Numbered from the stretch's first letter, positions 1-64,000 are shown. The stretch is DNA of 64,000 bases from an uncultured Candidatus Saccharibacteria bacterium (GCA_964648335.1 CAZYLZ010000006.1:3974-67973); one strand, 5' to 3'. Notes: generated from the sequence alone by a model not told the origin. Translations and numbers: made by a program.

Positions 1-434
1 TCGGCCAATACGCGTGCGAGCGCGGCACGGTCGATCCGGAAGCGGCGCAGCACCTCGGCGGCCTGGCCGGGGTGCTCGAGAACAGCGAGGAGAAGGTGCT
101 CAGTCGAGACGAACTGATCGTTGAACGATGCGGCGATGCGCGGAGCAGCCTCGAACACCTGCGCCAATTCCGGCGTCAGGTAGAGCTGAAACGACGGAGA
201 CACCGTGTTGCCCGTCGAGCCGGCATCGAGCATCTCGATCACCGAGTCCAAGAGGTTATTCGTGTCGACCTCGATCTGCTCGAGCATCGAAAGTACGAGT
301 CCTTCGTCTTGCGAGAGAAGCGCCAAAAAGAGATGGAGCGGATTGACCTGGTTCTGTCCCCGCTCGATAGCAAGCTGATGAGCGCGGTGAACCGCTTCTT
401 TGGCTTTGGTTGTGTAGTTGTTGAATGGCGTCAT
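1..434 (-). CDS. clpB: ATP-dependent chaperone ClpB/ClpC family, N-terminal part (gene continues beyond window start)
   Basis: Reverse-strand translation from ATG at 434-432 reads MTPFNNYTTKAKEAVHRAHQLAIERGQNQVNPLHLFLALL..., a typical Clp_N repeat domain. The ORF is open to the window edge, so it is absent from the ORF table. Confidence 0.75.
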   Translation of the reverse strand, partial: MTPFNNYTTKAKEAVHRAHQLAIERGQNQVNPLHLFLALLSQDEGLVLSMLEQIEVDTNNLLDSVIEMLDAGSTGNTVSPSFQLYLTPELAQVFEAAPRIAASFNDQFVSTEHLLLAVLEHPGQAAEVLRRFRIDRAALARVLA

Positions 435-465
435 AGTGCTCTTATTGTTTTGCTTGTAATCTCGC

Positions 466-1263
466 TTACGTCCCAGGCGTCGACGTGGCCGGTTTTAATA
501 GTTCGAGGATAGCACGGGCAGGTACTATCGTGCCATCGTTGCCCGTCACGATACCTACGACGGACCCATCGGTATTTATTACAGGACTCCCAAAAATGGC
601 TGAAATGCTTGTTCCAATAGCCTTTGTGCTCGGGGTCGAGGTGCTTGCGTCTGTTGGCATCGTGGTCACTATTCCTTGCGAAACCCTTAGGTTCTCGATT
701 CCCGAAAGCCCAATGATCGTATCGCCCAAACGAAGCGCTTCGGAGTTAAGGTTGGCCGGAACTGCCTTCGGGCTCGAGCTTGCATCATCTAATGCAAGTA
801 GGGAGACTCCATGAAGACCGCTGACAAACACGTGGGCCGTCACGTCACCACCAGGGAGCCGCACAATGTAGGTACGGTCCTTCTCGAACTGGTTCGCGTC
901 GGTGGCGATGATCCCGCTCGTTACGGCGACCCCTTTGGCAGTAAAGACAGGTTCGTCGGCGTCGATTGAGTTGCGATAGATACCGGCGACGGATGGTGAC
1001 GCCTTAGCAACCGCCTTGGCAATGAGATCGGTCTCTTTGATGATGACAGTCTTCTCTTGGGTTATGACACTCGCCGTCTGCGACTGTGATGGCACGACCT
1101 TCTCCACGGTACGCTCGACGATGCGGTTTATGTTTTGCGTCACGGTCGAGGGTGCCTGCTGGACCAAAGCTACTGTGACGATACACGTGGCTATCGAAGT
1201 CACAAAGCTCACCAGTAAGGTGAGCAGGATGAGCTGAGATTTGTTGAGTTCTTCGACATTCAT
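466..1263 (-). CDS. Membrane-anchored trypsin-like (S1/HtrA-like) serine protease
   Basis: N-terminal TM helix, a TAHV His-region motif, GSPVIN..GSVVGIVTG serine-region motifs, 265 aa. Confidence 0.55.
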   Translation of the reverse strand: MNVEELNKSQLILLTLLVSFVTSIATCIVTVALVQQAPSTVTQNINRIVERTVEKVVPSQSQTASVITQEKTVIIKETDLIAKAVAKASPSVAGIYRNSIDADEPVFTAKGVAVTSGIIATDANQFEKDRTYIVRLPGGDVTAHVFVSGLHGVSLLALDDASSSPKAVPANLNSEALRLGDTIIGLSGIENLRVSQGIVTTMPTDASTSTPSTKAIGTSISAIFGSPVINTDGSVVGIVTGNDGTIVPARAILELLKPATSTPGT

Positions 1264-1323
1264 AGGGGCATCATAGCAAGCACTACTTGCTCTGCAAGTG
1301 TGAACATGGTCCCGAGCATACGC

Positions 1324-2439
1324 CTATGCCAAGACTGGAGCGCCCATATGGAAACCGAGGACGAGCAAGGTGGCAAGCGCGGTACAGACGAACATGAGAG
1401 CCTGCATTGACCGTTCGATGGCGTATCCGCGGGTATCTATTGAAAGCGTAATGATGAGCGGTATGGAGACGAGCACCACAATGAGCAAGAAGAGGTATTT
1501 CACTATCGTAAACGGCGAAGTTTTTGCCCAGTCCAGGAATCCACCCTTTGCGGTCTCGACGATCACCACCCGTGCCGAAGAGACCTTCTCGGGAAGCGAA
1601 AAACGACTCCTCACGAGATCAGATTCGGGCGACAGTGACTCTACGGCTGGCTCAAGTGCTGTGAGTGCCACCTCGGTTACTGTCGTCGTAGCAACTATTG
1701 CGGCTTCGTCCTTGAACTCGAGCACCTGGGTCTCGGCGCCGAGAACCCTGTCCGACTTTGCCGCTGTCGCGAGCTCGACATGCACCTCCTCGGGTTTGAA
1801 TGACGGAGGCGGAGCCTGCGTTACGCGCTCGACAAGCTTCGGCGAGCCGAACATCTCGACGACAAACGTGGTCTTGTGGCCTTGATACGTCCCCTCTGCG
1901 GTCGCCACTCCAATGTTCGTGTAATGCTGATGCAAAAGATTCGCGCGATGCCCTGGGCTGTTCATCCACGCGCTCTCTACCGCACTCGAGTCCGAGAAAT
2001 CGATAGCGAGGTTCTCGCCGGCATAGAGATAACTGTAACCGGCGCGCTTTACCCAATCCCAGGGCTGCGATCCATCGGGGCTGGTATGCGAAAAGTATCC
2101 CTTTTGTGCCATGTCGTTGGCCTTGGCCTGTGCGGCAAGTACCAAGAGTGGATCGACAGTAAGCGAATCAAGCGACTTTGCCGCGCGGTCGGCATTTGCA
2201 GATTCGGTAAGTACGCTGGCGACTACCGCTGCGTACTGTCCGCCCTTTACCAACTGCGTCTGGTATACAGCCACCGTAACAGAACCGGCAAGAAGCATGG
2301 TACACACCGAGAGCACTGGTCCACGCATCATGTGCGGATAGTGATCGTTGCCCGGATGCGGGATGAGGGCGTGCTTGAGCCATGACATGGCAGTAAGTAT
2401 ACCGCCCTTCGGCACGCTGTTTCTATAGTATGTCCACAA
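1324..2439 (-). CDS. CAP/SCP-domain (YkwD-like) secreted protein with C-terminal TM helices
   Basis: CAP-domain motifs GYFSHTSPDG, GENLA, SAWMNSPGHRANLL, YTNIGVA. The start is ambiguous (possibly the internal MMRGPVLS). Confidence 0.6.
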   Translation of the reverse strand: MWTYYRNSVPKGGILTAMSWLKHALIPHPGNDHYPHMMRGPVLSVCTMLLAGSVTVAVYQTQLVKGGQYAAVVASVLTESANADRAAKSLDSLTVDPLLVLAAQAKANDMAQKGYFSHTSPDGSQPWDWVKRAGYSYLYAGENLAIDFSDSSAVESAWMNSPGHRANLLHQHYTNIGVATAEGTYQGHKTTFVVEMFGSPKLVERVTQAPPPSFKPEEVHVELATAAKSDRVLGAETQVLEFKDEAAIVATTTVTEVALTALEPAVESLSPESDLVRSRFSLPEKVSSARVVIVETAKGGFLDWAKTSPFTIVKYLFLLIVVLVSIPLIITLSIDTRGYAIERSMQALMFVCTALATLLVLGFHMGAPVLA

Positions 2440-2478
2440 ATAAAAAACCGCCCGGGTGTGTCCCGGACGGTGGTAGTT

Positions 2479-2811
2479 CTAGTACTCGTCGTTGGTCGAG
2501 CACTCGTAGGCATCGCGAAGCTGGACGATTTCTGACGTCCAACTACAGAGCCACGAGTCTTTTCGTGCAAGCATTGTCAGTGCCGCCGTCGTGCCGGGGA
2601 TGCCATACTTGCTGGCGGCTTCCCCAATAATCTCCCGCATCATGTCGAACCATTCGTGTCTCGAGTACTTCTCGATCCTCGTGTGGTCAAACCAGCCACG
2701 TTGTGCCAAGACCTCAGCGGCGTCCACCAAGCAATCGATTCGCTCGGGGATACACGCCTTCTGGTCGCGGATGTGGGTGTAGGCGCGGGTGGCGTTCTGG
2801 TACTTGCTCAT
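2479..2811 (-). CDS. Hypothetical protein (110 aa)
   Basis: Clean ORF with no recognisable motif. Confidence 0.35.
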   Translation of the reverse strand: MSKYQNATRAYTHIRDQKACIPERIDCLVDAAEVLAQRGWFDHTRIEKYSRHEWFDMMREIIGEAASKYGIPGTTAALTMLARKDSWLCSWTSEIVQLRDAYECSTNDEY

Positions 2812-2963
2812 TTGGGTGTCCTCTCCATCCGACCAGAGCGTATGCTCGGTCTTCAGATGGCAAAGGTCTCATCAGGCTAGGCCGAGACCGTGAGGGACAA
2901 ACGAGGAGCTGACACCGACTAATATCATAGCACAGATATACGAATATTCAAATCAAACAAAAA

Positions 2964-2993
2964 ACCTCCCATACGCGGGAGGTTTTTTGTTTG
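2964..2993. terminator. Rho-independent terminator (bidirectional hairpin)
   Basis: aaaaaacctcccatacgcgggaggttttttgtttggg: GC stem flanked by A-run and T-run, downstream of the minus-strand pilin gene. Confidence 0.7.
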
Positions 2994-3003
2994 GGAAACA
3001 GAA

Positions 3004-3474
3004 TTATCGAGTGACTGTGATTGCTGGCGGTGTTGGGATCGAGGTTTCGTTCAATGCCTCCGGTGCAGCTACAGTATAGCGACCATCTGCATTGACCAAG
3101 ATCGTAAACTTTGTGTCCGCACTAGCTCCGCCGGTTGGGTCTACTGGCATAACCGCCATGTAAACAGGTACGAGGCACGACTCCAGGTTTACGAGACCAG
3201 ATCCAGTACCGATTTTTCGAGCAGTACCGTCAATCGCCTGCCCGATACCGGTGCATGTGAACTGTCCCTTGTTGTCCGCAAGGTTTTGGCCTACCGCGTT
3301 TAAGATCGTGTTGACTGCCGACGAGCGCTGCGTGTTGCGTGCCTGTGCGAACTGCTTTGCCGGGTTGATAGCGATGATGACAATCGCTGCCAATATAGCG
3401 ATGATGCCGATAACGACCAAAATCTCGATGAGCGTGAAGCCGCCAGAAGCGACTGCTGACTTTACTCGTTTCAT
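3004..3474 (-). CDS. Type IV pilin / pseudopilin (prepilin N-terminal methylation motif)
   Basis: MKRVKSAVASGGFTLIEILVVIGIIAILAAIV: class III signal with G|FTLIE. Start chosen at the internal Met (3474) rather than the upstream in-frame Met of the 3004..3588 ORF. Confidence 0.8.
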   Translation of the reverse strand: MKRVKSAVASGGFTLIEILVVIGIIAILAAIVIIAINPAKQFAQARNTQRSSAVNTILNAVGQNLADNKGQFTCTGIGQAIDGTARKIGTGSGLVNLESCLVPVYMAVMPVDPTGGASADTKFTILVNADGRYTVAAPEALNETSIPTPPAITVTR

Positions 3475-3565
3475 AAGTGAATACATATCTATGCTAGCTA
3501 AATAAATTACTGACCCCGATATACCTTGCCTCCTCCCCTTCCCGCAAGTCTGACGATGTCGTCTG

Positions 3566-6500
3566 CTATGGGCTTTCACCCCACGCACCGATAACGACCG
3601 ACGGCGGTGGAGGTGGTGGAGGTGGGGGCGGTGGGGGCGTATCGTCGTTCACTATCGTGCATTGCTTCGTTTCGCCTGCGGCTATGGTTCCACTGCATAG
3701 AGGTCCGAGCGTCTTTGCGTAGCCCGCGACTCCCGGCTCTTCATCTACGGTGTAGGCCCCCGGGTCGAGCACGACCGAAACTCCCGGCGAATCGGTACCG
3801 GGAAATGTAGCCTGGCTCACGTTGGTGCCCGAGACCGTCATCGTAAAGTCCGCTGCGACCGACGATCCGGTGTTGTCGTTGACCACGTGCTTTACCACGT
3901 AGATGGTGCCCGTGGTCGGCGGCGGCGGCGGTACTATGGCCGCCGCAGGACACACCTGCGCTCCGATAAAACTAAAGATACCTTGCATGTCTGCGGACGT
4001 CGGCGAGATAAAGAAGTTGTCGCCGTCGCCGTTTTCTTGCACTACTTGGTAGTACACCCTAACCGGGATGTGATCGAGATAGAAGTCGCGCGTGTTTACC
4101 GTCGCGTTAGAAGTCACGCGCACGCGGAACTTGCTTTGGTCGAAGTCGCCCTGCGTCCAGCTGCGACCCCACGTGTCGCCACTGTTACCCAAGACACCGA
4201 CATGCGAATGTGATGTCGATTCTCCCGAGTCGGTCTTAGAAACCCAGTTGGCACCCGCGTTGTACGAGAGCTCTACGCGCAGGCTGTTCGTTCCCGTTAC
4301 CGAGTCAAGCCACCAGTTGGGCCGAACTTCGATACCGGTGATGACCGCGTTTGGTGGAACAGAGAGACCGTATCCAGAATAGACATGGCGATCCCCTGCT
4401 CCGTCGGTATTCTGCGCTGCAACGTCGTCGTCCACATACGCTTTGTCGGGACTCACCTCGAAGCCGTTGCCGTCTCCTCCCGAGTCAGCAACATTGCCTG
4501 CGGGCGACTGCAACCCAGTATCGCCGTTAATTATTCCGGTCGTGTCGAAGAACGAGCCGTCGGCGTGCGGCGCATTCGTAACGGTTCCGCTTGCCAGACC
4601 TGCCAAAAGCGCACGTCCTGCAGTAGCACCGTAGTGGATGGTAAAGATGGTCGTTCCGCTTGCTTTTGCGGCGTCGGCTGCAGAGTAGGCCTGTGCGACA
4701 GGATCGGTGACAATGCTCCAGCTCACAACCGCATACAGATGTGTCACTCGCGGTACGGTACCGCCCGACGAAGTATTGAGTACGCCAAAGTGCGTCGTCC
4801 AGTTGTTTACTTCGGCAACGGTCCATGCGCCACCTAGAGGATTAGACGACATCGTCCATGTGTAGTCCGTGTAGTTTGATGAGAGGTTGTGCCCTACATC
4901 CACGGCCTGGGTGATGCTGTTCTCTGCCACCAGCTGGATTGCACCGTTACTCCCTGCCGTCTCTTTTGCAATCGCATGCACTGTCACCCTAATGTTCGAC
5001 GCGTTTGCAGGCACGGTCGCATCGGGAAACGCATACGTCTGTGTTACCGCTCCTGCCGCGCTGTTTGATACATAGGTAGTATCGGAGTCGTTGGTAGAAA
5101 CAGCCGCTACCGACGTTCCGGTGTTTGCGATCCAGGCCGTGTATCCGCCGATTGTTTGGGACTGTACCGTCGCACTGCCGGGGATTGTGTAGTAGACCTT
5201 GGTCTGCACCTGGTCGACCGAGAGCGTCGAATTGTTGGTGCACGAAAAGCCTGGGTCTACGTTCTCGAGTCGTGCGGTAAAGTTGGTGCTGTTGATCTCG
5301 GCTGGAGTCCAGGTGCGCCCCCAGGTGTTGGTGCTGCCACCGAACACCAACACCTGATCGCTGCTGCCGAGACCCGCAACATCGTTTGCCGTGAACGTAG
5401 TGCCGTTGGGAGCCAGATCGATATCGAGCTCGCATCCAGACGAGTCGCTCGACTTGGCTTCTGCTGTAACTTCGATACCGACAATAGTCGCCGTAGGCGG
5501 CACCAGGAATCCGAAGTTAGCGTACCGTTGTCGGTGCCCTGCTACCGCGTCCGTCGCATACTGGTTGTCGCTCGTAAACGCGCGCGTCGCGTTGGCAAAC
5601 TGGTCGACACCACCTTGAGCAGTAGCTGCCGCCGGCGCATTAAACCCGACCGAGCCGGCAATCGTGTACGACACAACGGCGTACACCTGGGTTACGCGCG
5701 GAGTGGTCGCTCCTGTCGATGCGTTAAGTACACCGAACTTGTAGCTCCACGCATTCACGTCTGCCACAGTCCACGATCCACCGAACGGATCTGTCGCCAT
5801 GGTCCAGGTGTAATCGGTGTACGTACTCGACAGCGAGTGCCCCGCATCGGCAACAAGGGTTCCTGCATTTTCTGCCACCAATACCACAGTGCCTGTTGTA
5901 CCACCGGTCTCCTTGGCGATCGCATGAAGCGTCACCGAAATATTGGTAGCGCCCGCGGGAATACCGGCATTTGCCAAAAGGTATGTCTGGGCCTGGACCG
6001 CCGTATTGATATACGAGACATCGCCATCATTTGTGTTTATCGCCGTCACCTTCGTACCGTTGTTCGCGCTCCACCCGCTATAGGTACCGAGTGCCGATGC
6101 TTGCAAAGTTTGCGAACCGGGCGTCGATCCAGAAGGCTCGTTAGGATCGCCATCAGAGACGAGAATGAGTACTTTCTGTTTCGATGGATCGTGCCGCGGG
6201 CCGTTCAGTTCGTCGTTGGCGACAGTGATCGCCGCCGAAAGATCGCTGCCCACCGATGAGTTCGATCCGGTGATCGAGTTTATGGCACTTTTGACGGTGG
6301 CGTAAGCATTGCTGAGAACTCCATTAGCGGGGATTGACGCTGCTGAGCCGTTGAGTCCGCCAAAGCTGCCTGCGCCGATCTTAGGTAGTGTTACCACGCC
6401 GGAATAGAGATTCACCAGAGCTGTCGCGGCAGCATTTTCGTCAGCGCGATCGGTCGAACTCATGCTCCCCGAACGGTCGAGTATCACCACCGTATCGGCG

Positions 6501-7483
6501 CAGGCCGGCGTCGGTGGCGCCGTATCATCATAGGTGATGATACAGGTCTTGTTTTCGCCTGCCGCAAGCGAGATGGACGAGCTTCCTGCACAATGATACC
6601 CCCATGCGCTCTTGGTATAGCCTGGTACGTTCGGAGCGCTCACGGTGTGCCCTCCGGGAGCGAGCGTGTACGGCTGGCCCGGCACCCGGACCACGCCGTC
6701 GATCGAAAGCGCGAAATCTGAGACAGTGCTCGTTCCTGCGTTGTCGTTGATAACGTTAGCTATGACACTGAGCTTGGCAGTCGTCGGGATGTCGTCGTTG
6801 AGCGCAAGACATGTCTTGATCTCGCCCGCAGCGACCGTGCCCGAACAGCCGGCGCTCAGCGTACGCGTATAGCCCGAAACCGCTGACTCAGTAACTTGGT
6901 ACGACCCCGCGTCGACCGTAACCGCGACACCGGTGTCAGATCCTGCAAATGACGAAAGCGAAACTGCGGTACCGGTCACGTTCATGGTGAAGTCGGCGGA
7001 CGCATGGGTTCCGTCATCGTCGTTTACCGTCTGCGTCACGACGAAGATGGTCCCGTGCGTCGGTGACGTTGCCGGGTTTTGAACGGTTGCAGAGACCTCC
7101 ATCTCGGTGAATGCGCCTTTGTACGATGCCTTGGTATGCACGAGTGCTTTCTTCTGAGTCGCATCAATCACGGTATATGTGACGCCCGTGATAAGGCAGG
7201 TGCCGTCGCCAACACTCACCGGCACTCCGCCGAGTGCCGAATCATAGGCAGGATCGGTCATCGGCGTGTAGGTGTAATCTTTCGCGACCTTGAGGAGCCC
7301 CGCATTGACGCACGATTCGGAAAGCCCGAGCGAGATGCGCTTGAACTCCTGGTCGAGCGCGTCGAAGCGCGAGAACAGTCCGGTCGCGCTTGCCGACGAG
7401 ACGAGCCCCATGAGCACCAACGACAAAATGATCGCTGTCATGAGCGCGATGTAGCCGCGAGATCCGGTTGCGTTTTGTTTCAT
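3566..7483 (-). CDS. Giant (1305 aa) pilus-associated vWA-domain protein, GspK/PilY1-like tip adhesin candidate, with C-terminal poly-proline tract
   Basis: N-terminus SRGYIALMTAIILSLVLMGLV is pilin-like but lacks Glu5, as in GspK-type minor pilins. vWA MIDAS motif VVILDRSGSMSS ... LILVSDGDPNE. Repeated beta-rich domains. Ends with 12 consecutive Pro. It sits inside the pilin operon. Confidence 0.65.
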   Translation of the reverse strand: MKQNATGSRGYIALMTAIILSLVLMGLVSSASATGLFSRFDALDQEFKRISLGLSESCVNAGLLKVAKDYTYTPMTDPAYDSALGGVPVSVGDGTCLITGVTYTVIDATQKKALVHTKASYKGAFTEMEVSATVQNPATSPTHGTIFVVTQTVNDDDGTHASADFTMNVTGTAVSLSSFAGSDTGVAVTVDAGSYQVTESAVSGYTRTLSAGCSGTVAAGEIKTCLALNDDIPTTAKLSVIANVINDNAGTSTVSDFALSIDGVVRVPGQPYTLAPGGHTVSAPNVPGYTKSAWGYHCAGSSSISLAAGENKTCIITYDDTAPPTPACADTVVILDRSGSMSSTDRADENAAATALVNLYSGVVTLPKIGAGSFGGLNGSAASIPANGVLSNAYATVKSAINSITGSNSSVGSDLSAAITVANDELNGPRHDPSKQKVLILVSDGDPNEPSGSTPGSQTLQASALGTYSGWSANNGTKVTAINTNDGDVSYINTAVQAQTYLLANAGIPAGATNISVTLHAIAKETGGTTGTVVLVAENAGTLVADAGHSLSSTYTDYTWTMATDPFGGSWTVADVNAWSYKFGVLNASTGATTPRVTQVYAVVSYTIAGSVGFNAPAAATAQGGVDQFANATRAFTSDNQYATDAVAGHRQRYANFGFLVPPTATIVGIEVTAEAKSSDSSGCELDIDLAPNGTTFTANDVAGLGSSDQVLVFGGSTNTWGRTWTPAEINSTNFTARLENVDPGFSCTNNSTLSVDQVQTKVYYTIPGSATVQSQTIGGYTAWIANTGTSVAAVSTNDSDTTYVSNSAAGAVTQTYAFPDATVPANASNIRVTVHAIAKETAGSNGAIQLVAENSITQAVDVGHNLSSNYTDYTWTMSSNPLGGAWTVAEVNNWTTHFGVLNTSSGGTVPRVTHLYAVVSWSIVTDPVAQAYSAADAAKASGTTIFTIHYGATAGRALLAGLASGTVTNAPHADGSFFDTTGIINGDTGLQSPAGNVADSGGDGNGFEVSPDKAYVDDDVAAQNTDGAGDRHVYSGYGLSVPPNAVITGIEVRPNWWLDSVTGTNSLRVELSYNAGANWVSKTDSGESTSHSHVGVLGNSGDTWGRSWTQGDFDQSKFRVRVTSNATVNTRDFYLDHIPVRVYYQVVQENGDGDNFFISPTSADMQGIFSFIGAQVCPAAAIVPPPPPTTGTIYVVKHVVNDNTGSSVAADFTMTVSGTNVSQATFPGTDSPGVSVVLDPGAYTVDEEPGVAGYAKTLGPLCSGTIAAGETKQCTIVNDDTPPPPPPPPPPPPSVVIGAWGESP

Positions 7484-7484
7484 A

Positions 7485-7994
7485 TCATTTTCTTAGGTAG
7501 ACGACCGTTTTAAAATCTTGATCTACCACCTGTCCGGTCGGCGTTCGGGCCGAAACGGTAAAGGATGCTTCTACGCTCTCGGGGTCCGTACCTCCGCCGA
7601 AGGCATGACTGAAGGAAAGCGCACTAATCTCGACGTTATCGTTATTGAGAACGTTTGCAGTGTTCGCGCCGCGTGCAAGCGTCATGTCTGTGCCCACAAG
7701 CTGAACCACGATTGGATGTGGGATCGCGGTGTCCCACTTGGTTACTGAGAGAGACGCTCCAGTATTGCCCACTGCAGGATCATCGACGGCACGAGCACCC
7801 GAGAGTACCCAGCCGATCTTGGCGACCAAGAAATTTCCCTCTTCTTGCACCAACGAGCGCGTAACCGAACGCGTACTAGCCTCGGCGATCGAATACGCGG
7901 CTGTGACGGCGCCGCCGATGATGATACCGAAGAGTGCCATGTACATGAGCGCTTCGATGAGTGTGAACCCGCGTGTGTGAGTCTGTCGTTTCAT
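7485..7994 (-). CDS. Type IV pilin-like protein
   Basis: MKRQTHTRGFTLIEALMYMALFGIIIGG prepilin motif. Start at the internal Met. Confidence 0.75.
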   Translation of the reverse strand: MKRQTHTRGFTLIEALMYMALFGIIIGGAVTAAYSIAEASTRSVTRSLVQEEGNFLVAKIGWVLSGARAVDDPAVGNTGASLSVTKWDTAIPHPIVVQLVGTDMTLARGANTANVLNNDNVEISALSFSHAFGGGTDPESVEASFTVSARTPTGQVVDQDFKTVVYLRK

Positions 7995-7995
7995 A

Positions 7996-9483
7996 TCAGT
8001 TTGCAGTGAATACGCTAACCGATCCATTCGCTCCAGAACCCGACCCTGCATACAGGCTATTAGCCTCGCATTCGAGTGTCGTCCCAGAGTACGGCAGCGA
8101 TTTTTGCGTCACGGAGGAAATCGCTGATGGATCGCTAATGCGTAAGACTTGGAGCTTGCTTGTGGTGGTCGTCACGATAAACGCGAGCGTGTCGCGAACG
8201 ATAACGCCTGCCGCAGTGGCTCCGAGCGCGAATGCGCCTTTGGGCGCAGGCATGGCACTCGACGGGTCCTTTATATCGAGTACGTACAGCTCTTTATTAG
8301 GGCTCGAATATGTCCGCCCAAAGTAGAGATCGTCGCCGACGGCAAAGAGGGATCGTCCGAGTCCCACGCCGCCCGGGTTGTACACAGCACCCGGAGCCAC
8401 GACCGGATTATAGGGATTACTGATATCGAGCACCACGAGTTGCTTGGTGTTATCGTCGGTTGCAAGGTATGCGTAATTGTTGCGGATAGTTATTGCCGTA
8501 ACGCTCCTCCCCACTGCATAGCTTCCGCGTGCGACTGGAAACAAAGGATTGTGAACATCAATGATATGGAACTCCGGACCGCTCCCGGTCTTGCCAAGTC
8601 CAAGATAGAGATATCCGTTCTTGTATGCGACACTCACGCCACGGCCTTGTCCGCCGGTCCCGGTGACGCCCGGCGCCTTGTAAAAATACTTCACCGTCGG
8701 ATTCGAAGGAACCGAGACGTCGACGATTTTGAGCTGCGAGCATGCGCCGCCATATACGGTCGATGCATTCGAGAGATCGTCCGGGTTGAAGCACGATCCG
8801 AAGTTGGCTCCGTGCCCGTCGGCGACATAGGCGTAGTTACCTACGACTGTCACCATGGCGGGACCTGCGGTAGTTGACGTCGCGATATCGACAGATCCGA
8901 GCACGGTCGCGAGGCTCGATGTCGCGTAGATGAAGAAGTTCGGCAAGTTCTGCGATACGGTTTGCGCAAGCCCCACATATACCTTCCCGAACGCAGCATC
9001 GATCGTGCTCACTGGTCCCTGCATCGCATAGTCAGTTTGAGAGGGGTTTGTCCAATCCCCGGTCAAGACCGAGTCGCAGGTGTCGCTCGATTGCGCTGCA
9101 GAAAAATTAGAGACGAGCGAAGAGAGGCGCACGAACTGCCCTGTTCTACCGTAGCTACCGATCCAGGTCACGTTCGCCGTGATCTCTTTGCTCAGGAGGT
9201 CGCCGAGCGTTCTCACCGACAGCGTTTTAGTGTAGGTGATGGGCCCCAACACTTCGGTCGTGGTCGTCGGAACCAGGAGCTTGAAATCCTTGCGCGCTGT
9301 TGCCTGTGCGTTCTCGATCATCGCCTGTGAAATCCCAAGCGCTTCTGATTGAAGTTCGCCGTCGGTGCCCACTCCCTCGGCGCCGTACACGACCATGGCG
9401 ACTGCCGAGATCGACATCACCATTATGGCCATGGCAATCAATACCTCGACTACAGTGAATCCGTAAGATGCGTTTCGTTTCAT
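7996..9483 (-). CDS. Minor pilin/pseudopilin with beta-propeller-like repeat domain
   Basis: MKRNASYGFTVVEVLIAMAIMV prepilin motif, followed by repeated YAYVADG/YLYLG/YAYLATDD/LYFG beta-propeller-like motifs. Confidence 0.7.
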   Translation of the reverse strand: MKRNASYGFTVVEVLIAMAIMVMSISAVAMVVYGAEGVGTDGELQSEALGISQAMIENAQATARKDFKLLVPTTTTEVLGPITYTKTLSVRTLGDLLSKEITANVTWIGSYGRTGQFVRLSSLVSNFSAAQSSDTCDSVLTGDWTNPSQTDYAMQGPVSTIDAAFGKVYVGLAQTVSQNLPNFFIYATSSLATVLGSVDIATSTTAGPAMVTVVGNYAYVADGHGANFGSCFNPDDLSNASTVYGGACSQLKIVDVSVPSNPTVKYFYKAPGVTGTGGQGRGVSVAYKNGYLYLGLGKTGSGPEFHIIDVHNPLFPVARGSYAVGRSVTAITIRNNYAYLATDDNTKQLVVLDISNPYNPVVAPGAVYNPGGVGLGRSLFAVGDDLYFGRTYSSPNKELYVLDIKDPSSAMPAPKGAFALGATAAGVIVRDTLAFIVTTTTSKLQVLRISDPSAISSVTQKSLPYSGTTLECEANSLYAGSGSGANGSVSVFTAN

Positions 9484-9484
9484 A

Positions 9485-9973
9485 TCAGTGGGTCCAGGCG
9501 ATCGTACCTTCGACGCCGAATGTGATGGTTGATGATGATATCCCGTCGGTGATGGCGACCTCGGTGCCGGAAGGATACGTAGTGACGTCACCCGAGAGTG
9601 TATCGAAGACGACGTCAGAAACCGGACCTGAGAACGATACCGGGTACTCGGGTACGGTCACGATATCGACTGCTGTGTCGCGCGCTGCATACGACGTACC
9701 TTGAAAGAGTACATACTGCCCTCCTGACAGGTGCACACCGTGCGCCTTTCCAGCAGTACAACCCGTACCGAGGCAAATGTTGTTCATGCTCTCGGCGCGC
9801 GCTTTGTGGATCATCGCGACAAGCTTGTCACGTTCGCCGCGCAGCGACGATTTGCGGAAGGTATCCATGCCGACGAGCATGCTCATGCTACCGATGATAC
9901 CGACGAGCCCCATCACAACGAGAAGCTCAATCAGTGTGAAGCCGCCGGTGCGGACCAGACCTCTCCTACTCAT
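9485..9973 (-). CDS. Type IV pilin-like protein
   Basis: MSRRGLVRTGGFTLIELLVVMGLVGIIG prepilin motif. The start abuts the pilC stop. Confidence 0.75.
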   Translation of the reverse strand: MSRRGLVRTGGFTLIELLVVMGLVGIIGSMSMLVGMDTFRKSSLRGERDKLVAMIHKARAESMNNICLGTGCTAGKAHGVHLSGGQYVLFQGTSYAARDTAVDIVTVPEYPVSFSGPVSDVVFDTLSGDVTTYPSGTEVAITDGISSSTITFGVEGTIAWTH

Positions 9974-9974
9974 C

Positions 9975-11255
9975 TTAGCCGTGCAAGCTTTGCGTAATGC
10001 CATAAATAGGAGTGATGATCGATACCGCGATGAATCCGACGAGAAGCCCCATGAAGATCATGAGCAAAGGCTCGATCAGTGTGGAGATATCTTTGGCGAA
10101 GTCGTCGACTTCGTTCTCGTAAAGGTCCGAGAGGTAGAGGAGCGTGTTCGAGAGGTTACCCGTCTTCTCACCAACTGCTACAAGTTGGGCGAGGATGTCG
10201 GGAAAGACGTTGCGATGGGCTGCCAGGTAAGTCGACATCCGCTCGCCGCGGTTGATCGTGTGCGCAAGCGCGCGGAAGTGTCGCTTGTAAACCAGATTCT
10301 GCGAAGTATCTGCGGTCAGGGGAAGTGCTTCTGACAAGGTGACGCCACCCTTGAGCATGATACCGAGCGTGCGCGTCGCGTTTGCAAGATTGTAGTACTG
10401 CACCATCTTTCCGACGAGAGGAATTTGGAGCAGGAATCCATGGAAGTACATGCGACTCGCCTTGTTCTTCTTGATGAGGATCGAGAAGGCGGTCACGAAA
10501 AGAACTATCCCCGCGGATAGCGCGAAACCACTCTTCTGCAAGAAATTGCTGATTGCTATGACGATCTGAGTCGACATTGGCAAGGTCATGTGGAGGCTCG
10601 AGAAGATCGGCATAATCTTCGGGAACAGATAGACCATGAGGAAGATCGTTATGCCGACAGTCGCCGTCGTGATGAGCGCCGGGTACACCAACGCACCGAT
10701 CACCTTGCGGCGGAGGATCTGCTTCTTCTTGAGTTCGTCGGCAAGATAGTCGAGGTTCTCGCTCAATACCCCGCTCGACTCACCCACTTTTATGATGTTG
10801 ATCGCAAAATCACCGAACACGTGCGGGAATTTTCCGAAGCTTTTGGAAAGCGCCTGGCCCTGCGACGTGTCTTCTATAATTTGGTCAAGTATGCGGCGGT
10901 GGCTGCGGGTGCGCGATTGCGTGCGCAAGATATGGAGGCTCTCGAGCATCGGAACGCCTGCTCGGGTAAGGAATGAAAGACGCTTGGCAAAGAATGTCTG
11001 CTCTTTTATAGCGAGTCGCGGCGCGACATACTGATCCATCATCATCGCGAGCCTGGTGAAGCGAGACCGGTCGTCATAGCTACGCTTTACCGGAAGCGCT
11101 TTCGGTTCGTCGGGCTCGGGTTCGGTCGGGTCGGTGGGATTGCCGGGCAGCTTCGGGAAGAACGAGAGCTTGGCCGGCTGTCGTCGTACTCGCTCGCCCG
11201 CTATCGAAAACAATATGCGAGCGATGTTCTCGAAGGGTGCGGTTGCGATGTTCAT
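9975..11255 (-). CDS. pilC: Type IV pilus assembly platform protein PilC / GspF family
   Basis: Two GspF-type repeats with polytopic membrane segments, 426 aa, directly downstream of the ATPase gene. Confidence 0.8.
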   Translation of the reverse strand: MNIATAPFENIARILFSIAGERVRRQPAKLSFFPKLPGNPTDPTEPEPDEPKALPVKRSYDDRSRFTRLAMMMDQYVAPRLAIKEQTFFAKRLSFLTRAGVPMLESLHILRTQSRTRSHRRILDQIIEDTSQGQALSKSFGKFPHVFGDFAINIIKVGESSGVLSENLDYLADELKKKQILRRKVIGALVYPALITTATVGITIFLMVYLFPKIMPIFSSLHMTLPMSTQIVIAISNFLQKSGFALSAGIVLFVTAFSILIKKNKASRMYFHGFLLQIPLVGKMVQYYNLANATRTLGIMLKGGVTLSEALPLTADTSQNLVYKRHFRALAHTINRGERMSTYLAAHRNVFPDILAQLVAVGEKTGNLSNTLLYLSDLYENEVDDFAKDISTLIEPLLMIFMGLLVGFIAVSIITPIYGITQSLHG

Positions 11256-11256
11256 A

Positions 11257-12504
11257 TTATTCGTGAATGACGCGTAATACCTCCTCGAGCGTTGTGAGAC
11301 CTGCCTCGACTTTCTTGAGTCCGTCGTCGAACATCGTCGTCATACCGTTCTTTATGGCGATATTTTTTATGTCTGCCGACGATGCACGCGCGAGGATCGC
11401 CTCACGGATCTCGGCATCGGCGACGAGCACCTCGTTGATACAGAGACGTCCGGAATAGCCGCTTCCATTGCAGGAGGCGCAGCCCGCTCCGCGGTGAAGC
11501 TTGGTCTTAGGGTCGATAGTACGGCCGGTCGTGAGCAAGAGATGCTCGCGCAAGGCGTCGGTGAACTCGGTCTCTTCCTTGCAGTCCGAGCAGATTTTGC
11601 GCACGAGTCGCTGGCCGATCGCGATGGAGACCGTCGTCGCAACCAAGAATCCTTCGATCTTCATGTCCAACAGACGTGGAATGGTCGTCGCCGCGTCGTT
11701 GGTATGTACGGTAGAGAGAAGGAGGTGTCCGGTGAGCGCTGTATTGACCGCGATACCAGCGGTCTCGGCATCACGGATCTCGCCGACCATGATGACATTT
11801 GGGTCCTGGCGCAAGATACTCCGAAGACCATTGGCAAACGTAAGCCCGGTGCGTGCGTTAACTTGTATTTGCTCTATGCCGTCGACGGAATACTCGATCG
11901 GGTCTTCGATGGTGATGATGGAAATGTCCGGCGACTTGAGCATCCGCACCAGCGTATACAAGGTAGTCGTCTTTCCCGATCCAGTCGGACCAGTCGCGAG
12001 AATCATGCCGGTCGGCTTCTTGATTGCCTGCAAGATCTTGCGTTTGTCTTCGGGACTGAACCCAAGGTCGTCGAGCGTAAAATCTTCGGCATTGCTCGAA
12101 AGGAGGCGCAGCACCGCATTCTCTCCGTGATACGTAGGACAAATCGAGACACGGATGTCGATGAAGGCTGTCTCGCCCATAGTGTGCCGGATGCGGCCAT
12201 CTTGTGTAGCGTTGTGCTCGTCAGTGCGTAACGATGCGAGAACTTTTATACGCGAAATAACCTCGCCGTGGATCTCTTTAGGCAAGAGGCACACCTGTTG
12301 CAACACGCCATCGACGCGAAAGCGGATGCGGACGCCTGTAAGGCTCGGGTCGATATGGATGTCTGAGGCGCGCATCTCGCTCGCCTTCTCGATGATGGCA
12401 TCGACGACATTTATGATGGAGCAATTGATTCCCCGAGCAAGCTCGAGGTCGAGTTTGCTTATGAGCACGTGCGAATTTATTTTTGGAATTACGGTATCCA
12501 TAGC
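11257..12504 (-). CDS. pilB: Type IV pilus assembly ATPase PilB/GspE family
   Basis: Walker A GPTGSGKTT, a tetracysteine CSDC...CASC zinc motif typical of GspE/PilB, and a GSPII N-domain. Start could be 12504 or the upstream Met at 12588. Confidence 0.8.
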   Translation of the reverse strand, partial: AMDTVIPKINSHVLISKLDLELARGINCSIINVVDAIIEKASEMRASDIHIDPSLTGVRIRFRVDGVLQQVCLLPKEIHGEVISRIKVLASLRTDEHNATQDGRIRHTMGETAFIDIRVSICPTYHGENAVLRLLSSNAEDFTLDDLGFSPEDKRKILQAIKKPTGMILATGPTGSGKTTTLYTLVRMLKSPDISIITIEDPIEYSVDGIEQIQVNARTGLTFANGLRSILRQDPNVIMVGEIRDAETAGIAVNTALTGHLLLSTVHTNDAATTIPRLLDMKIEGFLVATTVSIAIGQRLVRKICSDCKEETEFTDALREHLLLTTGRTIDPKTKLHRGAGCASCNGSGYSGRLCINEVLVADAEIREAILARASSADIKNIAIKNGMTTMFDDGLKKVEAGLTTLEEVLRVIHE

Positions 12505-12646
12505 GTGCAGAATTCTGTCGTAGCGGCCAATCAGACAGCGGAAATTTGCTGTAGGACATTTATACGCCCAGAGGGCCTCTACCCGCAACCAAAAACGCGT
12601 GGTTTGCTATGCGAAAGGTGGCGCAAAACAGCACTACACCACGCTT

Positions 12647-13765
12647 CTAACGAATGACAGAAACGGCCGACTTGAATGCTTCGAGTGATTCGGGACTCGA
12701 GTTGACACGCCAATCTTTTTCTTTGTTGGCATTAAACCAGATCCACGCGACAACGTTGTATCGAGCCATCTGTGTCGAGAGCGCGTCTGTAATCCACGCG
12801 GGCTTGTCGCTTCCCGGTGCACTCGCGATGGAAAACACGTAGATAGGCTTGCCATAATGGCGCAGACGAAAGAGCATCTTCGAGAATAACGACTCGAAGT
12901 CTTGCCACGGCCGCGCGAAATTGAACCCATCTACCCCCACCACATCGACGTATGCGTCTCCTGGATAGTACGCGGCGATATCGTTTTCGGGCGTATCGGG
13001 ATTAGGTTCTTGGTTCACCGCCCAGCCCCAGGTGATGTTGTGCGGTCCCTGCGACATGACGACATCGTGCGTGTGTCGCCAGGCAAACACGAGCTTTGCA
13101 GCGGAGTTACCCGGATGCACTCCGCTCCACGGACTATCGACTAGGTTCATCTCGTGAAAAGGGGCAATGAGAATCGGGTCGCCATACTCGATGGCATCTC
13201 GTGTGAAGGAGCGCATGTAGTCATCCCACTTTCCCGCGATAATGTCGTCGAGACTTCCCTGCGGTTCCCAAAATACGACGAAGGTCTTCGTACTGCCTTT
13301 GAGCGATTGTACGATTGTTTTCGGAAATGCATCGCCGAACGCGACAAAATACGCAGAAAGATTTGCTGTGTGACCAACCAATGATTCGAATCGCGCTAGG
13401 TCCCCTACGTTGTCGCCTGCATAGACACCCCAGCGGTGTGGCTGCTCGGTACCGTATGTAATCTGAGGATCGAGAGGCTTAGGTGGATTCATGACGATGG
13501 AGTTTGTAATGTTAATCGGTACCGAATGACCCAGTGTCGTTGTAGATGGGTCAGGTTGAGCGAGGGTGGTCGGACCCGCTTCGATCGTAGCATTCTCAGT
13601 CGCCGCGGTAGACGCAAGTGCCACTGCCTGCTCAGAGAGAATGCCATCTACCTTCGGCAAATTGTCACTTGAGTCGACCGAACTGAGCCAGTAGGCGCCG
13701 CTAGCTACGAGCATACACGCGGCGAATGAACCCAACACCAAAATCCGCCCACGAATATGATTCAT
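12647..13765 (-). CDS. Secreted TIM-barrel glycoside hydrolase-like protein (GH26/GH5-like, HEMN motif)
   Basis: Signal/TM N-terminus, FHEMN acid/base-like motif, WEPQG motif. A clear nucleophile motif was not found, so the family is tentative. Confidence 0.35.
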   Translation of the reverse strand: MNHIRGRILVLGSFAACMLVASGAYWLSSVDSSDNLPKVDGILSEQAVALASTAATENATIEAGPTTLAQPDPSTTTLGHSVPINITNSIVMNPPKPLDPQITYGTEQPHRWGVYAGDNVGDLARFESLVGHTANLSAYFVAFGDAFPKTIVQSLKGSTKTFVVFWEPQGSLDDIIAGKWDDYMRSFTRDAIEYGDPILIAPFHEMNLVDSPWSGVHPGNSAAKLVFAWRHTHDVVMSQGPHNITWGWAVNQEPNPDTPENDIAAYYPGDAYVDVVGVDGFNFARPWQDFESLFSKMLFRLRHYGKPIYVFSIASAPGSDKPAWITDALSTQMARYNVVAWIWFNANKEKDWRVNSSPESLEAFKSAVSVIR

Positions 13766-13796
13766 AGGCGGATTGTAACAAATTAAGGATGTGATG

Positions 13797-14819
13797 TTAC
13801 TGAAGCGTCGCGGTCTCGCTAAAGTGCGCTGCGCAGGATCCGTTGTTAAACACGGGACCGCTCGCTACCACATAATTCGACGCAGGATCCTTGATGACGG
13901 TGTGCAGATCGGTGACCGCGTCTTCGCAGGCATAGACTGCCGACTGGCTGGCACCCTGACCTCCGACCCAGATGTCGAGCCATGGATGGCCCTGGTAGCC
14001 GGTGTGGCACGGACCGTTTTGCGGGCTGTTGCCGTCTCCACAGGTGTCCTCGACGATAAAGTACCGGTGCAGGAATGGCATGTAGAAGATGGTTCCTGCA
14101 GGGTAGTCGAGGGTGTCTTTACCTCCCGAGATACTGTGACCTACCGCGACTGTTATCGGATCGGCATAGGTACCCATTCCTCCGGCGCTCGAATGGATCT
14201 TGCCATTGGATATGGCACCTCCGGCTGGTGTGTTGTCGGGCCAGCCGTAGCCGGTTATGTAGGCGGTCATGACCGATCCTGCGGGCTTCTGCACTACAGG
14301 CGCAGGAACGGTCGAGGGCGACGCAACAACGGGCTTTGGCGTAGCGACTGGTTTCGGCACGACTGTCACCGGCACTGGAGTCGATACTGACGCGGGCTGC
14401 ACTTGTGCGCAGGTTGGCACGACGACGGTTACGATCTTCGAATAACTGGCACGACGATTACTAGTATATGTCTTGACTTGGTATCGATAGCTTCCGGCTC
14501 CAGCCTTTACCGTTTCCGAGAAACCTGCGGACGGCTGCTTGCTCGACTTGTTTACCCACGAGCCAGTGCCGGGGTCCTGCCTGAACACCGAATAGGAAGT
14601 TGCATTGGTAACGGCGGGCCATGTGAGCGAGACTTTTGCGGTTCCGCTTGCGCAGCTCGCCGCAGCGGTGAGCGTGAGCTTGTTAGAAGAATATGTTTGC
14701 GCGTATGCATTGTCTGCAGTGACTGCTAACATCGACGGGTTGATAACTCCTAGAATAATCCACGCTGCTGGTACGAAGGCAGCAATAACCCACATAGTCT
14801 GGAATGATCGATGTGTCAT
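13797..14819 (-). CDS. Secreted FN3-like + 3D-domain (MltA-like) protein, cell-wall-remodelling candidate
   Basis: Signal peptide. C-terminal YITGYG..GTYADPITVAV..YFIVEDTCGDG..HPWLDIWVGG matches the three-Asp pattern of the 3D domain. Start set at MTHRSF (14819). Confidence 0.5.
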   Translation of the reverse strand: MTHRSFQTMWVIAAFVPAAWIILGVINPSMLAVTADNAYAQTYSSNKLTLTAAASCASGTAKVSLTWPAVTNATSYSVFRQDPGTGSWVNKSSKQPSAGFSETVKAGAGSYRYQVKTYTSNRRASYSKIVTVVVPTCAQVQPASVSTPVPVTVVPKPVATPKPVVASPSTVPAPVVQKPAGSVMTAYITGYGWPDNTPAGGAISNGKIHSSAGGMGTYADPITVAVGHSISGGKDTLDYPAGTIFYMPFLHRYFIVEDTCGDGNSPQNGPCHTGYQGHPWLDIWVGGQGASQSAVYACEDAVTDLHTVIKDPASNYVVASGPVFNNGSCAAHFSETATLQ

Positions 14820-14933
14820 ATAATTACCGTATCTTTTCAGACGCACCGGCACAACAACCATTTCACGCGCGCTTCATAAAGCAACCGAATTGCTTCACGG
14901 TCAATTATTTTCTTTTTCTGACGCACGAATGCG

Positions 14934-17900
14934 TTACGGATTCATCTGTGCGAGCCCCTGCTTCATCGTGACGACCGGGATGCCGTTTGCGACAAGATAG
15001 TTTACGTAGGTCTGGAAGTCTTCAGGAGTTGCTCCGTACTGATCGTTCTGATGATCGATCTGGTGGTACATGAGGATGAGCCACGTGTGGTTTGTCATCG
15101 CGGTCTCCGTCCACTGTTGCCACGTCGCAGCAGTCGTCGATGCATTCACCTCTTGTATCATGAGCTTGTACTTGTCGGTGGCCTTGTTGTTGTAGCCTTG
15201 GTCGACAGTGCGCGCAGCGACGTAACCGGCACTCTTTACAATCGCATCAGTGGTTGCGTTGTAGTCTCCATACGGATAGACGAAGGTATCTGCTGGCGTG
15301 ATGCCGATAGCATTGAGGTCTTGCTTAGCTCCGAGGATCTCGTCAGTAGCCGACGCTGCCGACAGGGTCGTCAAAAACGGATGCGTACGGGTGTGCGACG
15401 AGACTTCGTGGCCCGAAGCGAATATCTGCTGGACCTGCGCGGTGTTCATGTAGTCCTGCGCGATGTCGAGGTGAACGTCGTCGACCGTGAGTGATCCTGC
15501 CGTCGCGATCTTGTGATACACAGCCACGGTCTTGGTGTTAGCAGGCGGAATGAAGGTAAATGCCGCAGTCGCCCAGACAGCCGATGCTGGCACGGTACCG
15601 AGGTCTACCGTCTGCGTCGTGTTGTTCGTGAGTGTGTAGCGGACTGACACCGTGGTCGGGACCGTCGCCATGTAGCGATCGGTGTAGTTGTGCGCCTCGG
15701 CAGAAACGAGCGTCATCTCGTCAGGTTGCCACTGCGCACTGCCGCTCGCAAGCGATGCAACATCGATCTTGACGGCTTTCGCTCCCAGAACTCCGGCGAC
15801 CGGGTACGTGAAGGTCGTGGTGCTGACACCGGTCTTGATCGCAGTCCAGTTCGCTGGCGTCGTCGACGAGAGTGCGACTTCGAATGATGGATTATCGACG
15901 CGATTCTGGTTGATCGCCTCCTGCATCGACTTGGTGATGATAAAGAAGCTTCCTTTGAGACCAGCAGCATTCAGCATCTGATAGGCCGTGTCGTACTGCG
16001 ATCCCCATCCGTCGTCGAAGGTTATCGTGACGAATCCAGCGGGGAAACCATTGGGCCCCGGATCGATCGTCGAAGCCGCCTGCAGCCGAAGCGCCGCATT
16101 ATCGATAGTCAGCGAGCCGTTGCCGTTGATGAGGTGGAAGATGGTGACCTTGGTGCTCGATGCCGGCGGCGTAAACGCCTGCAGTACCGACGTCCAGCTT
16201 GCCGATGGCGCGATGTTGAGCGTGATATCCGAGTAGACGAACGAGTTATCGGAAAGTGTGTAGCGTGCGGTCAGGGTCGAGGTTGCGGTAGAGGTGTACT
16301 GGTTCGAGTATTCGTAGACCTGGCCGGGCGTTACCGCGACGTCCTCGAAGTACCATTTCGCATCGCCGTCGGTTCGGTTAGCCATCGAGACCGAAGCGGC
16401 AGCCGCGCCGTCGATACCCGCTACCGGGTAGCTGAAGGTTGTCGAGCTCGTACCCCAACCGCCCTGGAACCAGTGGTCGGGCACACCCACGACAGTCGCG
16501 GTCTCGAGCGACGGATTCTGAATGAGGTTTGGATTCTGAGGAGTCGGTGGGATGTAGAAGGTATTGAAGGTGACGGTCGACGCGTTGCCGATGTTGTTGG
16601 CAGCATCGGTCGCATATGCAGTGATCGTGTGCGAGCCATTCTTGAGAGCCTTGATCGGAATCTGCACGGTGTAGGGAGCTGCTGTAAGCTCTCCGACGAT
16701 GTGGTCGATACCGTTCGTGACTTCGTAGTGCACCGCAGTAACGGCGACGTTGTCGCTTGCCGCAAAGATGAGTGTCGTCGTCGCTGCCAGGATGGAACCG
16801 GTCGTCGGCTGCGTAATTGATACGACAGGTGCTTGCGTGTCGGGTATCGGATTGTTGACGGTAACGGTGATCGGAGTCGTCGATGCTGCGTTGTTGGCTG
16901 CGTCCTTGGCCTCTGCATAGACCGTGTGCGATCCATTAATAAGTGCCGTCGTGTCGAAGGTCATCGAATACGGCGCGGTCGCGTCAACTCCGTACGACGC
17001 ACCATCGACGAAGAACGTGACCTGCGTCACCGCGACATTGTCACTTGCTGTTGCCGTGAGCGATGTAGAAGTACCGACGACGGTTGCGTTAGCGGTTGGT
17101 GATGTCAGGGCTACAGTCGGCTTGGTTGTGTCTGCAGTCGTCGTCGAGTTCGATACGGTGAATGTCGCGGTGGTAGAGGTACCGATGTTCCCTGCGGCGT
17201 CGCGCGCCTGTGCGTACACCGTATGCGAACCGTTTGTGATTGATGTGGTGTTCACCGAGAGTACGTACGGAGCGGTCGTCGATTCGACTCCGAATGGTAC
17301 GCCATCGACGATGAAGCGGACTCCTGCGACAGCAACGTTATCCGAAGCGGTCGCCGAGAACGATGCTGTGCCGGAGAGGGTCGCACCCGAGGCTGGCGAC
17401 GTAAGCGCTGCGAGCGGCTTGGTGGAGTCAGGCGTCGAGGTCGCGCTGCCGGGGGCAGTGAGTGATGCGTTGTCGATTGTGAGCGTACCTACCGCGTTAA
17501 GTCCATGGAAGACGGTCGCCTTTACCGTGCCTGCGGGCGGCGTGAAGGTCCGTGTTATGTGTGTAAATCCGGAAGAAGCAGGTGCGGCACCGAGATCGAG
17601 ATAACTGTAGGTCGGCGTCGCGGTCTCGTATTGTACGGTGACGAAACTCGAACCGGTCGACTGGTAGTCGTCCTGGAAGGTATAGGTCGTGCCTGGGGTG
17701 ACAGCAACCGGCGTAAAGTACCACTTCGCGTCTCCCGAGGTGAATGCCGTGACCTGGAGCTTTGCGCCATTACCGGCCGCACCCGCCGACGGATACGTGA
17801 ATGTGCGAGTAAGCGTACCCCATCCACCCTGTGCCCAACCCAAGGGCAACGCTCCGTTTGCCGTCTCGAACGTGCCGTTGGTTATGAGATTGGATCCACT

Positions 17901-18752
17901 CGGAGGCACGACAATGACGTTGGAAACAGTGACCGCGACTGATGCCGAGGTCGCGTTATTTGCCGATGTATCGCGTGCTCGTGCAGTGATGGCATGCGCA
18001 CCGTTGGCGAGCGACGCGGTGTTAAGCGAAATGGAGTACGGCGCCGACGTGTCTTCGGCTCCCGTTGCGACACCGTCCACCAAGAACTGAACGCCAGCGA
18101 CCGCTACGTTGTCCGCAGCATTTGCCGAGAGTGTTACCGTTCCCGAGATCGTGGCACCTGCAGTTGGAGCAGTCACCGATACCGTAGGAACTACGCTGTC
18201 GGTCGATGTTGCGTTCGACGTTACCGAGGCGTTATCGATCGTGAGCGTACCTACCGACGACAGTCCGTGGAAGACAGTCGCTTTCACGACGCCAGCCGGA
18301 GGTGTGAACGTGCGCGTGATATGTGAAAACCCTGCCGAGGCGGGCGCGGCCGTAAGCGAAGCATAGCTATAGACCTGTGCTGCTGTCTCGTACTGAATCG
18401 CAAGGAAACTCGAACCGGTCGACTGGTAGTCGTCCTGGAAGGTATAGGTCGTGCCTGGGGTGACAGCAACCGGCGTAAAGTACCACTTCGCGTCTCCCGA
18501 GGTGAATGCCGTGACCTGGAGCTTTGCGCCATTGCCCGTCATTCCGGGAGCGGGGTACGTGAAGGTCTTGGTGTTAGTTCCCCATCCGCCCTGTGCCCAT
18601 CCTAGGGGCAGCGCTCCGTTTGCAGTCTCGAAGTCGCCGTTCACGACGAGGTTTGCCGCTGCAGTTGCTGCGAACGGATTAATGAGGATAAAGCCAGCGA
18701 TGGCGGTGAGGACCAGGAGCCCTACGAGACTTGCTCTGAGTGCGCGGTTCAT
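14934..18752 (-). CDS. Giant secreted polysaccharide deacetylase (CE4/NodB domain) fused to multiple CBM-like and Ig-like domains, IcaB/PgaB-like
   Basis: C-terminal NodB motifs FVTITFDDGWGS, GHEVSSHTRTHP, ILMYHQIDH. Several NLVVNGDFE..GGWG carbohydrate-binding-module-like domains. Repeated Ig-like domains (TVSVTAPTAGATISGT..). Signal peptide. Confidence 0.75.
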   Translation of the reverse strand: MNRALRASLVGLLVLTAIAGFILINPFAATAAANLVVNGDFETANGALPLGWAQGGWGTNTKTFTYPAPGMTGNGAKLQVTAFTSGDAKWYFTPVAVTPGTTYTFQDDYQSTGSSFLAIQYETAAQVYSYASLTAAPASAGFSHITRTFTPPAGVVKATVFHGLSSVGTLTIDNASVTSNATSTDSVVPTVSVTAPTAGATISGTVTLSANAADNVAVAGVQFLVDGVATGAEDTSAPYSISLNTASLANGAHAITARARDTSANNATSASVAVTVSNVIVVPPSGSNLITNGTFETANGALPLGWAQGGWGTLTRTFTYPSAGAAGNGAKLQVTAFTSGDAKWYFTPVAVTPGTTYTFQDDYQSTGSSFVTVQYETATPTYSYLDLGAAPASSGFTHITRTFTPPAGTVKATVFHGLNAVGTLTIDNASLTAPGSATSTPDSTKPLAALTSPASGATLSGTASFSATASDNVAVAGVRFIVDGVPFGVESTTAPYVLSVNTTSITNGSHTVYAQARDAAGNIGTSTTATFTVSNSTTTADTTKPTVALTSPTANATVVGTSTSLTATASDNVAVTQVTFFVDGASYGVDATAPYSMTFDTTALINGSHTVYAEAKDAANNAASTTPITVTVNNPIPDTQAPVVSITQPTTGSILAATTTLIFAASDNVAVTAVHYEVTNGIDHIVGELTAAPYTVQIPIKALKNGSHTITAYATDAANNIGNASTVTFNTFYIPPTPQNPNLIQNPSLETATVVGVPDHWFQGGWGTSSTTFSYPVAGIDGAAAASVSMANRTDGDAKWYFEDVAVTPGQVYEYSNQYTSTATSTLTARYTLSDNSFVYSDITLNIAPSASWTSVLQAFTPPASSTKVTIFHLINGNGSLTIDNAALRLQAASTIDPGPNGFPAGFVTITFDDGWGSQYDTAYQMLNAAGLKGSFFIITKSMQEAINQNRVDNPSFEVALSSTTPANWTAIKTGVSTTTFTYPVAGVLGAKAVKIDVASLASGSAQWQPDEMTLVSAEAHNYTDRYMATVPTTVSVRYTLTNNTTQTVDLGTVPASAVWATAAFTFIPPANTKTVAVYHKIATAGSLTVDDVHLDIAQDYMNTAQVQQIFASGHEVSSHTRTHPFLTTLSAASATDEILGAKQDLNAIGITPADTFVYPYGDYNATTDAIVKSAGYVAARTVDQGYNNKATDKYKLMIQEVNASTTAATWQQWTETAMTNHTWLILMYHQIDHQNDQYGATPEDFQTYVNYLVANGIPVVTMKQGLAQMNP
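17644..17771. repeat. 128-nt exact intragenic duplicate (copy 1), within a ~390-bp diverged CBM-domain duplication
   Basis: Identical to 18405..18532. The flanking ~130 bp on each side are similar but diverged. Confidence 0.85.
18405..18532. repeat. 128-nt exact intragenic duplicate (copy 2)
   Basis: Identical to 17644..17771. Confidence 0.85.
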
Positions 18753-18802
18753 ACGGATAGTTTTGATTACGAGACACGTGATTTGTAAATGAAGATCGGA
18801 TA

Positions 18803-19150
18803 CTACTGCACGGGTTGGTGGTTAGCAACCGCCGCGGCTGCCGTCTGCGTCGTCGTCCCCTCGTGCAACACGATTGACCGCAGCGCTGAGAAGTCGATCT
18901 CGGAGACGCGTGCAGACACCATACCGAACGCGCCCGAGCTCACCCATATAAACACCAAGCCGACGATCGAGTACGAAAGGGCGCGTCGTAATATCGAATC
19001 ACCTGATTGCGATGAAAGTATGTAGGTCACGCGGGGTCGCTCAACGACGACGCCGAGCCGCTCCATGCGGTGCTTGAGATACGAATAGATCATGCTTATC
19101 ACCAGGATAAGCGAATGAGCAATGAGCGAAAGTCCTCCTACAGGTGTCAT
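18803..19150 (-). CDS. Small two-TM membrane protein, IcaD/PgaD-like partner candidate
   Basis: 115 aa with two hydrophobic helices. Its ATG overlaps the GT2 stop (ATGA), suggesting translational coupling, and it lies between the GT2 and CE4 genes. Confidence 0.4.
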   Translation of the reverse strand: MTPVGGLSLIAHSLILVISMIYSYLKHRMERLGVVVERPRVTYILSSQSGDSILRRALSYSIVGLVFIWVSSGAFGMVSARVSEIDFSALRSIVLHEGTTTQTAAAAVANHQPVQ

Positions 19151-20184
19151 ATGGTATTTGTTGATGGACCGATGTTAACGCGTGCCGGCTTAAACCAGAT
19201 GAGTCGCTTGCGACGCAAGAGAATCTCCTTAAAGAACTGCTCGATGAACACGTACGAATTGATAAAGAGGAACAGCGGATAGATTGGGATCACAGCAAAG
19301 AGGTCCCAGCGCTTGCGTGTTGCCGCCGCATAGACTCCGGAAATGAAAACAAAAGCGAAGTAGATGGCTAGGAAGTAAAGGAAAAGCCCAAAGTTGAAGA
19401 ATGCGAGCAAGAATGGAAGGCACGCGAAGAAGAGTCCTTCGATATAAATGATCGATATCTCGAGCGCACCGCCGGGTTTATGTACGATGTTCGAACCGTG
19501 CTTCAAGAGGTTCTGCCAGATACCGCTGTGCCAGCGTCGCATCTGATTGATGTAGGCGCGGACTGTCGTCGGATCCTGCGTATAGGCGACCGCCTTCTTC
19601 TGGTATTCGATCTTGAAATACTGCTGATGCAACTTGAAGGTAAAGTCGAGATCCTCGGTGAGAGTGTCGTGGTCGAACCCGATATATTTGCGAAAGATGT
19701 CGGTCTTGAACGCGCCCGCGCATCCAGGGATCACAAAGAGAAATCCGATGTTCGCCTGAGCGGTTTTGTGGATGTCCTGACCCACCACGTAGTCGATCTC
19801 TCGACACGCTGTTACCCAGTTGTATTGCATGCTCTTCACGTATCCCGCTACCGCGTCGACTTCCGGGTTCTGATAGCTCTCTTCAATCGACTCGACAAAC
19901 AAAGGATCGAGAATAGTGTCGCCATCGGTCGCAATGAAGACTTCGCTCGTCACATGCGCAATCCCCTGTTCTTGCGCGTAGCTTTTGTTACCGGTGGCCA
20001 CAGGAATCGTTACCACCTTTATCTTGTTTCCGTAGGTCGCCAAGATCTGCGGCGTAGCGTCGGTGGAGCCGTCGTCGACGACAACGATCTCGTCAGCCGG
20101 ACGTGTCTGGTTGAGACATGAGTCAATACACGCGCGAACGGATTGTTCTTCGTTATGACATGGGACGAGTATGGATATTCGCAT
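19147..20184 (-). CDS. Family 2 glycosyltransferase, processive IcaA/PgaC-like (polysaccharide synthase)
   Basis: ILVPCHNEE, VVDDGSTD, and a QMRRWHSGIWQ (QxxRW-like) motif, with C-terminal TM helices. An alternative upstream start exists at 20292. Confidence 0.75.
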   Translation of the reverse strand: MRISILVPCHNEEQSVRACIDSCLNQTRPADEIVVVDDGSTDATPQILATYGNKIKVVTIPVATGNKSYAQEQGIAHVTSEVFIATDGDTILDPLFVESIEESYQNPEVDAVAGYVKSMQYNWVTACREIDYVVGQDIHKTAQANIGFLFVIPGCAGAFKTDIFRKYIGFDHDTLTEDLDFTFKLHQQYFKIEYQKKAVAYTQDPTTVRAYINQMRRWHSGIWQNLLKHGSNIVHKPGGALEISIIYIEGLFFACLPFLLAFFNFGLFLYFLAIYFAFVFISGVYAAATRKRWDLFAVIPIYPLFLFINSYVFIEQFFKEILLRRKRLIWFKPARVNIGPSTNTI

Positions 20185-20698
20185 AGAATGTTCGGATTGC
20201 TTTCGCTCGGCGACTGGCTCGGTCGTACTGATGGCGGAAAAGTGTCCGGTAGATTCGAGTATGGGCTTCACGTATGAAGCAGCGGTTAACAAAAAACCCA
20301 GGACATTGATCCAGGGTAGTACTGTCTACGAGCTCCACGAAAAACAGACCGTTCAAGTCGTGCTTTTCTGCAATCTCTTCGTTCAGATACGAGCCGGATC
20401 GTCTGTCGTTAACCGTCATACACGAGAAGCTCTCGCGTATGCGTATAGAAATACTCCTATAAGCGGGCATCGTCAAGCAGACAAAGGATGAAAATGATGG
20501 TCGCATGTCTAACTAATGGAGAAATCGCGGCTCAGGCACCAGTGGCAATCACTGGCCCAGAGGCCTGCACGGACGTCAATATTTTTTTAACTCTCTGCAT
20601 GGTAGTGTTTTCGATTGACCGGTCTGCGGTCAGCTTTATCAACGCCTTTGCAGGCGTATTCTGCAAAGGTATTTACCGGATTACAGAATCATTTCAGT

Positions 20699-22693
20699 AT
20701 GACTAGCATTTCTCGATACAGCTCGACAGATACGATCGCGCTTGCCGTTGCCATCGTGGCACTCATAGCGCTCGTGTTCTCGCCGATTTCTCATATTACT
20801 AAGGCAAACTCCCTCTTGGGATCGACCCACCTCTCGATCGCGCATGCAGAAGGCGATGGAGGGGGCGGTGACGGAGGTGGAGGCGATGGCGGAGGTGGTG
20901 ATGGCGGAGGCGGAGATGGTGGTGGTGACGGAGGTGGAGATGGTGGTGGAGATGGCGGAGGTGACGGAGGCGGAGATGGTGGTGGTGACTCCGGCGGAAG
21001 CGATGGTGGAGGCAGCGACTCCGGCTCTGGAGATTCTGGCTCCGGTGACTCGGGCATGGGCAGCGACGGCGGATGCTGCGGCGGCGGAGACGACTCGGGC
21101 TCAGAAGGCGGAAGCAACGGCATTTTCGTGCCGGTAATTCCGTCGACTCCGGTCGCAAACCCTTCGTGCTCTCTCAGCTCGATCAAGATCCCGATCCCGT
21201 TCGTCGGCGACGCCGCGGTCCTCTTTTGGAGCTCGTCGAACGCCACATCGGCTTCGATCGACCACGGAATCGGGGCTCTCTCCCCTGTCTCGGTAGGTAC
21301 TCGCGTGATCTCAAGCATCACGGCGACTACCAAGTACACAATGACGGCAGTCGGTGCAAATGGGGCAAAGGCTATCTGCTCGACGACAGTTACCGTGACG
21401 CCTGTCACGCCAAAACCTACCTGTGTCATCACTGCGACCCCAGGATCGATCGCAACGGGCGGCCATAGCGTCCTTTCTTGGAACTCGACTGACGCCGCAT
21501 CGGCAACGATCGACAACGGATTGGGATCGGTCATGACGAGCGGCGCTCAGAGCGTCTCTCCAACGGCAAACACTCAGTACACTATGACCGTTACAGGTAC
21601 CGGCGGTACCGCTACCTGCAACGCGACGGTAGTAGTCACGAATGTCCCTCCTCCTGCACAGCCAACATGCACGATCTCGGCGTACCCTTCTGAGGTCTCT
21701 CAGGGCGGATCGTCGGTACTCACCTGGTCGTCGACAAACGCATCGTCGGCATCCTTGAATGGCGGCATCGGGGCCGTGTCGACCAATGGATCACGATCAG
21801 TGACTCCGTCGTCAAACACAACCTATGTCCTAACGGTGACAGGTTCGGGCGGAACCGCGACATGCAGTGCACCAGTGACGATCAAGAACACTCCTCCAAC
21901 GCAGCCTTCGTGCACCCTCTCGGCCAGCCCGACACAGGTCGTGGCAGGCGGCGCGAGCGTCCTCTCGTGGACCTCGAACAACGCGACATCGGCAACCTTG
22001 GGTGCATTTGGAACGGTCGCCGTAAACGGATCGACCACCGTAACCCCGAGCGTCAACACAACGTACACACTCACCGTAACCGGTGCAGGAGGCACTGCGA
22101 CGTGCACGGCACACGTGACTATCAAGTCTGTACAGACATACACTCCGACCTGCTCTATCTGGGCAATCCCGGATGAGCAGATCGTTCCTGGTGGATCCAC
22201 GGCACTCTCGTGGTCTTCGACCAACGCATCGTCGGCATCGATCGATAACGGCATCGGGGCAGTGAGCCTCGAGGGCACACGTACCGTGTCGAATCTCTGG
22301 GACGACACCATCTTCACGATGAACGTTTCGGGCCAGGGCGGAACAGCACAGTGCTCGGTACCGGTATTCCTCAAGGAGACGACTCCAAAGCCGCCGAAAA
22401 AGCCAACCTGTGATATCCACATGGGTGGCAAGAACGCATACGGTGCCGAAGAGACCATCGCATGGAACACCGACGACGACGTCGACTCGGTAGAGATCGA
22501 GGGCGCCGGCGAAGTCCCTAAGCACGGATGGCGCGGCATCATGAAGCTCGACAAGCAGACCACCTTCAAGATGAAGGTAAAGAAAGGAACCCAGGTCACC
22601 GAATGCTCTTGCGTAGGAAACCCTATCGAGGACAAGTCGGCAGACTGGAGCAGCTGGTCTAACCAGGGCTGGCAGCACAGCGCGTGGTACTAG
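20699..22693 (+). CDS. Secreted/anchored tandem-repeat surface protein with Gly/Asp-rich low-complexity tract and 5-6 Ig-like ~85-aa repeats
   Basis: TM/signal N-terminus. (GDGGG)n then (SGSGD)n tract. Repeats of the form PTCTISA.P..V..GGSSVLTWSSTNASSASL.GIGAVS..TYVLTVTGSGGTATC. Start set at MTSISRY (20699). Confidence 0.65.
   Translation: MTSISRYSSTDTIALAVAIVALIALVFSPISHITKANSLLGSTHLSIAHAEGDGGGGDGGGGDGGGGDGGGGDGGGDGGGDGGGDGGGDGGGDGGGDSGGSDGGGSDSGSGDSGSGDSGMGSDGGCCGGGDDSGSEGGSNGIFVPVIPSTPVANPSCSLSSIKIPIPFVGDAAVLFWSSSNATSASIDHGIGALSPVSVGTRVISSITATTKYTMTAVGANGAKAICSTTVTVTPVTPKPTCVITATPGSIATGGHSVLSWNSTDAASATIDNGLGSVMTSGAQSVSPTANTQYTMTVTGTGGTATCNATVVVTNVPPPAQPTCTISAYPSEVSQGGSSVLTWSSTNASSASLNGGIGAVSTNGSRSVTPSSNTTYVLTVTGSGGTATCSAPVTIKNTPPTQPSCTLSASPTQVVAGGASVLSWTSNNATSATLGAFGTVAVNGSTTVTPSVNTTYTLTVTGAGGTATCTAHVTIKSVQTYTPTCSIWAIPDEQIVPGGSTALSWSSTNASSASIDNGIGAVSLEGTRTVSNLWDDTIFTMNVSGQGGTAQCSVPVFLKETTPKPPKKPTCDIHMGGKNAYGAEETIAWNTDDDVDSVEIEGAGEVPKHGWRGIMKLDKQTTFKMKVKKGTQVTECSCVGNPIEDKSADWSSWSNQGWQHSAWY
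20862..21060 (+). repeat. Coding microsatellite-like (GGN GAY)n tract encoding (GDGGG)n/(SGSGD)n
   Basis: ggcgatggagggggcggtgacggaggtggaggcgatggcggaggtggtgatggc... periodic repeat, slippage-prone. Confidence 0.8.
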
Positions 22694-22716
22694 TACCCGC
22701 CTTGCGCGAACAGTGC

Positions 22717-22752
22717 TAGCTAAAAGCCGGACCACGTGGTCCGGCTTTTAGT
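22717..22752 (+). terminator. Rho-independent terminator
   Basis: aaaagccggaccacgtggtccggctttt hairpin plus T-run. Confidence 0.7.
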
Positions 22753-22857
22753 ATGTGCAGAGTTTCAAATTGACTTTTTTTCTTTTTATGATACAATTCC
22801 GTCAGCTAGCATACCTGCTGGCTTCGGCTTTTGCCGACACTTAGGAAGGGGAAGAAA

Positions 22858-23205
22858 ATGTCATTGCGGAATTCTGTAGTGCTTACAGGCGCGACCATGA
22901 AGCGATTCAATAGCTTCACTCGCGCCGCAGAAGTCGCATTGGGTCAGCGCTTCGAAATCGCCGAGATCGCAATCTTCTGCAACTCGCTTTCGGGCCTGTT
23001 GCAGACGAGCGATGGCAAGGTGTTTCGATTCCTTGCCAACGAAGACGCTTTCAAGCTTGGTGCCACGTGGTGGTCTGTCGGGCAAGACGAGTCCGTCGTG
23101 CGCGTTCGCCACGATGATCTCTATATGCCGTCGACGACACTGCCCGCAGTCCGCGTCGGCACGTGCCACTCGGACGTCAGACTCCGGCCGCACCGCGCAG
23201 CATAA
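22858..23205 (+). CDS. Hypothetical small protein
   Basis: aggaagggga SD-like sequence upstream of ATG 22858, followed by a terminator hairpin at 23244-23270. Confidence 0.4.
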   Translation: MSLRNSVVLTGATMKRFNSFTRAAEVALGQRFEIAEIAIFCNSLSGLLQTSDGKVFRFLANEDAFKLGATWWSVGQDESVVRVRHDDLYMPSTTLPAVRVGTCHSDVRLRPHRAA

Positions 23206-23243
23206 AACCGTATTTTTCATCCTAGGGGCACGTCCCCTGTCAC

Positions 23244-23308
23244 CCGCGTTCGCGCGGGTGATTTTTTACACATAAAAACCGGCGGGTTAACCCCACCGGC
23301 ATTGTTTG
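23244..23308. terminator. Convergent pair of rho-independent terminators
   Basis: cacccgcgttcgcgcgggtgatttttt for the plus strand. ccggcgggttaaccccaccgg with a T-run on the minus strand, serving gene 23314..24294. Confidence 0.6.
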
Positions 23309-23313
23309 TTGTT

Positions 23314-24294
23314 CTATCGCTGCATGATTCCTGCCCGTTCAAACCGGTAGACCTTTTCTGCGACTTTGCGCGACAGCGCTTCGGGCAGATAGCAGCGAAT
23401 CTGGGTGCGTTTCCAGCTGTACCAGTTCTTTTCGGGCGATTCGAGCCCTCGTATCACGCCTACCGTGGCTCGATCGACCGAGCTAAGAAACGAGTTCATC
23501 TCTTCATCGCTGGTACCGATACGACGCGCGATGAATACCGGGATGTTCGTCAGGGTCGGTATCCCGTCTTTTTCGACATTTCCGCTCAGCTTGATCGTAC
23601 GCTTTTCCGACTGCTTGAGATCAGTCGCGTCCGTTATTCCAAGCAAGAAAAATAGCGGCGACTCGATGGGAAGTACCGCCTGCTCCCCGTTATGGACGAA
23701 GGTGCAGGTGTACTCAATGAGCCCTGGAGATCGTTCGGCAAAAGTGCTAGTAGTGAGCAGGTTCACTAGAGGACCGTAATCCTCGTCAATGAGTTCGCGT
23801 GTGCGTAGTGGTCGACGTTTGGCAAGCTCGGCGACATTGTCGAGCGTCATTGTCCTCATCGTCACTTCCATAGGATCCGTGTAGGTCACGAGAATCCTCG
23901 CATCGTCATCCATCAATCCTGCGATCGGTCGCAACAGTTTAATACGAACGTCAGAGTCGAGAGGCAAAGGAGTTACGATTTTCCTCATTGCCTCGGCATC
24001 AATAACTCCCGTACCATTGACCTCGACGATGACGTCGCCGCACTGCATTCCTGCTTTCTCTGCAGGAGATTTGGCGCGGACCCCTTTCACAAAGACGCCA
24101 CGAATTCTGTCGGCACGCTTATACCGTCGCGAGGAGTTTGTTGCATCAGTGCAGTCGTAGGTGTTCACGAAGCCGCTCAGCATCGAACCGAGCTCGACTC
24201 CGATTACCTGTGCGTAGCGCGGAGTGAGCGGCGTTTCGGCCTGCGCGAAGTTTGTTACGAGAAGTGAGAACAGAATAAACAGCGTGTATCGCAT
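23314..24294 (-). CDS. Secreted PDZ-domain protein
   Basis: Signal peptide MRYTLFILFSLLVTNFAQA. PDZ-like GVFVKGVRAKSPAEKAGMQCGDVIVEVNG. Confidence 0.5.
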   Translation of the reverse strand: MRYTLFILFSLLVTNFAQAETPLTPRYAQVIGVELGSMLSGFVNTYDCTDATNSSRRYKRADRIRGVFVKGVRAKSPAEKAGMQCGDVIVEVNGTGVIDAEAMRKIVTPLPLDSDVRIKLLRPIAGLMDDDARILVTYTDPMEVTMRTMTLDNVAELAKRRPLRTRELIDEDYGPLVNLLTTSTFAERSPGLIEYTCTFVHNGEQAVLPIESPLFFLLGITDATDLKQSEKRTIKLSGNVEKDGIPTLTNIPVFIARRIGTSDEEMNSFLSSVDRATVGVIRGLESPEKNWYSWKRTQIRCYLPEALSRKVAEKVYRFERAGIMQR

Positions 24295-24424
24295 GTTTTC
24301 CTCCTGGTTGCATCATATTCTGGAGGGCACGCTATCACGAGCGATAGGTTACTGCAACGATTCTTTCGAGCCTGCAAATGCGTACACAAAGCACCGAACA
24401 ACGGCGAGGGACCCGATGTATCCC

Positions 24425-25063
24425 TTATGGCAGCTGCGGCATCGGCTCATTCAGGCTCTTGCACTTGGACATGTTTATGTAGTGGAGCGTCGTCTTGTAT
24501 ACATAGCCGGTCGGCGTGTTTTCGGGCAAGCCATAGGGCACCCAGGGCTTTAAGATGTCGTCGTTATGCTTGAGCTGAAAGAGCTTCACCGCGCCGAAGG
24601 TGAGGTCACCGAAGAGCCCGTTGGTTGGCAGATCGAGTCCGAGCTCGTCGTTAAGGTACTGCTGCAGCTTGCGTATGGACTCGCCCGTCGAAACACCCCT
24701 CTTAAGATAGGTGTCCAAATATGCCGTGCAGCCTGCAGGCAGTGCGTCGTCGCCCGAGCCCGAAAATTCTCCCGTCGCATTTGGGCCGGTCGAGGCTCCT
24801 AACACCGCTCCAGATCCTGCCGTTCCCGAACCTGCTCCCGACACGTTCACATCGCCGCCAAAGACAAATTTTCCAAATCCAAATGGTCCTTCGCCAATCG
24901 GCACGAGCGTTATGGTACCAACCGATGCAGGATCGGGCGTAACCTCGGTTGTGGTAAATGTCGCCGAACTTACCTGAGCCGATGCCGGTGCTACTAACAA
25001 AAGAGATACCGCTGTGCTCGCAATTACAATGAGTGCGCGTGGATGTCGCAAAGAAATAGGCAT
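24425..25063 (-). CDS. Secreted protein with C-terminal peptidoglycan-binding (PG_binding_1-like) domain
   Basis: Signal peptide. C-terminal LPAGCTAYLDTYLKRG..IRKLQQYLNDELGLDLPTNGLFGDLTFGAVKLFQ matches the PGBD pattern (LQxxL...DGxFGxxTxxAVxxFQ). Start at MPISLRH (25063). Confidence 0.55.
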   Translation of the reverse strand: MPISLRHPRALIVIASTAVSLLLVAPASAQVSSATFTTTEVTPDPASVGTITLVPIGEGPFGFGKFVFGGDVNVSGAGSGTAGSGAVLGASTGPNATGEFSGSGDDALPAGCTAYLDTYLKRGVSTGESIRKLQQYLNDELGLDLPTNGLFGDLTFGAVKLFQLKHNDDILKPWVPYGLPENTPTGYVYKTTLHYINMSKCKSLNEPMPQLP

Positions 25064-25206
25064 ACCGAATTCTAGAATGTATCGACAAAAAGCGTCAAAA
25101 TTTATTGGGGACAACCCTGGGTTATCTTCATCTTTTATCAAAACAAAAAGACCGCTCATGCTGCGTACAGCACGTATGCGGTCTTTTGTTTATTGCTCAA
25201 AGAAAC

Positions 25207-26490
25207 TTACGGAAGCTGTGGAGCAGGCTCGTTCAAGGTCTTGCACTTGGCCAGGTTAATCTGGTGCATGGTGGTCTTGTACACGTAGCCGGTCGGCGTG
25301 CCGTCGTGGCCATAGGCAGCCCACGGAGTAAGGATCTGATCCTTGTACTTGAGCTGGAATGCCTTGACCGCGTCGAAGGTCATCGATCCGAAGATGCCCG
25401 AGACAGGGAGACTAAGGCCGAGCTCTTCGTTCAAGAATTCCTGGAGCTTCTTGATTTTGTCTGAGTGCGACGATCCGCGCTTGAGGTAGGTATCGAGGTA
25501 CGCGGTGCAGCCTGCAGGCAAGGCGTCGCTCGAGGTTGCGGTTGGGCCAGTTGTAGCACCCAAGACCTGTCCGGACGATCCTGATGATCCACTGGTCGGA
25601 CCGATAGGACCGAAGCTACCGCCAAAAATTGGTCCGTTTCCGCCGCCCGATCCACCGCCCGATCCACCGCCAGCGGTTAGTGTGCGAACGAATGGTGCAC
25701 AGTCAGCATCGGCAATATCAGGGAACGAGTCACGGTCGTTATCGATACCGTCCTGGCAGAGCGCCTCGGTGTTCTCGACATCAGCGATGACGACCGGAGG
25801 TGTTGTGGTTGCTGGCGTGGTAGTTCCCTCGCCCGAACCCGATCCAGTATCTACCGGCGCGTCGGCGGTGAGCGTGACGACGCACGACTTCGAGCCGATT
25901 TCGCCCATGGTTCCTACGCATTCTGTGCTAAACGATGGCGTGTATCCTGTGGGACCGGTTGCCGCTACCGAATATGCGCCCGAACGGTCGACAAACACCG
26001 TCGTCGTAGCTGCAGATGCTGTAAACGACGAGGGCGAAGGATTGCCGGCACCGCTCACTGAGATAGTGAAGTCTCCGACGACAGCGGTACCGCCAGAAAC
26101 GAGAGCCGAAACGTAGAGCGGATGGATCACCGAAACGCGGACCGTACAGGTGCTCGTTACGACGCCGTCGCCGACGGTCATCACATATGGCTCGTCGGTG
26201 ACAAGTCCATCCGGTGGCATGCCGCCAGCCCACGAGAAGGTGCCCGCTGCGACGGTCGCACCTGAGATCGAGTTGATGTCGATGCCGTGGTCCAACGTTG
26301 CGGTGGTCGAGTTTGCAGACGTCCACGAGATACTGAAGGGAGCTCCGGCGACGATAGTGTCGGGAGTGCTAATAAGCGTACAGGTTGGCCCGGTCTGTGC
26401 AGAAGCAAACGTCGCCGAGGCGAACGAGAGCAGCGCTACAGCGAGGACAATCGCACGGTGCTGGATAGAAACAGTAGTCATAACGGTCAT
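25207..26490 (-). CDS. Secreted paralog with the same C-terminal peptidoglycan-binding domain plus N-terminal Ig-like domain related to repeats of the 20699-22693 protein
   Basis: The C-terminal ~100 aa are near-identical in pattern to the previous gene. N-terminal PTCTLISTPDTIVAGAPFSISWTSANSTTATLDHGID resembles the tandem-repeat unit. Gly/Ser-rich linker. Confidence 0.55.
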   Translation of the reverse strand: MTVMTTVSIQHRAIVLAVALLSFASATFASAQTGPTCTLISTPDTIVAGAPFSISWTSANSTTATLDHGIDINSISGATVAAGTFSWAGGMPPDGLVTDEPYVMTVGDGVVTSTCTVRVSVIHPLYVSALVSGGTAVVGDFTISVSGAGNPSPSSFTASAATTTVFVDRSGAYSVAATGPTGYTPSFSTECVGTMGEIGSKSCVVTLTADAPVDTGSGSGEGTTTPATTTPPVVIADVENTEALCQDGIDNDRDSFPDIADADCAPFVRTLTAGGGSGGGSGGGNGPIFGGSFGPIGPTSGSSGSSGQVLGATTGPTATSSDALPAGCTAYLDTYLKRGSSHSDKIKKLQEFLNEELGLSLPVSGIFGSMTFDAVKAFQLKYKDQILTPWAAYGHDGTPTGYVYKTTMHQINLAKCKTLNEPAPQLP

Positions 26491-26607
26491 ATCTGGCTAT
26501 CGGATAAATAAAAAGAATCTGGAAACCAACGTCACTTAACATAAAAAAATACCCCCGGTCAATGGAGCGTGGCAGATAGAGGCAAAAGCTTGCAGGGTGT
26601 CAAATTA

Positions 26608-27783
26608 TTAGGTCTGCACTGGGCCCTTCAAGACATCGGCAAGTTCGTCAACAAAATGATCCACATCTTTTGCCTGTGTCCCCTCGCCCAGCGATATGCG
26701 CAACGTGCTCTTCGCTCGTTCTTTGTCGCCATACTGTGCCAGGATGACGTGCGAGAACGATTCTTCACCTTCGCGGCACGCGCTTTTAGTAGATACGGCG
26801 AATCCACGATGATCGAGCGCAAGCGTGATGTACTCGGTGCTGGTCCCCAGGATAGAGATATTGAGCATATGCGGCAAGACATCATCAGTCACGTTAACCA
26901 ATGCTGATGGCACCTTTTCTGCGATACGAGCAACCATCGATCGCGTGAGTTTCGCCAGACGTTCGGACTCGGACTCCCGCAGGGCGACAATGTGTTCGTA
27001 GGCTGCCGCCATTCCGAGAATGAGCGAGACATTCTCTGATCCAGGTCGCACACCGCGCTCTTGCCTGCCGCCAAATAACAGCGGCTTGAGCGTAGTCGTA
27101 TCCTTAAGGAACAATATTCCGACGCCCCGCGGACCGTAGAGCTTACTCGCATCGAGCGATGCCAAGTCGATCCCAAGACTAAAGAGGTCCGAAGCGAGGT
27201 ACAACGGAGCCTGGCCAAGGTCGCTGTGCACAACGATGGCCGCATTCTTTTTGCGCATCGCCTGCACGATGGCACGCACGGGCTGCACGGCACCGGTTTC
27301 TCCGGTACCCCACCCCATCGATGCAAATACAGTCCGTTCGGTTACGAGATTCGCCGCAGTCTCGGGGTCAATATGCCCGCTCTCGCTCACGGGGATCATG
27401 GTGACAATCGCGCCCATAGCAACGAGCGAGTCGGCACAGGCGAGCACCGACGGATGCTCTATAGCCGAAAACAAGAATTCAGCTCCCTCTATCGTTCCGG
27501 TCGACGCGAGTGCTCTCGCAAATCCGATAATCGCGAGGTTGTTGGCTTCGGTACCGCCCGACGTAAAGACGAGCGTATGCGCTCGAACACCGAGATGCCG
27601 GGCGATGCCAGACCGCGCTCCCTCGAGCGCTTCTGCTGCGCGAACCCCTTCGCTGTGTATGGAGCCCGGATTGCCGACGAGCTCGAATCCTGCGACTACC
27701 GCGGTACGTGCGGCGTCGCACACCGGCGTTGCGGCGGCATAGTCGAGGTAGATGCGGGTCTTAGGAAGGTTTTGTGAGGCCAC
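26608..27783 (-). CDS. Cysteine desulfurase family (class V aminotransferase, IscS/NifS-like)
   Basis: SGGTEANN, HSDLGQ, SLDASKLYGPRGVG PLP-lysine region, 391 aa. Confidence 0.7.
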   Translation of the reverse strand: MASQNLPKTRIYLDYAAATPVCDAARTAVVAGFELVGNPGSIHSEGVRAAEALEGARSGIARHLGVRAHTLVFTSGGTEANNLAIIGFARALASTGTIEGAEFLFSAIEHPSVLACADSLVAMGAIVTMIPVSESGHIDPETAANLVTERTVFASMGWGTGETGAVQPVRAIVQAMRKKNAAIVVHSDLGQAPLYLASDLFSLGIDLASLDASKLYGPRGVGILFLKDTTTLKPLLFGGRQERGVRPGSENVSLILGMAAAYEHIVALRESESERLAKLTRSMVARIAEKVPSALVNVTDDVLPHMLNISILGTSTEYITLALDHRGFAVSTKSACREGEESFSHVILAQYGDKERAKSTLRISLGEGTQAKDVDHFVDELADVLKGPVQT

Positions 27784-27900
27784 GATAGTATGCTACGTGC
27801 AAATCCTGCTTTTGCAAAACGGGCAGTTCGCGCGTATACTGTGCCCACTGTTCGTTTCGCGCTCGTCGCGAAATTTCTATGAACTACCCCCACAAAAACC

Positions 27901-29412
27901 ATGGCCCAGAAACCAACGCACACCTCTCATATCACCGAGCGTCCTCCGGTCGTCGTAGTGATGGGCCACGTCGATCACGGCAAATCGTCGCTCCTCGACT
28001 ACATTAGACACACTAACGTTGTCTCGGGTGAAGCCGGCGGCATAACGCAGCACGTAGCGGCATACGAAGTCGTGCACGAGGGCAAAGAGGGCAAGAAACG
28101 GATCACCTTCATAGACACTCCTGGACACGCGGCATTCACCGCAATCCGTTCGCGCGGAGCGAACGTCGCGGATATCGCTATCTTGGTGGTCTCGGCCGAG
28201 GATGGCGTCAAAGAGCAGACGCTCGAGGTACTAAAGAGCATCCAGGATTCAGAAACACCTTACGTGGTTGCAATAAACAAGATCGACAAGCCGAACGCCG
28301 ACATCGAGCGCACCAAGGTTACCCTCATGGAGCACAACGTGTTTCTCGAAGGGCTCGGTGGCGATGTACCTTGGGTTCCTATTTCTGCCAAAACTGGCCA
28401 AGGCATCCCCGACCTCCTCACGACCGTACTTCTTCTTGCCGAGATAGAAGAGCTTACGGGCGACGAGAATGCGCCTGCAGAGGGATTCGTCATCGAAGCA
28501 AACCGCGATTCGCGCCGTGGCATCGCAGCAACCCTCATCATCACCAACGGATCGCTCAAGATCGGCAACGCGATCCGCGCAAGCACGGCGATCGCTCCGC
28601 TGCGTATACTCGAAGACACCATGGGTAAAAAGCTTAAGAGCGCCGAGATGTCATCACCGATCGTGGTCGTCGGCTTTGACGAACTGCCGCTTGCCGGTAC
28701 GTCGTTCGTCACCCACAACAACAAGCGCGATGCCGAAGAGGCTCGCTCGGCGTTTGTGCGCGCACGCGGCCGCGTTGTGCCACAAGCAGTTGCAGCACAG
28801 GGCACCAAGCACATCATCCCCATCATCATCAAGGCAGATGCGGCAGGATCTCTTGAGGCGCTTCTTCAGGCTTGTGGAGCGCTTGCTACCGAATACGCAG
28901 CCATCACGGTCATCCAGAGCGGTATCGGTCCTGTTTCCGAAAACGACACCAAATCGTCTCTGGCGTCCGGCAGCGCTACCATCATCGCGTTCAACGTGAC
29001 CACCGACAAAAACGCGCTCGAGGCTGCACGCCAGCACTCGATCCCGATCGAAACCTTCGACATCATCTACAAGCTCGTCGAGCGTCTCGAGGCCATCATC
29101 AAGAACCGCACGCCAAAACGATCCGTCGAGAAAGTCTTGGGAACCATTAAGCTCTTGAAGCACTTCAGCAAGCAGAAAGAGTTGCAGGTCGTGGGTGGTC
29201 GGGTCGAGGAAGGAACGCTCGCCAAGAAGGCGAATCTCAAGGTCTCTCGTCGCGGCGTCGTCTTAGGCTACGCCAAAGTGGTTAACCTGCAGTCGCACAA
29301 GCAAAACGTCGAGCGTGTCGATGCCGGCGGTGAGTTCGGCGCACAGCTCGAGGCTGTGTTCGAGATGGCTCCGGGCGACACGCTCGAGAGCATCCAAACC
29401 GTCGAAGAATAA
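27901..29412 (+). CDS. infB: Translation initiation factor IF-2, short form beginning at the G domain
   Basis: [22 protein letters not shown] GTPase motifs. 503 aa. Followed by rbfA. Confidence 0.85.
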
Positions 29413-29416
29413 TACT

Positions 29417-29746
29417 ATGGACGATCTCCAGCGCATGACTCGCTTTTCAGAAGAACTCGCTCACCAGGCGGCCGAGTTTATACTGCAAGAGATGGGCAGG
29501 CAGTCTTTGGTCACCGTCACTCGTGCGCAGTCTTCGGACGACTTTAACGGCATCACTATCTTCGTGACTGTGTTTCCCGAATCCGAGCAAGAAAAGGCAC
29601 TGGCCTGGCTCAAGCGCTCGCGCACGGCGTTTCGGGACTTTATTGCCAAGAAATCGCCCGGATTACGCCCTCCTACCATAGACTTTGTCATAGACCTCGG
29701 CGAGCGAAATCGCCGCCTCATCGACGAGAAGCTCAAGCCTTTGTAA
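29417..29746 (+). CDS. rbfA: Ribosome-binding factor A
   Basis: MDDLQRMTRFSEELAHQAAEFILQEMGRQSLVTVTRAQSSDDFNGITIFVTV pattern. infB-rbfA synteny. Confidence 0.7.
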   Translation: MDDLQRMTRFSEELAHQAAEFILQEMGRQSLVTVTRAQSSDDFNGITIFVTVFPESEQEKALAWLKRSRTAFRDFIAKKSPGLRPPTIDFVIDLGERNRRLIDEKLKPL

Positions 29747-29768
29747 GCAGAATTTGGGACACACTTGC

Positions 29769-29797
29769 CTACCACCCCTCGTGTGGTAGTTTTTTTA
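29769..29797 (+). terminator. Rho-independent terminator
   Basis: ctaccacccctcgtgtggtagttttttt. Confidence 0.7.
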
Positions 29798-29820
29798 TAG
29801 ATACAACACAAGGAGCTGGT

Positions 29821-30126
29821 ATGTCGATAATGGTACTTATGCTCGGGGCCAAGGGTCCTGGCAACGTCACCGAGTGGCGAGTCGATACGGTAGAGCCGTT
29901 CGACTCGAAAGAGTTCCAGCGGATCGGGATCAAGAACACACGAGTTGAAGCGTTTCTAAAGGCGCAGCTCGCGGATGCCTTCGTGACGACAGATCGCGAT
30001 CATGCCCTTTCGGTCGGCTTTTGGCTTGGTGAGACACATCCCTACTGGTCCGACTTCCACGGAAAGTTGGTGGATATGTGGATCACGGTACTCGACTATT
30101 CGGCTACGGATGGGTTTCCTGTCTGA
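29821..30126 (+). CDS. Hypothetical protein (101 aa)
   Basis: aaggag RBS. Terminator hairpin ccaccgtacggtgg plus T-run at 30131-30160. Confidence 0.45.
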   Translation: MSIMVLMLGAKGPGNVTEWRVDTVEPFDSKEFQRIGIKNTRVEAFLKAQLADAFVTTDRDHALSVGFWLGETHPYWSDFHGKLVDMWITVLDYSATDGFPV

Positions 30127-30160
30127 TATGCCACGGCCACCGTACGGTGGTCTTTTTTTA

Positions 30161-30286
30161 TCCCGAGAGTGGGACTCGGCCAAGAACATTCTTAAACGCC
30201 GACGCGTTCAAGAATTTCTCGGCCCTGATTCTGCGACCAGGCCTACTGGCCTAGTACGCGCAGAATCGTTCGAGTCCCACTCTCGG
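30161..30286. repeat. ~125-nt compound inverted-repeat structure whose outer arms are copies of the tRNA-Leu(TAA) 3' end
   Basis: ccgagagtgggactcg at 30161-30176 and its reverse complement at 30270-30285. A 21-nt tRNA-sense copy gttcgagtcccactctcggca lies at 30265-30286. Two nested internal hairpins at 30177-30221 and 30225-30267. Confidence 0.7.
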
Positions 30287-30297
30287 CAAAAACAATA

Positions 30298-30321
30298 CGG
30301 CCTGCAAACATGTTTGCAGGC
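30298..30321. terminator. Perfect 24-nt palindrome ggcctgcaaacatgtttgcaggcc (bidirectional terminator candidate just 3' of tRNA-Leu)
   Basis: Perfect palindrome followed by T-rich sequence on both strands. Confidence 0.55.
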
Positions 30322-30334
30322 CTACTGTTTTATG

Positions 30335-30421
30335 TGCCGAGAGTGGGACTCGAACCCACACGCCGTTTTAAGTCGGCAAGAGATTTTAAGTCTCTGACGT
30401 CTACCATTCCGCCATCTCGGC
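30335..30421 (-). tRNA. tRNA-Leu(UAA), type II with long variable arm
   Basis: Minus-sense GCCGAGATGGCGGAATGGTAGACG..AGAGACTTAAAATCTCT..variable arm..TGTGGGTTCGAGTCCCACTCTCGGCA. Anticodon TAA. CCA not encoded. Confidence 0.85.
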
Positions 30422-30424
30422 TTG

Positions 30425-30640
30425 AGATATTTAGAGGGATTCGGCCACCCGTAATTTGCTGGTGCAAATTCGGTCGGCCCCCGCTCGTCCTCGTCAGGAC
30501 TCCGCGATGCGAATCCCTCCCGTCATGTGCCTATGCACATGACTTCAGGCTCCCTCATGGGATTCGGGAGGCCTGAGAGGGATTCGCACCCTCGCATAGT
30601 AGTTTTGCAGACCACCGCGTTTACTTCTTCGCCATCAGGC
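30425..30640. other. Highly structured intergenic region with four copies of GGGATTCG/CGAATCCC and several perfect hairpins (candidate ncRNA or tRNA-derived fragments)
   Basis: gagggattcg (30434) pairs with cgaatccctc (30509). Hairpins aatttgc-tggt-gcaaatt, tcatgtgc-ctat-gcacatga, gaggg-attcgca-ccctc. The reverse complement TGCGAAT loop resembles a T-loop. Confidence 0.35.
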
Positions 30641-30745
30641 CGTAGCAGGCAGTATAAATCATGAATGGCATAGTCCAAAATGCTTGAGTAGTGCCGCCCC
30701 ATCAGCATGGTTAAATTGAGTCCAGGAAGCATACAGGAGAAACTA

Positions 30746-31396
30746 ATGACTCACGAAGAAACCATCACCGCCATCGAGAAGCGCGTCAGGACAATGATGC
30801 CAACCGAGGCTGCGCACGACTGGTTCCATGTCGAACGTGTGCAGCGAACGGCGCGTCATATAGCTCGTGCCGAGGGCGCGAGCCTCTACATCGTAGAGCT
30901 CGCGGCACTTTTGCACGACATCGGTGATTGGAAGTTCCACGATGGCGACGACACCGTAGGTCCAAAGATAGCACGCGAAGTGATGGCCGAATTCAAGATC
31001 GAGCTGCCTGTCGTCGATCATGTGGCCGACATCATAGCGACCATATCGTTCAAGGGTGCGGGTGTACCCACGCCCATGCGGACACTCGAGGGCAAGTGTG
31101 CTCAAGACGCCGATCGTCTCGACGCAATAGGTCCCATCGGCATCGCTCGCGTATTTGCCTACGGCGGACATAAGTGCACACCTTTGTGGGATCCGAACGA
31201 AAAGCCGGTTCTGCACACCAACAAACAAAGCTACCATCGCAGTACTGCAAGCTCGCTCGGGCACTTCGACGAAAAGCTGTTTCATATCGCCGGGCGCATG
31301 CAGACAAAGACCGGCCAAGCGATGGCACAGGGACGCGACGCATACATGCGCGAGTTCGTAACCCGCTTCAAGCAAGATTGGTTTATCGACGAGTGA
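30746..31396 (+). CDS. HD-domain metal-dependent phosphohydrolase
   Basis: HDWFHVERV...LLHDIGD...DADRLDAIG motifs. aggaga RBS before ATG 30746. Confidence 0.7.
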   Translation: MTHEETITAIEKRVRTMMPTEAAHDWFHVERVQRTARHIARAEGASLYIVELAALLHDIGDWKFHDGDDTVGPKIAREVMAEFKIELPVVDHVADIIATISFKGAGVPTPMRTLEGKCAQDADRLDAIGPIGIARVFAYGGHKCTPLWDPNEKPVLHTNKQSYHRSTASSLGHFDEKLFHIAGRMQTKTGQAMAQGRDAYMREFVTRFKQDWFIDE

Positions 31397-31408
31397 CACG
31401 ACCACACT

Positions 31409-31445
31409 GGTCCCGCGCACATGCTGCGCGGGACCACATTATTTG
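31409..31445 (+). terminator. Rho-independent terminator
   Basis: ggtcccgcgcacatgctgcgcgggacc followed by acattatttg. Confidence 0.65.
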
Positions 31446-31543
31446 ACACATTTCTAATGTACAGTCGAGGTAGTTTAGTGTTAGATACAAAGAGACACTT
31501 CCATCCGGAGGTGGAAAAGAGAAGTAACAACAGGAGAAGTATC

Positions 31544-33388
31544 ATGTGCGGAATCGTCGGATGCATAGGCGCCAAGCCAGCACTCCCCATGCTCTATGCA
31601 GGTCTCAAAGACCTCATGTATCGCGGGTACGACAGTGCAGGTATCGCGACCTTCAACAACGACTCTATCGTGCGCGCTCGCGTTCAAGGTGCGCCTTTGA
31701 AGCTCAAACACAAGCTCAAGCACCTTCCGCAAGACGCCACGGTCGGTATCGCTCACAACCGGTGGGCCACTCACGGCAAGCCGGCCGAACGGAATGCGCA
31801 TCCGCATACCTCGAGCGGCAACATGGTCGCGGTGGTCCATAACGGAATCATCGAGAATCATGATGAACTTCGAGACGAGCTGATCGCCCAAGGCTGCCGC
31901 TTTCAGAGCGAAACCGACACCGAGGTCATCCCGAACCTAATCGAACGAGAAATCGTTGCCGGCGCGAGGGATTTAACCCAAGCTGTCGAGCGCATCGTTC
32001 CCCGGCTCAAAGGCGGCTTCGCGATCGCGGTCATCTCGAGCCTCTTCCAAGACGAAGTCGTGCTCGTTCGATCGGGCATGCCTCTCATAATCGGAGCGGG
32101 TATCGGTGGCGTCTATTTTGCCTCAGACGAGACCCCGCTTGTCGACTATGTGAAGGAAGTGGTTCAGATGGTCGACGGCGAGATAGCTACTCTCTGTCGC
32201 GACGGAACCTTCCAGATTGCACGTAAACGACTGCCGAAGAATTCAGACCGGAGGCGGCCGCTGCGCGTACAGAAAGGAACAACTGGAAAGGACGGGCACA
32301 AGTACTACATGTTCAAAGAGATCATGGAACAGCCCGAATCCGTGCGAAATGCCATCCGCGGACGACTCTTCGATGGCACCGTGGTACTGCCCGAGCTCGA
32401 TCTGATCGAGGATAAGATCAGAAATGCGTCGTGCGTTACCCTGGTCGCCTGCGGCACCTCGAAATATGCTGGAGCAGTCGCTCGACTCGCATTCGAGAAG
32501 CTTGCGCGCGTGAAGACGATGCTCGAAGAAGCATCCGAGTATCATACGCGCGAAGCCCTTGTCCAAGACGGAGAGCTCGTCATCGGCATCTCCCAATCGG
32601 GAGAGACCGCCGACACCTGCCTTGCGCTCGAATACGCCAAGAACCGCAATGCCACGTGCATCGCAGTAGTGAACCGACAGGGCTTCAAGCTCGGCGACAT
32701 CGCTGATGCCGAGATCGGAGCGCTTGCGGGTCCCGAGATAGCAGTAGCCTCTACCAAAGCTTTTACGGCCCAGGTGGTGGTGCTCATTCTCTTGGCGATG
32801 CGCGTAGCGACAATCCGTGGGACGCTTACCGACTACGATCGTCTTCGGCTCGTCGAGAGCCTCGAGAACCTACCAGAGGCAGTCGAAGAAGTGCTCAAGT
32901 ACGCCAATGTGATGCGAAACGTCGCAAAATCGTATCTTGCGGCACCCAGAACGCTCTTCATCGGACGCGGCTATTGTGTGCCGATCGCCGACGAAGGAAC
33001 GCTCAAGCTCCAAGAGATCGGCTATGTCGATGCTGCTGCCTACTCGGCAGGAGCGCTCAAGCACGGACCCTTGGCTCTCGTCGAGGACGTGATCCCTGTA
33101 ATCGCAATCGCGCTTTCGGGAACGGCGTCGGACAAGACCTTAAACAGCGTGCAGGAAGTGGTCGCACGCAGCGGGCACATCATCGGCATCGTCACGAAAG
33201 GGTCAGCAGAAGAGGAGCTCATGCGGAAGCTCGCGAAGGTCCTGATAAGCCTTCCAAACACTGCAGAGGAGCTCTCGCCTATTCTTGCGGCGCCACTCGT
33301 TCAGCTCTACGCGTACTACAGCGGCGTGCTTCGTAAGCACAACGTTGATCGTCCGCGTAATCTCGCAAAATCGGTGACGGTCGAATAA
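31544..33388 (+). CDS. glmS: Glutamine--fructose-6-phosphate aminotransferase
   Basis: Starts MCGIVGCIG (N-terminal Cys nucleophile), followed by two SIS domains. aggaga RBS. Confidence 0.9.
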   Translation: MCGIVGCIGAKPALPMLYAGLKDLMYRGYDSAGIATFNNDSIVRARVQGAPLKLKHKLKHLPQDATVGIAHNRWATHGKPAERNAHPHTSSGNMVAVVHNGIIENHDELRDELIAQGCRFQSETDTEVIPNLIEREIVAGARDLTQAVERIVPRLKGGFAIAVISSLFQDEVVLVRSGMPLIIGAGIGGVYFASDETPLVDYVKEVVQMVDGEIATLCRDGTFQIARKRLPKNSDRRRPLRVQKGTTGKDGHKYYMFKEIMEQPESVRNAIRGRLFDGTVVLPELDLIEDKIRNASCVTLVACGTSKYAGAVARLAFEKLARVKTMLEEASEYHTREALVQDGELVIGISQSGETADTCLALEYAKNRNATCIAVVNRQGFKLGDIADAEIGALAGPEIAVASTKAFTAQVVVLILLAMRVATIRGTLTDYDRLRLVESLENLPEAVEEVLKYANVMRNVAKSYLAAPRTLFIGRGYCVPIADEGTLKLQEIGYVDAAAYSAGALKHGPLALVEDVIPVIAIALSGTASDKTLNSVQEVVARSGHIIGIVTKGSAEEELMRKLAKVLISLPNTAEELSPILAAPLVQLYAYYSGVLRKHNVDRPRNLAKSVTVE

Positions 33389-33397
33389 ACCGCGCCA

Positions 33398-33475
33398 CGA
33401 CGCCGAGCACACTGTGCTCGGCGTTTTTTATTTTGGTCATTAATAAAAAATCCCCAGGGTATGACCTGGGGAATC
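33398..33475. terminator. Convergent terminator pair
   Basis: gccgagcacactgtgctcggcgtttttt for the plus strand. tccccagggtatgacctgggga with a T-run on the minus strand. Confidence 0.65.
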
Positions 33476-33484
33476 GAATCAATA

Positions 33485-34051
33485 TCAGACCGTCTCGGGC
33501 ACGGTCTGAAGCGGCCGCGAGATGGTTCTGCAATTGGCTTTATCGCCCGCGGACCAATCGAACTTTTCGGAGAGATCTACGTAGTCCTCGGGGCGGTCGA
33601 GTCGTACCCACACGCGGTGCGTAGCACCATCTGATGTCTTGTGGACTGTCTGTGCGATCTCGTCGACGCTTGCAAGGATGCCAGACTCGTCACTGTCGTC
33701 ATCATTCAATACGAGCCGCGCACCTTTCGCAGGCAGCGGGTCGAGGAAGACGAGGGATTCGAGACATGGCCCGAAGGCACGTGCGAGCTCCGTACTTGGA
33801 GCCTCAACAATCATCAGGACATTCGGCACTTCATCCTGCTCATCATCATAATCTCCCGTGTCATTTCGATCGTGCTTGTCGGGAGCGTTCACGTAAAGGA
33901 AAAACATCATGACGACCCACACCGTGCCGAGCACGAATAATCCGTCTGTATCTGCAAGCACAGGCTTACCGGCCGAAGTCGCGCGAAACAGTGACTCAGA
34001 GAACGCTACTACGGGCCAAAACCCGAGTGCCCAGATCAAGAAATACGCCAT
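33485..34051 (-). CDS. Hypothetical membrane protein with acidic C-terminal region
   Basis: Start chosen at MAYFLIW (34051) because gcaggagg SD lies 5 nt upstream. The longer ORF extends to 34162. Confidence 0.45.
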   Translation of the reverse strand: MAYFLIWALGFWPVVAFSESLFRATSAGKPVLADTDGLFVLGTVWVVMMFFLYVNAPDKHDRNDTGDYDDEQDEVPNVLMIVEAPSTELARAFGPCLESLVFLDPLPAKGARLVLNDDDSDESGILASVDEIAQTVHKTSDGATHRVWVRLDRPEDYVDLSEKFDWSAGDKANCRTISRPLQTVPETV

Positions 34052-34296
34052 TAGATGCCTCCTGCGTTGATACATAGCCACAAAGAAAATACTATTTATT
34101 GTCGATTTGTCAAATCGGCAATCCATCATGCACGCGTATGCAAAAAGATGCTTTCTGCACAATTCTCAGCTATCGGCCGAGTCATATTTTTTGTTAGTTT
34201 GTGGGTAGAGGAGCTCGGTCACGACTCTCAATCTGCCGTCGCAGATTTCGGTCGCGACCCCGCCTCGCGGTTTTGCCTGCTGGCCAAACATCGCTG

Positions 34297-34341
34297 CGGC
34301 TTTCGAGTCTCCCTCGCGATGTGCTCAAGCACATCGCTTCT
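34297..34341. repeat. Inverted partial copy of tRNA-Leu(UAG) 3' end interrupted by a 22-nt perfect palindrome
   Basis: ttcgagtctccctc[gcgatgtgctcaagcacatcgc]ttctgccca in tRNA sense on the plus strand, 25 nt from the real tRNA 3' end on the minus strand. Confidence 0.65.
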
Positions 34342-34365
34342 GCCCATAATGTCACTTCGTTCCTG

Positions 34366-34447
34366 TGGGCAGAGGGAGACTCGAACTCCCATGCCTTGCG
34401 GCGTCGCGTCCTAAGCGCGGTGCGTCTACCAATTTCGCCATCTGCCC
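34366..34447 (-). tRNA. tRNA-Leu(UAG)
   Basis: Minus-sense GGGCAGATGGCGAAATTGGTAGACGC..CCGCG CTTAGGA CGCGA..GGGAGTTCGAGTCTCCCTCTGCCCA. Anticodon TAG. Confidence 0.8.
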
Positions 34448-34536
34448 GTCCAGCCGAGTATAGCGCACCTGGCCTGTTTTCAAAACGAAATAACCTGTTA
34501 GAATAGCCCTCGTATCGGCAAAGGCTTATACAGTAT

Positions 34537-34609
34537 GCGCCCGTAGCTCAGTTGGTAGAGCAGCCGCCTCTTAAGCGGTAGGTCCATGGTTCGAGTCCAT
34601 GCGGGCGCA
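34537..34609 (+). tRNA. tRNA-Lys(CUU)
   Basis: GCGCCCGTAGCTCAGTTGGTAGAGCAGCCGCCTCTTAAGCGGTAGGTCCATGGTTCGAGTCCATGCGGGCGCA. Anticodon CTT. Confidence 0.9.
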
Positions 34610-34619
34610 CCGGAGACAA

Positions 34620-34650
34620 AAAGGACTGGCCTGTGCCAGTCCTTTTTGCG
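34620..34650. terminator. Bidirectional terminator hairpin
   Basis: aaaaaggactggcctgtgccagtccttttt. Confidence 0.7.
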
Positions 34651-34756
34651 AGGTGCGAGCCGGAGCAGCTTGGCTACGAATCACCTCGATGGTGGCAGGA
34701 GGGAGCCTGCCGAGCCCGGGCCGTGCGCGTTTATAGCAAGAAACCACGCTAGGCCA

Positions 34757-34797
34757 CGAAAATACAAAATCCCCTGTGGGGATCTTTGTATTTTATT
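34757..34797. terminator. Terminator hairpin at end of minus-strand small-protein array
   Basis: atacaaaatcccctgtggggatctttgtatttt. Confidence 0.6.
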
Positions 34798-34805
34798 TTG
34801 GTTCC

Positions 34806-34985
34806 TCATCGGACGTCTGCAGACTCCGCGAGGCTCCGGGTGTATTCTTCGAGCCTCTTACGATTCTCTTGTATCGCCTTCTCCAAGTTCGCAAGGCAGC
34901 GCCGGGCATGTGCCAGGTCGCGCTCGCGCGCCGCTATCTCGCCTCGATACCACGTAACCTCCTGTTGTATGTGTTGCGTATTCAT
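34806..34985 (-). CDS. Small coiled-coil protein P1 (59 aa; not in ORF table because <60 aa)
   Basis: Reverse translation MNTQHIQQEVTWYRGEIAAREADLAHARRCLANLEKAIQENRKRLEEYTRSLAESADVR. Paralogous pattern with the next two genes. Confidence 0.4.
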   Translation of the reverse strand: MNTQHIQQEVTWYRGEIAARERDLAHARRCLANLEKAIQENRKRLEEYTRSLAESADVR

Positions 34986-35035
34986 ATTTCACATATACAT
35001 GAACTGTATAGAGAAAGTATGAAGATAGTTTCAGC

Positions 35036-35290
35036 TTACCTTTTCTGCCCCGCCTGCTTCCTCAGATCATCGGCATACCGTTCCATATCCCTCTTATAAC
35101 CATCGAGCTTTGTCTTGCCACCTGCCATGTAGCGAGTCAGCTCTCCTTCGGCACGCTTCGCGTCATCTAGCTCGCGCGCAAGTCGAGCCTGTGTGCTTTT
35201 GTTCTTCTCTAATTCTCCCTGCTTTATCTCGAGTTCCCTGGTCCACCATGCCGCCTCGCTCTTTGCCTTTTCGATATTTATATCTGCCAT
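35036..35290 (-). CDS. Small coiled-coil protein P2 (84 aa)
   Basis: EAAWWTRELEIKQGELEKNK..., heptad-rich and charged. Same (W/R)(W/Y)xxE(L/I)....ELEK pattern as P1 and P3. Confidence 0.45.
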   Translation of the reverse strand: MADINIEKAKSEAAWWTRELEIKQGELEKNKSTQARLARELDDAKRAEGELTRYMAGGKTKLDGYKRDMERYADDLRKQAGQKR

Positions 35291-35343
35291 ATCTATGAGT
35301 TTATACTTTGTACCTGGTAAATAGCATGAAGGCAGCGGGCACC

Positions 35344-35592
35344 TTAATGAAGCTTGACCGACCCCTTGCGCTGCACCTCGTCGAACTCCGCCTTCGAGAG
35401 CTCGCGCTCTGCCATGCTCTTTTTTTGGCGGTCGCTCCTGATCTTCGCCTCGAGCTGCGCCGCGTGCACCTTAATCTTCTCAAGATCTTCTATCGTGCGC
35501 TTAGCTTTTTCGAGTTCTCGTTCCGCATTCTTGAGTTCTTCGCCGTATCGTTGGATGACCTGCTTTATCTGGGGGATGTCCATGGAGAGCAT
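35344..35592 (-). CDS. Small coiled-coil protein P3 (82 aa)
   Basis: QRYGEELKNAERELEKAKRTIEDLEK pattern. Confidence 0.45.
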   Translation of the reverse strand: MLSMDIPQIKQVIQRYGEELKNAERELEKAKRTIEDLEKIKVHAAQLEAKIRSDRQKKSMAERELSKAEFDEVQRKGSVKLH

Positions 35593-35599
35593 TATCTTC

Positions 35600-35941
35600 T
35601 TAAAAGCCCGTGGTTCCCGTCGGAAACGGGGATGTCGATCCGCTGTCGCGGTTGATACCTGTACTGTACGTCTGGCCGCGTATATCGAGCCCGAAAGTAT
35701 CGTCGATAAGCGAGATGATACTGCCGACCGCCACCATGATGAACATGCCGATGATGCCGTAGATCATATGATTCTTCCCGTCTGCGTTCTCGCCCCCCGA
35801 CTCCACGCTCCGCATAAACTGGAACAGTCCCCACACAAACACCAAAAATCCTACCGAGAATATCAGTAGGATTATTGGGTTGATGATGTATTCAACAATG
35901 CGGCCCAGGAGCTCTGCCCCGCTGGTTGCTGAAAAGTTCAT
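35600..35941 (-). CDS. Small two-TM membrane protein M1 (paralog family)
   Basis: Two hydrophobic helices separated by a short charged loop. C-terminal pattern (K/A)xR..IYG.I..F(V/M).V..I shared with M2-M4. Confidence 0.5.
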   Translation of the reverse strand: MNFSATSGAELLGRIVEYIINPIILLIFSVGFLVFVWGLFQFMRSVESGGENADGKNHMIYGIIGMFIMVAVGSIISLIDDTFGLDIRGQTYSTGINRDSGSTSPFPTGTTGF

Positions 35942-35963
35942 ACACTAAATCTATCGACGTGAG

Positions 35964-36323
35964 CTAGAAGCTCGTGCCCTGGAGCTGAATCGCCTTAGGG
36001 ATGATTGGATCGGTCGAGGTGACCTTGAAGGTGCTCTGCAAGAGACGGATGATACCCCAGACCGACACCATGACGAAGAGCGAAAGGATGCCGTAGATCA
36101 TAATGTCGCGTGCCTTCTCCTTCGACTCGTCTCCAGAGCCGATGTACTGGATGAGTCCCCAAAAGAAGTAGATGAGCGCCAAAGTGATCAGCATCGGTAT
36201 GACCGCGTTCAAGACCGTGTTCACCAAGTTGAGGGTGTCGAGAAACGTTACTGCTCCAGCCACTGCAGGGATCGTTACTGCTGCGATGGCGAGTGCTCCT
36301 GCGAGCTTGGGGCTAAAGTTCAT
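35964..36323 (-). CDS. Small secreted two-TM membrane protein M2 (VirB2/TrbC-like topology)
   Basis: Signal peptide MNFSPKLAGALAIAAVTIPAVAGA, TM1, loop GSGDESKEKARD, TM2. Confidence 0.5.
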   Translation of the reverse strand: MNFSPKLAGALAIAAVTIPAVAGAVTFLDTLNLVNTVLNAVIPMLITLALIYFFWGLIQYIGSGDESKEKARDIMIYGILSLFVMVSVWGIIRLLQSTFKVTSTDPIIPKAIQLQGTSF

Positions 36324-36362
36324 ACGGGGCGATTAGTTAAAGCTAGTGATATAGATACCATT

Positions 36363-36746
36363 TTACCCCCGAAGCGTCTCTTTAGGTTCTGCCGCTGTGG
36401 ATAGCATATGTGCATCGGGCCCTCGAGCGCTTCCAGCGGCGTCAAGGCTACTCTGGAGGATGCGCAGTATCCCCCAGATGGACACGGCTACGAACAGGAT
36501 GAGTATGCCCCAGCCGAAAATCTGCGACCGCTTAGCAAGACCGCCCTCTTCGAGATTCTGCGTCGAGTTGAATCCGATCCACATATAGTAGACAACCATG
36601 AGCGTAAGGATGGTCGGTATAAGCAAATCTATGATGCCGACGAACCAATTGACCAGATCGTCGAACGTCTTAGGTGCGGCAAAGGCCACCGCCGGCATCA
36701 CTATCAAGATGGCGAGGAGGAAGGTTATGCGTCGTGTGTACGCCAT
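36363..36746 (-). CDS. Small secreted two-TM membrane protein M3
   Basis: Signal peptide ..MPAVAFA|AP, TM1, loop NSTQNLEEGGLAKRSQ, TM2. Confidence 0.5.
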   Translation of the reverse strand: MAYTRRITFLLAILIVMPAVAFAAPKTFDDLVNWFVGIIDLLIPTILTLMVVYYMWIGFNSTQNLEEGGLAKRSQIFGWGILILFVAVSIWGILRILQSSLDAAGSARGPDAHMLSTAAEPKETLRG

Positions 36747-36747
36747 A

Positions 36748-37128
36748 TTAGCCGCGCAGCTGCTCTACGGTTCCTGCCAGTATTTGCGAAAGGGCCCACG
36801 CACCCAATATCATGATCGCTCCAATGACGACGTACAGGAAGTTGCGCTTTGCCGCCTCGATGCCGCTCGAGTTGCCGCGTGCAACCACAAACTGGAACCC
36901 AGCGTACACAATGAATACGCTGATGATGGGGAGCGAGATTGTGACTAGTGCTTTCAAAAGGCCCGATATGAATTCGGGGAAGGAGCAGAATTGGAGCGGG
37001 TTACTGAGACGCCCAGCATCGTTGGAACCGCATGCAGCGAATGTCGGGGTCACGCCTGCAAGCCACAGGCAGGTCGCCGAAGCGGCTAACGTACCGACCT
37101 TGTCATATGTCGAGGTAAATAGTTTCAT
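36748..37128 (-). CDS. Small secreted two-TM membrane protein M4 (possible lipobox FAAC)
   Basis: Signal peptide with TFAAC, TM1, loop ARGNSSGIEAAKRN, TM2. Confidence 0.5.
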   Translation of the reverse strand: MKLFTSTYDKVGTLAASATCLWLAGVTPTFAACGSNDAGRLSNPLQFCSFPEFISGLLKALVTISLPIISVFIVYAGFQFVVARGNSSGIEAAKRNFLYVVIGAIMILGAWALSQILAGTVEQLRG

Positions 37129-37135
37129 GAGTGAT

Positions 37136-38443
37136 CTAGAGTCCTAGTAAGTTTGATATCTCCTTATCAGCGCGCTGGACGGCGTCAGAAAGCTTGAGCG
37201 ACCCGCTCGTCACGTCGTTAATCATAGCGCGAAAGACCTGATCGGTCTTTGCCGCATCTGGGTCCAAGAAACCGCGCGAGATTATCGCATCAAGCCTGAA
37301 CACCTCGTCGGCGCCGTCGACCGGCTTTGCAAGAACATCGCGCCGTGACGAGGCCAGTCCCCACGCTGTTGCAAGCTGCGTCGTTGCCTCCGCAGTAGCA
37401 AGCTTCTTGGCAATAGCAAACGCGGCCGTCGGATTGCGCGCAGCCTTTGGAATTGCCAAGCCATAGAGCTTGCCAAACGACACGCTCCGCTTTGCTACCT
37501 GGATCTGCGGCAGCTGGGCGATAGCGAAGTTAAGGTTAGGATTCTGCGCCTTTATGAGCGGAAGCTCGCTCGCAGTGCCGATATAGAGCGCGAGGTCGCC
37601 CGACGTGAAAGCAAGGAGCGAGTCGGGCATGGACCGATTCCACGAGTAGACGTTCTTGCTCGGATCGGCAAAGGTAGTAAAGAAACGTACTGCGCTGTCG
37701 CCAGGCTGGATCGCCGACGCCGTCTTTGCCGACAATTGCGAAACGACACGACCTTGTACATCGCGACCTGTAATCTCGCCCCCTGCCTGCATCACCAAGG
37801 CGCTGAGAATCTCTTTTGCATGTCGTACGTTATCAAACGATCCGAAAGCTATCGTGCTCGTCTGCACCGTTCCGGCGTCATCGCGCACGGTTAGCTTTTC
37901 TGCCATCTTAAAGACCTCTTCCCAATACTTGGGTGCAGCCGCGTATCCCTGTGCCGCGAGCATGTCCTTGTTCCAGTACAAGACGAGCGGGTCGACCACA
38001 AGCGGGATCGCAAGCACGCCTGCAGGTGTTAGAAACAGCTGCGACTCGTCGATAAACATACTCTGGAACGTCTGTTCTGGCAGCGAATCGAACGGTACGG
38101 TCACGATCTTGGCCTGCTGCGAAAAAACCTGATCTTGGGTCAGCATGAAGAGATCGGGACCTGCGCCGCTAGCGAGTGCGTTGGCAAGGTCGTAGTCGTA
38201 GGTACGGGCGTCCTTTTGTTCGTAAGTCACCTGTCGGAGCGTGTCGTCGTTTTCGGCAAGCGAACGAATTACGGTCGTCATGGCACGCTCGTCGAGTGTC
38301 CCCCATATGTGGATTGGACCGATATCTTTCGCAGAGCTCGTCCCTCCCAACACTCCCGAGAAGAACAAGAGGCCGACTACGGCAAAGATACCGAATCCTG
38401 CCATCAGAAAGAGTTGAAACGGAGTTGCTTTGCTGCTATCCAT
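37136..38443 (-). CDS. Membrane-anchored extracellular solute-binding-protein-like protein (ABC SBP family 1-like)
   Basis: N-terminal TM anchor. ~400-aa periplasmic-binding-protein-like composition. No permease or ATPase genes adjacent. Confidence 0.35.
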   Translation of the reverse strand: MDSSKATPFQLFLMAGFGIFAVVGLLFFSGVLGGTSSAKDIGPIHIWGTLDERAMTTVIRSLAENDDTLRQVTYEQKDARTYDYDLANALASGAGPDLFMLTQDQVFSQQAKIVTVPFDSLPEQTFQSMFIDESQLFLTPAGVLAIPLVVDPLVLYWNKDMLAAQGYAAAPKYWEEVFKMAEKLTVRDDAGTVQTSTIAFGSFDNVRHAKEILSALVMQAGGEITGRDVQGRVVSQLSAKTASAIQPGDSAVRFFTTFADPSKNVYSWNRSMPDSLLAFTSGDLALYIGTASELPLIKAQNPNLNFAIAQLPQIQVAKRSVSFGKLYGLAIPKAARNPTAAFAIAKKLATAEATTQLATAWGLASSRRDVLAKPVDGADEVFRLDAIISRGFLDPDAAKTDQVFRAMINDVTSGSLKLSDAVQRADKEISNLLGL

Positions 38444-38452
38444 AGAGATTGG

Positions 38453-39151
38453 TTATATTCGCTTTACGACGAGCCCATAATGGTGCGAGCCGGCGTCGAA
38501 CTCGCGCACCAAGGCAAACCCATTGCGCGACACGAGCGCAAGCGCCGCTTCTTTCGTCACGAGATGATCCTCGTGAGGACCGATAGCGCCCGATCCCCCG
38601 CTGTCAGACCAGTCGATGATGACCGCCAATCCGCCGGGAACGAGGATACGCTTTGCTTCAACGAGCACCGCATCGCGGTGTTCTGCCTGGAAAAGCATAT
38701 TAGAGACAAGCACCATGTCGAGCGACGATGCGGCAATCTTACTACCATCCTTGCTTTCGACGTTTCCCCAGACGATGTCGATGTTGTGACGGTTATCGCG
38801 CACTGCCGTGTTGCGGATACGAAGCAGCAGGTCTTGTTGAACGTCGACAGCAAAGATATGCCCGGCGACTCCGACCGCCTCGGCAAGTGCAAGAGTATAT
38901 ACCCCCGACCCTGCGCCGAAGTCTGCTACGCGCATACCTTCTTTAATGGGCAGTTGCGAGATGATCCGCGAGGGCTGCACGAATGCTTTCGGGACGTTCG
39001 CGGCGACCGCGGTTTCGTGACTTGCCTTTGGTGTTGCGACGAGTTTATGCGGGAACATGCGTAGTATCAGTATACCCTGCCGCATAATCGATACCGAGCC
39101 ACTATCAACAAAATGCCCCGCGATCGAGGTAGATCGCGGGGCGCCCTTCAT
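38453..39151 (-). CDS. Class I SAM-dependent methyltransferase
   Basis: Motif I VADFGAGSGVYT, motif II HIFAVDV. The upstream small-gene stop overlaps this start (ATGA), supporting the 39151 start. Confidence 0.6.
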   Translation of the reverse strand: MKGAPRSTSIAGHFVDSGSVSIMRQGILILRMFPHKLVATPKASHETAVAANVPKAFVQPSRIISQLPIKEGMRVADFGAGSGVYTLALAEAVGVAGHIFAVDVQQDLLLRIRNTAVRDNRHNIDIVWGNVESKDGSKIAASSLDMVLVSNMLFQAEHRDAVLVEAKRILVPGGLAVIIDWSDSGGSGAIGPHEDHLVTKEAALALVSRNGFALVREFDAGSHHYGLVVKRI

Positions 39152-39330
39152 CGTTTGGCCTTGGCTGTCGGAGCCGACTTAGTCGGCGCCTTCTGCGGAA
39201 GCCGCTCGCTCATCGTATACAACATGTAGTTGTTGAACGTAAGCTGCGCTATCAAGACTACGATGACCCAGAACCATGCACGCTTCATGTACTGCGGTAC
39301 GCGTATCTGGGGCTTATTGGGTAACTTCAT
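39148..39330 (-). CDS. Small membrane protein (60 aa)
   Basis: MKLPNKPQIRVPQYMKRAWFWVIVVLIAQLTF with aaggagtt SD. Start at the internal Met of ORF 39148..39390. Confidence 0.4.
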   Translation of the reverse strand: MKLPNKPQIRVPQYMKRAWFWVIVVLIAQLTFNNYMLYTMSERLPQKAPTKSAPTAKAKR

Positions 39331-39399
39331 GTGTAACTCCTTTGCTTGAACTTGCTGTACCATACTCCTTCTTCTGCAAATGCAAAGCATCTATGAACG

Positions 39400-39440
39400 A
39401 AAGACCCGCGGCAACTGCCGCGGGTCTTTCGTTTTCGTAT
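39400..39440. terminator. Terminator hairpin downstream of gyrA
   Basis: gaaagacccgcggcaactgccgcgggtctttcgttttcg. Confidence 0.6.
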
Positions 39441-39450
39441 CGCGTTAGAA

Positions 39451-41943
39451 TCAGGCCACTTCGTCTCCCTCGAAAATGACGAAGGATGCTACCTGGTCGC
39501 CTTCGCGCATCTTCATGATGCGTACTCCCTGCGTCGCGCGGCCGAGTGCCGGGATCTCGTCGAGCGCAGTGCGGATCGTCTGGCTCTTCTGGCTCATTGC
39601 TACCAGCTCGCCACCCTTTTGTACAACGGCAGCACCGACGAGCTGCTTGGTCTTGGCAGTTATCGACATCGTCTTGATGCCCGAGCCGCCGCGTCCCTGG
39701 ATTTTGTATTCCTTGAGCGGTGTCTTTTTGCCGTACCCGGTGGAAGAAAGCACCAGAAGCTCTGCGTCTTTTGCTTCTTTCGGCACGACTCCGGCGCCGA
39801 CAATCACGTCTCCCGATCCGAGCTTCATACCGCGCACTCCTGCCGCCTGGCGACCCATCTCGCGAACTTCGCCTTCGGCAAATCGAATCGACTGTCCCTT
39901 GGACGTGGTCATGAGGACGCTGTCGCCTTTGTTGACGAACTGTGCCGATATGAGGGCATCGCCCTTGTCGAGGGTGATAGCGATAAGACCGGAACGGCGT
40001 ACTTCTTTAAATGCTTCTGCCTTGGTCTTTTTGACGGTTCCGTCCTTGGTCGCCATAAGAAGCGAGAGTTCTCCGGTATTCTTGAGCTCTTTTGGCATGG
40101 CCAAAATAGAAGTGATACTCTCTCCTTCTTCGAGCGACAAGAAGTTCATGATCGACTTGCCTTTGGTTGCGCGGCGCCCCTCGGGGAGCTCGTACATCTT
40201 GAGCTGATACGCCTTTCCGCGATCCGAGAAGAACAACAGATCGCTGTGCGCAGAAGCGGTCACGAACTGCGTTACGAAATCCTCATCTTTAGTATCCAAA
40301 TCGACGACACCTACGCCTCCGCGCTTCTGGCGGCGGTACTCGGATGGATTAGTACGCTTGATGTAGCCTCCCGACGTAAGGACGAGCACCGAGTCTTCGT
40401 CGGGCACCAGGTCCTCGACCGAGAAGGTCTTGGCACCGCGCTTTACAATCTTGGTGCGGCGGTCGTCTCCGTATTTCTCTGCGATCTCTTTCAGTTCGGC
40501 CTTGATGACGCCGAGCATCTTCTTTTCGGAAGCCAAGAGGGCTTTCAATTCCGCAATGAGCGCCTGTACTTCTTTGAGCTCGTCCTCGATCTTCTGACGC
40601 TCGAGATTCGCCAAGCGCTGCAGGCGCATTTCCAAGATTGCGGTCGCCTGCTTAGGCGAGAATCTGAATTCTTTTATGAGATTCGCATGTGCCGTCTCGA
40701 CGTCCTTGCTCTTGCGTATGAGTTTTATTACCTCGTCGATGTGATCGAGCGCCTTCTTGAGACCGAGCAAGATGTGCTCGCGCTCTTCTGCACGGAACAG
40801 GTCGTACTTGGTGCGGCGCGTGACGACCTCTTTTCGGTGCAAGACGAACGACTCGAGGAAGCCGCGCAAAGACAAGGTCTGCGGTATGCCGTCCACGAGA
40901 GCGACGCAGTTGTAGTGGAACGTTTCTTCGAGCTGGGTGTGCTTGTATAGGTAGTTGAGAACTGTCTGGGGATGCGATGTTCCCTTGAGGTCGATCGCGA
41001 TGCGGATATCTTTTGCCGACTCGTCGCGCAAGCCCTTGATGCCATCTACTTTTTTCTCGTGAACCAAGTCGGCGATCTTGCTTATGAGATCCGCCTTGTT
41101 TACGCGAAACGGCACCGACGTGATGATGATCTGCGTCTCGCCTTTCTTTCCTTCGACTATCTCGGCCTCGCCACGCACCACGACACCACCGCGCCCAGAC
41201 GCGTATGCCTGTGCAATGTCCTTTTGGTTAAACGCGATACAGCCTGTCGGAAAATCCGGACCCTGCACGAACTGCAGCAAGTCTTCGGTGGTGGCCTTTG
41301 GGTTGTCGATAAGATGCTCAGTCGCGGCGCAGACCTCGCGCAAGTTGTGCGGCGGGATGTTGGTCGCCATGCCCACGGCGATGCCAAGCGTGCCGTTGAC
41401 GAGGAGGTTAGGGAATCCTGCCGGCAGGACTACCGGCTCTTTGCGGGTGTTTTCGTAGTTTGGAGCAAAATCGACGGTGTCTTTTTCGATGTCTTTCAAC
41501 ATCATCAATGCAAGACGCGACATCTTGGCCTCGGTGTAACGCGACGCAGCTGGCGGATCGCCGTCGATGGAGCCAAAGTTTCCCTGGCCGATAACGAGCG
41601 GATAACGCATCGTAAAGTCCTGCGCCAATTTTGCGAGCGAGTCGTACACCGCGACGTCTCCGTGCGGATGGTAGTTACCCGTTACGTCTCCGGTGATCTT
41701 TGCCGATTTGCGCGTCTTGCCACCCGGGTTGAGGCCGAGCTCGTGCATGGTGTAGAGAATGCGACGGTGAACGGGCTTAAGACCGTCGCGGACATCAGGA
41801 AGCGCGCGTGCCGTAATGACCGACATCGCGTAGTCGAGATACGATTCGCGCATCTCTGCGGTGATAGAGCGGGCGATGACGCCCAAGCTCGGATCTCGTG
41901 GTTCTGGAGCGGCTTCTGCCTTTGCAACCTTTTTCTGAGCCAT
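39451..41943 (-). CDS. gyrA: DNA gyrase subunit A
   Basis: ALPDVRDGLKPVHRRILY, YHPHGD, a GyrA-box-like QKRGGVG in the C-terminal domain, 830 aa. Confidence 0.9.
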   Translation of the reverse strand: MAQKKVAKAEAAPEPRDPSLGVIARSITAEMRESYLDYAMSVITARALPDVRDGLKPVHRRILYTMHELGLNPGGKTRKSAKITGDVTGNYHPHGDVAVYDSLAKLAQDFTMRYPLVIGQGNFGSIDGDPPAASRYTEAKMSRLALMMLKDIEKDTVDFAPNYENTRKEPVVLPAGFPNLLVNGTLGIAVGMATNIPPHNLREVCAATEHLIDNPKATTEDLLQFVQGPDFPTGCIAFNQKDIAQAYASGRGGVVVRGEAEIVEGKKGETQIIITSVPFRVNKADLISKIADLVHEKKVDGIKGLRDESAKDIRIAIDLKGTSHPQTVLNYLYKHTQLEETFHYNCVALVDGIPQTLSLRGFLESFVLHRKEVVTRRTKYDLFRAEEREHILLGLKKALDHIDEVIKLIRKSKDVETAHANLIKEFRFSPKQATAILEMRLQRLANLERQKIEDELKEVQALIAELKALLASEKKMLGVIKAELKEIAEKYGDDRRTKIVKRGAKTFSVEDLVPDEDSVLVLTSGGYIKRTNPSEYRRQKRGGVGVVDLDTKDEDFVTQFVTASAHSDLLFFSDRGKAYQLKMYELPEGRRATKGKSIMNFLSLEEGESITSILAMPKELKNTGELSLLMATKDGTVKKTKAEAFKEVRRSGLIAITLDKGDALISAQFVNKGDSVLMTTSKGQSIRFAEGEVREMGRQAAGVRGMKLGSGDVIVGAGVVPKEAKDAELLVLSSTGYGKKTPLKEYKIQGRGGSGIKTMSITAKTKQLVGAAVVQKGGELVAMSQKSQTIRTALDEIPALGRATQGVRIMKMREGDQVASFVIFEGDEVA

Positions 41944-42019
41944 AACGCGAGAATTGTATCATATGTGGAATTCTTTGCAGTAACGCAAAGAGCCCTCTCT
42001 TCGTCATCGTGGGGAGTTA

Positions 42020-42412
42020 TCAGTTTTCAAACGACCCGCCAGTTGCCGTGGAATCGAGCTTGTAGGTGGCCTGTCCGCCCGTCGTACCACCCGAATTGGC
42101 CGCCTCGTCGCGGATGGCCTTGAGCTCGCTCGTTGCGTCGTTATAGCTTTTGCCAAACGAGTCTTGCGCCTCTTTTACGTTCGTAAACTGCATGATGTCC
42201 TTTTGCGGTCCCCACGACGTATCTACCTGCTCGCCATTGACTATCTTATGAAAAAAGAAGAACGCCCACGCGGCAAACAGGATAAAGCCGATGAGCGCAG
42301 CAGACCCGCCGGCTATGACCTTCTTCTGGTCTTTGGGCCGGTTCTGGAGATCACCAAGTTTGCTGGAGCCCGAAGCTCCCGAGCCCGTAAACGGATGCGT
42401 ACTTTGCATCAC
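42020..42412 (-). CDS. Hypothetical single-TM membrane protein
   Basis: IAGGSAALIGFILFAAWAFFFF TM segment. 130 aa. Confidence 0.4.
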   Translation of the reverse strand: MMQSTHPFTGSGASGSSKLGDLQNRPKDQKKVIAGGSAALIGFILFAAWAFFFFHKIVNGEQVDTSWGPQKDIMQFTNVKEAQDSFGKSYNDATSELKAIRDEAANSGGTTGGQATYKLDSTATGGSFEN

Positions 42413-42438
42413 ATTATTCTACTATAGGTATACGCGAC

Positions 42439-42684
42439 TTATTGTCCTCTACCTACTTCCTTGTACTTTCTCCACGTGTAAATCAAGTATCCGCTGGATG
42501 CAATAACCCACAGTGTGGCCACAGTAATGTCACTATAACTAAAAGAAGCAGGGTCGAGAATCGAAGCTGCGGCATAAATAAGCCCCATCAAAAAAATAAT
42601 AGTTGCTCCAGCCAGGTCTTTAAATTCGAAATTGATCTTCATACAATCTATGATCCTCGGGTTTTCGCGATCCGATACTGCCAC
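42439..42684 (-). CDS. Hypothetical small membrane protein
   Basis: Two hydrophobic segments. 81 aa. Confidence 0.3.
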   Translation of the reverse strand: MAVSDRENPRIIDCMKINFEFKDLAGATIIFLMGLIYAAASILDPASFSYSDITVATLWVIASSGYLIYTWRKYKEVGRGQ

Positions 42685-42711
42685 TCCACGGAAATGCGTG
42701 GTGTGTAAGTG

Positions 42712-43344
42712 CTAAGCCTTCAGGACGACAACTTCACCCGCCTTACCAGCAACATCCTTGGGTTTTATCGTCAGCTTGTCGAGCATTTCTGCCTTTTCGA
42801 CGCCTGCCTCCTTAAGAAAGAGTTTGAGCGCATCTTTGTCACCAACGCCTTCCCAGTGAATCGGAATAATTATCTTGGCCTCGAGCTTGACGGCAAGCTT
42901 ATGCGCTTCTTGGGCATCGAGTACGCCCGAGCCGCCTATCGGCACAAACACCACGTCGACGTCTTCGATAGCCTCGATGGCATCTGCGGGCAACTGCATC
43001 TCGCCGATTGCTCCCAAATACAGCACATGGAGTCCGTCCATGGTTACCGTATAGATAGTGTTGATGAGTTCTTTGCCGCCGTAAAACGTTTTGGTAGCAA
43101 ATCCTGCCGCGGTTATCGATCCTACTTCGTACTCGCCCGGTCCATTGATGGCAAAAGGCGCTTTGTCGCCGCGCGAGGCCTCGGCAACGCCGTTCATGTC
43201 GGGGTGGTTGGCAGAAACAAACACGACATCGGACCCAAAGCTCATTGATTTGAGTTTTGATTCTTTGGAAACAGGACCGAACGCGAGTGTCGTGTCGCCT
43301 GCCGATACTTTTACTGCTTCACCTGCGTGGTACGTGATTATCAT
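42712..43344 (-). CDS. Metallo-beta-lactamase-fold hydrolase
   Basis: MBL-like pattern in a ~210-aa UlaG/YtnP-size protein. Confidence 0.5.
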   Translation of the reverse strand: MIITYHAGEAVKVSAGDTTLAFGPVSKESKLKSMSFGSDVVFVSANHPDMNGVAEASRGDKAPFAINGPGEYEVGSITAAGFATKTFYGGKELINTIYTVTMDGLHVLYLGAIGEMQLPADAIEAIEDVDVVFVPIGGSGVLDAQEAHKLAVKLEAKIIIPIHWEGVGDKDALKLFLKEAGVEKAEMLDKLTIKPKDVAGKAGEVVVLKA

Positions 43345-43497
43345 AGTAGATTTTGTTAGTGTGTCTTCGAGTTTAGAAAATCTTAGATCCCGAGCGATTC
43401 CGCAACGAGGGATAAGATACCCGCAATCGTATCACAAAAATGGTGTGGTAGAAAAAGCCAGAAAGTAGGCCGTTTTTTAAGCCTTATCGCAAAATAC

Positions 43498-43525
43498 TTG
43501 ACATATTTTACATACGTGCTAAGAT
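43498..43525 (+). promoter_or_regulatory. Near-consensus sigma70-type promoter with extended -10
   Basis: TTGACA (43498-43503), 16-nt spacer, TGcTAAGAT (43517-43525). Predicted TSS near 43532. Confidence 0.6.
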
Positions 43526-43531
43526 ACTCAT

Positions 43532-44171
43532 ATCTGCGCCATCGATCGCGTGTCCGCCGACGGACATAGGGGCAGATACCGCTTTGGGAAGGAGGAATGT
43601 GTGTATCACACTCGCGACCCGACCTTCTAGTATTGCTCTTTCGTATATCAAGCGGCCTGAACAAGGCACGTGCAAAATAAAGCGCAAAAAACGCAGGGAG
43701 TTCACCCGACGAATCGCGAATCCTCGAGAGCAGAACGGCACCCATGCCCAATGTTCCATGGACTAGGATTGCAAACGGTAACCCCACCGGGACTCGTGTC
43801 CCACCATGCGCAGAGCGCTTAAGTTGCGCGAATACCGAACCTCAGCCTTCACTGGTTGAGGTTCACTCTTTTATACGCACCCGGATGCGTTGACACCGCG
43901 TACGGGCATGCGAGTATGTCGTTTCCTGCGCCTTGGCATCAAGGACAAGCAGGGTTGCTCTGTATACAGGAGGACGACATGATTCGAGCGGATCCGGGTA
44001 CTGGTCTCACAAAACCAATCACGGCCGGCGGACACTAACCCGCCGACTTCCCTCTCGACTCTGTTTGAAGGAGTGCGCGATGCCCTTTGCGCGAGACGGT
44101 CCCTAGGACCATCAGCATCCTCATCTCACCTCAGGACCCCTGCCCTAGCCGGCATGTGGGTCCTCTTTTTT
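43532..44171 (+). ncRNA. Candidate ~630-nt non-coding transcript (identity unresolved: RNase P RNA, tmRNA, 6S RNA or a novel large RNA)
   Basis: Runs from the promoter to an intrinsic terminator at 44133-44171 (aggaccc..18-nt loop..gggtcct ctttttt). No convincing ORF (only short or Arg-rich frames). Many internal hairpins. rpsA has its own promoter downstream. Confidence 0.35.
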
Positions 44172-44197
44172 GCAAAAAACCCGATTTCTGCTATAGT
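44170..44197 (+). promoter_or_regulatory. Putative rpsA promoter
   Basis: TTGCAA (44170-44175), 16-nt spacer, TATAGT (44192-44197), ~95 nt upstream of the rpsA ATG. Confidence 0.45.
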
Positions 44198-44291
44198 CCT
44201 TTCCACGCATTACTAGTCCGATGCTAGTGGTAACCCTCGTGTGCTCCCTACCCCGGCTGCTCGCACCGAAACCATAGCTTCGATATAAACA

Positions 44292-45425
44292 ATGCCAACA
44301 AAAGAAACCGAGGCTAAGACAGCCTCGACTGCGGTTGCCGCAGAAGAAGTGGTCCCCGAGACGGTCATGTCCGTCCTTACCAAAGACATCCCGGCACGCC
44401 CGAGCGTCGGCGACGTGGTCGAAGGACCGGTCGTCGCTATCGGACGCGCACGTGTGTTCGTCGACCTCCACCCATACGGAACGGGTATCATTTACGGCCG
44501 CGAGTATCTCTCGGCGCGCGATACGCTTAAGAACGTCAATGTAGGAGACCTCATCACCGCAAAGGTGGTCGAAGTCGAGAACGCCGACGGCTACATCGAG
44601 ATCTCGCTTCGCGAAGCTCGCCAGGCTCTTATGTGGAGCGAGGCAGAGGCAGCCGTTACCGACAAGGTGGTCTTTAGCTTGCCTGTCAAAGACGCGAACA
44701 AGGGCGGACTCATCATCGAGTGGCAGGGCCTTCAGGGCTTCTTGCCAGCATCACAGTTGGGCTCCACCCACTACCCACGCGTCACCGACGGCGATAAGGA
44801 CAAGATCTTCGTCGAGCTCAAGAAGCTCATCGGCGAGAAGCTCGAGGTCATGATCATCACCGCAAACCCCAAGGAGCAGAAGCTCATCTTTAGCGAGAAG
44901 GGTGCCGGAGGTGCCGAGCGCCAGACATTGGTCGGCAAATACCAGATCGGCGACGTCTTCGACGGCGAGGTCACCGGTGCCACCGAGTTCGGCGTATTCG
45001 TCAAGATCGAGGAAGGACTCGAGGGCTTGGTCCACATTTCCGAGATGGATTGGGGCTTGGTCGAGGATCCAAAGAAGCGCTTCAAGGTGGGCGATCACGT
45101 AAAGGTGAAGGTCATCGAGATCAAGGACGACAAAGTCTCGCTCTCGATCAAGGCTCTTACCGAGGACCCATGGAAGACTGCTGCGGCCAAGTTCAAGAAA
45201 GGCGAGCGCGTCGACGCGGTCGTGATCAAGTACAACAAGCACGGAGCACTCGCCTCTATAGAAGAAGGTGTTGCAGGCTTGGTGCACGTATCCGAGTTTG
45301 CCGACGAGAACGAGCTTCGCCAGAACCTCGAGCTCGGCAAGGTATACCCGTTCTCTATCTCGTTCTTCGAGCCAAAGGACCGCCGCATGACACTCTCGTT
45401 TGCCGGCGAAAAGAAAAAGAAATAA
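44292..45425 (+). CDS. rpsA: 30S ribosomal protein S1, short four-S1-domain form
   Basis: Four S1 domains (GDVVEG.V, GDVFDGEVTG..FGVFV, GDHVKVKV, GERVDAVV..HG). 377 aa. Confidence 0.8.
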   Translation: MPTKETEAKTASTAVAAEEVVPETVMSVLTKDIPARPSVGDVVEGPVVAIGRARVFVDLHPYGTGIIYGREYLSARDTLKNVNVGDLITAKVVEVENADGYIEISLREARQALMWSEAEAAVTDKVVFSLPVKDANKGGLIIEWQGLQGFLPASQLGSTHYPRVTDGDKDKIFVELKKLIGEKLEVMIITANPKEQKLIFSEKGAGGAERQTLVGKYQIGDVFDGEVTGATEFGVFVKIEEGLEGLVHISEMDWGLVEDPKKRFKVGDHVKVKVIEIKDDKVSLSIKALTEDPWKTAAAKFKKGERVDAVVIKYNKHGALASIEEGVAGLVHVSEFADENELRQNLELGKVYPFSISFFEPKDRRMTLSFAGEKKKK

Positions 45426-45445
45426 GACTACGCAAAGCTATACAA

Positions 45446-45508
45446 AACGGGCGCCAGGGCGCCCGTTTTGTATACAGAAACCCCGGCACGTGTGCCGGGG
45501 TTTTGGGA
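45446..45508. terminator. Tandem terminator hairpins
   Basis: aacgggcgccagggcgcccgtttt and aaccccggcacgtgtgccggggtttt. Confidence 0.7.
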
Positions 45509-45521
45509 TTCTTCGTACAGA

Positions 45522-45935
45522 CTACTCGAGCTTAAAAATGGCAGTCGACGTCTGCTGCAGCATCCGTACGCTCGCCTCGAGAGCAGAAAGCCCTTCGCAC
45601 ATACTCCGCGTGTCGGGCACGAACGAGCTACCCTTCTGCATGATCGAACGTGCGCAGAGTCGGTAGATGCCGAGGTAGAGCAGTATATCTGCGCTCTGAC
45701 TCCTCGTGGCTTCGACGCCATGGCGGGCCTTGTACGTTTCGGCCCAGATTACCATTCGGTCTAGTATCAGATGGACCTCGTCGAAGCTTTTATTCACCGA
45801 GCGCAAGATCTGGTTCGCCTCGTCCATTCGAATTATCACGAACGTAAGCCCCCCGAAGGCGCAGAGTACTGCGATAAGGCTTATGGTTTTGAGGACATCG
45901 ATGTCCATACGGACCTCCGTTGTTGCTCTCGGCAA
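45522..45935 (-). CDS. Hypothetical membrane protein
   Basis: TM helix ISLIAVLCAFGGLTFVII. 137 aa. Confidence 0.35.
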   Translation of the reverse strand: MPRATTEVRMDIDVLKTISLIAVLCAFGGLTFVIIRMDEANQILRSVNKSFDEVHLILDRMVIWAETYKARHGVEATRSQSADILLYLGIYRLCARSIMQKGSSFVPDTRSMCEGLSALEASVRMLQQTSTAIFKLE

Positions 45936-46011
45936 AGTACCATTATTGTATACATGTGCAACTTCTCTCGGACCCTAAGAAAAAGCCCGAGCATGCGCTC
46001 GGGCCTCTATG

Positions 46012-46407
46012 TCAGACGGCAGATTCTCTCCTGCCGGCATGACGATCGACGAGACGGGCTATTATGTCCCGCTCGGCTTTGATTCTTGCGATGACCTTCA
46101 TGCACGCGCGATAGTGAGCACGGAGCTTCCCGAGCTCGGGAAATCTCGACTCACACCGCTGTTTAAGCCGGTCTAAGTCTCCCGACACGCGGGCAAGATC
46201 CCGGTCGTAGCACAGTGGTGTCGTTGCGACGATCGCCGAACAGGATCTGAGTCGTGCAGAAAGCTCGACAGACTCGGCAGCGAGCGCATCTGCAAGCGTG
46301 CGCGCCTCTCGCGTATCGTGCAAGAGGCAGCGAGCACTATAGAGCACGAAGCCCCAGTAGCCACCCACAACGCATGCGATCGTAACCATGATCGATGCTG
46401 CTATCAT
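46012..46407 (-). CDS. Hypothetical membrane protein
   Basis: Start at MIAASIMVTIACVV with gaggag SD. The longer ORF extends to 46554. Confidence 0.35.
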   Translation of the reverse strand: MIAASIMVTIACVVGGYWGFVLYSARCLLHDTREARTLADALAAESVELSARLRSCSAIVATTPLCYDRDLARVSGDLDRLKQRCESRFPELGKLRAHYRACMKVIARIKAERDIIARLVDRHAGRRESAV

Positions 46408-46494
46408 GTCGTATCTCCTCTGTAGCCGTCGGGTACCATACCACAATAAGACAATTTGTTGTATAGTGCCGCAAGCACAACGGAGGACGTCGCT

Positions 46495-46791
46495 ATGAAA
46501 GACAGAACGCTTACCGGCAAAGATTTGGTATTGGGCAAGATGGTACTCCTCCATGTCGACGAGAAGATCGGCTGGTGGCCCTCGACCCTACGACGCATCG
46601 GCGAGACGCACCACTACTACGAAGTCATGGGTCGCGATATGGTTGCAAAAAAACCAGCTCCGCAAGACATGACCGCATGCATCACGTACGCCCGTGTTTG
46701 CATGCGCGAAGATCTCGACGCAATCGTATGCGACATGGTACGCGATGTACAGACGCAGGTTCGCCGATATGTGTCATCGACAGCCGCCTAG
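46495..46791 (+). CDS. Hypothetical protein (98 aa)
   Basis: ggagga SD before ATG 46495. Terminator aaagagcacgccagccgcgtgctctttttt at 46800-46832. Confidence 0.4.
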   Translation: MKDRTLTGKDLVLGKMVLLHVDEKIGWWPSTLRRIGETHHYYEVMGRDMVAKKPAPQDMTACITYARVCMREDLDAIVCDMVRDVQTQVRRYVSSTAA

Positions 46792-46940
46792 AACCTTCTG
46801 CAAAGAGCACGCCAGCCGCGTGCTCTTTTTTATATGCCGCTGCTACGGAATGTATGGTGACAAAAAACCACCATATTGACCCCCGTGCGGTTCGTGGTAG
46901 CGTGCACCGAGGTAAGAACGTCAAGCAACGGAGAGTTGTG

Positions 46941-47120
46941 ATGTCGAGCGAATCAAAAATATGGACCAAGAACGGCAAGCTCTACTATATAAAGCAAAAG
47001 TACGGTAGGTACTACGTGAGCAAGCCAGGGCACGGAGGGCTCGGAGACGCCAGCACACTGGACAATGCGTTAAGCATAATCAAATCGCACTCCGGCTCCA
47101 CCATCAAATCGATCGACTAA
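46941..47120 (+). CDS. Hypothetical small basic protein (59 aa)
   Basis: ggagag SD before ATG 46941. MSSESKIWTKNGKLYYIKQKYGRYYVSKPGHGG. Confidence 0.3.
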   Translation: MSSESKIWTKNGKLYYIKQKYGRYYVSKPGHGGLGDASTLDNALSIIKSHSGSTIKSID

Positions 47121-47191
47121 GCAGTGTCGCGAGCGACACGATGTATTCTTCGAACTGCTCCATCGTGCGATTCCATAGGAATCGCACGATT

Positions 47192-47788
47192 TTAGTTTGA
47201 ATTACATGCGTTCATCGCCGCAACGTAGCCATCCTCGATGATGGTCGCGAGCGCTTCATCGGTCTTCTTGAAGATCGTCTTCATCTCGACGAGCTCTGCC
47301 GGTTTAAACTTACCGACGATAAACTTGAGCACCGCCTCTTCGCCCGTCGGCTTCTTGGCGACGCCTTTGGCGTTCTCGGGCGAAACGCCGATTCGAATAC
47401 GCGTAAACTCCTTACTTTTGATAGCTTTCATTACACTTTCGATACCGCGATGCCCTCCCGAATTCTTCCCGAACGAGACCTTAATGCGCCCCAGGGGCAA
47501 GTCCATGTCGTCGTGCAATACAACGAGGTTTTTAGCCATTTTAGGGCCCAAAATGTACTTAGAGACAGCGGCACCAGACTTGTTCATGTAGGTAGTGGGT
47601 AACACATACACCGCCGTATGCTTTCCCATCTCTCCCTTGGCGACTATCGCCATCGCTTTTTTTTCTTCTTTCCATTCGCTTGCGTCGTGCTTCTTTGCAA
47701 AGTGCTCGACGGCCATCCATCCGGCGTTGTGACGCGTGTCCGAATATTCTTCTCCAGGGTTTCCGAGTCCTACGATGATCCATTTCAT
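47192..47788 (-). CDS. pth: Peptidyl-tRNA hydrolase
   Basis: MKWIIVGLGNPG, HNAGW, HDDMDLPLGRIK, GHRGIESV motifs. Confidence 0.85.
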   Translation of the reverse strand: MKWIIVGLGNPGEEYSDTRHNAGWMAVEHFAKKHDASEWKEEKKAMAIVAKGEMGKHTAVYVLPTTYMNKSGAAVSKYILGPKMAKNLVVLHDDMDLPLGRIKVSFGKNSGGHRGIESVMKAIKSKEFTRIRIGVSPENAKGVAKKPTGEEAVLKFIVGKFKPAELVEMKTIFKKTDEALATIIEDGYVAAMNACNSN

Positions 47789-47878
47789 AAAAACAGTATA
47801 TCGCAATCGCATGCGCTACGCATTTTTTAATTTTTTTTTAGATTTTCTCTCGAGAAAAAAATAAAAAAGCACGACACG

Positions 47879-48571
47879 ATGCGATATCGCTTGCGTCAAA
47901 GAAATCTTGAGAGTAGAATGCTTCGCATGGAATCTGCTGCTCATTCGACTCAACCAAGTTTGAATGATGCTTCGCACGGTACTCCTTCTATCGAACAAGA
48001 GTCGTACACGACGCTCATCTGGTACACGCTCGCAGCACTCGGCATCGCGCTGTTCATCCGTTTCTTCGTCGCAGCTCCGTACATAGTAGAGGGCGCCTCG
48101 ATGGAAAATACCTTCCACACCTTCAACTATCTCATCATCGACAAGCTCTCGTACGAGCTCGGCTCGCCCATGCGTGGCGACGTGATCGTCATGAAGTTCC
48201 CCTACGACACGACGCGCTCCTTTATAAAGCGTGTCATCGGCCTCCCGGGCGAGACCGTCATCATCGATGGCACCGCAGTCACCATAAAGAATGCAGCGCA
48301 CCCCGAGGGATTCGTCCTAAACGAGCCATATGTGTCGCCAGATAATGCCGCTGAATCACATGTCGAGATAGTCCTAGGCCCCACCGAGTACTGGGTCTTA
48401 GGCGACAACCGCAAAGCCTCTGCCGATTCTCGCGCCTGGGGAACCTTGCCACGCAAAGACATCGTCGGCCGCGCGTTCGTACGACTCTATCCTCTCTCAG
48501 AAGCAAACCTTTTCCCGGGCACCGCCCGCTACCCTCAAGACTCTTCCCCTGCACAGAGTGCAGATAATTAA
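47879..48571 (+). CDS. lepB: Signal peptidase I
   Basis: GASMENTF (SM.PT-like), RVIGLPGE, YWVLGDNRKASADSR motifs. Start ambiguous among N-terminal Mets. Confidence 0.8.
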   Translation: MRYRLRQRNLESRMLRMESAAHSTQPSLNDASHGTPSIEQESYTTLIWYTLAALGIALFIRFFVAAPYIVEGASMENTFHTFNYLIIDKLSYELGSPMRGDVIVMKFPYDTTRSFIKRVIGLPGETVIIDGTAVTIKNAAHPEGFVLNEPYVSPDNAAESHVEIVLGPTEYWVLGDNRKASADSRAWGTLPRKDIVGRAFVRLYPLSEANLFPGTARYPQDSSPAQSADN

Positions 48572-48585
48572 TAGTAGCTATCCTC

Positions 48586-49734
48586 ATGCAAAAGAATCTT
48601 TCCCTTGCGCCCGCTATCCGTGCTGCCGAATATTATGGATTCCTTCCGTTCGAGTCTCTCGCCCATAATCGCGAGATCCACGAGAAGAAGCCCGAGAAAG
48701 CTCCTAAAAACGTCGGCGAGATCGCGGTCGTGCGCAGCGAAGAGAAATCGCTCATAAGCGCTGCAAAGATGTTTGCGCGTTACAACGCATCGGGTAAGCG
48801 TCCGCGTTTCTTGTGGCGCAAGGCTGCCGGCAAAGACGCCGACACCGCAAACCTCGAGCTCCACGTGCTCAACGTCCCGACTGGCATGGCAGAAGCGCTC
48901 CTCATCACCCTCTCGCATGCGATTGCCGAAGATGCCGGGATCACCGACCGCGTCCTCAAGATAAACTCCATCGGCAACGCCGATTCATCGGGTCGCTACG
49001 TACGCGACATCGGCATCTTCTTGCGCAAGCACCTAGAACAGATTCCGTCGGCCTTGCGCGCTCGCGCGGCACTCGACCCCTTGGGCACACTCCTCAAACT
49101 TATCGAAAAGTCGAGCCCCATCATCGGCACGGCACCACAAGCTATGGAGTATCTCAACGAAGACGAGCGCAAGCACCTGTGGGACGTACTCGAATACCTC
49201 GAGGCGGCCGAGCTGTACTATGAGCTCTCCGGACACGTCATTGGCAGCCGCGACTGCTGGACGCACACCCTTTTCGAACTCGTCTCGATCGACCGCGAGA
49301 AAGGACTTACCGAATCCATCGCCCGCGGCGGTCGGTACGACACGCTCGCTACGCGCTTTACCGGCACGCCAACCCACGCCACCATGCTCGCGCTCTCATG
49401 CTCGCCGAAAGGCTCGGCAACCGCAAAGAAGCAGACGCCGTCGACCATCTACTTCGCACACCTCGGCCTCGAGGCTCGCCGCCGATCGCTCTTGGTGCTC
49501 GAGTCACTCCGGCGCGCAGGTATCCCTGTTGCGCAGTCTCTTACCTTCGAGCAGCTCGGCGACCAGATGCGTATTGCCAAAGAGCAGCGCGTTCCGTATC
49601 TTCTTATAATGGGCCACAAAGAAGCCATGGAAGGTACCGTCTTGGTCCGCGACACCTACACCAACATGCAAGAGGCCATCTCGCTCCCCGAACTTCCGTC
49701 GTACCTGCGCAAGAACAAGATGATTCGCATGTAG
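48586..49734 (+). CDS. Histidyl-tRNA synthetase-like protein (HisS/HisZ family) with apparently degenerate catalytic motifs
   Basis: C-terminal region matches HisRS (GGRYDTL motif 3, anticodon-binding-like YLLIMGHKEAMEGTVLVRD). N-terminal ~100 aa lack recognisable motif 1/2 (no FRxE, GRxRQF). Confidence 0.5.
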   Translation: MQKNLSLAPAIRAAEYYGFLPFESLAHNREIHEKKPEKAPKNVGEIAVVRSEEKSLISAAKMFARYNASGKRPRFLWRKAAGKDADTANLELHVLNVPTGMAEALLITLSHAIAEDAGITDRVLKINSIGNADSSGRYVRDIGIFLRKHLEQIPSALRARAALDPLGTLLKLIEKSSPIIGTAPQAMEYLNEDERKHLWDVLEYLEAAELYYELSGHVIGSRDCWTHTLFELVSIDREKGLTESIARGGRYDTLATRFTGTPTHATMLALSCSPKGSATAKKQTPSTIYFAHLGLEARRRSLLVLESLRRAGIPVAQSLTFEQLGDQMRIAKEQRVPYLLIMGHKEAMEGTVLVRDTYTNMQEAISLPELPSYLRKNKMIRM

Positions 49735-49765
49735 ACGGCTGCAAAGCGCACATTAACAAAGTAAA

Positions 49766-50300
49766 CCACTGCCGCCTGTAAGGCGGCAGCTTTCTTTGCG
49801 GACTGAAGTCCGAAACTCACAGACCGAGTATCGTGAAGTCGTCTCCTCGCTTCTCCTTGTCGTCATCTTGGTTCTCGATGTAGTCGACAATCATCTCGTC
49901 GGTGATTGCTCCTGAGGTGGTCGCGAAGTAGCCACGCGACCAGAAGTGCTTGCCCCAGAACTGTTTGTTAAGGGCCGGGTTCTCTTGCAGGATCTTTCGC
50001 GAGGTCTTCCCCTTGAGGTACTGTACGATCTTGGAGACGGATATCTGCGGTGGTATGGAGACGAAGATGGCACATGATCTTTCGAGACATGACCGCGGAT
50101 GATTTGCACACTGTTCGTGACACATATCTCCCGGATCAGGTCCCGCACACGGGAAGCGATTCTTCCGGTGAGTACCGGTTTCTTGTACTTTGTGGTCCAC
50201 ACGAGATGGTACTTCAGATCAAAGACCGTGTGGGGACCTGACCGGTACAGCTTCATGGGTGTACTGTATCACTTGAAACGTCCGCCTGAAGGCGGGGGCT
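49766..50300. mobile_element. IS200/IS605-family insertion sequence (tnpA-only type), boundaries approximate
   Basis: Y1-transposase gene flanked by related subterminal hairpins ctgccgcctgtaaggcggcag (49769-49789) and ccgcctgaaggcgg (50282-50295). Confidence 0.6.
49817..50256 (-). pseudogene. tnpA: IS200-type transposase tnpA, split by a frameshift
   Basis: N-terminal part MKLYRSGPHTVFDLKYHLVWTTKYKKPVL..GHVSKDHV in one frame (ORF 49891..50256). C-terminal part AIFVSIPPQISVSKIVQYLKGKTSRKILQ..WSRGYFATTSGAITDEMIVDYIENQ in another frame (ORF 49817..50200). Confidence 0.7.
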
Positions 50301-50321
50301 TTGCTCCCAAAGATGGATAGG

Positions 50322-50348
50322 AAAGCGCGATCGTACGATCGCGCTTTT
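50322..50348. terminator. Hairpin terminator candidate
   Basis: aaagcgcgatcgtacgatcgcgctttt. Confidence 0.45.
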
Positions 50349-50362
50349 GGTATTTGTTAGTC

Positions 50363-51352
50363 TCAGTGTCTAAAGTGACGACAGTCAGCAAAGACCATGG
50401 CCACACCGGCACTATCAGCCAGTGCGATCACTTCCTCGTCACGTTTGGCACCGCCAGGTTGAATTACGGCACGGACACCCGCGTCGATTGCCGCTTGTAA
50501 CGCATCAGGAAATGGAAAGAATGCATCGGAAGCAGCAACCAAACTGGTCAGCTTTAATGTGCCAGCGTTTTCCGATATTCCAACCTTTAGAGCACCGAAG
50601 CGCGCTGCGTCAAATCGGCTTACATGTCCGGAACCGATACCTAACGTTGCACCATCTGCGGCATACACTATCGCGTTCGACTTTGCATGTTTCGCTACTG
50701 TAAAAGCAAAGAGAAGATCCTTGGTCTCAGCAGTAGTTGGAGGACGTTTCGTGACGACTCGCGCAGTCCTACACAAAACACAACTATCGTGCGATTGGAT
50801 CACAAATCCGCCAGCAACAGAGCGTACCGAGACTTCAGTATTTGCCCGGTCAGGCATGCCACCCGTGATCAAGATACGAAGCGCCAGCTTCGACCGCAAT
50901 ACGTGCAAGGCCTCGTCAGTGACTGCTGGACAGATTATAAGCTCGACGAAGCTTTGTGCGATCATTTTCGCCAGAGGCATGTCGAGCACTCCATTCAAAG
51001 CAATGACGCCACCGTATGCCGCTTCTGGATCACATGCTCGAGCGCGAGCATACGACTCAATAAACGTATTACATGCAGCAACACCGCACGGTGTCTGGTG
51101 CTTGACGATAACAACTGCTTTTGTGTTTCGCACATCGAATTCGGCAACACATTCAAACGCCGCATCGGCATCGAGTATGTTGTTATACGACAGTTCTTTC
51201 CCTTGACACACTACGGCTGAAAGCACACCCGGTCGCGCATCATTGATTCTGTATACCGCCGCCCTTTGGTGAGGATTTTCTCCATACCGTAAAACACGGC
51301 TAAGGGTACCAACAATTTGCAGCGTAGGGGTAAACACTGGATTCTCTGACAT
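50363..51352 (-). CDS. AICAR transformylase (PurH AICARFT domain only, no MGS-like IMP cyclohydrolase domain)
   Basis: LRYGENPHQ, KHQTPCG, ASDAFFPFPD, QPGGAKRD motifs. 329 aa. Confidence 0.75.
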   Translation of the reverse strand: MSENPVFTPTLQIVGTLSRVLRYGENPHQRAAVYRINDARPGVLSAVVCQGKELSYNNILDADAAFECVAEFDVRNTKAVVIVKHQTPCGVAACNTFIESYARARACDPEAAYGGVIALNGVLDMPLAKMIAQSFVELIICPAVTDEALHVLRSKLALRILITGGMPDRANTEVSVRSVAGGFVIQSHDSCVLCRTARVVTKRPPTTAETKDLLFAFTVAKHAKSNAIVYAADGATLGIGSGHVSRFDAARFGALKVGISENAGTLKLTSLVAASDAFFPFPDALQAAIDAGVRAVIQPGGAKRDEEVIALADSAGVAMVFADCRHFRH

Positions 51353-51512
51353 TAGGTTTCTCCACCGAGGTTCAAGCTATAGAAACTGTACCGCAAAGCA
51401 ATCTCATGAACAACGAGATCCATACCAGCAGGTCATCCGCTTGTATTCTGGTTGACACACAGATAAGATAAAGGTATAAATTGCGCGGCACATTGATCAC
51501 GGAGAGACGATC

Positions 51513-51935
51513 ATGCAGGTACGAAGAAAAGTGTTTAAGAAGACAAAACCTGAGCGCGACCGAATCTGGCTCTCGATCTACAGTCAACTATTGCAAGAGC
51601 TTACGAACGAGCCGGCCGAAACGCTCTCATTCTTCGACGAGAGGTCGCGACTGCGTCGTCAGCAGAAGTTTGCAGAATATCTTGCAAAATATGCCGGACT
51701 CGGCGCACGCGAGAAAAGTCTCAATCTCCTCATCGGCGCGTTCGTCACCAACGAGACCGAGGCGAGCAAACGTACTCTTGTGCGTGCTGCACAAGGAATC
51801 GCCGAGACACTGCTCGAAGCAGGCGCAACACTCGACTCTGCTACCGAAGTTCTCGACGATGTTTCGTTCACCTTGACTGAATACGTTCAGGACGAAGCGG
51901 CACCCGAGCCAGCCCAGTTTGCGCTCTCGGCATAA
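51513..51935 (+). CDS. Hypothetical protein (140 aa)
   Basis: ggagag RBS. Terminator ccggcggacccatacagggtccgccggtttt at 51940-51972. Confidence 0.4.
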   Translation: MQVRRKVFKKTKPERDRIWLSIYSQLLQELTNEPAETLSFFDERSRLRRQQKFAEYLAKYAGLGAREKSLNLLIGAFVTNETEASKRTLVRAAQGIAETLLEAGATLDSATEVLDDVSFTLTEYVQDEAAPEPAQFALSA

Positions 51936-51994
51936 CCCCCGGCGGACCCATACAGGGTCCGCCGGTTTTCTTTTGTCTACACGACATCAAACAC

Positions 51995-52087
51995 CTGGCC
52001 AACTCCCCGTAACCCCTCTTAGAAAGAAGGGTAAGAATTCTTGGCCCCCTCCTCTTTCTAAGAGGAGGGTTGGGGCGGAGTTGGTCC
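51995..52087. repeat. Imperfect ~45-bp-arm palindrome centred on gaattc (two inverted copies of a ggaccaactcc...ccctcttagaaagaggg motif)
   Basis: tggccaactccccgtaacccctcttagaaagaagggtaagaattcttggccccctcctctttctaagaggagggttggggcggagttggtcc. Confidence 0.7.
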
Positions 52088-52099
52088 AGCCAGCAAGTC

Positions 52100-52449
52100 C
52101 GCTTTTCTTTTATTGAATCAATAACAGCCGAAACATTTCTATTAACATCTGAATTTGTAAGTCGAAGCACTGTACTACCAAGCGACTCGAGAAATACCGA
52201 CCGTTCATCATCATATGTCCGCTTACCCTCATCAAAATGCTGGCTACCGTCGATTTCTATAGCCAGCTTCAGCGACGGACAATAGAAGTCGACAATATAG
52301 GAACCTACCCCGTGCTGCCTACGAAACCGAAAACCTAGTTGGTCGATCTTGAGACGGGACCAGAGAATCTTTTCTTGAGGAGTGGCTGACTTTCTCAGTT
52401 CTCTGCGAAAATTCTTGTTTTCTGGCTGGTTAAAGAGATTTTGCTACAT
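52100..52449 (-). pseudogene. DUF559 / Vsr-like endonuclease-domain gene disrupted by a stop at codon 2 (ATG TAG)
   Basis: The minus-strand frame reads ATG TAG then NLFNQPENKNFRRELRKSATPQEKILWSRLK..FRFRRQHGVGSYIVDFYCPSLKLAIEIDGSQH..VLRLTNSDVNRNV, a DUF559 pattern. The normal stop also appears lost, with the frame reading on through to 51868. Confidence 0.5.
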
Positions 52450-52477
52450 CTAAACTGTCTATCATGAAAGGCCGGTG

Positions 52478-52530
52478 CGGACCAACTCCCCCTCGATCCC
52501 CCTCTTAAAAAGAGTGGGAGGAAAATACAG
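52478..52530. repeat. Third copy of the ggaccaactcc...ccctctta motif flanking the DUF559 gene
   Basis: cggaccaactccccctcgatccccctcttaaaaagagtgggagg. Confidence 0.6.
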
Positions 52531-52594
52531 TCCACTACCTATAAGGTCCCTGTTTTGTTGCGAGAAATAAGGCCCTATGGTACAGTGTGCCGAC

Positions 52595-52858
52595 ATGTCA
52601 ATAAACGTAGAAATAGTAAAGAGCGGCACCGAGAACAGCCTCAGTGTCATCCGCAAGTTCACCCGCAAGATGCAGGGTACTCAGATCGTTCAGAACTCTC
52701 GTAAAAACCGTTATTTCGCGCGCCAGATGTCGGACACTGTTAAGCGCAAGAAGGCCCTCAAGCGCATCGGCCGCACCGCAAAGTACAACCAGCTCCTCAA
52801 AGAGGGCAAGATCCAGGAAGAGGTCAAGAAGCGAGGCGGTTCACGCTCACAGGCGTAA
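52595..52858 (+). CDS. rpsU: 30S ribosomal protein S21
   Basis: MSINVEIVKSGTENSLSVIRKFTRKMQG..RYFARQMSDTVKRKKALKR matches the S21 pattern (V.V..E....L.RFKR...G.....R.YEKPS..RKR). Confidence 0.6.
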   Translation: MSINVEIVKSGTENSLSVIRKFTRKMQGTQIVQNSRKNRYFARQMSDTVKRKKALKRIGRTAKYNQLLKEGKIQEEVKKRGGSRSQA

Positions 52859-52861
52859 ACC

Positions 52862-53260
52862 ATGCAGGGATTCGAGTCAGAGACTCTCGGCGTCAGAGCT
52901 ACCGCTCGGACGCCGTTTCCTGTTATACCCTTCGCTACCATCAAAGATTCCGTACTCGGAGCTCGGTACGAACTCTCGCTCGTGTTCGTCGGGGACACGA
53001 TCGCTCGGCGCCTCAACCAAAAGCACCGCGGCAAGTCGTACGTTCCAAATGTCCTCTCATTTCCCAACTCGAAGTCCGAGGGCGAGATCTTTATAAATCT
53101 GCGCGTGGCCGCACGCGAAGCAAAACAGCTCCGAACTTCTCTCAAAAGGCGCGTAGCGCTCCTGTTTGTGCATGGTCTGTATCACCTCAAAGGCCACGAT
53201 CACGGCGACGCCATGGAAGCCGCAGAGCAAAAAACACTCAGCTCGTTCGGGGTCGCGTAA
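52862..53260 (+). CDS. ybeY: rRNA maturation endoribonuclease YbeY
   Basis: NVLSFP and HGLYHLKGHDH (H..H..GYDH) motifs. 132 aa. Confidence 0.8.
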   Translation: MQGFESETLGVRATARTPFPVIPFATIKDSVLGARYELSLVFVGDTIARRLNQKHRGKSYVPNVLSFPNSKSEGEIFINLRVAAREAKQLRTSLKRRVALLFVHGLYHLKGHDHGDAMEAAEQKTLSSFGVA

Positions 53261-53417
53261 ACCTCGAATCAGCGAGGGTTTGTCCACTATTTTGGGTACT
53301 TCACTCATTTGTATCGCGCGGGTCAAGAGGATACAATAGACGGGACCGAAGTCTAAAGCGTGCGAATGTCCCGTACCGATTGTGCGATTCGTTTCTGACA
53401 GACCTTCGTCGTTAACC

Positions 53418-54623
53418 ATGCAGCGCATCTATACAGGCATCGACATCGGCTCGTATCATGTACGTGTCGTCGTAGCGCGCGCGCCCGAGAGCTCAGACTC
53501 GCCGATGCCGATTCTCTCGACCGGCACCTCGACATCGCGCGGACTCCATCACGGGTACATTATCTCGCAAAAAGACGCAACCAAGAGCATCGCAGAGGCC
53601 GTAGCATCGGCAGCAACCGCTGCCGGCGTCCCGATAAAACGCGCACGCGTTTCGGTAGGCGGCGTCGGCATCGACGAGATCCGCTCGACCGGTGAAGTCG
53701 CTATCGGATTTTCGGACCGCGGCGGCTACGGAAAGAAACCAGTTACGATCGCCGGCGAAGTCACCGAAGCCGACATCGAGCGTGCAATCGTCGACAGCGA
53801 AAAGCGCGCGGCGGCACAGCTAACCAATCGCAAGGTGATCCAGGCAATACCGCTAGGATACCGGATCGATGGCAACAAGGTACTCGGACGACCCTTGCAC
53901 ATGCGCGGCAACAAGCTCTCGGTCGACACCCTTCTCATCACCGCGCTCGAACAACACCTCAATGACTTGATCGAAGCGGTCGAAGCTGCCGGCGTCGAGG
54001 TAGAAGACGTGTTGCCTGCACCGTTGGCTGCAAGCCTCTCGCTTCTCACTAAGCCGCAAAAGATGGCCGGATCGATATTGGCCAACATCGGTGCCGAGAC
54101 GCTCTCGATTGCCATTTTCGAGAACGACATACCGATCTCGGTCAAGATATTCCCTATCGGTAGTTCCGACATTACAAACGACATCGCACTCTCGCTCCAG
54201 GTGCCGCTCAAGGAAGCCGAGCAAATGAAGCGCGGTGCCTTAACGCGTGCCGATGCTTCGCGCAAACGTGTCGACGATCTCGTCTCGGCGCGTCTTAAAG
54301 ACATGTTCAATCTCATCGACTCGCATTTGCGCTCGATCGGCAAGCAACGCCTCCTCCCTGCAGGCGTCATTCTCACGGGTGGTGGATCGGGGCTCGTGGG
54401 CGTGCGCGATCTTGCAAAGGCGGTCTTGAAACTGCCATCGCAAGTCGGTGTCTTGCCTAATCATATCCGCACGCTCGATGCTACGTGGGCCGTCGCGTAT
54501 GGACTGTGTCGGTGGGCCTACATGAGCGACGACCGCAGGACGCCGGCGACCGCCGAGCTCGGCGGTGTGGTGAGCGAGCTCTGGAACAGTATCAAGCAAG
54601 CAGTCAAGGGATTCATGCCCTAA
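53418..54623 (+). CDS. ftsA: Cell division protein FtsA
   Basis: Actin-like ATPase starting MQRIYTGIDIGS, GGG loop ILTGGGSGLVG. Upstream of ftsZ. Confidence 0.8.
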   Translation: MQRIYTGIDIGSYHVRVVVARAPESSDSPMPILSTGTSTSRGLHHGYIISQKDATKSIAEAVASAATAAGVPIKRARVSVGGVGIDEIRSTGEVAIGFSDRGGYGKKPVTIAGEVTEADIERAIVDSEKRAAAQLTNRKVIQAIPLGYRIDGNKVLGRPLHMRGNKLSVDTLLITALEQHLNDLIEAVEAAGVEVEDVLPAPLAASLSLLTKPQKMAGSILANIGAETLSIAIFENDIPISVKIFPIGSSDITNDIALSLQVPLKEAEQMKRGALTRADASRKRVDDLVSARLKDMFNLIDSHLRSIGKQRLLPAGVILTGGGSGLVGVRDLAKAVLKLPSQVGVLPNHIRTLDATWAVAYGLCRWAYMSDDRRTPATAELGGVVSELWNSIKQAVKGFMP

Positions 54624-54735
54624 CTCATGAAGTCGTGGCACACGGGCCGCATATCTGATACCGTGAAGAGAGATTCGATACTAGACAACTATAAGAACAG
54701 ATGTCCGCAAATAGTCCGCGGACACCGAGTATGAT

Positions 54736-56025
54736 ATGCTGACTCCGATTAAAGAAATGACACCTACCCCTATGAGCAAAAAAGTTAAATCAGACGTAGA
54801 AACCGTAGCGCGAATACGCGTCGTGGGAGTAGGCGGCTCGGGAAATAACGCGGTCAATCACATGGTCCAGTCGCAAGTCCGCGGCGTGGACTTTATCGCA
54901 ATCAATACCGACGCGCAGGATCTCATCAAGTCGAAGGCCAAAGACAAAATCCACATAGGCACCAACCTCACTCGCGGACTCGGAACCGGCATGAACCCGG
55001 ACTTGGGCAAGCAATCGGCAGAAGAGAATAAAGACGAGATCCAAGAAGCGCTCTCGGGTTCCGATATGGTGTTCGTCACCTGCGGAATGGGCGGCGGTAC
55101 CGGAACCGGTGCAGCACCCATCGTCGCTCAAGCGGCTCGCGACCTTGGAGCGCTTACCATTGGTGTCGTTACCAAGCCATTTTCGTTCGAAGGTGCGCAG
55201 CGCATGCGCCTCGCCGAGCAAGGATTGGCAGAACTCAAGAAAGCTGTCGATGCACTCATCGTAATTCCGAACGATAAAATTCTCCAGATCGTCAATCGCG
55301 ATACCGGCATCAAGAACGCCTTTGCCATGTGCGACGACGTCCTAAAGCAGGCAGTCGAGGGTATCTCTGACATCATCACGACCACCGGCATCATCAACGT
55401 CGACTTCGCAGACGTGCGCGCCGTCATGGCAAATGCAGGCTCGGCGCTTATCGGCATCGGCACTGCAACCGGCGAGAAGCGTGCAGAAGAGGCAGCGCGT
55501 GCGGCTATCTCATCGCCACTCTTGGACGTCTCGATCCACGGAGCCAAGGGCGTCCTTTTCTCTGTCACCGGCGGAGACGATCTGGGCATGCTCGAAGTCC
55601 AAGATGCCGCAAAGATCATCACCGAGGCCGTCGATCCAGATGCCAAGGTCATCTTCGGTGCTGTCACCGACGATGCCATGAAGAAGGGCGAATTCCGCAT
55701 CACCGTCATAGCGACCGGCTTCCCCGAAGGCTCAGCATCGCGCGGGAGCATGGGGGCGGCACCTATGAGCGCTCCCACCACCCCAATCTATACCGCTCCC
55801 AAGCGCCGCACTACATTCGGCCGTATGGAAGAAGAGCTTCCTAAGATAAAGAGCGAGGAACCACGCCCCGTAATTGAGGACCGTCCTGTCATGGCCGCAC
55901 AACCGATCCCGAAGCCGCCATCCACGCCTGTCATCCCGACTCCTCCGGCGCCAGTCGAAGAAGATAAGTCGACCGACGATGATGATTGGAGCTCTTTCCC
56001 CTCCTTTCTCCGCCGCTCCAAGTAG
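54736..56025 (+). CDS. ftsZ: Cell division protein FtsZ
   Basis: VVGVGGSGNNAVNHM, GGGTGTGAAP tubulin signature. Start may be the internal Met at 54772. Confidence 0.9.
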   Translation: MLTPIKEMTPTPMSKKVKSDVETVARIRVVGVGGSGNNAVNHMVQSQVRGVDFIAINTDAQDLIKSKAKDKIHIGTNLTRGLGTGMNPDLGKQSAEENKDEIQEALSGSDMVFVTCGMGGGTGTGAAPIVAQAARDLGALTIGVVTKPFSFEGAQRMRLAEQGLAELKKAVDALIVIPNDKILQIVNRDTGIKNAFAMCDDVLKQAVEGISDIITTTGIINVDFADVRAVMANAGSALIGIGTATGEKRAEEAARAAISSPLLDVSIHGAKGVLFSVTGGDDLGMLEVQDAAKIITEAVDPDAKVIFGAVTDDAMKKGEFRITVIATGFPEGSASRGSMGAAPMSAPTTPIYTAPKRRTTFGRMEEELPKIKSEEPRPVIEDRPVMAAQPIPKPPSTPVIPTPPAPVEEDKSTDDDDWSSFPSFLRRSK

Positions 56026-56226
56026 AATATTTACAATCGGCGAACACCTGCGTTTCCCATCGCCACATATCCGTCGCCGTACTGCAAGTACGTCTCCGCA
56101 TATGTTGCTCGGGCGCCTTGGATTTCATCCGATTCTAAAAATTCTATGCGAAACACGAAAAGTCCCGAGAGGGGCTTTTTTTGCTGATTTTCTAGACATC
56201 ACGGAGTCGTGTATACTGTTTCGACT

Positions 56227-57144
56227 ATGTACGATTTGATCATTGTAGGAGGAGGCCCGGCAGGAGTATCCGCAGCGGTCTATGCCGCACGCAAACAATT
56301 AAAAACAGCATTTATCACCGACGAGTGGGGCGGACAGAGTATCGTATCCGACGACATCCAGAACTGGATAGGTACACCCCACATCTCGGGCGCAGACCTC
56401 GCAAAGTCGCTTAAGGCGCATGTTACCGAATACGCTGGTTCGTTCGTGACCACGCTCTCTCCCAAGCGCGTCGCGTCTGTCGAGAGCAAGGCCGATTCGG
56501 TTTTGGTTACGCTAGCGTCCGGCGAGACACTTGAAGCACAGGCGCTTTTGGTTGCTACCGGTGCCAACCGACGCAAGCTCGCAGTACCTGGCGCCGATAT
56601 GTTCGAACACAAAGGACTCACATACTGCGCATCGTGCGACGGACCGTTGTTTGCCGACATGGATGTCGCAGTCGTAGGTGGCGGTAATGCCGCATTCGAG
56701 ACCGCAGCGCAGCTACTGGCTTACTGCAAATCGGTCACCCTCTTCAATCGCACCGACAAATACCGCGCCGACGAGATCACCGTCGCGAAAGTCCTCGCAA
56801 ATCCTAAGATGAAGGCCATCAACAACGCCGAGCTCGTCTCGATCGAGGGCGACAAGTTCGCCGCAGGCATCAAATACAAGGTTGCGGGCGCAGAATCGAC
56901 GCTTCCCGTTTCGGGCATCTTCGTCGAGATTGGACTCATTCCGAATACTGACTGGCTCGGTTCTCTCGTCGAGCTCAATGACGTCAAGCAGGTCGTGGTA
57001 AACCCCTGGACGCAACAGACTTCGAACCCGCGCATCTGGGCTGCCGGCGACGTCACCAATGCGCACTATCACCAAAACAATATTGCCGCCGGAGATGCGG
57101 TAAAGGCGCTCGAAGACATCTACATGTCGCTCAAGACCAAATAA
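56227..57144 (+). CDS. trxB: Thioredoxin-disulfide reductase
   Basis: MYDLIIVGGGPAG FAD motif, CASCDG redox-active disulfide, second GGGNAA NAD(P) motif. Confidence 0.85.
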   Translation: MYDLIIVGGGPAGVSAAVYAARKQLKTAFITDEWGGQSIVSDDIQNWIGTPHISGADLAKSLKAHVTEYAGSFVTTLSPKRVASVESKADSVLVTLASGETLEAQALLVATGANRRKLAVPGADMFEHKGLTYCASCDGPLFADMDVAVVGGGNAAFETAAQLLAYCKSVTLFNRTDKYRADEITVAKVLANPKMKAINNAELVSIEGDKFAAGIKYKVAGAESTLPVSGIFVEIGLIPNTDWLGSLVELNDVKQVVVNPWTQQTSNPRIWAAGDVTNAHYHQNNIAAGDAVKALEDIYMSLKTK

Positions 57145-57199
57145 GGCCAAGCTTCTGGCGCATTACTGAAAAAGTGGGGAATGCGGCCACTTTGTAAGT

Positions 57200-57229
57200 T
57201 TGACATAACAACACATATTGTGATATAAT
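57200..57229 (+). promoter_or_regulatory. Near-consensus promoter with extended -10
   Basis: TTGACA (57200-57205), 18-nt spacer, TGaTATAAT (57221-57229). Confidence 0.55.
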
Positions 57230-57266
57230 ACACTCAGGAATATAGGCAACCACGGAGTCCACTACC

Positions 57267-58043
57267 ATGAACAAAAAGCAGAACCCGCTGCAAATTCGCG
57301 TCGGCGATACGGTCAAGATTCGATTCACGCACTACACACCCACTCGAATTTTCCTCGCCGAAGTGCTTCATGTTACGGACCGAACGTTGATGGGCTGCGA
57401 CGCCTGCATCGACTACAAGCCCGAGGAGTCCGCACGGGACCTGGACGCCGAGAAGTCGAACATCCCCTACGGGTGCTCGGTCTCGCATGTCATCGAGGTC
57501 GTCAAACGTGCACCCTACAAGGCAATGAAGTCGGCGCCGACCAACATCTTCCGCGAGAATATCGTGAGGCAAACGATTGGTCGCAAGGGTGACCCGAGGA
57601 ATACGGGAGACTGGCAAGGATACTATCGCTTCGGCGACATCCGAGTCGGATACGAAGAGCTCGGCACGTTGGTCGAGATCGCCCTCGCCTCGGCGAAGGA
57701 TACCCTCGATCGCCCGATGGACATCCAGCGTTTCCGGAATCTGTGGGCTAAGGACGGCTATCGTGGCAAGGTCGCCTTGCCGGTCGATCCCCTGTTCGAA
57801 GACCCGTACACGAAGAAATACAATCCGTACACGGCTGTCCGTTGGAGCGTTTTCCGAAACTATGTGCTCGCCAATCGGCAAAAGATTCTCCTTTCCCGCA
57901 AAGAAATGGAGAAGGCAGGTCGCGAGTATAGTGAAGCGATGCAGGCGCGGGACGACGACTTCGACACGTCGTTCAGCCGCGATCTCGACGATGAGGCGGA
58001 GGAGTGTCGACACGATGAAGATGCTCTCGCCTTCACTGATTGA
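57267..58043 (+). CDS. Hypothetical protein (258 aa) with acidic C-terminus
   Basis: Clean ORF behind a strong promoter. Terminator gagcccggggaaaatacccgggctc at 58072-58103. Confidence 0.45.
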   Translation: MNKKQNPLQIRVGDTVKIRFTHYTPTRIFLAEVLHVTDRTLMGCDACIDYKPEESARDLDAEKSNIPYGCSVSHVIEVVKRAPYKAMKSAPTNIFRENIVRQTIGRKGDPRNTGDWQGYYRFGDIRVGYEELGTLVEIALASAKDTLDRPMDIQRFRNLWAKDGYRGKVALPVDPLFEDPYTKKYNPYTAVRWSVFRNYVLANRQKILLSRKEMEKAGREYSEAMQARDDDFDTSFSRDLDDEAEECRHDEDALAFTD

Positions 58044-58165
58044 GCATTTCGGTGACCAATAACGATCTTTCTAGAGCCCGGGGAAAATACCCGGGCTCTT
58101 CTTTTGCACATTCGTTTCCTCAGCTGTTTCCTCATTAAAAGCCCGGCATCGCTGCCGGGCTTTGG

Positions 58166-59083
58166 TCATTCACACGCGTAGTACTTGGTTCCTTCGTTCG
58201 GCGTGACCTCGAGCCGCTCAGTGCCGTTTGCACACAGCATGGCGAGCGCCCGTTGCCTGCACTCATCTGACTCAGATAGGCACATCACCGAATCGCTGTC
58301 TGGATTCTCCGGATCGTGCATAGCGACAGGATCATCCCCAGAATCAGGTGGATAGTAGGTCACGATCTCGTCTGTGCCGCGCTTTTTCGTCTCTGCCATC
58401 TCCTGTTCGCGAAGTGCCTCGAGTTCGGCATGCTTCTTGGCGAGCACACGAAGCTCTGCTGTGAGACGAGCGATTCGCGTCTCCAGTTCGATTGCCGCAG
58501 TCTTGGCTTGGACCGACGCGGCGGCATGTTGCTTCGACTGCGACGCGAGCTTTTCTTGCACCGCAGCCTGCGAGGCCTTGAGTGCAGAAATCTCGCTCTG
58601 GAGCGACTTCTGTAAGGCTTGTGCCGAATCTCGTTCGCGATCGAGTCCCTCAGAAAGTGCCTTTTTCTCGACACGCTCTGCTGCGATATTCTTGCGCAGC
58701 TCTTGGTTGTCGAAGACTGCTGTCGGAACACTCGCCTTCAACTGCTCCATCTCGGACGACAGGGCGTTAGTTCGCTCCTTCTGCCGGTCTCGCTCGAGCT
58801 CAGCGCTCTTCTGCAGACCGGTCGCGCGCTCGGCTATCGCAATCAACCGCTTCGCCTCGGCGGTCAGCTCGATATTCTCGTGCACGATATCCCGCATGCT
58901 TTTGGGATACCACAGGGTATACACGTAAAAAGAAGTCAGGAGGCAGAGCATGACTGCACAGAGCGAAAGCCCGGCAGTCTGCAGTGGCGACATCTTTCGG
59001 TAGGTCTCTAAGAGGCGCTCGAGCGCATCTATACTCGCAGCTATCACGGCATCCTCGTCGGTTTGAGTGAGAAGACTAGTCAA
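58166..59083 (-). CDS. Membrane-anchored coiled-coil protein
   Basis: One TM helix followed by long Ala/Glu/Lys/Gln-rich heptad region. Terminator hairpin aaagcccggcatcgctgccgggcttt at 58138-58165. Confidence 0.45.
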   Translation of the reverse strand: MTSLLTQTDEDAVIAASIDALERLLETYRKMSPLQTAGLSLCAVMLCLLTSFYVYTLWYPKSMRDIVHENIELTAEAKRLIAIAERATGLQKSAELERDRQKERTNALSSEMEQLKASVPTAVFDNQELRKNIAAERVEKKALSEGLDRERDSAQALQKSLQSEISALKASQAAVQEKLASQSKQHAAASVQAKTAAIELETRIARLTAELRVLAKKHAELEALREQEMAETKKRGTDEIVTYYPPDSGDDPVAMHDPENPDSDSVMCLSESDECRQRALAMLCANGTERLEVTPNEGTKYYACE

Positions 59084-59189
59084 AGAGCTGGTGCTCTTAC
59101 CGCCTTTACCATAGCCTTGTTTTAGTGATAGTCAAGGAATGCATAGCGTGCTATAACGCCGGTAGACTAAACAGACATGGAGTAACATC

Positions 59190-59576
59190 ATGGGTGCCTT
59201 CATCGACGGGGACGCTGACTTCGAAGAGCTGCAACTCGACCTCCCACCCTCGAAGATGCTTCTCGACGCGCAACTACATGGCCTTCTAGGCGATGACCAG
59301 TTAGCGGAACAGGCCTTGCGCAACATCCTAATCCTCACCAAGCGGAAAGACCGATGGTTTATCTTTACGCTCAAAGAGTACAAAGTACTCGTTGACCACG
59401 CAGTAACGGTCGACGAAGAAATGGCGTTCGATCGCCTAGTAGATTACGACTACCTGAGACGGCACATTCGCCAGTATCGTGTCGAGCAAAAGACGGCAGA
59501 TCTGCTTCTTAAAAGCGGTCGTGTGGCACACCTTGACTGGAGTCCGACGAGAACCTGTTTCGGCAGGCACAAATAG
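59190..59576 (+). CDS. Hypothetical protein (128 aa)
   Basis: Followed by terminator gaggcgccactctgtggcgcctcttttcg. Confidence 0.4.
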   Translation: MGAFIDGDADFEELQLDLPPSKMLLDAQLHGLLGDDQLAEQALRNILILTKRKDRWFIFTLKEYKVLVDHAVTVDEEMAFDRLVDYDYLRRHIRQYRVEQKTADLLLKSGRVAHLDWSPTRTCFGRHK

Positions 59577-59818
59577 CCTTCGAGGCGCCACTCTGTGGCG
59601 CCTCTTTTCGTAAAAACATGATTCTGTCCTATTTCAAGCCCCCCTTTGACCTATCCCCGCTCCTGTCGTACAACACTTGCAATTTCTTTAGTATCTGGTA
59701 TACTGTCCCCACGTAAGTACTTCAGACGTCGGTGTACACTCTACGACTTCCAAGTTTGTGTGAGATACGCTAGACGGCCTAAGGAGGTCGTCTTACGGGA
59801 TTAGATAACACACTACAC

Positions 59819-60118
59819 ATGTCCACCAAACTCTATATTGGAGGCATCAACTACAAGACGACAGATCAGGGCTTGCAGGAGGCTTTTGCCCCAGCAGGAA
59901 ACGTTCTCTCGGCTCGGATTATCATGGACAAGATGACTGGCCGCTCACGCGGATTCGGTTTCGTCGAGTTCGAATCTGAGGAGGATGCTAACAAAGCGAT
60001 CGAAATGTGGGACGGCAAGGAACTCGAGGGCCGCAAGCTCATCGTGAACATTGCTCGCCCTATGGAAGAGCGCGCACCACGCCGTGATTCAAACACCGGC
60101 GGAGGAAACCGCTGGTAA
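59819..60118 (+). CDS. RRM-type RNA-binding protein
   Basis: RNP-2 KLYIGGI and RNP-1 RGFGFVEF motifs. Terminator aaagccccagagcaatctggggcttttgg at 60160-60188. Confidence 0.8.
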   Translation: MSTKLYIGGINYKTTDQGLQEAFAPAGNVLSARIIMDKMTGRSRGFGFVEFESEEDANKAIEMWDGKELEGRKLIVNIARPMEERAPRRDSNTGGGNRW

Positions 60119-60286
60119 TCGCATGAGGCTCTCAGGCCTCATTCGACCAACGTACCAAAAGCCCCAGAGCAATCTGGGGCTTTTGGTATGCAAACGTTGT
60201 CCCGCTATTATGAAATAAAGCAGCGTGGTATCGTGTAATACCTAGTGCACTCTGTCGTCTAGAATTATGGAGAGCACGCAACCATC

Positions 60287-60889
60287 ATGAAAAAAATACT
60301 GCTCTCCCTGTTCGTCATGCTCTCGTTCGGAGGGTACGCCCTCTATAGCAAGAACGCTGCCGAAGCAGAAGCCAAGAATATACCAGTCGCCTCCATTGCT
60401 GACTCTGCACTTCCGACCGGCAGCGCAGCAGTCCCCGCACCGGCGCAACCCGCATACTCCGTCTCGCGTCGCCACGATGATGACGATGACGACGATGATC
60501 GACCCATTCGAAAGCCCGCGACAATCCCGGCTGTCCAACCCGCCACGATTCCGACACCCACAAACAATGTACCGACGCCCTCGCAGGCTCCGGTCGCAAC
60601 CGGGCAGTACAAAGACGGAAGCTACACGGGCAACTCGGCCGACGCGTACTACGGGTATGTGCAGGTGCAAGCCATCATCAAGGGCGGAAAGATTGCAGAC
60701 GTGAAGGTGCTCCAGTCGCCAAACGATCGCAGCACTTCGATACGCATAAACAGCCAGGCGATGCCGTATCTCGTTCAAGAAGCAATACAGGTTCAGAATG
60801 CCAAGGTAAACGTCGTCTCTGGCGCAACCGATTCGAGCTACGCATTCCAAGAGTCTCTTGGTACCGCTCTTGCCATAGCGCAGCGCTAA
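60287..60889 (+). CDS. Secreted/anchored FMN-binding-domain protein (ApbE substrate candidate) with poly-Asp tract
   Basis: Signal/TM N-terminus. FMN_bind pattern YKDGSYTG...GGKIADVKVL...VVSGATDSS with SGAT flavinylation motif. Run of 9 Asp. Confidence 0.7.
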   Translation: MKKILLSLFVMLSFGGYALYSKNAAEAEAKNIPVASIADSALPTGSAAVPAPAQPAYSVSRRHDDDDDDDDRPIRKPATIPAVQPATIPTPTNNVPTPSQAPVATGQYKDGSYTGNSADAYYGYVQVQAIIKGGKIADVKVLQSPNDRSTSIRINSQAMPYLVQEAIQVQNAKVNVVSGATDSSYAFQESLGTALAIAQR

Positions 60890-60891
60890 CC

Positions 60892-61635
60892 ATGATCGAA
60901 CGGCGCGACATCATGGGCATGCCGATTGCCGTCGATATAGTCGGCGCCGATACTACGTCGGGCCATGAGGCGGTATTCACGTACTTTCGTAGCATCGACA
61001 CTATCTTCAGCACCTACAAGCCTGAGAGCGAGATGAGTCGGATAAACCGAGGCGAGATAGCTCTGGCCGACGCAAGTGGGCTCATGAACGAGATCTTCGC
61101 GCGTGCCCGCGAGACCAAGGCGGATACAAACGGGTTCTTCGATATCGAACACGACGGCACGATCGATCCTTCGGGCATCGTCAAAGGATGGGCAATACAG
61201 AACGCCGCTCGCATCCTCGACGACCTCGGCTATGAGCATTTCTATGTCGAGGCCGGCGGAGACATCGAGGTACGCGGCTTCAACGATGAAGGCAAGCTCT
61301 GGCAGATAGGCATACGTAACCCATTCGAGAAGTCTCAAATAATCAAGGTCGTTGCACTCACCAACCGAGGTATCGCGACGTCTGGTGCGTATCTGCGTGG
61401 CGCGCACATCTACAACCCGCACGACTCGAGCGATACGCTCGCCGAGATAGCGAGCATGACCGTCATAGGACCAAACGCCTACGAGGCAGACCGCTTTGCC
61501 ACCGCCGCCTTTGCGATGGGTCGGGACGGCATCGCATTCATCGACTCGATTCCGGATCTTGAGGGATATTCAATCGACAAGTATGGCATCGCGACCATGA
61601 CGAGACGCTTCACCGACTTTACCCATACGACGTAA
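60892..61635 (+). CDS. apbE: FAD:protein FMN transferase ApbE family
   Basis: DPSGIVKGWAIQ, EAGGDIEV motifs typical of ApbE, located between two FMN_bind genes. Confidence 0.7.
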   Translation: MIERRDIMGMPIAVDIVGADTTSGHEAVFTYFRSIDTIFSTYKPESEMSRINRGEIALADASGLMNEIFARARETKADTNGFFDIEHDGTIDPSGIVKGWAIQNAARILDDLGYEHFYVEAGGDIEVRGFNDEGKLWQIGIRNPFEKSQIIKVVALTNRGIATSGAYLRGAHIYNPHDSSDTLAEIASMTVIGPNAYEADRFATAAFAMGRDGIAFIDSIPDLEGYSIDKYGIATMTRRFTDFTHTT

Positions 61636-61647
61636 CCCAAAGAATCT

Positions 61648-62535
61648 ATGCAATCATTCAATAAAAAAATACTCGCATCGGTCGCCACCATCGTTTCGTT
61701 TGCCGCGTATTCTGTCTACGTCCGCTCGAGCGACGCGTTAGCACTTGCCGCACGGGCGAATCCCGGCGATACGAGTGTGCTCGCGACCAAAGAATCTGCT
61801 CCGGCGCTCGAACGGCTTGACGCTACAGCGACCACGACTCTCCTCACCGTCCAAGAGATAAAGCAGCAAGCGCTCGAGGCGAAGCGACTTGCGATCGAGG
61901 CCGAGCTGCAAGCCGAGAAGACGCTCGCCACCATCGCCAAGCAAGAATCCTCCCCTCCACCGGCGAAACCCGCTAAGATTGCTGTCGCAACGGTTGTCAA
62001 AAAGGCAACGCCGACCGCAAAGCCGGCAGTGACAACAACAAAGACGGTCGCTTCCCCAACGCCACCACCCGCATCGAATGCGGCACAACTGCAGGCTGCC
62101 GCCGAGGCCACTGCACGTTCTGCCGCAGCTGCGCAGGCGCAAGCGCTCGCAGACCAACAGGCCCGCGATCAAGAAGCGGCGCGACAAGCTGCGGCAGCGG
62201 CCGAAGCTGCACGCCAAGTGGCCACTCAACAGGCAGCACAGGCAAGCGGACAGTACAAAAACGGCAGCTACACCGGTACAAGCGTCGATGCCTATTATGG
62301 CTTTGTACAGGTAGAGGCTATCATCCAAGGTGGCAAGCTCGCCGACGTCCGCTTTTTGTCATACCCCAACGATCGAAAGACGTCGGTGCGCATAAACACA
62401 AGTGCGATGCCAGAATTGATACAAGAGGCCATCCAGGCACAAAGTGCGAACGTCAACGGAGTGTCCGGAGCTTCTGACACCAGCCAGGCCTTCGTCGAGT
62501 CGCTCGGTGCCGCATTGTCGCAGGCACACGCATAA
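61648..62535 (+). CDS. Second FMN-binding-domain protein with Ala/Gln-rich linker, motif variant SGAS
   Basis: QYKNGSYTGTSVDAYYGFVQVEAIIQGGKLADVRFL...GVSGASDTS. TM/signal N-terminus. Confidence 0.7.
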   Translation: MQSFNKKILASVATIVSFAAYSVYVRSSDALALAARANPGDTSVLATKESAPALERLDATATTTLLTVQEIKQQALEAKRLAIEAELQAEKTLATIAKQESSPPPAKPAKIAVATVVKKATPTAKPAVTTTKTVASPTPPPASNAAQLQAAAEATARSAAAAQAQALADQQARDQEAARQAAAAAEAARQVATQQAAQASGQYKNGSYTGTSVDAYYGFVQVEAIIQGGKLADVRFLSYPNDRKTSVRINTSAMPELIQEAIQAQSANVNGVSGASDTSQAFVESLGAALSQAHA

Positions 62536-62552
62536 AACCACTCATGATCAAC

Positions 62553-64000
62553 GCCGTAGACTCATTTCTCAACAAGATTACGATGTACCGCCTTTTGGCG
62601 TATTACTTGGGCGGCCTGGTTGCAGTCGCGACAGCGTTTTCTGCCGTCGGCATCCTTCCGTACGATCCTCTGGCACTCCTCACATCGACTGCGTTTCTTG
62701 TGTCGGTGTGCTGGCTTTTTAATTACGTGATAGCCCGTATCTGGGAAACTCCTACCAACAGCGAATCTGCTCTCATCACGGCGCTCATATTGGCACTCAT
62801 CATCACGCCCGAGCGCCCTGATGTCTCGTTCTTTTTCTTGTTCTGGGCGGGCGTACTCGCAATGGCCTCGAAATACATCATCGCCATCCGTGCCAAACAT
62901 CTCTTTAATCCCGCGGCGCTTGCTGTTGCCATTACTGCTCTCGTCTTGGACCAACCCGCGACCTGGTGGGTAGGTGGCAATATACCGATGCTTCCCTTCG
63001 TTCTCGTCGGCGGCATCCTAATTGTACGCAAGATCCGACGTATTGATCTTGTGCTTTCATTCGTGGCCGCCGCGATACTGAGCTCGCTCGCGCCTGCGTT
63101 CATAAACGGTGGAGACGTGCTGACGACGCTTTCGCGCACACTCATCCACACGCCACTTTTCTTCTTTGCGTTTGTGATGATAACCGAGCCCCTGACCATG
63201 CCGCCGCGGCGACCAGGACGGATCGCATATGGATTGTTTGTCGGTGCACTCTTTGCGCCGTGGGTCAACATCGCTTCCTTCTACTTTACGCCCGAGTTAG
63301 CACTCCTGGCCGGCAACATGCTCTCGTACGCACTCAGCCCCAAGTTCAAGATGCTTCTTAAGCTCAAAGAAAAGATACTCTTGGCCGATAACGCTTACGA
63401 ATTTGTCTTCGACGCCTCGGGGCATACCTTTATTCCGGGACAATACGCAGAATGGACGATACCCGCCGATTCGTCGGACTCACGTGGTAATCGACGGTTC
63501 TTCACCATCTCATCTGCTCCGAACGACCCGGAGATACGCGTCGGCATCAAGCTCTATCCTAATCCGAGCACATTCAAGAAACGCCTTTCCGAGCTGGTTG
63601 CCGGCGACACAGTGCTCGCTGGAACTATCGCGGGCGACTTTACCATGCCAAATAATACGGCTCAAAAGCTCACTTTTATAGCGGGCGGCATCGGTGTGAC
63701 GCCGTTCATCAGCATGATTCGCTCACTAGACGACACTAAACAGAAGCGAGATATCGTCTTCTTCTATGGCAACGCAAAAGAGTCGGAGATTGCGTACCGG
63801 GATCTCATCGAAGCTATCGCGCAAACCGCCGGAGTACGTGTCGTCTACGCGCTCTCTGACAAAACCGTTCCCGAGACATGGCAGGGTGAGCGCGGTTTCG
63901 TAAACGCAGCCATGATTGCTCGGCATGTGCCCGACCATGCCGACCGCCTCTTCTATATTTCGGGTCCGAATTCGATGGTTATGGCAGTCTCAAACGAACT
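62553..64000 (+). CDS. Polytopic membrane protein fused to ferredoxin-NADP-reductase-like FAD/NAD(P)-binding domain (continues beyond window end)
   Basis: No stop from ATG 62553 to the window end, so absent from the ORF table. 6+ TM helices, then RRFFTISSAP (RxYS-like FAD motif) and FIAGGIGVTPF (GGxGxxP NAD motif). Confidence 0.6.

Follow-up and report, generated by a model that had tools for sequence, protein, structure and literature searches.

Bacteria of the candidate phyla radiation live with very small genomes; most have no respiratory chain, and fermentation is their presumed way of life. Four genes at the end of the stretch of DNA analysed here (the window, 64,000 nt from an uncultured Candidatus Saccharibacteria bacterium, a member of this radiation; GCA_964648335.1 CAZYLZ010000006.1:3974-67973) raise the question of how such a cell might deliver electrons beyond its membrane, and of where the flavins that would carry them are attached. 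The operon probably carries electrons from NAD(P)H in the cytoplasm to flavin proteins tethered on the far side of the membrane. If so, a self-contained electron-export module of three or four genes would be one of the few outlets for reducing power in candidate-phyla-radiation cells, and it could permit extracellular compounds, iron included, to be reduced, perhaps on the surface of a host cell. The operon is real but of a type already in the literature.

The operon and its place among described systems

The four genes (g1 to g4, Table 1) are all encoded on the + strand and are closely spaced, with gaps of 2, 12 and 8 nt, the start of g2 lying 2 nt past the stop codon of g1. The earlier note had described two FMN_bind paralogs around an ApbE gene, followed by a membrane/FNR fusion leaving the window, and this layout was recovered in full. 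Inside the window g4 encodes 485 aa, about 20 aa being lost at the window end; the full length of a protein 94% identical to it (P0001) is 505 aa. In the 94% relative (L001), the gene after the g4 counterpart is an unrelated methyltransferase, and the operon ends with g4. The upstream boundary region (60157..60211, + strand) consists of a hairpin followed by a promoter-like site. Rfam searches of this region gave neither a riboswitch nor any other family, and antisense ORFs across the operon region gave no Pfam matches.

Table 1. Features of the operon and of its upstream boundary, with positions in the window.
Feature	Position	Strand	Basis
GC-rich hairpin, 3' of RRM RNA-binding gene	about 60157-60190	+	Seen in sequence; upstream operon boundary
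Sigma-70-like promoter match TTGGTA, 17 nt spacer, TATTAT	60183-60211	+	Only weak consensus match
g1, FMN_bind protein, NqrC/RnfG-like subunit 1, 200 aa	60287..60889	+	Pfam FMN_bind, motif coordinates
g2, compact leaderless ApbE-type FAD:protein FMN transferase, 247 aa	60892..61635	+	Pfam ApbE, PDB alignment
g3, FMN_bind subunit 2, 295 aa, g1 paralog	61648..62535	+	Pfam FMN_bind, paralogy, linker composition
g4, N-terminal NqrB/RnfD-like membrane domain, residues 1-265	62544..63338	+	PF03116, profile, hhalign, AF2/Foldseek
g4, C-terminal cytoplasmic FNR-type FAD/NAD(P)H module, residue 281 to window end	63384..64000	+	NAD_binding_1, NCBIfam, PDB, AF2/Foldseek

Besides the window, the 84 loci compared comprised 81 related ones and one neighbourhood in two additional copies; Patescibacteria and Chloroflexota account for most of them. 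The order FMN_bind-ApbE-fusion recurs in 64 of the 84, which places the gene set beyond chance. A second FMN_bind paralog is present only in the window and in L001, and the fusion gene occurs with no FMN_bind or ApbE gene within 10 kb in L002/L003, L005 and L042. No further neighbour is conserved; among about 80 loci, any one neighbour family was shared by 11 at most.

The operon is an NQR/RNF-like flavinylation-associated system, a kind already described from genomes (Méheust et al. 2021, eLife, PMC8238504) and from structure models (Huang et al. 2024, PMC10979944). It has been defined operationally as a PF03116+PF00175 fusion with an ApbE or FMN_bind gene within five genes (PMC8238504). In g4 an N-terminal PF03116 domain is fused to a C-terminal PF00175 domain, and g1, g2 and g3 lie directly upstream at gaps of 2-12 nt. 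As in the described system, the fusion stands beside an NqrC/RnfG-like FMN_bind gene and apbE, the host belongs to the candidate phyla radiation, and there is no acceptor gene. The window differs from the described system by its two FMN_bind subunits flanking apbE, its 8-Asp run and its linker of about 165 aa. The taxa also differ, being mainly Patescibacteria and Chloroflexota in the 84-locus sample and Actinobacteria and candidate phyla radiation in PMC8238504. No experimental study of an NQR/RNF-like system was found in the literature.

The membrane-embedded fusion protein

The N-terminal half of g4 matches NQR2_RnfD_RnfE (PF03116) at E 1e-10 and 41.7 bits (cut-off 27.7). Ten helices are predicted, with both N- and C-terminus of the domain inside, and conserved motifs are found at KHLFNPA (118), A[TS]WW (139) and TEPLT (214). 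The domain was aligned with RnfD (8ahx_D, E 2e-4) by profile search and with E. coli RsxD (93% probability) by hhalign. When its AF2 model (pLDDT 84.7) was compared with the PDB by Foldseek, the top 15 matches were all RnfD/NqrB chains (TMq 0.56-0.70); beyond these, the membrane domain alone matched urea and ammonia channels. Sequence and model together identify the domain as an NqrB/RnfD homologue, so that electrons would cross the membrane on flavins and not on haems.

A search with the Ferric_reduct HMM had been suggested in the earlier note. No PF01794 match was obtained at E<=0.1, and the match to PF03116 was found instead. A haem oxidoreductase of the NOX or ferric-reductase type, combining a Ferric_reduct domain and its two b haems with FAD/NAD domains, would share with g4 the layout of a polytopic N-terminal part and a C-terminal FNR module, as in bacterial NOX; S. 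pneumoniae NOX (8qt6) appears among the Foldseek matches of the full-length model, and NAD_binding_6 gives a weak match (E 0.001). The latter, however, reaches 19.5 bits against a cut-off of 22.2, and 8qt6 superposes on the full-length model at an rmsd of 17 Å, with only the FNR half fitting, whereas the membrane-domain model alone matches RnfD/NqrB and not NOX structures. The haem identity of g4 is extremely improbable, having been refuted by the Pfam search and by the Foldseek comparison of the membrane domain.

The C-terminal module is recognised by NAD_binding_1 (PF00175, E 2e-19) and by FNR-type NCBIfam models, NqrF included. Its PDB sequence matches are cytochrome b5 reductase, NqrF and flavohemoglobin; residues 264-481 align to cytochrome b5 reductase 2eix at E 2e-12, and in Foldseek the FAD/NAD module of flavohemoglobin (4eh1) is matched with a target-normalised TM of 0.84. 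The FAD motif RRFFTISS and the NAD(P) motif GGIGVTPF noticed earlier begin at residues 317 (nt 63492-63515) and 381 (nt 63684-63707), respectively. FNR-family matches, on which the reading of this protein had been made to depend, are thus strong in Pfam, NCBIfam, PDB and Foldseek searches. For the proposed pairing of a membrane protein with an FAD/NAD(P) module, NAD_binding_1 was borne out; the FAD_binding_6 HMM gave no match, and the FAD half is backed by 2eix, NCBIfam and 4eh1.

Between FNPA and GG the fusion has a spacing of 32 aa, where E. coli RsxD has 107 aa, from which it follows that the flavinylation loop GISQATPLD is absent from g4. Unlike RnfD/NqrB, g4 has therefore lost a periplasmic loop of about 75 aa with its covalent FMN, and the tethered subunits would carry the only covalent flavin. 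In agreement with g4, the NQR/RNF-like membrane subunit modelled by Huang et al. 2024 (PMC10979944) does not conserve the Thr at which NqrB/RnfD is flavinylated. A cryptic flavinylation site could still exist in g4 at the invariant A[TS]WW turn, which lies on its outer face.

The ion path of NQR and RNF is thought to lie in NqrB/RnfD, and g4 keeps the entire 10-helix fold (TMq up to 0.70 against RnfD) together with invariant acidic residues, namely E74, E215 (in the TEP motif, TDP in RnfD/NqrB) and E251. Such features would suit a minimal redox-driven ion pump, in which electrons are exported and the oxidation of NAD(P)H is in addition coupled to Na+ or H+ translocation via the NqrB/RnfD-like domain and a membrane potential arises without a respiratory chain. 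This is nevertheless improbable, as the operon lacks the NqrD/E (RnfA/E) pair that forms the intramembrane iron centre and takes part in NQR/RNF coupling, and the available energy would hinge on the acceptor.

Tethered subunits and the leaderless flavin transferase

The scores of g1 (25.4 bits) and g3 (23.0 bits) against FMN_bind (PF04205, Pfam cut-off 22) are marginal taken singly, but the 76 homologues form a coherent family. The domain occupies residues 122-195 of g1, and g3 is 68% identical to g1 across it. Both proteins have an N-terminal hydrophobic segment preceded by KK, a signal-anchor in g1 (MKKILLSLFVMLSFGGYALY) and an anchor of the same type in g3 (KKILASVATIVSFAAY). The linker of g1 is rich in Pro, Ala and Thr and carries an Asp run, counted previously as nine, which comprises eight residues (64-71, nt 60476-60499). 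That of g3 is about 165 aa long and rich in Ala, Thr and Gln.

The motifs SGAT in the first and SGAS in the second protein, also noticed earlier, were located at residues 178-181 of g1 (nt 60818-60829, within NVVSGAT) and 273-276 of g3 (nt 62464-62475, within NGVSGAS). The predicted flavinylation sites are Thr181 and Ser276. Compared with the heptad D-x-x-[S/T]-G-A-[S/T], the last four positions fit in both proteins and the first is Asn, not Asp. Of the 76 homologues, 46 have Asp here, 25 have Asn and five have some other residue, giving a family heptad of [D/N]xx[ST]GA[ST]. The tetrad [ST]GA[ST] is present in 75 of the 76 and lies 18-21 residues (mostly 19) from the C-terminus in 74. Replacement of the heptad Asp by Ala has only minor effects, and Ser is accepted with a lower yield (review PMC12052999).

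The anchor pattern (K/R)(K/R)(F/Y)xLS...F..Y is conserved across the 76 homologues, and its N side is the more positive in 74 of them; an N-in, C-out orientation is therefore predicted for the FMN_bind subunits. Hydropathy, the positive-inside rule and homology to NqrC/RnfG all suggest that g1 and g3 are exported. The predicted export signals on which the extracellular reading had been staked are present in both, as an N-terminal hydrophobic anchor with positive charge on its N side. The anchors were judged here by hydropathy and charge bias, and export in Méheust et al. 2021 by SignalP (PMC8238504).

The transferase g2 matches ApbE (PF02424) at E 1e-40 and the E. coli, S. enterica and V. cholerae ApbE entries of the PDB at E 1e-18 to 1e-13. 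Its active-site motifs FSTYK, ATSGAY, GAHIYNP and EADRFAT align to the E. coli enzyme, and FSTYK, ATSG, RGxHIY(N/D)P and ADRxAT are conserved in 57 operon ApbEs. The Tyr of FSTYK takes the position of E. coli ApbE Tyr60, and the His of RGxHIY(N/D)P that of V. cholerae ApbE His257. Transferase-type residues are thus kept, and FMN transfer is predicted; the roles of the general-base His (V. cholerae His257) and of the Mg/FAD motifs TSG and AD..T have been reviewed (PMC12052999).

No signal peptide or lipobox was found in g2 or in the ApbEs of essentially all related operons, and no hydrophobic segment was found anywhere in those of about 70 related operons. The conserved strand is preceded by seven residues in g2 (MGMP), as opposed to 41 in E. 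coli ApbE (MGT; lipoprotein signal plus linker), and by 7-9 residues in the operon ApbEs of 49 loci; the alignment of g2 with 3pnd, a construct of mature S. enterica ApbE, starts at residue 8 of g2 and residue 22 of the construct. The label 'extracytosolic flavinylation module' given to the operon is thus doubtful for ApbE itself. The available portions of Méheust et al. 2021 (PMC8238504) and Huang et al. 2024 (PMC10979944) contain no comment on an ApbE without a signal peptide in this system.

A cytoplasmic ApbE could imply that the FMN_bind domains are cytoplasmic too, with the anchor N-out and electrons passing from NAD(P)H to FMN, the membrane domain and then a membrane-soluble or internal acceptor, e.g., quinone in Chloroflexota. 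Such a topology would be in keeping with the leaderless enzyme of nearly every related operon and with Na+-NQR, where the electrons from NqrB end on quinone at the cytoplasmic side. A cytoplasmic ApbE with a cytoplasmic substrate, fumarate reductase, is also known from K. pneumoniae (PMC12052999). That FMN transferase likewise has no signal peptide, but its substrate is soluble, whereas the present operon offers as candidate substrates only membrane-anchored proteins that are predicted to face outward. The charge bias in 74 of 76 anchors argues against domains inside the cell, as do NqrC and RnfG, which share the anchor type and are periplasmic, and the Pro/Thr/Ala/Gln-rich linkers of very variable length, which are typical of exposed tethers. 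To our knowledge, candidate-phyla-radiation bacteria generally have no quinones. The published AlphaFold-multimer model, moreover, has the subunit on the outer face (PMC10979944), and a complex facing the cytoplasm is considered unlikely. It would resemble the last steps of Na+-NQR and not electron export.

With substrates predicted to face outward, an ApbE predicted to be cytoplasmic is a real inconsistency, for which the preferred model has no remedy other than to assume flavinylation before export. As g2 has no export signal, the most economical course would be for the C-terminal motif to be modified in the cytoplasm. The enzyme, encoded next to its substrate gene, would act on [ST]GA[ST], usually 19 residues from the C-terminus, and the modified tail would then be translocated. 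That flavinylation precedes the crossing of the substrate domain throughout the family is a tentative proposal, to which we give rather less than an even chance. If true, it would represent an ApbE pathway needing no FAD export, and it could explain why the candidate phyla radiation appeared depleted of 'extracytosolic' flavinylation in a survey filtered by signal peptides. The mismatch between enzyme and substrate locations poses a concrete, testable question, that of where and when flavinylation occurs.

Predicted electron route and distribution of the family

In the preferred, outward reading, NAD(P)H would hand its electrons to the FAD of the FNR-type domain of g4 in the cytoplasm. Homology and the published model suggest that electrons would then cross the NqrB/RnfD-like domain, probably via a non-covalent flavin in the NqrB FMN/riboflavin pocket, to reach FMN phosphoester-linked to g1 Thr181 or g3 Ser276. 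This covalent FMN, taken from FAD, would be installed by g2. The conserved N-terminal helix would hold g1 and g3, leaving the small FMN domain outside on a flexible linker of variable length, where it could dock on g4 and then pass electrons to an acceptor. No acceptor gene is present in the operon; the electrons might go to ferric iron, to a different extracellular oxidant or to a partner protein. For a fermenting candidate-phyla-radiation cell that has no respiratory chain, the complex would probably serve to dispose of reducing equivalents (regenerating NAD(P)+), to reduce extracellular compounds, e.g., in iron acquisition, or both. The operon fits the two-subunit AlphaFold-multimer model with the FMN_bind subunit on the outer face (PMC10979944). 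An electron chain to exported flavoproteins was the core of the earlier note, and it is the best-supported reading and matches the published model, whereas the implied ferric-reductase-type membrane domain and the extracytosolic placing of the enzyme were not supported.

In this reading the complex is a cut-down relative of Na+-NQR and RNF in which only one of the two transmembrane electron paths is kept. With Na+-NQR (NqrA-F) and RNF (RnfA-G) it shares the NqrB/RnfD fold, a tethered NqrC/RnfG-like subunit with D/N-x-x-S-G-A-T, an NqrF-related FNR and ApbE maturation. Unlike them, the operon has no NqrA/D/E or RnfA/B/C/E homologues, and its FNR module has no 2Fe-2S domain; no NqrD/E (RnfA/E), NqrA/F or RnfB/C subunits were found among g1-g4 or the recurrent neighbours in about 80 loci. 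The predicted electron flow is one-way and outward, in contrast to the semicircular flow of Na+-NQR and RNF.

A further likeness is to the flavin-based extracellular electron transfer of Listeria (Ndh2, EetA/B, DmkA/B, FmnB, PplA), in which cytoplasmic NADH is also oxidised and electrons end up, in a cell that has no outer membrane, on a surface-tethered FMN_bind protein flavinylated by ApbE. The membrane step, however, is entirely different, relying there on Ndh2 and quinone and here on the NqrB-like/FNR fusion, and FmnB, unlike the leaderless g2, is exported as a lipoprotein. The NCBIfam PplA model scored 18.8 bits against a cut-off of 325.

At E<=1e-30, an exhaustive profile search for the fusion yielded 604 clusters (50% identity), the majority being about 490-515 aa long, which is the fused length. 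The family also occurs in cultured Chloroflexota, e.g., Dictyobacter aurantiacus, and its size and presence in cultured hosts make it experimentally tractable. The published model was built on Ktedonobacter racemifer (Huang et al. 2024, PMC10979944).

Organization and class of the operon

The operon formed by the four genes g1 to g4 (an FMN_bind protein, ApbE, a second FMN_bind protein and a fusion of a membrane domain with an FNR module) belongs to a published, still uncharacterised class. This class is the NQR/RNF-like system, defined in the relevant passages of Méheust et al. 2021 (PMC8238504) by a PF03116 and PF00175 fusion within a flavinylation gene cluster. A full-text literature search found no experimental study of it. 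To this class the window adds a second tethered subunit specific to its lineage, and the comparison with related loci adds an ApbE that is leaderless across the family and the question of where flavinylation takes place.

The genes are separated by spacers of 2, 12 and 8 nt. The reading in the earlier note, an FMN_bind-ApbE-FMN_bind module followed by an FNR-like membrane oxidoreductase, was largely right, except that the membrane domain is NqrB/RnfD-like and lacks a Ferric_reduct match. The motifs it named are present, namely SGAT (g1 178-181), SGAS (g3 273-276), RRFFTISS (g4 317) and GGIGVTPF (g4 381); its run of nine Asp counts eight residues. The closest relative of g4, P0001, is 94% identical and 505 aa long, so about 20 residues of g4 are missing at the window edge. 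What follows position 64000, which the note proposed to inspect, was judged from this relative: its contig (L001) carries the same four genes and then an unrelated methyltransferase, which indicates that the operon ends with g4.

Upstream of g1 lie an RRM RNA-binding gene and then a hairpin with a weak promoter-like site. No riboswitch or other RNA element was found there; the only matches, all sub-threshold, resembled terminator hairpins. Pfam matched none of the antisense ORFs (130-202 aa) of the operon region, which were taken as spurious. A thioredoxin-reductase-like gene, the next one after ftsA and ftsZ, precedes the operon by 3 kb; in other loci it is not kept beside the module.

Features of the operon and of the rest of the window
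Feature	Position	Strand	Length	Match or character
g1	60287-60889	+	200 aa	Pfam FMN_bind, 25.4 bits (cut-off 22)
g2	60892-61635	+	247 aa	Pfam ApbE, E 1e-40
g3	61648-62535	+	295 aa	Pfam FMN_bind, 23.0 bits (cut-off 22)
g4	62544 to >64000	+	485 aa seen	NAD_binding_1, E 2e-19; NQR2_RnfD_RnfE, E 1e-10
Outer turn of g4	62958-62969			A[TS]WW, g4 residues 139-142
Pyridine nucleotide-disulphide oxidoreductase	56209-57144	+		Pyr_redox_2, E 2e-44
Predicted surface protein	3566-7483	-	1305 aa	VWA and SpaA-like prealbumin domains
Predicted surface protein	7996-9591	-	531 aa	Pilin-type N-terminal methylation motif, LVIVD repeats
Predicted surface protein	14934-18752	-	1272 aa	Four Big_7 Ig domains, polysaccharide deacetylase domain
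ORF	20615-22693	+	692 aa	No Pfam match
ORF	57267-58043	+	258 aa	No Pfam match
ORF	58166-59083	-	305 aa	No Pfam match
ORF	59190-59576	+	128 aa	No Pfam match
tRNA gene	30335-30421	-
tRNA gene	30569-30641	-
tRNA gene	34366-34447	-
tRNA gene	34537-34609	+

The membrane subunit and the route of electrons

The membrane domain of g4 is NqrB/RnfD-like and not a ferric reductase. As a single sequence it retrieved nothing relevant from the PDB, so that a profile and then hhalign against E. coli RsxD were needed. The profile, built from 18 membrane domains, found RnfD of Azotobacter vinelandii (E 2e-4), and hhalign gave 93% probability for RsxD. Because the FNR half swamped the Foldseek output for full-length g4, the membrane domain of the window was modelled alone with AlphaFold2 (pLDDT 84.7, pTM 0.82). 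In a Foldseek search of the PDB with this model, RnfD and NqrB chains fill the first 15 places (query TM-scores 0.56-0.70), far ahead of urea and ammonia channels. In the Pfam scan, Ferric_reduct and FAD_binding_6, both proposed as checks in the earlier note, had zero matches in g4, and NAD_binding_6 stayed under its cut-off. A NOX-type enzyme, in which g4 would be a member of the Ferric_reduct family, is thus effectively refuted, both by the missing match and by the RnfD/NqrB fold.

An FNR-type FAD/NAD(P)H module makes up the C-terminal half of g4, and here the FNR-family assignment held. Besides NAD_binding_1 the module matches FNR-type NCBIfam models including NqrF, its PDB sequence matches are cytochrome b5 reductase, NqrF and flavohemoglobin, and the Foldseek matches of the full-length model (pLDDT 88) agree. 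The predicted topology has ten membrane helices and places both termini and the FNR module on the cytoplasmic side, judging from where the model puts the helices (H14-34 to H250-264) and how Lys and Arg are spread over the loops.

The interval from the FNPA motif to the GG of the next conserved helix spans 107 residues in E. coli RsxD, including the flavinylated GISQATPLD loop, and only 32 in the fusion. By this alignment the covalent-flavin loop of RnfD/NqrB is missing from the fusion. The result, obtained independently, agrees with the account of the system in Huang et al. 2024 (PMC10979944), where the NqrB/RnfD flavinylation site is described as lost. [quoted passage not shown] Where the long loop would be, the fusion has a short turn, predicted to face outward, whose A[TS]WW is invariant. 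This turn could be a cryptic flavinylation site; it lacks the Asp and the Gly of the ApbE heptad.

The domain identities, the lost loop, the motifs and the conservation are shown; for the cofactors, the donor, the acceptor and the direction of flow we infer an electron-export route, which is probably correct as a whole. NAD(P)H would reduce the FAD of the FNR domain, from which a flavin held non-covalently in the NqrB-like pocket would take over the electrons; these would go on to covalent FMN on g1 or g3, and finally to an acceptor outside the cell. A version of the complex that pumps ions is unlikely.

Tethered FMN_bind subunits and a leaderless ApbE

The putative flavinylation motif [ST]GA[ST] occurs in 75 of 76 FMN_bind homologues, as SGAT in 62, SGAS in eight and TGAT in five. 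It lies 18-21 residues from the C-terminus in 74 of them, mostly at 19, and is part of a heptad [D/N]xx[ST]GA[ST] beginning with Asp (46 homologues) or Asn (25). The homologues also share an N-terminal hydrophobic helix, (K/R)(K/R)(F/Y)xLS...F..Y. Its N side is the more positive one in 74/76, in keeping with the export predicted for these proteins. Conservation of this helix across phyla argues for an uncleaved anchor packing against the membrane subunit, as in NqrC/RnfG. The linker varies, and with it the total length (139-295 aa). The linker of g1 is Pro/Ala-rich with the Asp run, which is kept in L001, and that of g3 comprises about 165 aa with 30% Ala and much Thr and Gln. The FMN domains of g1 and g3 are 68% identical and about equally near to the single-copy orthologues of other lineages; on this divergence, their duplication is not very recent. 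The anchor pattern is intact in the two proteins, so that docking on g4 is possible for both.

The ApbE of the operon begins with MIERRDIMGMPIAV. Seven residues precede its conserved MGMP strand, against 41 before the corresponding MGT strand of E. coli ApbE, where they form the lipoprotein signal and linker. In the alignment with the crystallised mature ApbE of S. enterica (3pnd), residue 8 of g2 corresponds to residue 22. The enzyme is also compact, lacking a segment of about 50 residues that spans about 124-178 of E. coli ApbE (ftp/apbE, L085:3480-4535). In 49 related operons the MG motif stands at residues 7-9, after MK(Q/E)TR, and 17-residue windows detected no membrane-like hydropathy in the operon ApbEs beyond a conserved beta-strand. 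A fusion of g2 to g1 and a miscalled start codon were both rejected: the two genes are in different frames, the start MK(Q/E)TRxxMGMP recurs in about 50 loci, and the upstream stretches that lengthen the ORF in some loci are read-through in another frame, devoid of hydrophobic segments.

The transferase residues FSTYK, ATSG, RGxHIY(N/D)P and ADRxAT, with roles as given in PMC12052999, are conserved in the operon ApbEs, so that g2 looks like an active enzyme. Cytoplasmic ApbEs are on record, but with cytoplasmic substrates, and ApbE can modify a tag of seven residues, most readily at the end of a protein (PMC12052999). Flavinylation of the C-terminal motif before translocation would be the simplest reconciliation of a leaderless g2 with substrates predicted to face outward. 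Side-chain adducts of about the size of FMN can pass SecYEG. The alternatives to modification before translocation are an unconventional export of ApbE, a different role for g2 and, as a rather improbable case, a complex facing inward. According to its passages on the system, the 2021 survey (PMC8238504) filtered on signal peptides; neither these nor the corresponding passages of PMC10979944 comment on a leaderless ApbE.

Distribution and genomic surroundings

A scan of species-representative genomes found more than 577 loci. The best 80 of these are mostly from Patescibacteria (Kaiserbacteria, Paceibacterota, Saccharibacteria-labelled MAGs and others) and Chloroflexota, the latter including the cultured Dictyobacter aurantiacus; among the matches listed, g4 has its closest named relatives in Kaiserbacteria. 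Complete genomes with the operon include OY970354.1 and that of D. aurantiacus (NZ_BIFQ01). An exhaustive profile search yielded 604 clusters (50% identity) at E<=1e-30, most of about 490-515 aa, the fused length. Gene order was compared in 84 loci by phmmer with the window proteins as queries; the set comprises 81 related loci, the window and two extra copies of one neighbourhood. The order is FMN_bind-ApbE-fusion in 64 and ApbE-FMN_bind-fusion in five, and a few loci have partial modules on short contigs. Only in the window and in L001 does apbE lie between two FMN_bind genes.

The ORFs around the module were clustered for about 80 loci, and the clusters judged from representative sequences. 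No specific acceptor or partner gene is conserved beside the module in this set (response regulators occur in 11 loci, histidine kinases in 10), and no recurrent iron transporter turned up among the representatives. As no other family recurs, the acceptor is apparently not encoded with the module. The fusion stands alone, with no FMN_bind or ApbE nearby, in L002/L003, L005 and L042. P0015 (L002:10001-11521, L003:5687-7207), a fusion 62% identical to g4 from a groundwater candidate-phyla-radiation genome, sits between a transketolase and a DUF1003 gene with neither partner within 10 kb. Downstream, at a distance of 8 kb, there is a weak match to the S component of an ECF riboflavin transporter. 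Some loci with the module (L042, L052, L058, L068, L071 and L072) belong to MAGs that are labelled Gammaproteobacteria, Alphaproteobacteria (Mesorhizobium sp. 65-26) or Acidobacteriota, although their sequences group among Patescibacteria and Chloroflexota relatives. Errors of binning or labelling, or else horizontal transfer, may account for this.

The other genes of the window, among them pilin-like proteins, giant surface proteins and FtsA/FtsZ, fit a candidate-phyla-radiation genome. At gathering score, Rfam matches nothing in the whole window but the four tRNA genes. In the 305-aa ORF, an apparent hydrophobic segment resembling a membrane helix is followed by sequence with much Ala, Glu, Gln and Lys, and the protein looks like a coiled coil.
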